A stretch of DNA of 59,152 bases. It comes from Chloroflexota bacterium. Its GTDB lineage: Bacteria > Chloroflexota > Dehalococcoidia > JACPQK01. Shown here one piece after another: positions 1-59,152 of the stretch (positions are counted from its first letter, which is position 1; every line of letters begins with the position of its first letter). Location of the stretch: the NCBI GenBank assembly GCA_016190505.1, contig JACPQM010000021.1, positions 1 through 59,152 on the forward strand. The letters run 5' to 3'. A model generated the notes under the pieces. The model worked only from the letters and a program-made list of their open reading frames with translations. It ran no database searches and had not been told where the DNA came from. The translations under genes and the position numbers were made by a program.

Positions 1-9624: not shown

Positions 9625-9846
9625 CTATGCCTCCCGCCAGTACTTTCCAGACGTCTTGTACACAGTGACAAGATGCATCCCCTCGTCTCTTTGCTCGACT
9701 ACCAGTCTAAGGAGCATTTCCTTGCCCTCGTAACGGTCAAGGTAGCGGCTCTGGTAGGCCAGCCGTCCTCTTCTCAAGGGTATCACCTGTGCCAGGTTTC
9801 TGGCCACCTCCAACACAAGCTCCTCATCAATGTGTCGGCGCTCCAT
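9625..9846 (-). CDS. DUF4258-family protein (toxin-like)
   Basis: Start chosen at 'MERRHIDEELVLEVARNL...'. The longer ORF listed to 10086 would overlap glyQS. 3-bp spacing to the DUF2283 gene. Confidence 0.6.
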   Translation of the reverse strand: MERRHIDEELVLEVARNLAQVIPLRRGRLAYQSRYLDRYEGKEMLLRLVVEQRDEGMHLVTVYKTSGKYWREA

Positions 9847-9881
9847 CTCAAAGCGGGCGTGGTCGCCAATATGGAGGCTGG

Positions 9882-11438
9882 TCACAGCCCCAGCCTTTCC
9901 CGCAGCGCCGCCGCCAGCTCGGCCACGGGCACACGGACCTGGGACATGGTGTCGCGCTCGCGGATGGTCACCGCCTTGTCCTCCAGGGACTGGAAGTCCA
10001 CGGTGACGCAGTAGGGGGTGCCCTGCTCGTCCTGGCGACGGTAGCGCCGCCCGATGCTCTGGGCGTCGTCGTAGGCCACCGCCCATCCTGAGCCTGCCGA
10101 AGGAGCGCGTAGCTCCCGGGCGATGTCCCGGGCCATGTTCACCAGCGGCTCCTTACGGCTCAGGGGCAGCACCGCCACCTTGACCGGCGCCAGCGCCGGG
10201 TGCAGGCGGAGCACTACGCGCGCTTCCTCGGTGCCCGCCGGAGGCGGCTCCTCGTCGTAGGCATCTATGAGGAAGGCCAGCGTCGCTCGGTCCACCCCAC
10301 CCGAGGGCTCGATAACGTAGGGGACGATGTGCTCTCCCTTCTCTCCCGAGCCTGTCGAAGGATCGAAATAGGCCAGCTTCTTGCCGGAGGACCTGGCGTG
10401 CTGGGTGAGGTCGAAGTCGCCCCGGTTGGCAATGCCCTCCAGCTCGGCCCAGCCCCAGGGGAAGGTGAACTCCACGTCGTAGCAGTCCTTGGCGTAGTGG
10501 GCCAGCTCCTCCTTCTCGTGCTGGCGCAGGCGGAGGCTGTCCGGGCGCAGGCCCAGCTTGAGATACCAGCCCCGGCGCTGCTCCAGCCAGTACTGGAGCC
10601 AGCGCTCGCCCTCCTCGGGCCGGACGAAGTACTCCAGCTCCATCTGCTCGAACTCCCGGGAGCGGAAGGTGAGGTGGCCGGTGGTGATCTCGTTGCGGAA
10701 GGCCTTGCCCGTCTGGGCGATGCCGAAGGGCAGGCGCATCCGGCTGGAGGTAAGCACGTTGTCGAAGTTGGCGAAGATGCCCTGGGCGGTCTCCGGGCGC
10801 ATGTAGATGACGGCGGACTCGTCCTCCACCGGGCCCAGGAAGGTCTTGAACATCAGGTTGAACATGCGGGGCTCGGTGAGGCTGCCCACGGCGCCGCAGG
10901 CGGGGCAGGGCACGCGGTCGCGGTCGGCGAGATCCTTCACCAGCACAGGCTTGATCTCTGTCAGGCTCGCCTTGAGCAGCTTCTTCGCTCTGGGGGCCAT
11001 CTCGGCAGCGGCTTCCTCCGGAGTGGAGCCTTCGCCGGTCACCAGGACAGGCGCCCCGTCCTTGTCCTTCACCCCGTTCACAAAAGCGGCCCACAGGTGG
11101 TCGGCCCGGAAGCGCTGCTTGCACACCTTGCAGTCAATGAGTGGGTCGGCGAAGCCGGCCACGTGGCCCGAGGCGTGCCACACCTGGGGGTGCATCAGGA
11201 TGGCGGCGTCCAGGCCGACCACGTCGTCGCGCTCCTGTACCATGGCCCGCCACCAGGCGCGCTTGACGTTGTTCTTGAGCTCGACCCCCAGCGGGCCGTA
11301 GTCCCACACGCTGTTGAGGCCGCCGTAAATCTCGCTGCTCTGGAAGATGAAGCCCCGCCGCTTGCACAGCGAGGCGATCTTGTCCAGGTCCACCTGGGAA
11401 GGCGAGAGATAGCGGGTGACGGACTGGGTTGTAGCCAT
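9882..11438 (-). CDS. glyQS: Glycine--tRNA ligase, dimeric class II (alpha2) type
   Basis: 518 aa; colinear with GlyQS of Thermus/Actinobacteria/Chloroflexi ('RGFIFQSSEIYGG', 'FRNEITTGHLTFRSREFEQMELEYF', 'GIANRGDFDL'). Confidence 0.9.
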   Translation of the reverse strand: MATTQSVTRYLSPSQVDLDKIASLCKRRGFIFQSSEIYGGLNSVWDYGPLGVELKNNVKRAWWRAMVQERDDVVGLDAAILMHPQVWHASGHVAGFADPLIDCKVCKQRFRADHLWAAFVNGVKDKDGAPVLVTGEGSTPEEAAAEMAPRAKKLLKASLTEIKPVLVKDLADRDRVPCPACGAVGSLTEPRMFNLMFKTFLGPVEDESAVIYMRPETAQGIFANFDNVLTSSRMRLPFGIAQTGKAFRNEITTGHLTFRSREFEQMELEYFVRPEEGERWLQYWLEQRRGWYLKLGLRPDSLRLRQHEKEELAHYAKDCYDVEFTFPWGWAELEGIANRGDFDLTQHARSSGKKLAYFDPSTGSGEKGEHIVPYVIEPSGGVDRATLAFLIDAYDEEPPPAGTEEARVVLRLHPALAPVKVAVLPLSRKEPLVNMARDIARELRAPSAGSGWAVAYDDAQSIGRRYRRQDEQGTPYCVTVDFQSLEDKAVTIRERDTMSQVRVPVAELAAALRERLGL

Positions 11439-11592
11439 TCAGGGCCTCTTTCTATGCTGTTTGGGCTTGGTAGGTCCTGTCATAGCCCCGGCCTTCAGGC
11501 CGGGGCACGCGAACACAACGTTTGCAGCCAAAGATGGTCTCCGCGAACGAATCTTGGGTATATGTTATATCAGAACGAGGGTTGGGCACAGA

Positions 11593-11661
11593 GTAGGGGC
11601 GAAGCATCCGCAACAGACCTCTGGCAGAGCTCATTGGCCCATCCGGATGCTTCGCCCCTAC
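11593..11661. repeat. Long REP palindrome 'gtaggggcgaagcatccg...cggatgcttcgcccctac' in the glyQS leader
   Basis: 18-nt perfect arms separated by ~33 nt. A related copy lies at 41947-42018, and an isolated half-arm copy lies at ~49440-49465 with no inverted partner. Confidence 0.6.
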
Positions 11662-11729
11662 GATGGCCCACCCTCACCTCCTGCCACGGCAAGAGGGGAG
11701 ACCCTGGAGCCCGTAGCCCGTACCGCCCC

Positions 11730-11790
11730 TTGACGGGCGGGCGGCGCTCGGTTATTGTAAGCAAGGCACAAACCCCCTGGGTGGGGGTAT
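11730..11790 (+). promoter_or_regulatory. Sigma70-type promoter (TTGACG-17-TATTGT) plus downstream pseudo-palindromic operator 'ACCCCCTGGGTGGGGGTAT' (CsoR-like)
   Basis: Same architecture and near-identical operator as the sites at 12559-12622 and 21314-21378. Confidence 0.55.
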
Positions 11791-11837
11791 CGGCAGTGGG
11801 CAATGAACGCTGATTACAATGTCGAGGGTATGACGAC

Positions 11838-12512
11838 GTGCCAAAGAACAACACCAGGAAACGCGACAAGAAGCCCCGCCGGGGCAGGCGAATAGCCAGC
11901 GCCCTGCTCAACGCTGGCTTGATACTCCTGCTGGTGGTACTGACGCTTGCCCTGGGTGGAGCGCTGGCCCGCATCTTCGGCATATGGGGCGGCGACGAGG
12001 CGGACCACCAGGCTGCCCAGGCCGCTCAGCAGCTCCAGGACATAGCCACCGCCTCGGCTGTCCAGCAGGGGACGCCCGCACCCAACACCCCAGCAGGGCC
12101 ACCAAAGCGCATGGGGCCGGTGGAGGTCTCCACCACTGAGGTGGACCTGGGGCAGGTCCCCATCAGCCGGTGGGTGACCCCAAGCTTCAAGGTGCGTAAC
12201 GTCGGCCAGGCCCCTCTGGTGCTCATGTTCGACAACGTGGAGACCCTGGAGGGCTGCTGACCACCCATGCCAGTGGCGGGTCCCGCCACCACAGGCAACG
12301 TCTATGTCTTCAACAACATGCAAGGCACCCCCCTGCCCCGGCCGGTCATGGGCAGCCTCGACCCGCAACAGGAGGTAGAGGTCTGGCTTCAGATGTCCAT
12401 GGACCCGGGCATGGCCGGACCCCACCACTTCCGCCTCAAGGTATACCTGGCCGAGGAAAGTGGCCAGGAGTACCCGCCCCTGGAGTTCCACGTCAAGGGA
12501 ATGTTCGGATAA
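11838..12512 (+). CDS. Membrane-anchored DUF1573-like protein interrupted by an in-frame TGA at 12258-12260 (candidate selenocysteine codon or pseudogene)
   Basis: ORFs 11838-12260 and 12267-12512 are in the same frame: '...FDNVETLEGC-TGA-PPMPVAGPATTGNVYVF...'. N-terminal basic tail plus TM helix. 'VDLGQVPISRWVTPSFKVRNVGQAPLVLMFDNVETLEGC' resembles the DUF1573 fold, which carries a 'SCGCT' motif at this position. A 7-bp-stem/3-nt-loop (GUC) hairpin lies 13 nt downstream of the TGA. Confidence 0.4.
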
Positions 12513-12533
12513 GCACAGATTGCCGATGCTTCC

Positions 12534-12559
12534 GTAGGGGCGACCGGCCGGTCGCCCCT
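12534..12559. repeat. REP hairpin 'gtaggggcgaccggccggtcgcccct'
   Basis: Perfect palindrome; further copies at 19382-19409 and 19450-19477 (variant), and relatives at 28064-28091, 29990-30150 and 32095-32250. Confidence 0.6.
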
Positions 12560-12622
12560 TGACAGTACCGTCGGCAAGGGCTAGTATGTAGTCGTAAACC
12601 CTCACCCCCTGGGTGTGGGTAT
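12559..12622 (+). promoter_or_regulatory. Sigma70-type promoter (TTGACA-17-TAGTAT) plus operator 'CACCCCCTGGGTGTGGGTAT' upstream of csoR-copA
   Basis: The operator sits between -10 and the SD/ATG of csoR. Matches the GC-rich ATACCCC-N-GGGGTAT type of CsoR-family operators. Confidence 0.6.
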
Positions 12623-12631
12623 GGAGGCAGG

Positions 12632-12898
12632 ATGAAGCCGGAGACCAAGGCAGACGCCTTGAAGCGCCTGAACTACATAGAGGGGCACCTGAGCGGGGTG
12701 CGCCGCATGATCGAGCAGGACCAGTACTGCGTGGACGTGCTCAAGCAGATGTACGCCGTGCGCCAGGCCATTCGCAAGCTGGAGGCGCTCATTCTGGATG
12801 GCCACCTGCACACCTGCGTCGTCCACGGCATCCGGGACAACCGGGAGGAGCAGGTGGTCAACGAGCTACTCGACCTGTACAACCTGGCCGAGAAATAG
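12632..12898 (+). CDS. csoR: Copper-sensing transcriptional repressor CsoR (DUF156 family)
   Basis: 88 aa; DUF156 core 'YIEGHLSGVRRMIEQDQYCVDVLKQ...LDGHLHTCV' with a C...H...C ligand set typical of CsoR (rather than RcnR). Directly upstream of copA. Confidence 0.85.
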   Translation: MKPETKADALKRLNYIEGHLSGVRRMIEQDQYCVDVLKQMYAVRQAIRKLEALILDGHLHTCVVHGIRDNREEQVVNELLDLYNLAEK

Positions 12899-12907
12899 AG
12901 GGGCATT

Positions 12908-15478
12908 TTGGGCGAAACCAAACGTGCAGACGGCGTAGGGGCGCACGGCCGTGCGCCCCTACAGATGCCCATACGGGGCATGACTTGCGCCTCCTGCGTG
13001 GCCACCGTGGAAGGCGCCTTGAAGAGCGTGCCCGGCGTCAGCGCGGCCGTGGTCAACCTGGCCTCGGAGAAGGCGGCGGTGGAGATCAGCGATCCGCAGA
13101 AGGCCAACCTGCCCGAGCTGGTCAAGGCCGTCCACGAGGTAGGCTACGAGGTGGGCACTGAGAAGGTCACCATCTCCGTGGGAGATATGACCTGCGCCTC
13201 CTGTGTGGAGCACGTGGAAGGCGCTCTCCGCGAGCTGGCCGGGGTCACCCGGGCCGTGGTCAATCTGCCCACCGAGCGCGCCGCCGTGGAGTACATCCCC
13301 GGCCTGGTCGGCGTCGCCGACTTCCGGCATGCCATCGAGGATGTCGGCTACAAGTTCCAGGGCCTGGTGGAGGAGGGGGCCGCCGCTCTCGATAGAGAGC
13401 GCGAGGCCCGCCAGAAGGAGATCAGCCGCCAGCGCCGGAACCTGATCATCTCCTGGGCCCTAGGCCTGGTGATCATGGTGGGCACCTTCCAGCCGTACTG
13501 GTTCCTGCCCAGGGTCGTGCCCGCGTTCATGAACAATAAGATATTCCTGTTCTTCCTGACCACACCTATCGTCTTCGGGCCGGGCCGCCAGTTCTTCATC
13601 AACTCCTGGAATGGTCTCAAGCGCGGCCTGACCGACATGAACCTCCTCTACGCCACGGGAATCGGCGCCGCCTACCTTATCGCCGTCATCAACACCTTCT
13701 TCCCCGATGCCGGCTTCGGCGGGCGGGAGGCCACCTTCTACGAGGCGGCTGCCCTGCTCACCGCCTTCATCATCCTGGGCCGCTACCTGGAGGCGGTGAC
13801 CCGGGGGCGCACCTCCGAGGCCATCCGCCGCCTGATGAAGCTCCAGCCCAAGCGGGCACGGGTGCTCCGCGACGGACAGGAGGTCGAGGTCGCTGCCGAG
13901 GAAGTGCAGATAGACGACCTCTTGCTGGTCCGGCCCGGCGAGGCCATCCCCGTGGACGGCATGGTCACCGAAGGCTACTCCTCGGTGGACCAGTCCATGA
14001 TTACCGGGGAGAGTATCCCCGTAGAGAAGAAGGGGGGGGACGAGGTCATCGGGGGCACCATCAACAAGACCGGCGCCTTCAGGTTCCGGGCCACCCGCGT
14101 GGGCAAGGATACCGCCCTGGCCCAGATCATCAAGCTGGTGGAGGAGGCCCAGACCACCAAGGCCCCCATCCAGAAGATCGCCGACAAGGTGGCCGGCCAC
14201 TTCATCCTGGGGGTACACGCCCTCTCCCTGGCCGTGTTCCTGTTCTGGTTCTTCGTGGGCTTCGGCCTGTGGTTCAGCCCCGAGAGCCGCCTCATCCTTA
14301 CCCCCTACATGCTCACAGGTCTGGGCGTGTTCGGCTTCGCTCTACTGGTGTCGGTGACCGTGCTGGTTATCTCCTGCCCCTGCGCCGTGGGACTGGCCAC
14401 GCCTAGCGCGGTGATGGCGGGCACGGGCAAGGCCGCCGAGTACGGAATCCTGTTCAAGGGCGCCGACGCCCTGGAGAGCACCGCCCGCCTCCAGGTGGTC
14501 ATCTTTGACAAGACGGGCACCCTGACCAAGGGCGAGCCTTCCGTCACCGACGTGGTGGCCGTGGGCCGGAGCGAGCAGGAGGTGCTGCGCCTGGCCGCGG
14601 TGGCGGAGAAGAACTCGGAGCACCCGCTGGGCGAGGCCATCGTTCGAGGCGCCCGGGCCACAGGCATGGAGGTCCAGGACGCCGACGGCTTCGAGGCCAT
14701 CCCCGGCCACGGGGTCGAGGCCCGACTGAATGGCCGGACGGTCCTGCTGGGCAACCGCCGCCTTATGGCCCAGAGGAACGTCTCCCTGGACGGCCTGATG
14801 CCCCAGGCCGAGCGACTGGAAGGCGAGGGCAAGACCGCCATGTTCGTGGCCGTGGACGGCCAGCCCGCCGGTATCGTGGCCGTGGCCGACACTCTCAAGG
14901 AGACCTCCGCCCAGGCCGTCAAGGAACTCCACCGCATGGGCCTCCAGGTAGCCATGATCACCGGCGACAACCGCCGTACCGCCGATGCCATCGCCCGCCA
15001 GGTGGGCATTGACCGGGTGCTGGCCGAGGTGCTCCCCGAGGACAAGGCCAGCGAGGTGAAGAAGCTCCAGGCCGAGGGCCTCAAGGTGGCCATGGTGGGC
15101 GACGGCATCAACGACGCCCCTGCCCTGGCCCAGGCCGACTCCGGCATCGCCATCGGCTCGGGCACCGACGTGGCCAAGGAGACGGGCCACGTCATCCTGG
15201 TCAAGGACGACCTCATGGATGTGGTGGCAGCCATCCAGGTGGCCCGGCAGACCCTGCGCCTGATCAAACAGAACCTGGGCTGGGCCTTCGGCTACAATAC
15301 CGCGGCCATACCCATCGGGGCGGGCTTGCTCTACCCCTTCTTCTCCCAAGTGGTCAGCCCGGAGCTGGCCGCGCTGCTTATGGCCACCAGCTCCCTGTCG
15401 GTGACCATGAACACCCTGCGCATGAGGGGCTACATACCGCCCATCCGGCGGGCGCGGCTGGCGGAGGCGAAGGCATGA
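12908..15478 (+). CDS. copA: Copper-translocating P1B-type ATPase with two N-terminal HMA domains
   Basis: 856 aa; 2x 'GMTCASCV'; '[11 protein letters not shown]' (CPC), 'DKTGTLT', 'GDGINDAP'. Confidence 0.93.
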
Positions 15479-15672
15479 GTGCCAGCGTGATTGGCGCCGT
15501 CATCTACCTGGGCATCTCGCTGGTGGCGGCCCTGGTCTTCTTCGCCATCACCCTGGCCGGAGACTACACCTGGGTGGCCCGCATTGGCGGCAGCCTGTGG
15601 ATCTTCATGCTGGGCAACATCGTGCTCATGCCCCTAGTCATCCCCAGGGTGAAGAGGTGGCGGGGAGGCTAG
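15475..15672 (+). CDS. Small two-TM membrane protein, translationally coupled to copA (ATGA overlap)
   Basis: 65 aa, hydrophobic; start overlaps the copA stop. Confidence 0.4.
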
Positions 15673-15710
15673 CGTGGTAAGCATCGCTTGAGGGCAACAG
15701 GAGCCATAAG

Positions 15711-15980
15711 ATGCCCGTAATATCAATGTTCTATGGCATAATAGTTCAACTGTTCTTCTTCGATACAGACAAACATAATAGCCCGCACATTCACGTGAGA
15801 TATGCTGAGTTCACCGCTTCTATTGACATACACACAGCAGGAATCTTGGATGGAGACATCCCTCTGCGCCAACTTAGACTAGTCCAGGCATGGGTGGAAA
15901 TCCACCGCGATGAATTGATGGCTGACTGGGCTCTTGCCGTGGAGGGCAACACTCCGTTCAAGATTGAACCTCTGAAATAG
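15711..15980 (+). CDS. DUF4160-family protein
   Basis: 89 aa; 'HNSPHIHVRYAEF' motif; markedly AT-richer than its surroundings. Confidence 0.68.
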   Translation: MPVISMFYGIIVQLFFFDTDKHNSPHIHVRYAEFTASIDIHTAGILDGDIPLRQLRLVQAWVEIHRDELMADWALAVEGNTPFKIEPLK

Positions 15981-15990
15981 GGGGTAGTGA

Positions 15991-16227
15991 ATGATCCCAG
16001 ACGTGGTTGACTTTGAAATCCTGCCAGACTACCGGCTAAGGGTGACCCTGTCAAATGGCCGTAAAGGGGTGTTCGACGTGAAGCCATACCTTGACCGAGG
16101 AATTTTCACTGAACTGAAGGACTACAACTACTTCAGAAGGGGCAAAATCGCTTTCGGGACAATTACCTGGCCGAACGAACAGGACTTCAGCCCGGAGACA
16201 ATAGAAGCGAGGATGGAAGGGGAATGA
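15991..16227 (+). CDS. DUF2442-family protein (usual partner of DUF4160)
   Basis: 78 aa; 'LPDYRLRVTLSNGRKGVFDVKPYL'; AT-rich. The DUF4160/DUF2442 gene pair is a recurrent two-gene cassette. Confidence 0.68.
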   Translation: MIPDVVDFEILPDYRLRVTLSNGRKGVFDVKPYLDRGIFTELKDYNYFRRGKIAFGTITWPNEQDFSPETIEARMEGE

Positions 16228-16299
16228 GAAGGGGCTGGGGAGCGTAGGCATGGTAAGCCTCGCCCGGCGCAAGCCGCTTGTTGGAAAGGGTGTTTAGCT

Positions 16300-16923
16300 G
16301 TGGAACAGTGCCCCGAACCATTCGTAGTCCGGCTCGTCCGGCCCCCACTCCATATGATTCTCTGTGAGGGCTTGCGCAAGCGCACTGCCAGAGACTTTCA
16401 GGGTGTGATCGCTCAACTACTTCGGGAGATTGGTGGTGATGTGACGCCCGGGCCGATAGGAGCGGACGAAGGGGTAGACCTGCTGTGGAAGGCCACCGAC
16501 GGAGAGTTCATCGTCCAATGCAAGAAATGGAAGGCCAAAGTCGGTGTTCCTGTCGTGCGAGAGGTCTTCGGGGCGGCTATGCGGCACAAGTCCGCAGGTG
16601 CCATCATCGTGACCACAAGCGAGTTCACCGATGCAGCCAAAGACTGGACAATTGACCTCCGCATACCGCTTAGGCTGGTGGATGGCAAGCAGTTGTTTGA
16701 CTTGATGGACCAACGCATGCCAACTTTCGTGGCGAACGTCTTCAAAGAGGCCAATGTGGCTAGGTGCCCAGTGTGTGGGGATGGCGTGGACCTCCGCCTA
16801 GCCAAGGTATCCACGTCCTACGAGAACAAAGCGTATTACTTCTGGGCCGAGACTTGCCTCCGGTTGTTCCAGAGGGAACCCGGTCGCTTCGTCGGTGTGA
16901 AGTCTCCCAGAGCAGAAGGCTAG
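16300..16923 (+). CDS. Fusion protein: Mrr_cat-like restriction-endonuclease domain plus C-terminal YHS/TRASH metal-binding domain
   Basis: 'GADEGVDLLWKATDGEFIVQCKKWKAKVGVPVVREVFGA' (Mrr_cat: D..D...QCK), then 'CPVCGDGVDLRLAKVSTSYENKAYYFWAETC...FQREPGRF' (YHS-like). Confidence 0.55.
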   Translation: MEQCPEPFVVRLVRPPLHMILCEGLRKRTARDFQGVIAQLLREIGGDVTPGPIGADEGVDLLWKATDGEFIVQCKKWKAKVGVPVVREVFGAAMRHKSAGAIIVTTSEFTDAAKDWTIDLRIPLRLVDGKQLFDLMDQRMPTFVANVFKEANVARCPVCGDGVDLRLAKVSTSYENKAYYFWAETCLRLFQREPGRFVGVKSPRAEG

Positions 16924-16924
16924 C

Positions 16925-18058
16925 GTGGTCAGCATCGCCCGGCGCAACCTCTTCGCCGAACGGGGCCGCCTGTTCATAAGCGTGGGTGGGGTGGCCTTCG
17001 CCGTGTTGCTTATCCTGACGCTCTTGGGCCTCTATCGCGGCTTCACCAGGGCCTTCACCCTCTACATTGACAACGTCAAGGTGGACCTGTGGGTAGCCCA
17101 GCAGGGGGCCCGGGCCGACATGATGCACTCGGTGTCCCTGATGCCCCGGGGTACTCAAGGCAAGCTCGAAGCCGTGCCTGGAGTTGAGGAAGTGCACCCC
17201 TTCATCGGGCGCTCGGTGGTCTTTCCCTGGAAGGGAGAGGCTGTGAGCACCTACCTGGTGGGGTACGACGTGGACTCCAACCTGGGAGGGCCGCTCCGAG
17301 TGGCCCAAGGGAAAGCTGAGCCGGGGCCCGGAGAGATCATCGTTGACAAGGTATTCTCCCGCAACAAAGGGATCAGCCTGGGCGACCGGCTGCCCATCGG
17401 AGGGTCGCTGAGGGCGGACAGCAGTCCGCCCCTACAGGTGGTGGGCGTCGCCGAGGGCGGCAACACGGGCCTCTTCCAGTTTTCCTTCGTCTCCCGAAAC
17501 GAGGCCGAAAGTCTGTTGCAGATGACGGGCTTCGCCAACTACTTCCTGGTGCACCTGGACAGGGGCCAGGACCCGGCCCAAGCCGCGGCGCGCATCGAGG
17601 CGGCAGCCCCTGGGGTGAAGGCATTCACCGTTTCGGCCTTCTCCGAGAGCAACCGCGAGCTGCTCACCGAGATCTTCCTGCCTATCATCGCCGTCCTGGT
17701 GCTCATCGGTTTCGGCGTGGGCACCGTAGTGATAGGGCTGACCATATACACCGCCACCATGGAGAAGTCCCGGGAGTATGGCGTGCTCAAGGCCATCGGG
17801 GCAACCAACCGCCGCCTTTACCGGATAGTCCTGGAGCAGGCGATCATATCGGACATGCTGGGCTATGCCCTGGGAGTGGTGCTGGCCTTTGTCGTGGTCG
17901 GAGCGGCCGAGCGGTTCGTGCCCGTGTTCGTGGCCGACCTCCAAGTCCTGGACCTGGCGGCAGCACTGGGCATTGCCCTGCTCATGGGCGGACTGGCGTC
18001 ATACTTCCCGGTGAGCCGGCTGGTGCGCCTGGACCCCGCCCTGGTGTTTCGAGCGTAG
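16925..18058 (+). CDS. ABC transporter permease, FtsX/MacB-like
   Basis: 377 aa; N-terminal TM, large periplasmic domain, three C-terminal TMs; followed by its ATPase. Confidence 0.78.
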   Translation: MVSIARRNLFAERGRLFISVGGVAFAVLLILTLLGLYRGFTRAFTLYIDNVKVDLWVAQQGARADMMHSVSLMPRGTQGKLEAVPGVEEVHPFIGRSVVFPWKGEAVSTYLVGYDVDSNLGGPLRVAQGKAEPGPGEIIVDKVFSRNKGISLGDRLPIGGSLRADSSPPLQVVGVAEGGNTGLFQFSFVSRNEAESLLQMTGFANYFLVHLDRGQDPAQAAARIEAAAPGVKAFTVSAFSESNRELLTEIFLPIIAVLVLIGFGVGTVVIGLTIYTATMEKSREYGVLKAIGATNRRLYRIVLEQAIISDMLGYALGVVLAFVVVGAAERFVPVFVADLQVLDLAAALGIALLMGGLASYFPVSRLVRLDPALVFRA

Positions 18059-18059
18059 C

Positions 18060-18905
18060 ATGGCCACCGATACGGTACTCGAGCTGGTGGGCGTGACCCG
18101 GGTGTTCGGGGAAGGCGCCGGGCAGGTGGTGGCTGTGGAGAGGGCGGACCTACGGGTCGGGAAGGGGGAGTTGCTGCTTATCATGGGCCCCTCGGGCTCG
18201 GGGAAGACCACGCTCCTCACCATGGCCGGGGGCTTGCTCCCGCCCACCTCGGGCCACATCCGCCTGGGCGGCCGCGACCTCACCGCTCTGTCCGATGGAG
18301 AACTCTCCCGCCTGCGGCAGCAGCACATCGGCTTTGTCTTCCAGTCGTTCAACCTGCTGGCCGCCCTGACCGCGCTGGAGAATGTCGAGGTGGCCCTGGG
18401 GCTAGCGGGCAGGGACGGTCAGGGCGCCAAACGGGAGGCCCGCCGTCTGCTGGAGGACCTGGGCCTGGGACACCGCCTCCACCATCACCCGCGAGACCTG
18501 TCAGGTGGGGAGAAGCAGCGGGTATCCGTGGCCCGCGCCCTGGCCAACAACCCCGAGCTGGTGCTGGCCGACGAGCCTACCGCCAACCTGGACTCGCAGA
18601 AGGGCCGTGAGGTGGTAGAGCTGCTGCGCAAGGTGGCCAAGGAAATGGGCAAGACGGTCATCGTGGTCAGCCACGACCACCGCATTCGGGAGCTGGCGGA
18701 CCGGGTGCTGTGGCTGGAGGACGGCAAGCTCAAAGAGATGGAGGTACACCGGGACCCGGTCTGCGGCATGGAGATAGACCCCGCCCGGGCCAAGGCCAGC
18801 CTGGCGTACGAGGGCAAAGTCTACTACTTCTGTGCCGCAGGCTGTCTCCAGTTGTTCCAGAAGGACCCCGGTCAGTTCTTGGCGTCACAGTCATCCGCCC
18901 TGTGA
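18060..18905 (+). CDS. ABC transporter ATP-binding protein (MacB/LolD-like) fused to a C-terminal YHS metal-binding domain
   Basis: Walker A 'GPSGSGKTT', signature 'LSGGEKQRVSVARAL', Walker B 'LVLADEPT'. C-terminal 'DPVCGMEIDPARAKASLAYEGKVYYFCAAGC...FQKDPGQF'. Confidence 0.85.
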   Translation: MATDTVLELVGVTRVFGEGAGQVVAVERADLRVGKGELLLIMGPSGSGKTTLLTMAGGLLPPTSGHIRLGGRDLTALSDGELSRLRQQHIGFVFQSFNLLAALTALENVEVALGLAGRDGQGAKREARRLLEDLGLGHRLHHHPRDLSGGEKQRVSVARALANNPELVLADEPTANLDSQKGREVVELLRKVAKEMGKTVIVVSHDHRIRELADRVLWLEDGKLKEMEVHRDPVCGMEIDPARAKASLAYEGKVYYFCAAGCLQLFQKDPGQFLASQSSAL

Positions 18906-18938
18906 GGGCAACATTCACCGTTAGGAGGGACAAGACAA

Positions 18939-19106
18939 ATGGAAAAGAAGGTTGTTCTGTGTAAGGACTGCCATTGCTGCCCCGCCGTGGAGTTCGACGA
19001 GGACAGGGTGCGCATCGGCGAGGGCTACAACACGACCATTCTGACCAAGGAACAGTGGAACATTCTGGTGGAGAAGGTCAGGTCCGGGGAGCTGGGGGAA
19101 GCGTGA
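18939..19106 (+). CDS. Small cysteine-rich protein (55 aa, below the ORF-track cutoff)
   Basis: 'MEKKVVLCKDCHCCPAVEFDEDRVRIGEGYNTTILTKEQWNILVEKVRSGELGEA'; good SD 'taggaggg' 8-16 nt upstream; C-x2-C-x-C-C motif. Confidence 0.45.
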   Translation: MEKKVVLCKDCHCCPAVEFDEDRVRIGEGYNTTILTKEQWNILVEKVRSGELGEA

Positions 19107-19187
19107 CCTCGGGCAAGGCCGCGTCGGCGGTGGGCGAACGCCCTGGCGGGCGTGGAAACTTGTGTCATACCTGTGAAGGAGGTAACC

Positions 19188-19364
19188 ATGGCTAAGGACC
19201 TGGTGTGCGGGATGGAAGTGGACCCCAAGAAGGCAGCCGCCAAGTCGGACTACAAGGGGCAGACCTACTACTTCTGTGCCCCCGGCTGCAAGCGCGCCTT
19301 CGACAAGGAGCCGGAGAAGTTCCTCAAGGGCCAGGCCGGCGGCCACATGGGGATGCACCACTAG
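19188..19364 (+). CDS. Stand-alone YHS-domain protein with a His/Met-rich tail
   Basis: 'MAKDLVCGMEVDPKKAAAKSDYKGQTYYFCAPGCKRAFDKEPEKF...GGHMGMHH'; SD 'gaaggagg' upstream of ATG 19188. Confidence 0.7.
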   Translation: MAKDLVCGMEVDPKKAAAKSDYKGQTYYFCAPGCKRAFDKEPEKFLKGQAGGHMGMHH

Positions 19365-19381
19365 CTGGGCTCGGCCCCACG

Positions 19382-19477
19382 GTAGGGGCGACCGGCCGGT
19401 CGCCCCTACGATCGCCTGGTAACGTCTAATCTCGGGTACGAGCAAGACTGTAGGGGCGGACGGCCGTCCGCCCCTAC
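19382..19477. repeat. Two tandem REP hairpins ('gtaggggcgaccggccggtcgcccctac' and 'gtaggggcggacggccgtccgcccctac')
   Basis: Perfect 12-bp stems 40 nt apart, immediately downstream of the YHS gene; terminator-like / BIME-like. Confidence 0.65.
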
Positions 19478-19489
19478 GATTGCTCCGGC

Positions 19490-20059
19490 ATGGCGCTCGC
19501 AGGGCAACGTGAAGGGGTATTTGTATCTGAAAGCATGGTGACTGAGAGACCGCGACCCCGGCGCCGGGGTGTCCTCGTCCTCGTGGTGGTCCTGGTACTG
19601 GCGTTCCTGGCGATGTTCGTCTATGCTTTCCAGTCCACCGTCCTGGTGCGCCGCGCTGGCATCCCCGAGAAAGTGGGCGAGTTGGAGCTGGTCAGCAAGG
19701 TGGAAGGAGAGGCGGCCATCGCCCAGGTCGGACGCCTGCACGGCACCGACATTGCCCTGAAAGACGCTTACATCGCCAAGTATGCCCATTCAGGCCTTCA
19801 GTTGACCGCCTGGGTGGGCAAAGCAGAGGATACGACCGCGGCAGCCGAGCTGCTCCGTAGGATGGTCGAGGGCATAAACCGCGGGGGATCACCCTTCTCC
19901 AACCTGCGCCAGCAGAGGATCGAGGACCAGGGGGTGTACCAGGTGGACGGGCCAGGCGGACGGCACTACTTCTACGCCTCTGACAACAAAGTCATCTGGC
20001 TCACCCTGGAAGGCACAGGTTACCAGACTCTATTGCCGATCGCAGTGAGTGCGTTCTAG
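19490..20059 (+). CDS. Hypothetical membrane-anchored protein
   Basis: 189 aa; N-terminal TM helix then a soluble domain; no recognised motif. Confidence 0.45.
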   Translation: MALAGQREGVFVSESMVTERPRPRRRGVLVLVVVLVLAFLAMFVYAFQSTVLVRRAGIPEKVGELELVSKVEGEAAIAQVGRLHGTDIALKDAYIAKYAHSGLQLTAWVGKAEDTTAAAELLRRMVEGINRGGSPFSNLRQQRIEDQGVYQVDGPGGRHYFYASDNKVIWLTLEGTGYQTLLPIAVSAF

Positions 20060-20555
20060 CGAGGGACAAGATGTGAACAGGTTTCGCTTCCCCTGGACAA
20101 TAGGAGTCGCCCTTACCCTGGTGGCGGTCGCCCTGGGGGCGTGCTCGTCACCGGGCTCGCCGCCCACTTCGACTGCTCCTCCCCCTTCGGGAACCACCGG
20201 CAAGTCGCCCACCAACGGGCTGGTGCAGACCCACTCCGGAGGCAACGTGACCATCGAGGTGAAGTGGCGGGGGAGTCCCGACGGGTCGGGGCTGGCCTTC
20301 CAGGTGACCATGGACACTCATTCGGCAGACCTGGACCAATACGATCTGGGTAAGCTGGCCCTGCCGCCGGACGACGCGGGACGGGAGTACGCTCCGACCG
20401 CCTGGGTGTCCGCCCCGGGCGGTCACCACCGAGAAGGCACCCTGAAGTTCCCCGTGCCAGACTCCTTGGCGCTGGGCAGCGCCCGCTCGGTCCAGCTTAT
20501 CATCCGGGGCGTTGCCGGAGTGGCTGAACACGCCCTGGTATGGCAACTGGCATGA
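20049..20555 (+). CDS. Hypothetical lipoprotein (lipobox 'ALGAC')
   Basis: Signal peptide plus Cys; Pro/Ser/Thr-rich linker; beta-rich domain; start uncertain. Confidence 0.45.
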   Translation: MRSSEGQDVNRFRFPWTIGVALTLVAVALGACSSPGSPPTSTAPPPSGTTGKSPTNGLVQTHSGGNVTIEVKWRGSPDGSGLAFQVTMDTHSADLDQYDLGKLALPPDDAGREYAPTAWVSAPGGHHREGTLKFPVPDSLALGSARSVQLIIRGVAGVAEHALVWQLA

Positions 20556-20668
20556 TTCTGCCTCTCGCCTGAACGCATATGGGGGCTGTGGCGTCGGATC
20601 AGACGGATCGGACGCATCGGTCAAATCGGTCTGGCCACAATCGTGGTTGGTAGGAAGAAGGCATCTGC

Positions 20669-21199
20669 GTGAGAAGACACCTTGCCGTCGCAGTGGCCGC
20701 TGCCGCGCTGCTCCTGGCGGTGTACCTGGGCATCATCACTCTGGCCCAGGGATGGTCGCACGCTCTGGGCCAAACTCTCGACCTGTGGTACTGGGTTGTA
20801 CTGCTAGCCGCTGGCTTTGGCACCCAGGCCGGGCTTTACTCCTTCATCCGCCAGGGGCTACGGGAGTCCCGACGAGTCGGGACCACCGCCTCGGTGGCTG
20901 CCTCAGGCGGCGTGTCCACCGGCTCCATGGCGGCCTGCTGCGCCCACCACCTGAGCGACGTGCTGCCCGCCCTGGGCCTGGCGGGAGTGGCCACTTTCCT
21001 GACCAGCTACCAGACAGTGTTCATCCTGGCCGGGGTGCTGTCCAACCTGGTGGGCATCACCATCATGCTGGAGGCGATCCAGCGCCACGGGCTGTCCCCA
21101 TGGGTCTCGACCTGGCCGTGGAACATGCGCCGGGTCAAGCTGGGGGCCATTGCCTCTTCGGCAGTGGTAGTATCAGTGGGCGTCGTTATGAGCCTGTAG
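20669..21199 (+). CDS. Polytopic membrane protein with an intramembrane 'CCAHH' motif
   Basis: 176 aa; 5 predicted TM helices; 'SMAACCAHHLSDVLPALG' is a potential metal-binding cluster. Confidence 0.5.
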   Translation: MRRHLAVAVAAAALLLAVYLGIITLAQGWSHALGQTLDLWYWVVLLAAGFGTQAGLYSFIRQGLRESRRVGTTASVAASGGVSTGSMAACCAHHLSDVLPALGLAGVATFLTSYQTVFILAGVLSNLVGITIMLEAIQRHGLSPWVSTWPWNMRRVKLGAIASSAVVVSVGVVMSL

Positions 21200-21313
21200 C
21201 CCTCGTTTCTGGGGAACGCGCCCCATAGCCGAGGTCCTCCTTCCAGAACGGCGCAGATTGCCGGACGCGCCCCACACTGGTAGCCTCCAGGCTGAGCACG
21301 TTGATTGTGCCTC

Positions 21314-21378
21314 TTGACACAAACCATGCGGCACCCTATAATCGAGGTTGATACCCATACCCCCTGGGTAGGGGATGG
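21314..21378 (+). promoter_or_regulatory. Consensus sigma70 promoter (TTGACA-17-TATAAT) plus operator 'ATACCCATACCCCCTGGGTAGGGGATGG' upstream of ccmE
   Basis: Perfect -35/-10 hexamers with a 17-nt spacer. The downstream pseudo-palindrome is near-identical to those ahead of csoR and the DUF1573-like gene. Confidence 0.6.
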
Positions 21379-21390
21379 AAGGAAGAGAGC

Positions 21391-21843
21391 ATGACAGGGA
21401 ACGCGCTACAACCCATGCCCGCTGCCCCGACTGGTCCCCCCAGGCCGAAACCCCACCGCCGGTGGAGACTCCTCATCGTCGGTGGTATCGTGCTGCTCGC
21501 CCTGGGCTTCCTGGGCTTCAAGGCCTTCCAGGGGGCAGCCATGTTCTACTACACCGTCCCCGAGTTCAGGGCCTCACCGGAGTACACCACGGGCGAACAG
21601 GTCCGCGTGGGGGGCAAGGTGGCGCCCGGCTCCGTGGAACGCCACCAGTCGGGCCCGGGCCTGAGTTTCGCCGTCACCGACGGCTCGGACAAGCTCCTGG
21701 TCCACTTCTACGACATCGTGCCCGATTCCTTCGCCGTGGACCAGGACGTGGTCGTGGAGGGGACCATGAGCGCCGAGGGCTACTTCGCCGCCCAGAACCT
21801 CATGGTCAAGTGCCCCTCCAAGTACGTGCCGAGAGTGGGGTGA
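21391..21843 (+). CDS. ccmE: Cytochrome c maturation haem chaperone CcmE, CxxxY variant
   Basis: 150 aa; TM anchor plus OB-fold; 'VVVEGTMSAEGYFAAQNLMVKCPSKYVP' aligns to E. coli 'VVVQGELEKG..LAKEVLAKHDENYTP' with Cys in place of the haem-binding His130. Confidence 0.78.
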   Translation: MTGNALQPMPAAPTGPPRPKPHRRWRLLIVGGIVLLALGFLGFKAFQGAAMFYYTVPEFRASPEYTTGEQVRVGGKVAPGSVERHQSGPGLSFAVTDGSDKLLVHFYDIVPDSFAVDQDVVVEGTMSAEGYFAAQNLMVKCPSKYVPRVG

Positions 21844-21847
21844 TAAC

Positions 21848-23794
21848 ATGGCCGACCTGGGATACGCTGCCCTAGTTATCGCCCTGGCCGCCGCCGCCTT
21901 CGCCACAGTGGCGCCCCTGGTGGGCCTACGCTGGCGGCTGCCAGCCCTTATTGACAGCGGGCGCAGCGCGCTCTGGGCTGCGGCTAGCCTGGTGTCCGTC
22001 GCCGGGCTGTCCCTGCTCTACCTGCTGGCCACGCGCGATTTCAAGACCCAGTACGTGTACCAGTACACCAGCAGCGATATGTCTATGCTCTACACCCTGG
22101 CCGCGTTCTGGGCAGGGAACGCCGGCTCACTCCTGTTCTGGGCGTGGACCCTGGGCCTGTGCGCCGTAGTCATGCTCATACAGAACCGAAACAAGAACCA
22201 GGCCCTCATGCCCTACGTCACGGCCATAGTCGCGGTCACCATGGGCTTCTTCGTGGGCATGATGGTCTTCGTCTCTAACCCCTTTGACCAAATGGTCTTC
22301 CCTCAGGCCGAGGGAGAGGGCCTCAACCCGCTGCTGGAGAACATGGGCATGTTCCTCCACCCACCCCCTCAGCTCCTGGGGTACATGGCCTTTACCATTC
22401 CTTTTGCCTTCGCCGTCGCCGCCCTGGCTACGGGCCGGCTGGGTGACGAGTGGATTCAGAGCATCCGCCGGTGGACGATCTTCGCCTGGCTGACCCTGGG
22501 CGTGGGCATCCTGGCCGGCGCCCAGTGGGCCTACGTGGAGTTGGGCTGGGGGGGCTACATGGGCTGGGACCCGGTGGAGAATGCCGCCCTCATGCCCTGG
22601 CTGGTGGGGACCGCCTTCCTGCACTCGATCATGGTGCAGCGGCGCCGGGGGATGCTCAAGGTCTGGAACATGATGCTCATCATCTTCACCTTCAATCTGA
22701 GCATTCTGGGCACCCTTCTCACCCGCAGTGGCATTCTGTCCTCGGTGCACTCCTTCTCCCAGTCGGGCCTGGGCCCGCTGTTTGTGGCCTTCATCGCCGT
22801 CGCCATGACCGGCTCCCTGGCCTTGCTCTACTACCGCATGCCCAAGCTCCGGGCAGAGCACGAGCTGGACTACTGGGTTTCCCGAGAGAGCACCTTCCTG
22901 GTGAACAACCTGGTGCTGGTGGGCATCGCCTTCGCCGTCTTCTGGGGCACCATGTTCCCGATCATTACCGAGGCGGTGCGGGGTGTAAAGATAACGGTGG
23001 GCCCGCCCTTCTACAATCAGGTGACGGGACCTCTCTTTCTGATACTGCTCTTGGTGATGGGCATCTGTCCCCTCATCGGCTGGCGGCATGCCTCCAAGGA
23101 CAACCTGGTCCGCAACTTCCTCTATCCCGTGGCCTTTGGCGTGGCAGCGGGCATCATCCTGTTCCTGCTCGGGGTGAGAAAACCGGCCGCCACCATATCT
23201 TTCGCTGTGCTCGCTTTTGTGACCGCAGGCATCCTCCGCGACTGGTCCCGGGCGGTGCGCGCCCGGCGCCAGATGAGGGCCGAGGGCTGGCTGCGCGCCT
23301 TCCTCCGGCTCACGGGCTCCAACCGGCCCCGCTATGGGGGCTACATCGTGCATCTGAGCGTGGTGGTTATGGCCCTGGGCATCACCGGCTCGATGTTCTA
23401 CCCACTGGAGACCACCGCCACGCTCAACCCCGGCGAGACCGTGTCCATTGGCCGCTATGTCCTCAAATTCGAGGGTGCCTCCGAGTATCAGACGCAGAGC
23501 AAGCAGGTGCTGGCCAGCACGCTGACCGTCTACACCGGCGGCGACTACCTGGGCACGGTGACCCCAGAGCGCTACATCCATCGCAACCACGATAACCCCG
23601 TGACCGAGGTGGCCATCCGCAGCACCCTGAAGGAAGACCTCTACGTTATCTACGGGGGCAAGAACCCCGACGGCACGGCCACCTTCAAGTTCAAGGTGAA
23701 CCCGATGGTCATGTGGATCTGGATCGGTTGGGGTGTGATGCTGCTGGGCTCGGCGGTGGCCTTCTGGCCGGAGATGAAGCGATGGACCGCATAG
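21848..23794 (+). CDS. ccmF: Cytochrome c-type biogenesis protein CcmF (haem lyase)
   Basis: 648 aa; ~15 TM segments; WWD domain 'WGGYMGWDPVENAALMPWL'. Confidence 0.9.
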   Translation: MADLGYAALVIALAAAAFATVAPLVGLRWRLPALIDSGRSALWAAASLVSVAGLSLLYLLATRDFKTQYVYQYTSSDMSMLYTLAAFWAGNAGSLLFWAWTLGLCAVVMLIQNRNKNQALMPYVTAIVAVTMGFFVGMMVFVSNPFDQMVFPQAEGEGLNPLLENMGMFLHPPPQLLGYMAFTIPFAFAVAALATGRLGDEWIQSIRRWTIFAWLTLGVGILAGAQWAYVELGWGGYMGWDPVENAALMPWLVGTAFLHSIMVQRRRGMLKVWNMMLIIFTFNLSILGTLLTRSGILSSVHSFSQSGLGPLFVAFIAVAMTGSLALLYYRMPKLRAEHELDYWVSRESTFLVNNLVLVGIAFAVFWGTMFPIITEAVRGVKITVGPPFYNQVTGPLFLILLLVMGICPLIGWRHASKDNLVRNFLYPVAFGVAAGIILFLLGVRKPAATISFAVLAFVTAGILRDWSRAVRARRQMRAEGWLRAFLRLTGSNRPRYGGYIVHLSVVVMALGITGSMFYPLETTATLNPGETVSIGRYVLKFEGASEYQTQSKQVLASTLTVYTGGDYLGTVTPERYIHRNHDNPVTEVAIRSTLKEDLYVIYGGKNPDGTATFKFKVNPMVMWIWIGWGVMLLGSAVAFWPEMKRWTA

Positions 23795-24273
23795 CCCGCC
23801 TGGCGGGTTTGCTCGCCCTGCTGGGGTTGGCCGCAGCGACGCCGACGGTGGCCCTGGCGGCCTCGCCGGACCAGGTCAATGAGATCGCCAGCCAGTTGGT
23901 ATGCCAGTGTGGCTGCGGGCTGGTGCTCAACAACTGCAACCACGAGCACTGCGAACCGCGTGACAGCATGCTGGCCTACATCGGCCAGGCCCTGGACCAG
24001 GGCAAGACCAGGGACGCCATCATCGCTAGCCTGGTCGAGAGCTACGGCGAGGTGGTCCTGGCCGCCCCCACCAAGCGTGGGTTCAACCTCGTGGGCTGGA
24101 TCACGCCCTTCGCCGCCATCGCGGCGGGCGGAGGCATAGTCTACCTGGCGGTGCGCGCCTGGCTGGTCTGGGGCAAGCGCACTCGGGAGGAAGCAGTGGA
24201 GCTCGCGGCGGACGACCCCTACTTGAGCCGCGTTGATGACGAGCTGAGACGCTACGAGGAAAGGATGGGTTAG
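23782..24273 (+). CDS. ccmH: CcmH/CycL-like cytochrome c biogenesis protein
   Basis: Start chosen at 'MDRIARLAGL' to avoid overlap with ccmF. Signal peptide, 'LVCQCGCGLVLNNC' Cys cluster, C-terminal TM. Confidence 0.65.
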   Translation: MDRIARLAGLLALLGLAAATPTVALAASPDQVNEIASQLVCQCGCGLVLNNCNHEHCEPRDSMLAYIGQALDQGKTRDAIIASLVESYGEVVLAAPTKRGFNLVGWITPFAAIAAGGGIVYLAVRAWLVWGKRTREEAVELAADDPYLSRVDDELRRYEERMG

Positions 24274-24741
24274 ATGGTCTGGCTGGCCCTGCTTCTGGCA
24301 CTGGGCACCGTGTTGGCCATCGCCTACCCGCTGGTGCGCCCCCGCCTCCGGGCGGCCGGGCCGGCCCCCGATCCCGAGGCCTCGGAGCTGGCGGCCGCCA
24401 AGGAATCTACTTACGCGGCCATCAAAGAGCTGGAGTTCGACTACCGGGCGGGCAGCCTTTCCCAGGAAGATTACCGGGACCTGGAGTCGAGATACAAGCG
24501 GAAGGCTGCCGCCTTGCTCCAGGTGGAGGATGCCCGCCACAGCGAGGCCGACCGCCGCGCCCAGATCGAGGCAGAGATACGCAGGCTGCGCGGCGTTCCT
24601 GCCCAGCCCCCCAAACAACGACAGGCTGCGCCGCCTGCCACAGGCCGCTTCTGCACCCAGTGCGGCTCGCCCAGCGACCCCACCGACCGCTTTTGCGCCA
24701 ATTGTGGCCATCCCCTATCCAAAGCTGGGAGTAAAGCATGA
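24274..24741 (+). CDS. Membrane-anchored protein with a C-terminal double zinc ribbon
   Basis: 155 aa; N-terminal TM; 'RFCTQCGSPSDPTDRFCANCGHPL'. Confidence 0.5.
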   Translation: MVWLALLLALGTVLAIAYPLVRPRLRAAGPAPDPEASELAAAKESTYAAIKELEFDYRAGSLSQEDYRDLESRYKRKAAALLQVEDARHSEADRRAQIEAEIRRLRGVPAQPPKQRQAAPPATGRFCTQCGSPSDPTDRFCANCGHPLSKAGSKA

Positions 24742-25916
24742 GCAAACTTCTCCGAGTCGCTCCGGGCCTGGCCAGCAGCATTGCCATCGCCCTCTGGTTG
24801 ATGGCCCCTGTCATGGCACAGGCCCCAGAGAGTGTACCTGTCCGCGGGCAACTGGTAAACGGCACCAAGGATGGACCTGTCCCCGCCAACGTCCAGGTCA
24901 AGCTGACCGAGCCTACTGAAGAAGGCCAGGAGCTGGCCCAGACCACCACCGACGCGGAAGGCCGCTACCAGTTCGCCGAGTTCGCGGCACAGGCCGGCGC
25001 CAAGTACAAGGTAACTCTGAACTACCAGGGCGCCGACTACCAGGCCGACTGGCCTCCCGAGGACCCGGCCAAGGGCCTGGCAATCATAGTGTATGAGGCC
25101 ACCACCGATCCATCGTCAATCTCCGTCAAAAGCTGGCACATCCTGGTCCAGGCGGGCCAGGGCATCCTGGACATAGACGAGTTCATGGTCTTTGAGAACA
25201 CCAGCGACCGGGCCTACGTGGGCACCCAGGTGGTGGACGACCAGGGCAGAAAGGCTACCCTCAAGTTCTCCGTTCCCAAGGGTGCCTACGGCTACCAGTA
25301 CATGCAAGGGTTAATGGACTGCTGCATGGTTCCTACTGCCAGTGGAATCGTGGACACCATGGCGGTGCTCCCAGGCACCAAAGAGGTGTTCTTCCACTAC
25401 TTTGTGGATGCCAAGTCGGGGACCTACGACCTGGCCCGGCTTGTGGACTACCCGGCGGCGGACGTCCGCCTGCTGTCGCAGGACATCGGGCCCAGGGTCA
25501 GCAGCAGTCTGCTCGCCAACCAGGGCCCGGTGACCGACGCCAACGGGACCAAGTACCTTAGCCTGACCGCCGCCAACCTGACCCCTGGCTCGGTCGTCAC
25601 CGCCAGCTTCACCGGGGTCCCCACGAAGGGCCTCCAGAGCAACCTGCGCTGGCTGGGCGTAGGCGTGCTGGTGCTCGCCGTGGGGGGCGTGGCCGTGGCC
25701 TACCCCGTGCTGCGCCGGCGGGGTAGGGGCCGCGAAGCCGAAGCCGAGTCCCCTACCTCCACCTCGGAGCGCGAGCGCCTCCTGTTCGAGGTGGCCGACC
25801 TGGACAACCGCTACGAGCGTGGCGAGGTCCCCGAGGCCGAGTACCAGTCCCGGCGCAAAACGCTGATGGACATCCTGGTCTACCTCTCCGAGCAAGAGAA
25901 GGGTGACGACGAGTAG
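24738..25916 (+). CDS. Secreted protein with a carboxypeptidase-regulatory-like beta-sandwich domain, C-terminal TM anchor and acidic tail
   Basis: Signal peptide; 'VRGQLVNGTKDGPVPANVQVKL...TTTDAEGRYQFAEF'; TM 'WLGVGVLVLAVGGVAVAYPVL'. Confidence 0.5.
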   Translation: MSKLLRVAPGLASSIAIALWLMAPVMAQAPESVPVRGQLVNGTKDGPVPANVQVKLTEPTEEGQELAQTTTDAEGRYQFAEFAAQAGAKYKVTLNYQGADYQADWPPEDPAKGLAIIVYEATTDPSSISVKSWHILVQAGQGILDIDEFMVFENTSDRAYVGTQVVDDQGRKATLKFSVPKGAYGYQYMQGLMDCCMVPTASGIVDTMAVLPGTKEVFFHYFVDAKSGTYDLARLVDYPAADVRLLSQDIGPRVSSSLLANQGPVTDANGTKYLSLTAANLTPGSVVTASFTGVPTKGLQSNLRWLGVGVLVLAVGGVAVAYPVLRRRGRGREAEAESPTSTSERERLLFEVADLDNRYERGEVPEAEYQSRRKTLMDILVYLSEQEKGDDE

Positions 25917-25946
25917 CCGCCCTCCTCTTGACCAGCTAATGGCGGA

Positions 25947-26639
25947 ATGGGGAGCCACACGCAAATGCGCATCAACAATCTGACGCTTGGTCTGATTGCG
26001 GCCGGCATGGTGGCCGCGCTCTATCTGGCCTTCCTGTATGCCCCCACCGAGGCCATGATGGGCGACGTGCAGCGCATCTTCTACTTCCACGTGCCCATGG
26101 CCTGGGTGGCCTTCCTGGCCTTTGGGGTGGTGTTCGCCGGGTCGGTGCTCTACCTGTGGAAGGGGGAAGAGCGCTGGGACCGGCTGGCCTACGCCGCCGC
26201 CCATCTGGGCGTCATCTTCACATCGCTGAACGTGGTCACCGGCATCCTGTGGGCCAAGCCCATCTGGGGGACGTGGTGGGTATGGGACCCCCGGCTGACC
26301 ACCACCACGGTGCTCTGGATCATCTACATCGCCTACCTGGTGGTGCACAATGCCGCCGAGACCGGGCGCGGGTCACACTTCGCCGCCGTGTTCGGCATCG
26401 TGGGCTTCGTGGATGTCCCCGTGGTCTACATGTCCATACGCTGGTGGCGGACGATGCACCCGGCGCCGGTCATCGCCGGCGGCAGCGATAGCGGCCTGGC
26501 CCCGTCCATGCTGTTTACCCTGCTGTTCAGCGTGGGGCTGTTCACGCTGTTCTTCGTCTACCTCCTCCGTCAGAGTCTCAGCCTGAGCCACCTGGAGGCG
26601 GAGGTCGAGAGACTTTCCCAGGAGGAGCGCGGTGGATAA
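25947..26639 (+). CDS. ccmC: Haem exporter protein CcmC
   Basis: 230 aa; WWD domain 'WGTWWVWDPRLTTT'; conserved His-containing loops. Confidence 0.85.
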   Translation: MGSHTQMRINNLTLGLIAAGMVAALYLAFLYAPTEAMMGDVQRIFYFHVPMAWVAFLAFGVVFAGSVLYLWKGEERWDRLAYAAAHLGVIFTSLNVVTGILWAKPIWGTWWVWDPRLTTTTVLWIIYIAYLVVHNAAETGRGSHFAAVFGIVGFVDVPVVYMSIRWWRTMHPAPVIAGGSDSGLAPSMLFTLLFSVGLFTLFFVYLLRQSLSLSHLEAEVERLSQEERGG

Positions 26640-26829
26640 CAACACGGGATTCCTGTTTGCCGGCTACGCCATTATCTGGCTGGCCTTCTTCGGCTACTGC
26701 TACCGGCTCTCCCGCCGCCTGGATTACCTGCGACGTCGGTTGGATGCGCTCAAACGAGGAGAGGCTGGCGAGCCACGGGCCAGTCCAGAGGTGGCAGCCG
26801 CCCAGACCGGAGAAACGGCACCGTTGTAG
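26632..26829 (+). CDS. ccmD: Haem exporter protein CcmD (small single-TM)
   Basis: 65 aa; 'FLFAGYAIIWLAFFGYCYRLSRRL'; overlaps the ccmC end. Confidence 0.6.
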   Translation: MDNNTGFLFAGYAIIWLAFFGYCYRLSRRLDYLRRRLDALKRGEAGEPRASPEVAAAQTGETAPL

Positions 26830-26988
26830 ATCTGGGTCTGGGCGGCCACAGGCCCCGCCCCGATCCCCGTAGCCCGTAGCCCGTAGCCCGTTTGAGCCTT
26901 GACAGCCCAAGCTGGCCTACCTATAATTCAGGCGTTCTTGCCACGGAGGAGGTCGTTAGGTTTGTTCCTGTCCAGGGGGTGAGGCGCC

Positions 26989-59152: not shown

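What the first reader, a model, noticed from the sequence alone, without database searches (positions are those of the whole stretch)
11730..21378. Three near-identical promoter-operator modules define a putative CsoR regulon that includes the cytochrome c maturation cluster
Seen in sequence, at 11730-11790, 12559-12622 and 21314-21378:
- A -35 TTGAC(A/G), an exact 17-nt spacer, a -10 TA(T/G)T(A/G)T, then ~13 nt.
- Then the GC-rich pseudo-palindrome (AT)ACCCCCTGGGT(G/A)(G/T)GG(G/T)AT, followed by the SD and ATG.
- The three modules sit in front of the UGA-containing DUF1573-like gene, csoR-copA, and ccmE-ccmF-ccmH...ccmC-ccmD.
Established knowledge: CsoR-family repressors bind GC-rich pseudo-palindromes of the ATACCCC-N-GGGGTAT type located between -10 and the start codon.
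Inference: the CsoR encoded here probably represses all three units. Copper-dependent derepression of a Ccm system I haem-handling cluster, here with a Cys-variant CcmE, would be unusual and worth testing. The alternative is that the motif belongs to another regulator or is a leader-RNA element.
Basis: partly seen in the sequence, partly recalled or inferred. Interest (0 to 1): 0.7.

Follow-up and report, generated by a model that had tools for sequence, protein, structure and literature searches.

The report
Copper-repressor operators before cytochrome maturation genes
Three promoters on this Chloroflexota contig carry the binding site of the copper-sensing repressor CsoR, so copper probably switches on the copper pump, a selenoprotein and, unusually, the machinery that attaches haem to c-type cytochromes.

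Summary
Exactly three sites match ACCCCCTGGGTNNGGG in 59 kb, at 11772, 12604 and 21359. Each lies 13-16 nt after the -10 of a TTGAC(A/G)-17-TAnnnT promoter.

The CsoR reading is well supported. The same box was found in 118 stretches of other genomes, and 55 of these lie within 160 nt upstream of a csoR homologue. 52 of those 55 are labelled as Chloroflexota. The consensus is a 25-bp palindrome, TACCCnTACCC-ccT-GGGTAnGGGTA. A matrix built from those sites finds only the three reported sites in the window. The local CsoR has the Cu(I) ligands C33, H58 and C62.

The box in front of ccmE is conserved in two further species of the lineage. In one of them it is inverted, which points to a DNA site rather than an RNA element. 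More distant ccm loci lack it, so this is a lineage-specific addition to the regulon. I found no report of CsoR controlling Ccm.

The "DUF1573-like" gene is a selenoprotein with a conserved UGA and Cys-containing homologues. It belongs to a family that sits in copper-related gene clusters.

No binding or copper response was tested. I rate it a new variant of a known kind, of moderate interest.

The parts
11730..11758 (+). Promoter P1: TTGACG, 17-nt spacer, TATTGT (9 of 12 matches to consensus)
   Evidence: sequence
11766..11790 (+). Operator 1. The inner palindrome ACCCCC-TGGGT-GGGGGT is perfect, but the outer left TACCC half-site is missing. Weakest matrix score, 24.0 bits.
11838..12512 (+). 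Membrane-anchored selenoprotein candidate with a weak DUF1573/Ig-like match. GTG start, in-frame UGA at 12258-12260 within a GC-U-PP motif, and a Met/His-rich MSMDPGMAGPHH motif near the C terminus.
12273..12289 (+). Hairpin GUGGCGG-GUC-CCGCCAC starting 12 nt after the UGA, a candidate SECIS element
   Evidence: The L067 homologue has a 7-bp hairpin of different sequence at the same distance.
12559..12587 (+). Promoter P2: TTGACA, 17-nt spacer, TAGTAT (10 of 12)
12598..12622 (+). Operator 2, AACCCTCACCCCCTGGGTGTGGGTA, 34.8 bits
12632..12898 (+). csoR, 88 aa, with Cu(I) ligands C33, H58 and C62
12908..15478 (+). copA, a P1B-type ATPase with two N-terminal HMA domains
21314..21342 (+). Promoter P3: TTGACA, 17-nt spacer, TATAAT (12 of 12)
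21353..21377 (+). Operator 3, TACCCATACCCCCTGGGTAGGGGAT, 35.6 bits. Conserved in two sister species.
21391..21843 (+). ccmE, the Cys variant with the haem-binding motif CPSKY
21848..23794 (+). ccmF
23713..24273 (+). ccmH. These are ORF limits; the true start is probably later.
24274..25916 (+). Two conserved genes of the cluster: a zinc-ribbon protein and a 392-aa secreted or membrane protein
25947..26829 (+). ccmC followed by a small 65-aa membrane ORF in the ccmD position, which has no family hit

Best explanation
The three GC-rich boxes are operators for the CsoR repressor encoded at 12632-12898. Each box is a version of a 25-bp palindrome typical of Chloroflexota, TACCCnTACCC-ccT-GGGTAnGGGTA. 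Each begins 7-10 nt after the -10 hexamer, so it covers the transcription start.

Inferred mechanism, by analogy with characterised CsoR proteins: without excess copper, CsoR tetramers sit on the box and block RNA polymerase. When Cu(I) binds C33, H58 and C62 the repressor releases the DNA. Three units are then transcribed:
1. A membrane-anchored selenoprotein with a Cys-Sec pair and a Met/His-rich loop.
2. csoR-copA.
3. ccmE-F-H...C, the System I cytochrome c maturation genes.

The ccm operon was recruited to the regulon in one narrow Chloroflexota lineage. The likely benefit is to keep haem attachment going when exported Cu(I) attacks the thiols of CcmE, CcmH and apocytochromes outside the membrane. 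This last step is speculation.
For: - The box is real and specific to these three sites.
- In a scan of species-representative genomes, 55 of 118 hits lie within 160 nt upstream of a csoR homologue. These homologues are usually followed by copA, and 52 of the 55 are labelled as Chloroflexota lineages.
- Where those csoR promoters are recognisable, the box starts 2-15 nt after the -10, as it does here.
- The local CsoR is a PF02583 protein (E 3e-25). It aligns with M. tuberculosis CsoR (2hh7) with the Cys-His-Cys ligands and the neighbouring Tyr conserved.
- Published type-2 CsoR sites are G/C-tract pseudopalindromes between TAC/GTA dyads and bind two tetramers (PMC3902906).
- The ccmE promoter keeps a box at the same position in two other species: L004/L124/L125/L162-164 at 36.5 bits, and L161 at 26.0 bits on the opposite strand. 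Sequence further upstream and the start of ccmE have diverged.
- In one other genome (MAG OFTM331) the box occurs both at csoR-copA (L109) and before an operon holding a homologue of the site-1 selenoprotein (L067).
- Elsewhere in Chloroflexota the box precedes copper chaperones, a cupredoxin, P-type ATPases, ArsP permeases and a thioredoxin.
- Biological plausibility: cytochrome c assembly is a copper target in the periplasm (PMC4600104), and copper induces ccsA/ccsB in C. glutamicum (PMC3140484).
Against: - No binding, transcript or copper-response data exist for this uncultured organism.
- The rest of the source genome could not be scanned. A second CsoR-family paralogue with similar DNA specificity cannot be excluded.
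- The ccmE boxes of the two same-orientation species share a deviation in the right arm, GGGGAT instead of GGGGTAT. This could mean weaker binding or a different partner.
- ccm loci of more distant relatives (CcmF 32-54% identical) have no box, so the link is young and narrow.
- Full repression of ccm at a perfect consensus promoter would leave the cell without c-type cytochromes at low copper. That is odd unless repression is partial.
Confidence: 0.72

Rival explanations
1. The ccmE box, and perhaps site 1, is bound by another CsoR/RcnR-family paralogue encoded elsewhere in the genome. That paralogue would sense something other than copper, such as persulfide, nickel/cobalt or an aldehyde, so ccm would not respond to copper.
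For: CsoR-family members with similar folds can control non-copper regulons, for example TTHA1953 and sulfur oxidation (PMC10318464, listed). Some genomes carry two csoR loci with this box (L070 and L114 are from one MAG). The ccmE boxes share a right-arm variant, GGGGAT.
Against: Only one csoR-family gene is on the contig. The ccmE box scores as high as the csoR box on a matrix trained only on csoR-proximal sites, 35.6 against 34.8 bits. The third species' ccmE box has the ordinary GGGGGTT arm. Other loci with this box are overwhelmingly copper genes.
Confidence: 0.13
2. The box acts as a structure at the 5' end of the mRNA, a leader hairpin that affects stability or translation, rather than as a protein-binding DNA site.
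For: The box starts near the predicted transcription start and can form hairpins. Sites 1 and 2 and L004 fold somewhat better than shuffles, with z scores of -1.8 to -2.5.
Against: The predicted folds differ from site to site, and site 3 folds no better than shuffles (z +0.45). The box occurs in both orientations relative to the downstream gene, 41 opposite and 14 same at csoR, and is inverted at ccmE in L161. Its distance is fixed relative to the -10, not to the start codon. There is no Rfam match.
Confidence: 0.04
3. The ccmE and site-1 boxes are non-functional look-alikes, either chance matches or relics, and only the csoR-copA box is a working operator.
For: About half of the genomic hits to the core pattern fall inside long ORFs and look like chance. 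Site 1 lacks the outer left half-site and scores lowest.
Against: Three exact 14-base cores in 59 kb are far beyond chance. All three sit at the same place in a promoter. The ccmE box persists in three species while its flanks diverge. A homologue of the site-1 gene is again behind a box in another genome.
Confidence: 0.06

Closest known systems
Streptomyces lividans CsoR and its type-2 operators (csoR, copZA1, copZA2)
   Same: A PF02583 tetrameric Cu(I) sensor. Its operators are G/C-tract pseudopalindromes flanked by TAC/GTA dyads. It regulates itself and its sites are spread over several promoters (PMC3902906).
   Different: The Streptomyces site is 21 bp, ATATACCCCTNAGGGGTATAT, with TAC-X9-GTA. 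Here the site is 25 bp and each arm carries two TACCC repeats. The helix-1 motif is RLNY rather than RLXR. The targets here include ccm genes and a selenoprotein.
Mycobacterium tuberculosis CsoR (cso operon) and its paralogue RicR (a regulon spread over several loci)
   Same: The closest solved structure is 2hh7, with conserved Cys-His-Cys ligands. The M. tuberculosis operator is also long, with up to 22 bp between dyads (PMC3902906). From my own knowledge, RicR shows that a CsoR-type repressor can control several scattered promoters. RicR is the best NCBIfam hit, at 62.5 bits against a cut-off of 175.
   Different: The score is below the RicR cut-off, so this is not an orthologue. The mycobacterial targets are copper-defence genes, not cytochrome maturation.
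CsoR meta-regulon of Firmicutes in the human gut
   Same: Comparative-genomic inference of a CsoR regulon. Self-regulation and copA are the core, as in the 55 Chloroflexota loci here (PMC4938975).
   Different: That regulon is essentially csoR plus copA, which hold over 90% of regulated promoters. Nothing like ccm, thioredoxin or a selenoprotein was reported in it.
Copper stimulon of Corynebacterium glutamicum
   Same: Copper excess raises transcripts of cytochrome c maturation genes ccsA and ccsB about 3.6-fold, together with haem synthesis genes (PMC3140484).
   Different: That organism uses System II (Ccs), not System I. The responsible regulator and site were not identified there, and no CsoR box was implicated.
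System I cytochrome c maturation with CXXXY CcmE (archaea, Desulfovibrio)
   Same: CcmE here has Cys in place of the haem-binding His (CPSKY), as in archaea and a few bacteria (PMC9084895).
   Different: No copper-dependent control has been described for those systems. This cluster keeps ccmH and a ccmD-position ORF, unlike the archaeal set.

Membership tests
CsoR (Cu(I)-sensing branch of the CsoR/RcnR family, PF02583) | PF02583 (Trns_repr_metal) domain across the whole small protein | tested here: met
   E 3e-25, 88.8 bits against a cut-off of 22.8
CsoR (Cu(I)-sensing branch of the CsoR/RcnR family, PF02583) | x-Cys-His-Cys ligand set, equivalent to Cys36, His61 and Cys65 of M. tuberculosis CsoR, with no N-terminal His/Cys ligand | tested here: met
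   C33, H58 and C62 align with the 2hh7 ligands. The N terminus MKPETKAD has no His or Cys.
CsoR (Cu(I)-sensing branch of the CsoR/RcnR family, PF02583) | Type-2 operator: an interrupted G/C-tract pseudopalindrome flanked by TAC/GTA dyads | tested here: met
   The consensus TACCCATACCCCCTGGGTAGGGGTA pairs at 10 of 12 positions. Compared with the published definition.
CsoR (Cu(I)-sensing branch of the CsoR/RcnR family, PF02583) | Operator in the regulator's own promoter, next to a copper-efflux ATPase gene | tested here: met
   Site 2 lies 10 nt before the csoR start and copA follows. The same layout is seen in 55 other loci.
CsoR (Cu(I)-sensing branch of the CsoR/RcnR family, PF02583) | Cu(I) binding releases the protein from DNA | not testable with these tools
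   Needs purified protein or expression data
System I (Ccm) cytochrome c maturation, CXXXY-CcmE variant | CcmE domain with Cys in place of the haem-binding His (CXXXY) | tested here: met
   PF03100 at E 2.7e-28. The sequence reads ...MVKCPSKY.
System I (Ccm) cytochrome c maturation, CXXXY-CcmE variant | CcmF, CcmH and CcmC present in the cluster | tested here: met
   PF16327 and PF01578, PF03918, PF01578
System I (Ccm) cytochrome c maturation, CXXXY-CcmE variant | CcmA and CcmB (the ABC part) and CcmD | tested here: inconclusive
   No ccmA or ccmB in the cluster. The 65-aa ORF in the ccmD position has no family hit but is conserved in L004. The rest of the genome was not available.
Bacterial selenoprotein (OS_HP2-like family) | In-frame UGA aligned with Cys in homologues, with the reading frame conserved beyond it | tested here: met
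   27 of the 28 small homologous representatives retrieved end in GC (26 of them exactly at their C terminus), where the query has UGA. P0152, P0155 and L111 have GCC, and L067 has TGA and reads on.
Bacterial selenoprotein (OS_HP2-like family) | SECIS hairpin shortly after the UGA | tested here: inconclusive
   7-bp hairpins start 12 nt after the UGA in both the window and L067, with different sequences. The fold is not better than shuffles in this GC-rich context (z -0.22).
Bacterial selenoprotein (OS_HP2-like family) | Score above the NCBIfam NF041425 cut-off | tested here: not met
   The window protein has no hit. The Cys homologue P0152 scores 35 bits against a cut-off of 100. At most it is a distant relative.
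Structured cis-regulatory RNA | Match to a described RNA family, or a consistent fold with orientation dependence | tested here: not met
   No Rfam hit at the three sites. Folds are inconsistent. The box occurs in both orientations.

The most novel reading that the evidence does not exclude
In this Chloroflexota lineage, production of c-type cytochromes is gated by cytoplasmic copper. CsoR keeps a consensus-strength ccm promoter shut until Cu(I) rises. Haem attachment is thereby tied to copper status, either to repair copper damage to the thiol-based Ccm pathway or to match cytochrome supply to copper-dependent respiration. The same regulon includes a Cys-Sec protein outside the membrane that handles copper. 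This would be the first link between selenium use, copper defence and cytochrome maturation under one metal sensor.
Probability: 0.35. Interest if true: 0.7.

Novelty: new variant of a known kind. Interest (0 to 1): 0.55.

Why it matters
CsoR regulons described so far are small and hold copper export and chaperone genes. A CsoR box conserved in front of a System I ccm operon would give a direct genetic route by which copper status controls cytochrome c biogenesis. So far that link is known only as a toxicity phenotype in Rubrivivax and as an unexplained transcript change in Corynebacterium.

The work also defines the CsoR operator of Chloroflexota, a phylum with almost no experimental regulation data. 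It is a 25-bp double-TACCC palindrome seen at 55 csoR loci and can be used to annotate copper regulons in MAGs.

Finally, it points to a copper role for a widespread, mis-annotated selenoprotein family whose genes are truncated at the UGA. All of this can be tested with simple binding assays on synthetic DNA and recombinant protein.

Tried and rejected
- Genome-wide count in the source organism. The window is the whole 59-kb contig of an NCBI MAG. The regulon could therefore be counted only on the contig and in relatives.
- Broad conservation of the ccm link. 33 ccm loci with CcmF 32-54% identical were fetched, six of them with the region upstream of ccmE. None has a matrix hit of 10 bits or more. 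The idea that CsoR control of ccm is general in Dehalococcoidia-like Chloroflexota is rejected.
- Recent duplication of one promoter cassette. Rejected, because only the -35, the -10 and the box align among the three modules.
- RNA element. Rejected on orientation, inconsistent folds and no Rfam match.
- Orthologue of the site-1 gene in a sister species. P0122 (79% identical, and also ending in ...LEGC) has no contig on record, so conservation of site 1 itself could not be checked.
- A second csoR gene or further boxes on the contig. None found.
- The CopC-CopD gene at 33858 as a regulon member. It has no box.
- NCBIfam and Pfam naming of the three ORFs at 19490-21199 upstream of ccmE. No hits.


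Full report
**1. What is in the sequence**

A consensus scan finds these promoters:

| Promoter | -35, spacer, -10 | Coordinates |
|---|---|---|
| P1 | TTGACG-17-TATTGT | 11730-11758 |
| P2 | TTGACA-17-TAGTAT | 12559-12587 |
| P3 | TTGACA-17-TATAAT | 21314-21342 |

- The core ACCCCCTGGGTNNGGG occurs exactly three times in 59,152 bases, at 11772, 12604 and 21359, always on the + strand. It begins 13, 16 and 16 nt after the -10.
- With two mismatches allowed there are 8 hits against a mean of 2.3 in shuffles. None of 100 shuffles reached 8.
- An alignment of the three modules shows identity only in the -35 with a preceding C-rich stretch, the -10 and the box. They are therefore not copies of one recently duplicated segment.
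- A fourth perfect promoter at 26899-26927 has no box and serves as an internal control.

- The ATG at 11804 after site 1 is out of frame with the gene, which starts at GTG 11838.
- The written consensus hides a difference: sites 1 and 2 end in GGGTAT and site 3 ends in GGGGAT.

**2. The genes behind the boxes**

Pfam confirms the following:
- CsoR at 12632-12898 (PF02583, E 3e-25).
- CopA at 12908-15478, with two HMA domains.
- CcmE at 21391-21843, CcmF, CcmH, a zinc-ribbon protein, a 392-aa protein, CcmC, and a small ORF in the ccmD position.

CcmE carries CPSKY, the known Cys variant of the haem-binding motif (PMC9084895). CsoR aligns with M. tuberculosis CsoR (2hh7, E 4e-16) and keeps the Cu(I) ligands as C33, H58 and C62, plus the adjacent Tyr. 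It is the only CsoR-family gene on the contig. The window is a complete contig of an NCBI 'MAG: Chloroflexi bacterium'.

**3. Is the box a CsoR operator?**

I scanned one genome per species (185,579 species) for ACCCCCTGGGTRKGGGWW.

- In 55 stretches the box lies within 160 nt upstream of a csoR homologue that is 37-80% identical to the window's (median about 64%). Most are followed by copA.
- 52 of those 55 records are labelled Dehalococcoidia, Ktedonobacterales, Chloroflexia, Anaerolineae, SAR202 or simply Chloroflexota.
- Most remaining hits fall inside long ORFs in unrelated phyla and look like chance.
- The 55 sites give the consensus TTACCCATACCCCCTGGGTAGGGGTAT. The central 25 bp form a near-perfect palindrome in which each arm carries two TACCC repeats: TACCC-n-TACCC-ccT-GGGTA-n-GGGTA, paired at 10 of 12 positions.
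- This fits the published type-2 CsoR site, G/C tracts between TAC/GTA dyads bound by two tetramers. It is longer than the 21-bp Streptomyces site and closer in span to the M. tuberculosis site (PMC3902906).
- A matrix built only from those 55 foreign sites scores the window's three sites at 35.6 (ccmE), 34.8 (csoR) and 24.0 bits (selenoprotein gene). Only the reverse-strand hits at two of these sites (20.1 and 17.5 bits) also exceed 8 bits.
- In foreign csoR promoters with a recognisable -35 and -10, all but one of the 30 have the box starting 2-15 nt after the -10 (median 7). In the window it starts 7, 10 and 10 nt after it. The box therefore covers the transcription start, the usual position for a repressor.

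**4. DNA site or RNA element?**

- At csoR loci the box occurs in either orientation relative to the gene, 41 opposite and 14 the same as the search pattern.
- Predicted RNA folds of the three leaders differ from each other, and the ccmE leader folds no better than shuffled sequence (z +0.45).
- Rfam has no match at the sites.
- The spacing is fixed relative to the -10 but varies relative to the start codon, from 10 to 48 nt.

These points favour a protein-binding DNA site.

**5. Is the ccm link real?**

CcmF homologues fall into a tight group at 88-89% identity and then drop to 59% or less.

- Second species (NCBI contig ORJL011298823.1 = L004; JGI contigs L124 and L125; L162-164). The ccmE promoter reads TTGACA-17-TATAAT-16-ACCCCCTGGGTGGGGGAT and scores 36.5 bits, although the genes upstream are different.
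- Window against L004. Identity is high from about -50 through the box and falls off both further upstream and in the first codons of ccmE.
- Third species (L161, CcmE 84% identical). It has TTGACA-17-TAGAAT, then 9 nt, then AAACCCCCACCCAGGGGAAGGGGGTT. The matrix scores this at 26.0 bits on the opposite strand, so the palindrome is kept but flipped.
- More distant relatives. In 33 ccm loci with CcmF 32-54% identical, six with the upstream region present, no site reaches 10 bits.

The link is thus conserved within one narrow lineage and absent outside it.

**6. The site-1 gene**

The 140-aa annotated product stops at UGA 12258-60, but the frame continues for 83 more codons.

- A full HMMER search finds 43 representatives. 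Of the 28 small ones retrieved, 26 terminate at the residue aligned with position 140 of the query, nearly all in ...LEGC or ...LQGC.
- Three homologues read through with Cys at that position (GCC): P0152, P0155 and L111. A fourth, L067, has TGA there and continues in frame.
- Both UGA-containing genes have a 7-bp hairpin starting 12 nt after the UGA, with unrelated sequences.
- The C-terminal part carries a Met/His-rich motif: MSMDPGMAGPHH here and MMMHKGMDGPH in P0155.
- Neighbours elsewhere are PCYCGC-motif proteins, YHS proteins, an FtsX/ABC pair and a CopY-type repressor.
- In MAG OFTM331 the box is present both at csoR-copA (L109) and in front of the operon that holds this family's member (L067). 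That repeats the arrangement of sites 1 and 2 here.
- One Cys homologue weakly matches NCBIfam 'OS_HP2 family (seleno)protein' (35 bits against a cut-off of 100), and the window protein does not match it.

I conclude it is a selenoprotein of a family linked to copper loci, with a membrane anchor and an outward-facing Ig-like domain. A role in binding Cu(I) is an inference from the motifs and the neighbours.

**7. Other genes behind the box in Chloroflexota**

Sites with the full double-TACCC signature that are not at csoR precede the following:

| Gene | Loci |
|---|---|
| HMA chaperones | L036, L064 |
| Cupredoxin | L085 |
| His-rich P-type ATPases | L059, L076 |
| ArsP-type permeases | L018, L092 |
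| Thioredoxin with a consensus promoter | L032 |

The phylum's CsoR regulon is therefore wider than the csoR-copA core described for Firmicutes (PMC4938975). It already reaches thiol-redox functions.

**8. How it most likely works**

Shown:
- Three promoter-plus-box modules.
- The box is the csoR-proximal palindrome of the phylum.
- The local CsoR has Cu(I) ligands.
- The ccmE box is conserved in three species.

Inferred from characterised CsoR proteins: apo-CsoR binds the box and blocks initiation, and Cu(I) releases it.

Speculative: why ccm was recruited. Copper exported by CopA attacks thiols outside the membrane. Cytochrome c assembly is a documented copper target there (PMC4600104), and copper raises ccsA/ccsB transcripts in C. 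glutamicum (PMC3140484). A Cys-type CcmE and a Cys-rich CcmH (CQCGC) would be exposed targets, so extra synthesis under copper stress makes sense. Alternatively, cytochrome supply may be matched to copper-dependent respiration.

I found no paper that links CsoR to Ccm.

**9. Verdict**

The repressor-operator mechanism is of a known kind. The operator architecture and the content of the regulon (System I ccm and a selenoprotein) are new variants. Interest is moderate, at 0.55. The prediction is well supported and easy to test, and it would surprise people who work on copper homeostasis. It is confined to a narrow uncultured lineage and no experiment has been done on it.

Noticed in passing
window 11838-12512 (UGA 12258-12260; hairpin 12273-12289); also L067 4963-5490 and L111 3264-3605: The 'DUF1573-like' gene belongs to a selenoprotein family that gene callers routinely cut at the UGA: 26 of the 28 small representatives retrieved end in GC at the position of the UGA. 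Cys-containing homologues have GCC at that position. The family has a Met/His-rich C-terminal motif and sits next to PCYCGC, YHS, FtsX/ABC and CopY-like genes. The public annotation of this contig stops at 140 aa.
   Followed up: partly
window 33858-35858 (and the secreted protein at 32860-33540): A CopC-CopD fusion protein is encoded 12 kb downstream of the ccm cluster and has no CsoR box in front of it. Not all copper genes on the contig belong to this regulon.
   Followed up: partly
window 16300-18905: An Mrr-type nuclease domain fused to YHS, an FtsX/MacB permease and an ABC ATPase with a C-terminal YHS domain lie downstream of copA. FtsX plus ABC(-YHS) pairs recur beside CsoR boxes or the selenoprotein family in other genomes (L016, L159). 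This suggests a copper-related transporter.
   Followed up: partly
window 15711-16227: A DUF4160/DUF2442 gene pair with much lower third-position GC (0.52 against about 0.85-0.9 for its neighbours) sits between copA and the YHS genes. It is probably a small inserted module.
   Followed up: no
window 1955-1978, 51389-51410, 51959-51979; also L131 2670 and L145 1578: Repeated hairpin-forming palindromes of the form CCCTCTCCC-N3-5-GGGAGAGGG occur on this contig and on contigs of distant relatives. Their function is unknown.
   Followed up: no
window 26899-26927: A perfect consensus promoter (TTGACA-17-TATAAT) lies right after the ccm cluster and has no box. It was useful as an internal control.
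   Followed up: yes
window 21304-21313; L004 3281-3290; L161 250-259: An ATTGTG(C/A)C(C/T)C stretch directly upstream of the -35 is conserved in the ccmE promoters of all three species. It could be a second regulatory site or an UP-like element.
   Followed up: no
L032 2441-2831, L085 3051-3598, L018 3498-4818, L092 6445-7705: In other Chloroflexota the same CsoR box precedes a thioredoxin, a cupredoxin lipoprotein and ArsP-type permeases. The phylum's CsoR regulon is broader than the classical csoR-copA-copZ set.
   Followed up: partly
window 19445-19526: A weak Rfam match to sroE (29 bits against a gathering score of 51, E 0.0017) lies in the gap before the ORF at 19490. It is probably chance.
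   Followed up: no
L131 2-1974 and 3449-6761: In a distant relative, copA lies directly upstream of ccmC-ccmE-ccmF, but without a CsoR box. The proximity of copper and ccm genes may recur by other routes.
   Followed up: no

Follow-up and report, generated by a model that had tools for sequence, protein, structure and literature searches.

A candidate UGA-decoded, membrane-anchored selenoprotein beside csoR and copA in a Chloroflexota bacterium

Cu(I) chaperones and acceptors such as CupA of S. pneumoniae, CopL of S. aureus, CusF and PCuAC are membrane-tethered or extracytoplasmic proteins. Their Cu(I) ligands are Cys, Met and His, and their genes are often part of cop operons that also encode a CopA-type ATPase and a copper-sensing repressor. 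To our knowledge, none of these four contains selenocysteine (Sec). A vicinal pair of Cys and Sec is found in mammalian thioredoxin reductase, where the C-terminal Gly-Cys-Sec-Gly redox centre can form a selenenylsulfide. Among prokaryotes, a DUF1573 selenoprotein (PF07610) in which Sec lies in a U-G-C motif has been predicted in an Olavius symbiont study (PMC13188914, PMC9312934), and a 2026 inventory lists it together with several metal-related families in which Sec follows Cys (PMC13188914). Except in a few characterised enzymes, direct interactions between Sec and ligands have yet to be confirmed (PMC13188914). Chloroflexi have been reported to include Sec users (PMC1794560).

The stretch of DNA analysed here (the window) is a complete 59-kb MAG contig, 59,152 nucleotides in length, from a Chloroflexota bacterium. 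In our reading, which we regard as quite probable in its entirety, it encodes a selenoprotein of 224 residues that is UGA-decoded, membrane-anchored and linked to copper. The features on which this reading is built are the following.

11730-11758, forward strand: promoter-like site TTGACG-17-TATTGT, 5' of the candidate selenoprotein gene, from a consensus scan
11771-11790, no strand assigned: CsoR-type operator-like site AACCCCCTGGGTGGGGGTAT, a G-tract pseudopalindrome between the promoter-like site and the start codon
11838-12512, forward strand: complete candidate selenoprotein gene of 224 codons, with a GTG start, the putative Sec codon at position 141 and a TAA stop
11898-11987, forward strand: predicted single transmembrane anchor, approximately residues 21-50 of the translation, preceded by a Lys/Arg-rich N-terminus
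12111-12509, forward strand: predicted PapD/ASH-type Ig-like beta-sandwich, sub-threshold DUF1573/HYDIN-like, interrupted by the UGA
12255-12266, forward strand: invariant C-U-P-P motif, comprising Cys140, UGA/Sec141 (12258-12260), Pro142 and Pro143
12272-12290, forward strand: SECIS-type hairpin, with stem 12273-12279/12283-12289 and loop GUC at 12280-12282
12399-12425, forward strand: invariant Met/His loop M-x-x-G-M-x-G-P-H (MDPGMAGPH), candidate metal ligands together with Cys-Sec
12559-12587, forward strand: promoter-like site TTGACA-17-TAGTAT for csoR-copA, from a consensus scan
12603-12622, no strand assigned: second CsoR-type operator-like site CACCCCCTGGGTGTGGGTAT, from the sequence
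12632-12898, forward strand: csoR, copper-sensitive operon repressor family (PF02583, E=3e-25)
12908-15478, forward strand: copA, P1B-type ATPase with two HMA domains, from a Pfam scan

A preliminary description of this DNA had proposed a candidate selenoprotein on the grounds that two open reading frames in the same frame are separated only by a TGA. Translation bears out the arrangement. The ORF at 11838-12260 ends in ...LEGC-TGA and the same frame runs on to 12512, giving a frame broken by just one stop, ...NVETLEGC-TGA(12258-12260)-PPMPVAGPATTG..., that closes with a TAA at 12510-12512; written to its end, the translation reads ...FDNVETLEGC-TGA-PPMPVAGPATTGNVYVF...MFG-TAA. GC3 is 0.82 in each half, a coding-type value (the window has a GC content of 64%). 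The GTG start is aligned with the ATG of a 74%-identical orthologue on L001, a metagenome contig of 77 kb, where a TGA occupies the same codon. GenBank annotates only a 140-aa fragment, HYY01_03080, within 11838-12512; indeed, the gene and every relative found are mis-annotated in public records, the window gene as a hypothetical protein of that length. Among the TGAs of the window, that at 12258-12260 alone lies in a plausible gene with coding signal both before and after it. No other has convincing coding signal on its two sides, so the idea of a second selenoprotein gene was rejected for the window, and a scan of the TGAs of L001 found no other one with such a signal. Elsewhere in the window TGA closes 11 well-supported ORFs, glyS and copA among them, and a global reassignment of UGA was therefore rejected.

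The same TGA recurs throughout the family. All 13 distinct intact members with DNA (the window, L001, L003, L004, L006, L014, L015, L019, L020, L021, L022, L023 and L024, drawn from contigs of HMMER matches, two GTDB genomes and one NCBI MAG) carry it at the same codon and in frame, reading ...[E/Q/V]GC-TGA-PP... in a single frame, and the C-U-P-P motif is invariant in the 10 Sec forms that were aligned. Within this branch, no intact member was found that has lost the putative Sec codon. Protein databases hold the family as fragments. In a database of 5.8 billion proteins, 15 of 15 clusters of N-terminal fragments end in ...GC. When the C-terminal half was run in an exhaustive HMMER search against 1.84 billion representatives, nine clusters were returned, all of them ORFs of 64-79 residues that start at least four codons past the stop, and no full-length protein was among them. 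A word-based protein search with the fused protein retrieved itself and one orthologous fragment (P0002) only. Since a first scan of GTDB genomes with a single-protein query gave no match, the genome of the window appears to be absent from the GTDB representative collection.

Comparison with L001 bears on whether the downstream half is translated. Over the 84 codons after the TGA, 45 are identical, 29 differ synonymously and 10 non-synonymously, and the differences fall 9/5/31 at codon positions 1, 2 and 3. Because the changes are so biased towards synonymous ones (29 versus 10; 9/5/31), this codon pattern indicates that purifying selection acts, in the same frame, on the downstream half, and hence that this half is translated. 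Aligned orthologues retain the TGA with the two halves fused in frame, as a selenoprotein reading would predict, and do not present them as separate unrelated ORFs. In one lineage (L010-L013) the gene has decayed: its frame is broken by two frameshifts and its hairpin is damaged.

The hairpin that had been described 13 nt downstream of the TGA, with a 7-bp stem and a GUC loop, is present in the window as GUGGCGG-GUC-CCGCCAC at 12273-12289. The stem begins at the 13th nucleotide, so that 12 nt separate it from the UGA, and the distance from UGA to loop is 19 nt; a further outer pair, 12272/12290, is A-C in the window and G-C in most relatives. Judged alone, the window hairpin is within chance: over 43 nt its z-score is -1.7 and 12 of 200 shuffles (~6%) fold as well, while over 71 nt the z-score is -0.2. 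Since the window sequence alone is unremarkable, the weight must come from the relatives. Across the 13 sequences, most form a helix of 8 bp that starts 11 nt past the UGA and is closed by a 3-nt loop, and 96% of the cells pair. Compensatory changes are found in three of the eight pairs; pair 33-45 is seen as G-C, U-A and C-G, pair 30-48 as G-C and U-A, and pair 32-46 changes from U-A to A-U in L019, where the encoded residues change from Val to Glu and from Thr to Ser. When columns were shuffled 500 times, at most one shuffle matched the observed value on four of the five measures and four of the 500 did so on the fifth. Controls in which the partner columns were slid gave far lower values as pairing collapsed, and RNAalifold, run unguided, predicts the same helix. 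The family thus offers a clean example of a SECIS stem apparently maintained by compensatory substitutions which change the encoded residues as well.

These properties can be set against the published consensus for bacterial SECIS elements (bSECIS), which comprises a loop of 3-9 nt, a stem of 4-16 bp with G in the first two loop positions, a distance from UGA to loop of 16-37 nt and an MFE of at most -7.5 kcal/mol (PMC13188914). The hairpin lies within all four constraints, with a GUC loop, 7-8 bp, 19 nt and an MFE of -16.6 kcal/mol, and the loop begins with G followed by U or G in all members except L024 (A-G-U). Folding of the sequence downstream of the UGA, which the preliminary description had suggested as a check, accordingly yields an element that agrees with the consensus and whose helix covaries. 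An Rfam scan of 12200-12360 at E values up to 10 returned no SECIS family and only a spurious lncRNA match; the missing model is unsurprising because bacterial SECIS elements are described as heterogeneous (PMC13188914). On the comparative evidence, selection maintains the hairpin as an RNA structure of the SECIS type.

An indication of what the UGA may encode comes from homologues without it. Searching with a profile built from the Sec forms yielded four full-length homologues that lack the TGA and read LEGC-C-PS, EGC-C-PG, QGC-C-PG and LEGC-S-PP at the corresponding site, and a profile of these four in turn matched more than 670 proteins of ~190 residues each. They share the anchor-linker-domain plan of the Sec forms, and those with names belong to Acidimicrobiales, Ilumatobacteraceae and other Actinomycetota. 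In keeping with the expectation that homologues would have Cys at the UGA codon, the aligned column holds Cys in 120 of the 121 full-length TGA-less homologues examined and Ser in one; the motif is G-C-C-P as against G-C-U-P in the Sec forms, with one homologue reading G-C-C-A. The Cys forms are without a stretch of ~24 residues (AGPATTGN-FVFNNM-G-PLP-P) that is present in the Sec forms. This insertion begins exactly where the hairpin is encoded, and the putative SECIS element is thereby associated with an insertion absent from the Cys forms. Taken together, the conserved TGA, the pairing of Cys with the proposed Sec and the covarying SECIS-type hairpin support the initial selenoprotein proposal, and 11838-12512 is very probably one gene for a selenoprotein.

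Other accounts of the internal UGA have to be weighed against decoding as Sec. A pseudogene, a nonsense mutation or a sequencing error in this genome might be suspected from the annotation of nothing more than a 140-aa fragment in GenBank, and the related lineage L010-L013 is truly frameshifted. However, 13 independent sequences, obtained from different samples and with different assemblers, share this TGA, so that neither a sequencing error nor a nonsense mutation private to one genome can explain it, and the frame is intact, with purifying selection downstream and a covarying hairpin. The comparative data refute this account for practical purposes, and we assign it a negligible probability. 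A second account takes the UGA as a true stop, with the C-terminal half re-initiated at a GTG or ATG four codons downstream, the hairpin modulating re-initiation and the two polypeptides perhaps assembling. Gene callers do annotate the halves separately, and most members have GTG or ATG at a Val codon 12 nt past the TGA. Yet L019 has GAG there and offers no start codon anywhere from the TGA to the hairpin, and the window ATG at 12267 is ATA in L001 and is therefore not a conserved restart. Furthermore, the two residues that follow the TGA are invariably Pro, the same domain is uninterrupted in the 121 homologues, with Cys where the TGA lies, and a split would cut a single beta-sandwich mid-way. 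Two separately translated polypeptides are, on this evidence, highly improbable.

Read-through independent of Sec would also produce a full-length protein, in this case free of selenium, by near-cognate decoding (Trp, Cys or Arg) stimulated by the hairpin or by a different decoding of UGA. Downstream structures can promote stop-codon read-through, and the RNA structure here is a possible stimulator of such bypass. In addition, the sequence that could be accessed yielded no Sec machinery: selA, selB, selD and tRNA-Sec are all absent from the 59-kb window and from every fetched locus with an intact member, as judged from Pfam scans of large ORFs (window, L001, L022, L023), tRNA scans and the gene tables of L010, L015 and L024. 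Sec use in the group is suggested by L010, which bears a decayed copy of the family and has a GrdB gene with a canonical in-frame TGA (...LTST-U-GSSTRCG), and by the reported Sec users among Chloroflexi (PMC1794560). Against read-through, 11 other ORFs of the window end normally at TGA, both the spacing and the loop sequence of the element agree with the bSECIS consensus, and the aligned residue of the homologues is Cys, the classic partner of Sec. A sense Cys codon would have been simpler, yet no intact member found in this branch has replaced the TGA. We consider selenium-free read-through unlikely, and Sec decoding remains the preferred reading.

The predicted protein consists of the transmembrane anchor, a Gln/Ala/Pro-rich linker and the Ig-like domain, with the same anchor architecture in all relatives. 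Because the positive-inside rule can be applied to the Lys/Arg-rich N-terminus, the topology is predicted to be N-in, with the domain outside the membrane. The preliminary description had called the protein DUF1573-like, and this stands only as a weak similarity: against Pfam DUF1573 (PF07610) the window protein scores 18.2-19.3 bits, below the gathering threshold of 26.1, the best family member reaches E=2.4e-4, nine of ten members are sub-threshold matches only, and HYDIN_VesB Ig scores similarly. The wider PapD/ASH Ig-like superfamily is the better assignment. In the same way, the suggestion of a Cys-to-Sec substitution at the DUF1573 Cys cluster survives in part, in that the proposed Sec has Cys as its counterpart, in an unnamed G-C-C-P family rather than in the C-G-C motif. 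Indeed, the conserved S-C-G-C-T of DUF1573 is absent, with E-G-C-U-P-P in its place here and G-C-C-P in the Cys forms. In an alignment with the DUF1573 protein P0032, S-C-G-C-T pairs with L-E-G-C-U; the second Cys alone is shared, and Sec aligns with the Thr that follows the C-G-C motif.

Structural comparison points the same way. The family profile matches the FAP74 ASH repeats in the PDB (E=4e-7). A single-domain sequence search gave interferon lambda as its only PDB matches, which were dismissed as chance. An AlphaFold model, made of the Cys homologue P0015 (121 sequences) and not of a Sec form, is an all-beta sandwich with pLDDT >90 across the domain. Its nearest solved folds are the CEP192 and HYDIN ASH domains, the PapD/FimC chaperones, the VesB/VesC Ig domains and the P. 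gingivalis protein 2qsv, and no copper protein or metalloprotein is among them. As modelled, the domain is a seven-to-eight-strand beta-sandwich of the PapD-like/ASH Ig-like superfamily. The M, G, M, G and H of the Met/His loop are invariant in Sec and Cys forms alike, as is G-C-[U/C]-P, and one further Met is invariant in the Sec forms. This invariant composition of Cys/Sec, Met and His suits the binding of a soft metal, for which the Cys-Sec pair and the Met/His loop may supply the ligand set; the vicinal Cys and Sec could also form a selenenylsulfide.

The surroundings of the gene point to copper. L001 has an equivalent promoter-like site, TTGACA-17-TACTGT, and a perfect form of the operator, TACCCCCTGGGTGGGGGTA, before both the UGA-containing gene and csoR; in the window the left arms of the operator-like sites are imperfect, AAC and CAC versus TAC. 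The sites of both contigs resemble the experimentally defined CsoR operators of Streptomyces lividans, such as TACCCCCTAGGGGTA, which have TAC/GTA arms (PMC3902906). The UGA-containing gene, csoR, copA, an FtsX permease gene and an ABC-YHS ATPase gene follow in the same order in L001 and the window. The association with the copper regulon that had been proposed at the outset is thus upheld by an operator-like and a promoter-like site on the 5' side and csoR-copA on the 3' side in both contigs, and the operator-like sites together with csoR in the locus make the gene a predicted member of the CsoR regulon. Other members have different neighbours. In L015-L018 and L024, NapH-like Fer4_5 and CYCXC/PCYCGC genes lie directly upstream, with YHS, HesB/IscA and CuA-type cupredoxin genes also present in L015. 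A PCYCGC gene is upstream of the family member in L006, L007, L009 and L021, and an ArsP-type permease is near that of L023; no copper or metal genes were found near the L022 member. As a PCYCGC/CYCXC gene was sought and is absent from the window, L001, L003, L014, L022 and L023, the CYCXC association holds for part of the family only.

From these observations a scheme can be drawn. The UGA at 12258-12260 (codon 141) would be decoded as Sec, the decoding signal being a SECIS hairpin within the coding sequence, 12 nt past the UGA (11 in most relatives), which is presumably bound by SelB with Sec-tRNA(Sec). The product would have a single N-in anchor, the Gln/Ala/Pro-rich linker and an outward-facing PapD/ASH-type Ig-like domain, in a loop of which Cys140-Sec141 would, with the Met/His loop, most likely form a Cu(I) site or a redox-active selenenylsulfide site. 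Copper would derepress the gene together with the adjacent csoR-copA, a putative induction expected from the promoter-like site and the CsoR-type operator-like site that the gene has to itself. The protein could then serve, on the outward side of the membrane, as an acceptor, buffer or chaperone for copper exported by CopA. For such an extracytoplasmic copper-handling role, with copper binding suggested by the candidate ligands, we see roughly even chances. A bolder proposal, which we hold only tentatively and with the balance somewhat against it, is that the gene founds an uncatalogued Chloroflexota selenoprotein family in which selenolate, thiolate and the Met/His loop bind Cu(I) outside the membrane. 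It would be the first Sec-based protein of copper trafficking or detoxification, switched by CsoR together with CopA, and its SECIS element would have arrived with the 24-residue insertion.

While the mechanism, a UGA with an in-frame SECIS element, is canonical, the family appears to be new to selenoprotein catalogues. No entry in the 2026 list of 119 prokaryotic selenoprotein families matches a G-C-U-P-P membrane-anchored Ig-like protein (PMC13188914). The NCBIfam models, which are curated for most predicted selenoprotein families, give no match to the window protein, and the Cys forms give a sub-threshold match to choice-of-anchor-D only. As far as could be checked, the link to CsoR is new as well. 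Once the two annotated halves are joined, a conserved family emerges, and the prokaryotic selenoproteome gains a candidate that current NCBIfam and Pfam models miss. If the scheme is correct, the use of selenium would be tied to copper homeostasis through a surface-exposed Sec protein under a copper sensor and beside a copper pump. A small domain with abundant natural Cys counterparts would also be a tractable system for the question of Sec-ligand interactions.

Among described proteins, the DUF1573 selenoprotein offers a close comparison. Both it and the present family are predictions that suggest metal or redox chemistry, and both are PapD-like Ig-like beta-sandwiches with Sec in a Cys-rich loop after the third or fourth strand. 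In the DUF1573 protein, however, Sec takes the place of the first Cys of C-G-C, whereas here it follows a conserved Cys (G-C-U-P) and lies one residue past the second Cys position. The present protein differs further in its transmembrane anchor, 24-residue insertion and Met/His loop, and its Cys counterparts form a separate G-C-C-P family. Sec likewise adjoins Cys in the metal-handling C-U families, namely SaoC, MbdU, HgcA, CopZ-like 2Fe-2S form 2, and the YHS-domain, CYCXC/OS_HP4 and SO_0444 Cu/Zn efflux families (PMC13188914), and CYCXC-type, YHS and ArsP-type genes adjoin members of the present family. These families nonetheless have no sequence relationship to the present protein, which their NCBIfam models do not match, and they differ from it in fold, membrane anchoring and CsoR control. 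The vicinal Cys-Sec dipeptide preceded by Gly is shared with mammalian thioredoxin reductase, an unrelated protein from another domain of life with another type of SECIS element; the motif here is internal and followed by Pro-Pro, and a redox role drawn from this analogy is speculative. Finally, like CupA, CopL, CusF and PCuAC, the candidate is a small beta-rich domain encoded beside a CopA-type ATPase and a copper-sensing repressor. The folds of those proteins are cupredoxin, DUF1541 or OB-like, unlike the Ig-like sandwich predicted here, for which copper binding is a proposal drawn from its conserved Cys, Sec, Met and His.

The family members with an in-frame TGA (Sec forms, G-C-U-P) contain roughly 24 extra residues (AGPATTGN-FVFNNM-G-PLP-P), an insertion absent from all Cys and Ser forms in alignment A4. 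In this alignment the insertion region corresponds to window 12276-12350, and because the insertion starts where the SECIS hairpin is encoded, joint gain of the two elements is suggested. The TGA-less Cys forms constitute a large family (>670 hits; proteins P0029-P0149 were examined) for which there is no Pfam or NCBIfam model; its proteins are about 190 aa long, are anchored in the membrane and carry the motifs G-C-C-P-G and M-H-P-G-M-D-G-P-H. Named members belong to Acidimicrobiales, Ilumatobacteraceae and other Actinomycetota.

On contig L010, positions 9500-10237 hold a decayed copy of the candidate selenoprotein gene, in which the frame is shifted twice and the hairpin has mismatches; contigs of this lineage come from four samples. 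L010 also encodes a GrdB homologue (1726-3021, minus strand) with a canonical in-frame TGA (...LTST-U-GSSTRCG), which the annotation splits into two genes.

Beyond the cop locus, the window holds the following features:

6731-7873: DDE_3 transposase with HTH domains (IS630-like element), preceding the cop locus by a few kb
16300-16923: ORF with an Mrr-type restriction endonuclease domain and a weak YHS match
16925-18905: downstream of copA, FtsX/MacB-type permease and then an ABC ATPase whose C-terminus is a metal-binding YHS domain
21315-21376: near-consensus promoter (TTGACA-17-TATAAT) and, immediately 3' of it, a third CsoR-type operator, ATACCCCCTGGGTAGGGGAT
21391-21843: ccmE, directly downstream of this operator
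21848-23794: ccmF
28117-29985: aldehyde:ferredoxin oxidoreductase, from a family of tungsten or molybdenum enzymes
33858-35858: CopC-CopD fusion protein (666 aa), a further copper-handling gene
39398-41950: molybdopterin oxidoreductase (850 aa)

Since an operator and promoter of this kind stand directly upstream of ccmE-ccmF, cytochrome c maturation appears to belong to the same copper regulon as the cop locus, and both genes are candidate members. The permease and ABC-YHS ATPase pair also follows copA on the orthologous contig L001 (14012-16055); in the window it is immediately preceded by the Mrr-type ORF. The reading frame of the 850-aa molybdopterin oxidoreductase is uninterrupted and therefore contains no Sec codon.

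Elsewhere, the candidate selenoprotein gene recurs in a module with a NapH-like Fer4_5 membrane protein and a CYCXC/PCYCGC protein. On contig L015 (466-4534), genes for YHS, HesB/IscA-like and CuA-type cupredoxin proteins lie ahead of this module, and on contig L024 (8149-10489) groES-groEL is next downstream. The CYCXC/PCYCGC partner itself belongs to a family with known Sec forms (PMC13188914).

Follow-up and report, generated by a model that had tools for sequence, protein, structure and literature searches.

The question raised by this locus is whether three YHS-type domains encoded within 3 kb, one at the end of a nuclease-like protein, one at the end of an ABC ATPase and one as a small protein of its own, belong together in one metal-responsive module, as an earlier reading of the bare letters (here called the sequence-only reading) had proposed. 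By the window we mean the whole stretch of DNA that was analysed, 59,152 nucleotides of a Chloroflexota contig. The open reading frames were found where that reading had placed them, and Pfam searches bore out its domain calls, namely Mrr_cat, an FtsX/MacB permease, a MacB/LolD/DevA-like ATPase and YHS:

16300 to 16923, + strand: chimeric ORF of 207 aa, with Mrr_cat at aa 26-136 (nt 16375-16707) followed by a YHS-derived tail
16925 to 18058, + strand: FtsX/MacB-type permease (type VII ABC) with an extracytoplasmic MacB_PCD; MacB_PCD 55.5 bits, FtsX 50.3 bits
18060 to 18905, + strand: ABC ATPase-YHS, with the ABC ATPase at aa 1-225, a linker of about 6 residues and YHS at aa 231-274 (nt 18750-18881)
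18939 to 19106, + strand: p55, a Cys-rich protein of 55 aa, found 3' of the ATPase in the closest relatives only
19188 to 19364, + strand: stand-alone YHS protein of 58 aa with a Gly/His/Met tail; Pfam YHS 62.4 bits, with an orthologue in the related locus L003

It is confirmed that all three YHS-type domains are real, and three such homologues within 3 kb are well beyond chance. The claim that each of them carries the YHS motif stood for two, both above the PF04945 gathering threshold of 30.3 bits: the ATPase tail (48.7 bits at aa 231-274; DPVCGM...YYFCAAGC) and the stand-alone protein (DLVCGM...YYFCAPGC) fit D-x2-C-G-M...(Y/H)-F-C-x3-C. The tail of the Mrr_cat protein departs from the literal motif and scores only 22.7 bits (aa 157-199, E 1e-4). 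It reads CPVCGD...YYFWAETC where the family has D-PV-C-G-M...YYF-C-xxG-C, the Asp being replaced by Cys, the nearly invariant Met by Asp and the invariant Cys by Trp, and it did not pass the ligand motif test. The tail is nonetheless 52% identical to the ATPase YHS over 50 aa (BLASTP, E 8e-17), and an exhaustive HMMER search returned 578 proteins at E <= 0.001, many of which were matched in several repeats and look multi-YHS-like.

The ATPase itself (ABC_tran, 116.5 bits) has intact Walker A, Walker B, signature and H-loop motifs, and its AF2 model reaches a predicted pLDDT of 93 with the tail included. Together with a permease that combines MacB_PCD and a C-terminal FtsX domain, this MacB/LolD-type nucleotide-binding domain (NBD) places the pair among the type VII (MacB/FtsX-like) ABC systems. 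The DevC, LolCE and MacB models all match the permease, every one below its cut-off. p55 is rare, with 4 clusters in the whole database. The stand-alone YHS protein starts at ATG 19188, has a GGAGG ribosome-binding site and ends in GGHMGMHH.

The placing of these genes at a csoR-copA locus was likewise confirmed, with both copper genes directly 5' of the YHS region:

12559 to 12587, + strand: promoter-like site TTGACA-17-TAGTAT, part of a control region at 12559 to 12622
12597 to 12622, + strand: CsoR-type operator-like pseudo-palindrome AACCCTCACCCCCTGGGTGTGGGTAT, 3' of the promoter-like site
12632 to 12898, + strand: csoR, copper-sensing repressor family; Pfam Trns_repr_metal 88.8 bits
12908 to 15478, + strand: copA, P1B-type Cu ATPase with two HMA domains; TIGR01525 644 bits, TIGR01511 586 bits
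15475 to 15672, + strand: smp, two-helix membrane protein of 65 aa, the start of which overlaps the copA stop
19382 to 19409 and 19450 to 19477, + strand: two perfect 28-nt palindromes (-26 to -27 kcal/mol) that close the transcription unit

The csoR product has an NCBIfam RicR-like match (E 4e-17) and shows Cys...His...Cys. With a repressor of the CsoR family, CopA as its P1B-ATPase and, at the promoter, a GC-rich operator-like pseudo-palindrome, the locus has the appearance of a CsoR-controlled cop operon. Extra copies of the 28-nt palindrome lie at 12534 and 12935, and the real start of copA is probably the ATG at about 12965, past the hairpin. No Pfam family was found for smp, which also follows copA in the relatives L003, L098 and L100. 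The ABC-YHS and copA genes lie on the same strand, abut or overlap, have no second sigma-70-like promoter and are followed by hairpins after 19364. The best explanation is that csoR, copA, smp, the permease gene, the ABC ATPase-YHS gene, p55 and the YHS gene form a single putative transcription unit, read from one promoter with a CsoR-type operator. The sequence-only reading had asked whether the operator motif recurs upstream of 16300, and no CsoR-type operator is present there. The scan of 12300-21300 found no promoter-like site besides 12559-12587, the next one being at 21314; since it was limited to sigma-70-type sites, there may still be an internal promoter inside the cassettes described below.

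In the closest relative, L003, the smp stop abuts the permease start. In the window these two are separated by a 1.25-kb segment with a GC content of 45-60%, against 65-70% in the flanks, and this segment contains, apart from the chimeric ORF, the following:

15667 to 15698, + strand: junction copy A, the smp stop and a truncated permease start (GTG GTA AGC ATC GCT TGA, 15674-15691); repeat family D1
15711 to 16227, + strand: cassette 1, a DUF4160 gene (15711-15980, Pfam 80.6 bits) and a DUF2442 gene (15991-16227, Pfam 54.5 bits)
16228 to 16297, + strand: junction copy B, the 3' end of smp in diverged form, then TAG and what is left of a permease start (ATG 16250 to TAG 16297)
16918 to 16947, + strand: junction copy C, GGCTAG C GTG GTC AGC ATC GCC CGG CGC AA, a three-part junction

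The permease-start junction is thus present three times, at 15672, 16248 and 16923. The remnant in copy B is 15 codons long (MVSLARRKPLVGKGV and a stop), and copy C brings together a Shine-Dalgarno-like GAAGG, the codon that ends the chimeric ORF and the point where the real permease begins. Both cassettes are absent from L003, and the first has a GC content of 45-53%. The closest Mrr_cat homologues (55-58% identity) end in ...LKKNHS where the window reads ...FKEAN-VARCPVCG, that is, at the start of the tail. Within the chimeric ORF the crossover falls at TCAAAGAG (16742-16749), and DNA homology to the ATPase runs from 16742 onward; what follows is a linker and a degenerate YHS (nt 16768-16896), a relic of the 3' end of an ABC-YHS ATPase gene. 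Among 120 ABC-YHS proteins the best match to the tail is the window's own ATPase. The Mrr_cat homologues occur in unrelated and partly mobile contexts, two of them within repeat-bounded cassette arrays.

These observations suggest that two small foreign cassettes, one with the DUF4160 and DUF2442 genes and one with the Mrr_cat gene, came in at the smp/permease junction, each bounded by a copy of it, and that at the TCAAAGAG microhomology the Mrr_cat frame came to read on into the remaining 3' end of another ATPase-YHS gene that had decayed. The fusion would then most likely be a one-off chimeric accident, and neither a metal-regulated nuclease nor a part of the conserved module.

The contrary view, that the fusion is a functional metal-regulated nuclease or a repurposed fold and makes up one module with the exporter and the stand-alone YHS protein, can draw on an intact ORF abutting the permease start and on a clear nuclease domain (PF04471, 83.1 bits against a cut-off of 21, at aa 26-136). 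The catalytic D...(E/Q)-x-K is kept as GADEGVD...IVQCK, aligned with the same residues in the homologues P0002-P0017, and the modelled fold, matched by Foldseek to MspJI, AspBHI, AF1548 and Hjc, looks like the PD-(D/E)xK type. The tail is modelled as folded too, with a YHS-like fold at pLDDT 86-93 from an input alignment that contained YHS rows, and the change from Asp to Cys recreates a C-P-x-C-G knuckle (C-x2-C...C), reminiscent of the C-terminal C4 zinc finger of distant Mrr_cat proteins. We still find this view very unlikely. The architecture is a singleton, found in this protein (P0001) alone among the approximately 15 billion proteins of two very large databases and missing from the closest orthologous operon, and it sits in the low-GC insertion between junction repeats. 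The tail has lost the invariant Cys and the nearly invariant Met, and the N-terminus of the protein is truncated in comparison with its homologues. Constraint is relaxed as well: over 49 codons the tail and the ATPase give a dN/dS of 0.45 (dS 0.93), whereas true orthologues give 0.08 (dS about 2). The "inactive REase" model NA-iREase1 accepts the chimeric ORF as well (33.1 bits against 27), which makes its nuclease activity uncertain. No winged-helix or other DNA-binding domain was found in it, unlike what defines Mrr/type IV restriction enzymes, and its PADLOC matches span just the nuclease domain of larger proteins.

The tail is still part of an intact ORF, it has kept its fold-determining residues, and its dN/dS is below 1. 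With the modelled fold and the gained Cys knuckle, a secondary exaptation of the tail is conceivable and may have taken place.

A chimera in a metagenome could also be an assembly artefact, and the contig does come from a metagenome-assembled genome (MAG), with a repeat-flanked segment that differs in GC content from its surroundings. We regard this as extremely unlikely. The junction copies are diverged and non-identical, with longest exact runs of 12-13 nt between them, which should be under the usual assembler k-mers, and the tail and the ATPase are 63% identical at the nucleotide level, so that no collapsed repeat is involved. Similar repeat-bounded cassettes are present in L002, an independent Chloroflexi MAG.

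The ABC ATPase has a different history. PF04945 is carried by 116 of its 120 best database matches (54-80% identity), and the named organisms among these are Chloroflexi or Dehalococcoidia. In an alignment of 44 ABC-YHS proteins D232, C235, F257, C258, C262 and F266 are invariant and M237 is nearly so; the conservation of the Cys residues, on which the proposal depended, was thereby upheld. Such ABC_tran+YHS ATPases, paired with FtsX/MacB-type permeases, make up a widespread family that is still uncharacterised and comes mostly from Chloroflexi where organisms are named; a literature search on ABC-YHS proteins returned no paper. Among the relatives, structures have been solved for the NBDs of MacB, LolD, YbbA, HrtA, YtrE, BceA and FtsE, and none of these covers the tail.

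Copper genes lie near the ABC-YHS genes in eight independent loci (the window, L003, L006, L090, L095, L098, L100 and L110), with CopA, CsoR, cupredoxins, a multicopper oxidase, YtkA, DUF411 and TRASH among the neighbours. The most recurrent neighbour families beyond the transporter's own domains are Cupredoxin_1 (4 members), E1-E2_ATPase (3) and Peptidase_M23 (3). The domain calls, the conserved Cys residues and the recurrence of relatives beside copper genes make a metal-sensing FtsX-type ABC machine a reasonable inference from sequence. The further claim of a metal exporter found no support: of the related loci with enough sequence to tell, about half are free of copper genes in the neighbourhood and are instead TetR-linked, housekeeping, or associated with cytochrome c or Rieske proteins. 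Copper may thus be neither the substrate nor a universal signal of the family.

We give a probability of roughly 55% to the joint explanation that a native, copper-linked type VII ABC-YHS module stands beside an accidental Mrr_cat-YHS chimera. For the native part we favour a type VII ABC machine that copper in the cytoplasm gates through the YHS tail. The YHS tail would bind cytoplasmic Cu(I), binding would switch ATP hydrolysis in the dimeric ATPase, and the extracytoplasmic action of the permease would be engaged solely under copper load, either to expel copper, or some molecule that binds copper or was damaged by it, from the membrane or its outer face, or to drive a partner in the envelope. 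The analysis shows the architecture, the conserved ligand residues, the operon context and the recurring copper neighbours; that the tail binds metal, which way it regulates and what the substrate is are what we infer. The copper switch of a mycobacterial cyclase and the gating of MetN, ModC and MalK, both compared below, are precedents that back this reading.

The tail could instead be a structural zinc or dimerisation module, or a metal-buffering, chaperone-like site, on a transporter of some non-metal substrate (for instance a lipid, a peptide, an antimicrobial or a haem-like molecule), with a lineage-specific linkage to copper. This is possible but doubtful. It would account for the half of the informative loci that are free of copper genes, among them L005 and L168/169 with the order TetR-permease-ATPase and L005 and L167 with housekeeping synteny, and the solved NBD relatives handle macrolides, lipoproteins, haem and peptide antibiotics. 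The sole PDB relative with a YHS-like segment found by sequence is a phenol hydroxylase subunit, the Cys cluster of which presumably binds zinc structurally. It is at odds with the recurrence of copper-homeostasis families, in eight independent loci as genes for CopA, CsoR, cupredoxin or multicopper oxidase, with the stand-alone YHS proteins that co-occur in the same loci, and with a tail whose Asp, three Cys and CGM Met are the copper ligand set proposed for the cyclase YHS.

It is also imaginable that nothing is transported, and that ATP-driven extracytoplasmic movements control an M23 peptidase or an L,D-transpeptidase when copper rises, in the manner of FtsEX. Peptidase_M23 genes lie near ABC-YHS in L098 (directly downstream), L104 and L092, YkuD and LysM are found in L098, and the structural matches include the NBDs of FtsE and of other mechanotransmission systems. 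The M23 association is however limited to 3 of 11 loci and is non-adjacent in two of them, M23 and YkuD genes are absent from the window operon, L003 and L006, and the FtsX NCBIfam models score far under their cut-offs, so we consider this unlikely.

Among known systems, the gated copper machine proposed here is most easily set beside the type VII ABC systems (MacB, LolCDE, HrtBA, YbbAP, YtrEF, BceAB, FtsEX and DevBCA), with which it shares a permease of MacB_PCD and FtsX. Its NBD is 39-43% identical to MJ0796, MacB, YbbA, LolD and HrtA, with superpositions at 1.5-2.6 A, but the solved systems have no C-terminal metal-binding domain on the NBD. Unlike in DevBCA and MacAB-TolC, no HlyD/DevB/MacA gene is adjacent in the window operon, L003, L005 or L006. 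No equivalog model reached its cut-off. A DevBCA/MacAB-TolC exporter was rejected as its identity (DevA TIGR02982 235 against 295.8, DevC 55.8 against 290), and so was LolCDE (LolD TIGR02211 219 against 307.8, lolCE 42 against 362). The chimera resembles the Mrr_cat proteins P0006-P0010, where Mrr_cat is also followed by a small C-terminal Cys-knuckle domain starting C-P-x-C-G; those proteins start with membrane helices and end in a topoisomerase-type C4 zinc finger (PF01396) with four conserved Cys, whereas the window tail is YHS-derived, has three Cys and is without orthologues.

In MetN, ModC and MalK the NBD carries an extra C-terminal domain that responds to a ligand in the cytoplasm and thereby gates ATP hydrolysis. 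Their domains are C2- or TOBE-like, they are importers and the effect is inhibitory, whereas the YHS here is treble-clef-like, so that the analogy would be one of working principle only. TRASH was reportedly proposed by Ettema et al. in 2003.

P1B-type copper ATPases have cytoplasmic HMA and sometimes YHS metal-binding domains (Pfam description, PF04945). As in these, a transport ATPase from copper homeostasis loci carries a small fused metal-binding module built on Cys; they are P-type, however, while the ATPase here belongs to the ABC superfamily and carries the module C-terminally on a soluble subunit. Genetic coupling of YHS to an ABC transporter in a metal-related cluster is also seen in C. 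jejuni, where FetA, a DUF2318+YHS membrane protein, is encoded with the FetBCD ABC transporter of two permease genes and one ATPase gene (PMC10783030). There the YHS sits on a membrane protein of its own and is predicted to face the periplasm, and that cluster serves iron uptake together with FetMP (PMC10783030). The class IIIc adenylyl cyclase of Mycobacterium phlei ends in a YHS that follows a linker of 8 residues; through this domain 1-10 uM Cu2+ activates the enzyme, and an Asp and three Cys have been proposed as the ligands (PMC4626032). In the ABC ATPase the catalytic domain is instead an ABC nucleotide-binding domain, which copper might switch either on or off. Like the cyclase, it has its YHS on a very short linker, at the C-terminus of a dimeric nucleotide-using domain and with an Asp and three Cys.

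The YHS domains that had been recognized at the end of the ABC ATPase and in a 58-aa protein both score well above the Pfam cut-off of 30.3 bits, and csoR and copA lie upstream on the same strand, which confirms that the module is placed beside them.

Genes between 12.6 and 19.4 kb, with domain scores
12632-12898, forward strand, csoR (Trns_repr_metal, 88.8 bits)
12908-15478, forward strand, copA (TIGR01525, 644 bits)
15475-15672, forward strand, smp, a 65-aa membrane protein
15711-15980, forward strand, DUF4160 gene
15991-16227, forward strand, DUF2442 gene
16300-16923, forward strand, 207-aa ORF, Mrr_cat (83.1 bits) and a degenerate YHS tail
16925-18058, forward strand, permease, FtsX/MacB_PCD
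18060-18905, forward strand, ABC ATPase with C-terminal YHS (YHS, 48.7 bits)
18939-19106, forward strand, p55, a 55-aa Cys-rich protein
19188-19364, forward strand, stand-alone YHS protein, 58 aa (YHS, 62.4 bits)

For the third YHS domain, which the sequence-only reading saw fused to Mrr_cat, the outcome is mixed: the Mrr_cat domain is well supported and the tail is homologous, but the tail reaches only 22.7 bits in Pfam (E 1e-4) and its motif is degenerate (CPVCGD...YYFWAETC vs DPVCGM...YYFCxxGC). It is 52% identical to the YHS part of the ATPase over 50 residues (E 8e-17) and 39% identical to the stand-alone YHS protein. With the tail as query, an exhaustive HMMER search over 1.84 billion representatives gave 578 proteins (E <= 0.001), many of them, with domains unannotated here, hit in several repeated stretches like multi-YHS proteins. 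Judged from these similarities, the tail is a true YHS homologue despite its sub-threshold score. No known RNA families were found in the window, and the PADLOC matches were only at the level of domains.

ABC ATPases that end in a YHS domain (ABC-YHS) are a family and not a one-off. PF04945 is present in 116 of the 120 best database matches to the window ATPase (54-80% identity), and the named sources among these 120 are Chloroflexi or Dehalococcoidia MAGs. In 44 aligned members every ATPase motif is invariant, as are D232, F257, F266 and the tail cysteines C235, C258 and C262 of the YHS part, with M237 nearly so. The nucleotide-binding domain (NBD) ends at about residue 225 according to a DevA model and YHS starts at 231, which leaves a linker of only about six residues. 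AlphaFold modelled the whole ATPase with pLDDT 93 and pTM 0.84, the tail blocks having 88-97. Matches in the PDB, from both Foldseek and sequence searches, are to the NBD only (MJ0796, MacB, YbbA, LolD, HrtA, YtrE, BceA and FtsE, over 221-230 aligned columns); no solved ABC protein in these searches covers the tail, and by sequence the PDB gave just one YHS-like segment, which belongs to a phenol hydroxylase subunit. A metagenome scan with the C-terminal alignment gave 25 further fusion loci. In a scan of genome contigs with the full-length ATPase alignment, which keyed on generic ABC patterns (DEPTANLD, MGPSGSGK) and returned ordinary ABC ATPases, none of 80 ATPases had a YHS tail by motif screen. 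Our literature search found no paper on ABC-YHS fusions; the architecture is already abundant in databases under generic names, and is thus not new as sequence.

The Mrr_cat-YHS ORF had been read as a metal-regulated nuclease or repurposed fold of the module, and this we abandon, since the fusion is unique, lies in an insert of foreign GC content that is absent from the closest related operon (L003), and has a weakly constrained tail. Both large searches found the combination only in P0001, the window's own protein. The closest Mrr_cat proteins, P0002-P0004 (55-58% identity), have longer N-termini than the window ORF, and they end with ...ADILKKNHS opposite ...ANVFKEAN in the window ORF, right at the start of the tail. 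In L003, whose ATPase is 78% identical, the stop of smp abuts the permease start with nothing between, and the GC content of the window's extra 1.25 kb is 45-60%, compared with 65-70% in its surroundings. The junction of smp stop and permease start is present in three copies, at 15672, 16248 and 16923 (spacing 576 and 675 nt), of which the first has five permease codons and then a stop, the second 15 permease codons after a diverged smp end, and the third is the working permease start; there are therefore two cassettes, one with the DUF4160 and DUF2442 genes and one with the Mrr_cat gene. DNA homology between ORF and ATPase starts abruptly at the shared TCAAAGAG (16742-16749) and continues through linker and YHS. 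The best match of the tail among the 120 ABC-YHS proteins is the window's own ATPase, and the exhaustive HMMER search gave no closer donor. By the Nei-Gojobori method tail and ATPase differ with dS 0.93 and dN 0.42 (49 codons, ratio 0.45), compared with dS of about 2, dN 0.17 and a ratio of 0.08 between the ATPases of the window and L003. In the tail the Met that follows CG and the Cys of YYFC are gone, and its Asp has become Cys. This best match and the two ratios indicate that the tail is a fairly recent copy from the same lineage, which has since been under much weaker constraint, and all these observations taken together are best explained by the ORF being a chimeric accident.

The most economical history would begin with a second, partial permease/ATPase-YHS unit ahead of the working one; a Mrr_cat cassette would then have replaced the interior of this unit, and the Mrr_cat frame would have read through into the leftover YHS-coding 3' end. 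It is unlikely that the region is an assembly artefact, as the repeat copies have diverged and share exact runs of merely 12-13 nt. A secondary co-option of the YHS-derived tail, as a substitute for a zinc finger, is less likely than an accident and nothing was found in support of it; we keep it as a residual possibility because the 207-aa ORF is intact, has the Mrr_cat motif residues (GADEGVD...IVQCK) and gives a model that matches MspJI, AspBHI and AF1548, because modelling gives the tail a YHS-like fold (pLDDT 86-93, although the input alignment contained true YHS rows), and because its new C-P-V-C-G knuckle looks like the beginning of the C4 zinc finger that ends distant Mrr_cat proteins. 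With the chimeric accident as the preferred explanation, the ORF is a caution for the mining of domain architectures, where a striking one-off fusion, even one beside genes of suggestive function, can stem from cassette insertion and gene decay. The public annotation gives P0001 183 aa from a TTG at 16372. Homology to P0002-P0005 reaches upstream to at least 16318 (EPFVVRLVRPPLHMILCEGL vs EFIRMLVTPQPYMIFCDRL), so the annotated start is probably too far downstream, and even from its true start the gene is N-terminally shorter than its homologues.

Other Mrr_cat homologues lie in unrelated surroundings: beside integrase and ParB genes (locus L001), within a glutamate synthase operon with a DUF4258 cassette as neighbour (L002) and beside an acyl-CoA dehydrogenase gene (L170). 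We rejected the idea that such a cassette targets ABC-YHS operons, as P0002-P0005 adjoin acyl-CoA dehydrogenase, glutamate synthase or integrase/ParB genes. In L002 (6920-9072) and L001 (474-1808) close homologues lie within arrays whose short cassettes have direct repeats at their boundaries. In L002 the 3' end of the glutamate synthase gene upstream is duplicated over 176 nt (95-100% identity), with the copy placed after the DUF4258 cassette and before the Mrr_cat gene, and a 32-nt repeat occurs three times in L001, flanking the Mrr_cat gene and the next gene. No recombinase was seen adjoining these small cassettes, and no attC-type core sites of integrons were convincing by eye at the window cassettes, where the repeats are copies of the host junction. 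Because the arrays of all three loci are bounded by repeats, small Mrr_cat genes may ride on cassettes that insert at gene junctions of operons and duplicate the junction (window, L002), a suggestion that we hold less likely than the class of copper-gated machines proposed below.

At the fusion loci the ABC-YHS gene always follows FtsX-type permease genes, one or, more often, two. Copper genes are present within the fetched flanks of eight independent loci, the window included, and were not detected at eight others; the copper association is thus recurrent, not universal.

Neighbours of ABC-YHS genes at fetched loci
L003/L004: preceded by the 3' end of copA and smp, followed by a YHS protein
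L006: two CsoR genes, YHS, DUF411, two cupredoxins
L090, L095: CsoR, CopA
L098: CopA, smp
L100: CopA, smp, multicopper oxidase, YtkA
L110: CopA, cupredoxin, TRASH protein
L005, L168/169: TetR-permease-ATPase, without copper genes
L005, L167: housekeeping synteny, without copper genes
L092, L104: cytochrome c or Rieske genes downstream, without copper genes
L102, L103, L105: without copper genes

Among 119 neighbour ORFs from 11 loci, the most frequent Pfam families after the transporter's own domains were Cupredoxin_1 (4), E1-E2_ATPase (3) and Peptidase_M23 (3), followed by Cu-oxidase_2 and HMA with 2 each, counts that are approximate because gene calling in the fetched loci is imperfect: greedy calling of the longest ORF took antisense ORFs in high-GC DNA, and a GC3-based filter improved high-GC loci, not lower-GC ones. 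M23 or YkuD genes near ABC-YHS in L098, L104 and L092 would fit a rival reading, in which the complex is an FtsEX-like regulator of these cell-wall enzymes. Two small proteins were considered as partners and rejected, p55 as a general partner of ABC-YHS since only 4 clusters of it exist, all close relatives, and smp as a partner of the ABC genes since it follows copA even where the ABC genes lie elsewhere (L098, L100). This two-helix protein of about 65 aa has no Pfam family, and its start overlaps the copA stop (window 15475-15672, L003 114-314, L098 ~2040-2364, L100 4228-4488); it is probably a small CopA-associated subunit. Three genes at 19490-21199 (189, 168 and 176 aa), between the YHS gene and ccmE, are without Pfam or NCBIfam family and recur beside ABC-YHS or cop genes in L003, L109 and L110; the product of the third is a membrane protein and has a CCAHH motif.

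From 12300 to 21300 there is a single sigma-70-like promoter, TTGACA-17-TAGTAT (12559-12587). CsoR proteins bind GC-rich pseudo-palindromes, and AACCCTCACCCCCTGGGTGTGGGTAT, which starts ten bases past the promoter, is such a sequence and operator-like. Upstream of 16300 there is no operator-like site. From csoR through the YHS gene all genes are on one strand, mostly abutting or overlapping, and downstream of the YHS gene come two palindromes of 28 nt, both very stable. The simplest reading is that this stretch, ABC-YHS included, would be a single CsoR-controlled transcription unit. The palindrome, GTAGGGGCG-NN-CGGCCG-NN-CGCCCCTAC, has four copies: upstream of csoR, overlapping the -35 box (12534-12561), in the csoR/copA gap (12935-12962) and two after the YHS gene (19382-19409 and 19450-19477). 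The 59-kb window has no copy outside the surroundings of the cop operon. The NN positions co-vary (AC/GT, CA/TG, GA/TC) and hairpins of -23.5 to -27 kcal/mol are predicted, without U-tract; these could be REP-like elements, or RNA or DNA sites specific for the operon. The mechanical ORF of copA, from TTG 12908, translates the second hairpin; copA probably starts instead at the ATG near 12965. Directly upstream of csoR, ORFs 11838-12260 and 12267-12512 share one reading frame and are split only by a TGA (12258-12260; ...VETLEGC-TGA-PPMPVAG...). With Cys for the TGA the match to DUF1573 is sub-threshold (18.2 vs 26.1 bits), and the pair may represent a membrane-anchored selenoprotein of Cys-Sec type, a case of read-through or a pseudogene. 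Another sequence, ACCCATACCCCCTGGGTAGGGGAT, comes behind a perfect promoter (TTGACA-17-TATAAT) at 21314-21376; it has the core ACCCCCTGGGT in common with the csoR operator and lies just upstream of ccmE (21391), ccmF and ccmH. This is possibly a second CsoR site, which would put cytochrome c maturation under copper control; ccsA and ccsB are induced by copper in C. glutamicum (PMC3140484).

In type VII ABC systems (MacB, LolCDE, FtsEX, HrtBA) ATP hydrolysis in the cytoplasm drives the movement of extracytoplasmic domains, and in MetN, ModC and MalK extra C-terminal domains gate the ABC ATPase upon ligand binding. The adenylyl cyclase of M. phlei has a C-terminal YHS on an 8-residue linker, with one Asp and three Cys as proposed ligands, and is turned on at 1-10 uM Cu2+ (PMC4626032). 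By analogy with these systems our proposal is that in the dimeric ATPase the YHS tails would bind Cu(I) and, when bound, license or stimulate ATP hydrolysis, so that the permease would be active solely under copper load. Its target could be copper itself, at the membrane or at its outer face, some molecule that binds copper or has been damaged by it, or an enzyme of the envelope. ABC-YHS ATPases and their FtsX-type permeases may be a widespread, undescribed class of copper-gated type VII machines, in which YHS would act as a cytoplasmic switch that links the Cu(I) load to work powered by ATP at the outer face of the membrane. Chloroflexi and other phyla would then have a second line of copper defence that does not depend on CopA. 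We give this about one chance in three. Alternatively, the tail could be a structural zinc or dimerisation module, and the substrate of the transporter a non-metal. If the tail is a copper switch, ABC-YHS would offer a simple and purifiable system for studying the gating of an ABC ATPase by a small metal-binding domain, and would point to a copper-defence activity at the Chloroflexi cell envelope that has so far gone unrecognised; for this phylum there is, to our knowledge, almost no experimental metal biology.

MacB, LolCDE, HrtBA and FtsEX are under active study, and we know of no type VII ABC system described as metal-gated; as a mechanistic type such a machine is undescribed in the literature searched, and none of the matched solved type VII systems has a C-terminal metal-binding domain. 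The permease/ATPase pair of the window has the defining features of type VII systems. It differs from DevBCA/MacAB in having no membrane-fusion gene, and the ATPase reaches no NCBIfam equivalog (DevA 235 vs 295.8, LolD 219 vs 307.8), which sets it apart from LolCDE as well. The ATPase is a member neither of the MetN/ModC/MalK ATPases with regulatory domains nor of the YHS-regulated cyclases, and it is in its proposed working principle that it would, by analogy, resemble both.

Follow-up and report, generated by a model that had tools for sequence, protein, structure and literature searches.

The ccm cluster at positions 21391-26829 of the window (the whole 59,152-nucleotide stretch analysed, a 59-kb contig of a Chloroflexi MAG) raises the question of whether, and how, a cytochrome c maturation system can work with a cysteine where CcmE should carry its haem-binding histidine, with two extra genes between a ccmH-like gene and ccmC (here named X1 and X2), and with no ccmA, ccmB or ccmG beside it. 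The order ccmE-ccmF-ccmH, two further genes and ccmC-ccmD, as given in the preliminary description, agrees with the profile matches and coordinates:

21314..21342, forward strand: sigma-70-type promoter of the ccm operon, TTGACA-17 nt-TATAAT, 12/12 matches
21391..21843, forward strand: ccmE, membrane-anchored haem chaperone of the Cys type (KCPSKY; System I*); PF03100, 98.7 bits
21848..23794, forward strand: ccmF, haem lyase / holocytochrome c synthetase core; PF01578 and PF16327
23782..24273, forward strand: ccmH-like gene (product CcmH*); PF03918 (N-CcmH/Ccl2), 55.5 bits, gathering score 25
24274..24741, forward strand: X1, with an N-terminal membrane helix, a cytoplasmic CcmI-N-like helical segment (IKELEFDYRAGSLSQEDY) and a C-terminal single zinc ribbon
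24738..25916, forward strand: X2, type I membrane protein with signal peptide, of a large unnamed family
25947..26639, forward strand: ccmC, predicted to load haem onto CcmE; PF01578; TIGR01191, 135 bits
26632..26829, forward strand: ccmD (alternative CcmD family), small membrane protein; TIGR04391 CcmD_alt_fam, 34.7 bits, cut-off 24

Judged by its sequence, the cluster is a System I* cytochrome c maturation operon with all of its genes intact. System I* is reportedly the subject of Allen et al. 2006 and Goddard et al. 2010.

The cysteine of CcmE is real. E. coli CcmE 'AKHDENYTP' (8ce8_E, 1sr3_A) aligns under the window's 'VKCPSKYVP', with the Cys opposite H130 and the Tyr opposite Y134; KCPSKY thus replaces KHDENY, as had been claimed from the letters alone. 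The Cys-type CcmE of Desulfovibrio vulgaris (2kct, 'TKCPLE') also aligns with the motif, and C-P-S-K-Y is invariant in 24/24 of the CcmE homologues found. The window protein scores under every NCBIfam equivalog cut-off (85 vs 126), which marks it as divergent from proteobacterial CcmE. Such CxxxY variants had been ascribed to archaea and some sulfate reducers; the variant is genuine, but its carriers extend beyond those groups, and CPSKY-type System I* was reported in Chloroflexi in 2011 (PMC3601427). This variant Ccm system is found in archaea and in bacteria, Desulfovibrio among them (PMC3601427), and genetic work in an archaeon has shown the Cys of the CcmE CxxxY to be required (PMC9084895). 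The Cys-type CcmE itself is therefore already known, as System I*; what goes beyond the published description are X1 and X2 as conserved operon members, the variant CcmH-like protein, and an operon without ccmAB in three lineages.

CcmF aligns over its full length with that of Thermus thermophilus (6zmq, E 3e-93), and its WWD motif (GWGGYMGWDPVENAALMPWL) and His-containing stretches agree with that structure. CcmC aligns with E. coli CcmC (7f02, E 2.4e-25), its YFHVP, WGTWWVWDPRLT and WWRTMHP corresponding to the E. coli His, WWD and His stretches; ccmD is kept 3' of ccmC in relatives. The mechanical reading frame of the ccmH-like gene begins with a GTG at 23713 (23713-24273), though the likely start is M24, at 23782, where a relative's gene call also begins. 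CcmH* has a signal peptide, a periplasmic Cys domain, a membrane helix and a conserved cytoplasmic tail (DDELRxY/LD). Its five Cys (C-Q-C-G-C-x6-C-x4-C) are invariant in 19 orthologues, though it lacks the redox LRCXXC: the window has LVCQCGCG (C-x-C-x-C), and the orthologues have C-x-C-G-x-C or C-x-C-G-C. A family profile matches E. coli CcmH 2kw0 (E 1.3e-5) and P. aeruginosa CcmH 2hl7, with 'ELvCtCgC' lining up with 'ELRCPK-C', and many Acidobacteriota carry CcmF::CcmH fusions. CcmH* is a variant form of CcmH.

All seven genes are under purifying selection when set against a relative's operon (dN/dS 0.12-0.32), with amino acid identities of 76-89% for six of them and 62% for ccmD. The reading frames are whole and the catalytic WWD and His motifs of CcmF and CcmC are kept, so that the cluster is no fragmentary pseudo-operon. 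No c-type cytochrome gene was found on the contig, nor is any exported CXXCH protein encoded there. This intactness speaks against a decaying ccmAB-less fragment, or one recruited to a copper-homeostasis island under a metal-responsive operator, a reading that we regard as highly improbable. What it has on its side is the neighbourhood, for copper genes do flank the operon (a P-type ATPase at 12908-15478, YHS proteins at 16300-19364 and CopC/CopD at 33858-35858), and a perfect 28-nt palindrome pair (19382-19409 and 19450-19477), assumed here to be the "operator" of the preliminary description, lies 1.9 kb and three genes upstream. The palindrome is, however, a dispersed REP-like repeat: the window has 18 copies of its half-site where 0.9 would be expected, and it is also present behind unrelated genes. 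The operon has its own promoter, both hexamers of which are conserved in one relative (L005), and 21150-21420 is free of inverted repeats of 8 nt or longer. L005 resembles the window at the DNA level over 21304-26723 only; its sequence farther upstream is unrelated, and its operon lies among genes for ClpPX, enoyl-CoA hydratase, Opp and AspRS. Other relatives, too, have the operon in unrelated surroundings. The nearby copper genes are neighbours by accident of location, and the suggestion that the cluster had been co-opted into metal regulation finds no support.

The two extra genes had been described as a transmembrane double-zinc-ribbon protein and a secreted carboxypeptidase-regulatory-like protein. 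X1 does have the membrane helix, but only a single ribbon, one CxxC-x10-CxxC: PF13240 passes with 28.3 bits, while the DZR match is partial and under its cut-off. The helical segment of X1 scores 18.9 bits against TIGR03142 (the CcmI N-domain, with its membrane part and cytoplasmic 'leucine-zipper-like' part), under the cut-off of 29.3, though 4/12 X1 orthologues match this profile, the best with E 4.2e-5. In two related loci (L005/L006) the ribbon is truncated by an in-frame stop and an insertion, and in L003/4 it is missing entirely, which makes that part of X1 dispensable. X2 is not a soluble secreted protein. Three periplasmic beta-sandwiches (residues 34-118, 128-224 and 229-292) are followed by a C-terminal membrane helix (299-325) and a cytoplasmic helical hairpin (342-390), and this tail resembles X1. 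Its family counts about 1,900 cluster representatives at E <= 1e-30, none of them named. No TPR profile matches X1 or X2; in one relative X2 is followed by a separate Zn-ribbon/TPR gene.

The best structural matches of X2 are to Ost1/ribophorin I (6c26, 6s7o, 8b6l), an accessory subunit of the eukaryotic oligosaccharyltransferase, with TM-scores of about 0.3 at about 10% identity; at such values, and with tandem beta-sandwiches being common, the similarity may be functionally meaningless. It is an analogy only, as X2 has an extra, transthyretin-like first domain, and both the pathway and the domain of life differ.

Both genes were proposed to be lineage-specific inserted accessory factors. They do look like accessory factors, but they occupy the same slot across two phyla. 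The order ccmE-F-H-X1-X2-A-B-C-D is found in 20 Acidobacteriota loci and four other distinct places, with X1-X2 between ccmH and ccmA in Chloroflexota, in 20/20 of the Acidobacteriota loci and in an unassigned metagenome lineage. The order of X1 and X2 is kept in Chloroflexota L005/6, L007, L008, L028 and L029, in the unassigned L003/4, in a JGI contig and in the 20 Acidobacteriota loci; X1 stands between ccmH and X2 wherever the sequence extends that far, and all readable CcmE genes of these loci have KCPSKY. Synteny shows X1 and X2 to be ancestral members of this operon type, most tightly tied to ccmH, and the derived feature of the window lineage is the missing ccmAB, not X1 and X2. They could still be passengers, conserved neighbours whose role lies outside haem ligation, such as co-transcribed envelope or surface proteins or helpers for particular multihaem cytochromes. 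The beta-sandwich modules of X2 are generic, being found in pilins, adhesins and peptidase N-domains as well, and its invariant residues among 121 members are G, N, T, F, P, R and L only, with no Cys, His or Met; in addition, archaeal CcmABCEF functions with no such partner (PMC9084895), and the Desulfovibrio System I* needs neither CcmH nor CcmG to work in E. coli (PMC3601427). This is nevertheless quite unlikely, as the ccmH-ccmA slot is the same in two phyla whose proteins are 20-35% identical and the ccmH-X1-X2 trio stays together even when the rest lies elsewhere (a Dehalococcoidales locus retains only these three, adjoining a multihaem cytochrome gene). X1 and X2 are also fused into one ORF in L020 and have a cytoplasmic tail motif in common, and X1 resembles the CcmI N-domain.

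The reported absence of ccmA, ccmB and ccmG from the window stands, by tblastn and Pfam scans of the 59-kb contig. A relative's CcmB as tblastn query gave no match in the window, and no CcmB or thioredoxin fold was detected by Pfam in 47 of its larger ORFs, all of the longest included. For ccmG (thioredoxin-like) there was neither a TrxA-like tblastn match nor an in-frame WCxxC, the approximate TrxA query making this a weak test. The sole CcmA match, an ABC ATPase at 18060-18905, is a generic MacB-type protein (34% identity) with a YHS domain, beside an FtsX/MacB permease, and was rejected. Neither ccmA nor ccmB lies within the 21 kb upstream or 32 kb downstream of the cluster on the contig, nor was ccmB found within 10 kb of the cluster in relatives. 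The stop of X2 at 25916 and the start of ccmC at 25947 leave no space for remnants, and ccmAB-less X2-ccmC-ccmD with a short spacer (30 nt in the window) recurs in three related lineages, those of the window, L005/L006 and L028. The window lineage has lost ccmAB from the operon.

[quoted passage not shown] The remnant-free spacers, the purifying selection and the lack of ccmB nearby would all be compatible with a System I that dispenses with CcmAB altogether, as would the free-standing ccmC-ccmD-ccmE of L001/L002. Holo-CcmE would then leave CcmC/CcmD without an ATP-driven step; release might be spontaneous, given a Cys-haem CcmE or a monoderm-like envelope, or be brought about by X1/X2 or an unrelated ABC system. 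We consider this possible but doubtful. All more distant relatives keep ccmAB in the operon, onward haem transfer in E. coli needs the ATPase activity of CcmA (PMC3601427), and the archaeal System I* still requires CcmABCEF (PMC9084895); moreover, ccm genes are often split between loci, which makes a second locus the simpler explanation, and the MAGs in question are incomplete. That ccmAB is encoded elsewhere in the genome of the window lineage is held to be most likely.

Comparison with known systems suggests how the operon would function. Like System I*, it has a Cys CcmE of the common CPSKY form, CcmC, CcmD and CcmF, and no detectable CcmG. The described System I* systems contain CcmAB, however, and the studied examples (Desulfovibrio, Methanosarcina) lack CcmH altogether, whereas the window operon is without the former and has CcmH*; CcmH occurs in about a third of System I* bacteria and CcmG is undetected in them (PMC3601427). 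As in the CcmFHI complex of Rhodobacter capsulatus, or CcmF-CcmH (N-CcmH plus C-CcmH/CcmI) of E. coli, there is a CcmF core and a single-pass CcmH with a periplasmic Cys domain, while X1 is similar to the N-terminal membrane and cytoplasmic part of CcmI; the fusions CcmF::CcmH in this operon type and CcmH::CcmI in E. coli point to one complex. The differences are that CcmH* has CxCGC (or CxCGxC) and two further invariant Cys in place of LRCXXC, that X1 has a cytoplasmic zinc ribbon but neither the second membrane helix nor the periplasmic TPR (the apocytochrome c binder) of CcmI, and that a beta-sandwich protein of its own, X2, provides the periplasmic module. With the E. coli CcmABCD-CcmE haem delivery and release complex (7f02, 8ce8) it has homologous CcmC, CcmD and CcmE in common, the haem-handling motifs of CcmC being kept, but the ABC release module CcmA2B2 is encoded neither in the operon nor on the contig.

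By homology and conserved motifs, CcmC and CcmD would load haem onto the membrane-anchored CcmE, through the Cys of CPSKY and not a His, and CcmF with the five-Cys CcmH variant would act as the lyase, attaching haem to the CXXCH of exported apocytochromes. Where the genes lie, together with a weak profile similarity (TIGR03142 under its cut-off, hhalign probability only 66%), leads us to infer that X1 and X2 belong to this CcmF/H haem-ligation complex and stand in for classical CcmI. X1 would provide a CcmI-N-like membrane anchor and cytoplasmic segment, and X2 would act in the periplasm as a beta-sandwich platform on which unfolded apocytochrome, or holo-CcmE, is held or presented to CcmF, by analogy with Ost1/ribophorin I beside the oligosaccharyltransferase. 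With one membrane helix each and related cytoplasmic helical tails, CcmH*, X1 and X2 could bundle together, while CcmAB, encoded elsewhere, would release holo-CcmE. We hold with reasonable confidence to this reading as a whole, namely a functional System I* operon in which X1 and X2 serve haem ligation at CcmF/H in place of CcmI, with ccmAB likely elsewhere in the genome. A stronger form appears improbable, in which CcmH*, X1 and X2 would make up an undescribed apocytochrome-handling module replacing CcmI and CcmG, with X2 as an Ost1-like platform, and the window lineage would manage with CcmC, CcmD, CcmE and CcmF alone, CcmAB being nowhere in its genome. Such a replacement module would span Chloroflexota, Acidobacteriota and others.

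System I* makes cytochromes c with no CcmG and in many cases with no CcmH or CcmI either; how it does so has been asked since 2006, and the studied Desulfovibrio and Methanosarcina systems gave no candidate replacement proteins. The operon type seen here, widespread in soil Acidobacteriota and Chloroflexota, offers three: the five-Cys CcmH, often fused to CcmF, the CcmI-N-like zinc-ribbon protein X1 and the Ost1-like X2 family, no description of which was found in the System I* literature that could be searched. Whether the release of holo-CcmE must always be driven by ATP is put to a natural test by the ccmAB-less operon that three related lineages share. At minimum, thousands of "hypothetical proteins" could be annotated as ccm-associated.

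The seven tightly packed genes on the + strand between 21391 and 26829 read, from their sequences, as an intact cytochrome c maturation operon of System I*, the Ccm variant in which the haem-binding His of CcmE is replaced by Cys (Stevens et al. 2011; PMC3601427).

Genes of the ccm operon, in order
ccmE, first of seven, +: PF03100, 98.7 bits
ccmF, second of seven, +: PF01578 and PF16327
ccmH-like gene, third of seven, +: 23782-24273, PF03918, 55.5 bits
X1, fourth of seven, +: 24274-24741, 155 aa
X2, fifth of seven, +: 24738-25916, 392 aa
ccmC, sixth of seven, +: TIGR01191, 135 bits
ccmD, seventh of seven, +: TIGR04391, 34.7 bits, above cut-off

CcmE, CcmF and CcmC all fall under the NCBIfam equivalog and subfamily cut-offs and are therefore clear homologues, yet distant from the proteobacterial proteins. 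CcmF can be aligned over its whole length with the Thermus thermophilus protein (6zmq, E 3e-93), with agreement in the WWD motif and the His-containing stretches, and CcmC retains the His/WWD/His stretches of the E. coli protein. A dedicated lyase of the NrfEFG type was considered, as the NCBIfam models for NrfE and for CcmF give similar scores, neither reaching its cut-off; a general Ccm system is favoured because ccmC, ccmD and ccmE are present.

The preliminary description had placed KCPSKY of CcmE at the canonical haem-binding His, and the alignment agrees: phmmer against PDB chains sets MVKCPSKYVP of the window protein on LAKHDENYTP of E. coli CcmE, the His not being present, and also on TKCPLE of 2kct, the Cys-type CcmE of Desulfovibrio vulgaris. 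C-P-S-K-Y is unchanged in all 24 CcmE homologues retrieved. Such a Cys-type CcmE is already known, and this headline feature of the cluster is not new. The CPSKY motif was reported in 25 of 36 bacterial genomes examined, System I* being carried by delta-proteobacteria, Chloroflexi and Firmicutes, with CcmH in about one third of System I* bacteria and CcmG undetected (PMC3601427); the window operon has both the CPSKY-type CcmE and the undetected CcmG in common with it. In Methanosarcina, genetic work by Gupta et al. (2022) found the Cys of CxxxY to be needed and CcmABCEF to be enough (PMC9084895).

The CcmH of the window is a five-Cys variant, here called CcmH*, for which phmmer found no match in the PDB. 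A family profile of 19 sequences places its "ELvCtCgC" on "ELRCPK-C" of the E. coli and P. aeruginosa CcmH, and the classical LRCXXC motif of those proteins is therefore replaced in CcmH* by a CxCGC-type pattern. All five Cys are invariant in the 19 orthologues, the pattern being C-Q-C-G-C-x6-C-x4-C in the window and C-x-C-G-x-C in others. CGC motifs are capable of redox activity, Erv2 and CXC peptides being examples. A single-sequence model of CcmH* reached a pLDDT of 43 and was discarded.

X1 and X2, the genes between ccmH and ccmC, had been taken for lineage-specific accessory factors inserted into the cluster. Their place in relatives was followed through context look-ups together with a GTDB scan seeded only with X2; the scan returned only Acidobacteriota loci, since acidobacterial sequences dominated the X2 alignment used in it. 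Both genes sit after ccmH in loci of the order ccmE-F-H-X1-X2-A-B-C-D, which is seen in another Chloroflexota locus (L007, beside multihaem cytochrome genes), in L003/L004 from an unassigned metagenome lineage, in one JGI contig, in L031, and, to the extent that the contigs cover it, in 19 of 19 Acidobacteriota loci of the scan. The CcmE genes of these scan loci end in KCPSKY in all 17 readable cases, the L021 copy being apparently disrupted. A Dehalococcoidales locus has ccmH-X1-X2 only, adjoining a multihaem cytochrome gene. With the order kept in both Chloroflexota and Acidobacteriota, this gene-order evidence argues that X1 and X2 are conserved operon members, not inserts; the idea of a lineage-specific insertion does not stand. 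Many Acidobacteriota (L009-L026, L031; for example L031 4702-7203) encode CcmF and CcmH in a single ORF of about 825-833 aa, a fusion supported by an independent gene call with PF01578, PF16327 and PF03918 in one product. An apparent X1::X2 fusion, one ORF of 592 aa, lies at 2796-4574 of L020, where an error in the MAG sequence is possible.

X1 comprises an N-terminal membrane helix, basic residues, a strongly conserved segment IKELEFDxxxGxLSxxDY and a single CxxC-x10-CxxC zinc ribbon. Together with three orthologues it matches the CcmI N-domain model TIGR03142 below the cut-off (best E 4e-5); no TPR was found in X1. In the closest relatives, L005/L006, X1 is broken at 9345-10001, where an in-frame stop is joined by some 64 inserted codons, and the part coding for the zinc ribbon is still in frame 3' of the insertion, which suggests that the ribbon is dispensable. 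The translated insertion (LALRRDQGERSGFGPLMVSLSNHER) resembles a REP/MITE-type repeat.

For X2 the AF2 model is confident (pLDDT 85.8) and consists of a signal helix, three beta-sandwich domains, the first of them transthyretin/CarboxypepD_reg-like, a membrane helix (299-325) and, on the cytoplasmic side, a helical hairpin (342-390). Its likeness to Ost1 would be one of architecture, an analogy with homology not shown, because the TM-scores are low (~0.3). The family is very large: a threshold of E <= 1e-3 takes in 8,884 cluster representatives (50% identity), and one of E <= 1e-30 still takes in 1,925. The sources name its members only "hypothetical protein" or "carboxypeptidase regulatory-like domain-containing protein", and the homologues listed carry no precomputed Pfam annotation. 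No Cys, His or Met is invariant over 121 X2 members, which argues for a scaffold or chaperone and not for a redox or haem-binding role. Two adjacent Cys in GLMDCC (residues 191-197, about 25308-25328) are kept in several Chloroflexota members (alignment A2); as a general redox site the motif was rejected, being missing from the Dehalococcoidales homologue P0031, from P0032 and L003, and from the consensus, which Acidobacteriota dominate. In an hhalign comparison the cytoplasmic tail of X2 hits the X1 profile with an E of 5.5e-5 and a probability of 66%. A single membrane helix and a conserved acidic/helical cytoplasmic tail are common to CcmH*, X1 and X2.

The reported absence of ccmA, ccmB and ccmG from the window holds. 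No ccmB was found anywhere on the 59,152-bp contig, and no CcmG-like thioredoxin by Pfam scans of 47 of the larger ORFs, a WCxxC search or a TrxA tblastn with an approximate query. The sole CcmA-like match is an ABC ATPase of generic type that carries a fused YHS domain and adjoins an FtsX/MacB permease; this MacB-type pair (16925-18905) was set aside as a CcmAB substitute on account of its FtsX permease, its YHS domain and an ABC similarity that is generic only. The spacer between X2 and ccmC is only 30 nt, and there are therefore no ccmAB remnants there. The same X2-ccmC-ccmD junction occurs in L005/L006 (X2 79% identical) and L028 (X2 69%), DNA similarity between the window and L005 is limited to 21304-26723, that is, the operon and its promoter, and all seven genes have a dN/dS of 0.12-0.32 against L005; the cluster is therefore neither a fragmentary pseudo-operon with disrupted genes nor a recent accident, and its ccmAB-less state is a derived one that these lineages share and have maintained. 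Because ccm loci can be split (L001/L002 have ccmC-D-E by themselves) and onward haem transfer in E. coli needs CcmA activity (PMC3601427), we favour as fairly probable the reading that ccmAB are encoded elsewhere in these genomes.

An operator upstream had led to the proposal that the cluster was co-opted into metal regulation. The ccm promoter is a perfect TTGACA-17-TATAAT (21314-21342) kept in L005; an operator overlapping it was rejected, since 21150-21420 holds no inverted repeat of 8 nt or more, and all that the 5' leader shows is a stem of 5 bp (CCCCT-GGGT-AGGGG). Three genes upstream of ccmE, at 19382-19409 and 19450-19477, stand two perfect palindromes of 28 nt. Both are copies of a dispersed element with the unit GTAGGGGCG-N10-CGCCCCTAC, whose half-site occurs 18 times in the window against 0.9 expected; several of the copies are found near an end of a called ORF.

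Copies of the dispersed palindrome
12534-12561, 12935-12962, 19382-19409, 19450-19477: 28-nt sites, three perfect copies
11593/11653, 17427, 28064, 31724, 32099-32247, 41947/42018: further half-sites

These are REP-like elements. In relatives the operon neighbours are ClpPX, enoyl-CoA hydratase, pterin-binding, Opp and AspRS genes, with no copper genes, and metal co-option of the ccm operon is not supported.

A copper/metal island does occupy 12908-19364 and 33858-35858 of the contig.

Genes of the copper/metal island
within 12908-19364: P-type ATPase with two HMA domains
16300-16923: Mrr-like nuclease fused to a YHS domain
16925-18905: MacB-type FtsX permease and ABC ATPase with a C-terminal YHS domain
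19152-19364: free YHS protein
33858-35858: CopC-CopD fusion

Two of these YHS fusions, the one with a nuclease and the one with an ABC ATPase, are unusual. Between the ABC-YHS and YHS genes lies a Cys-rich ORF of 55 aa (18939-19106; MEKKVVLCKDCHCCP...), which may bind metal; since the ORF has no signal peptide, the CKDCH in it is no cytochrome c site. U1 (19490-20059), a membrane protein of 189 aa with no Pfam match, lies 1.3 kb upstream of ccmE; a homologue (37% identity, E 1e-19) is found directly 3' of X2 in the Chloroflexota locus L008 (5432-5944), and U1 may thus belong to the ccm-associated genes as well. No family was matched by U2 (20049-20555, lipoprotein-like) or by U3 (20669-21199, a membrane protein with an AACCAHH motif).

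Just after ccmD a second perfect TTGACA-17-TATAAT promoter (26899-26927) opens the next transcription unit, with a split TPP-enzyme pair (26989-28067) and an aldehyde:ferredoxin oxidoreductase (28117-29985) 3' of it. The 187-aa ORF at 31600-32163, followed by REP-like copies at 32099-32247, matches only the C-terminal ~100 residues of AFOR_C and is probably a fragment of a second such oxidoreductase gene. The contig also carries an IS630-like DDE_3 transposase (6731-7873) and, within 49614-56763, three consecutive large SPFH/Band-7 paralogues (49614-51347, 53231-54787, 54805-56763).

From synteny, fusions, topology and weak profile similarity, we infer a mechanism in which X1 would be a CcmI-like adaptor, and X2 a platform for the apocytochrome, within the CcmF/H complex. 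Three features, not found in the searchable literature, are what the operon adds: the conserved partners X1 and X2, a five-Cys CcmH that is often fused to CcmF, and a lineage-wide operon without ccmAB.
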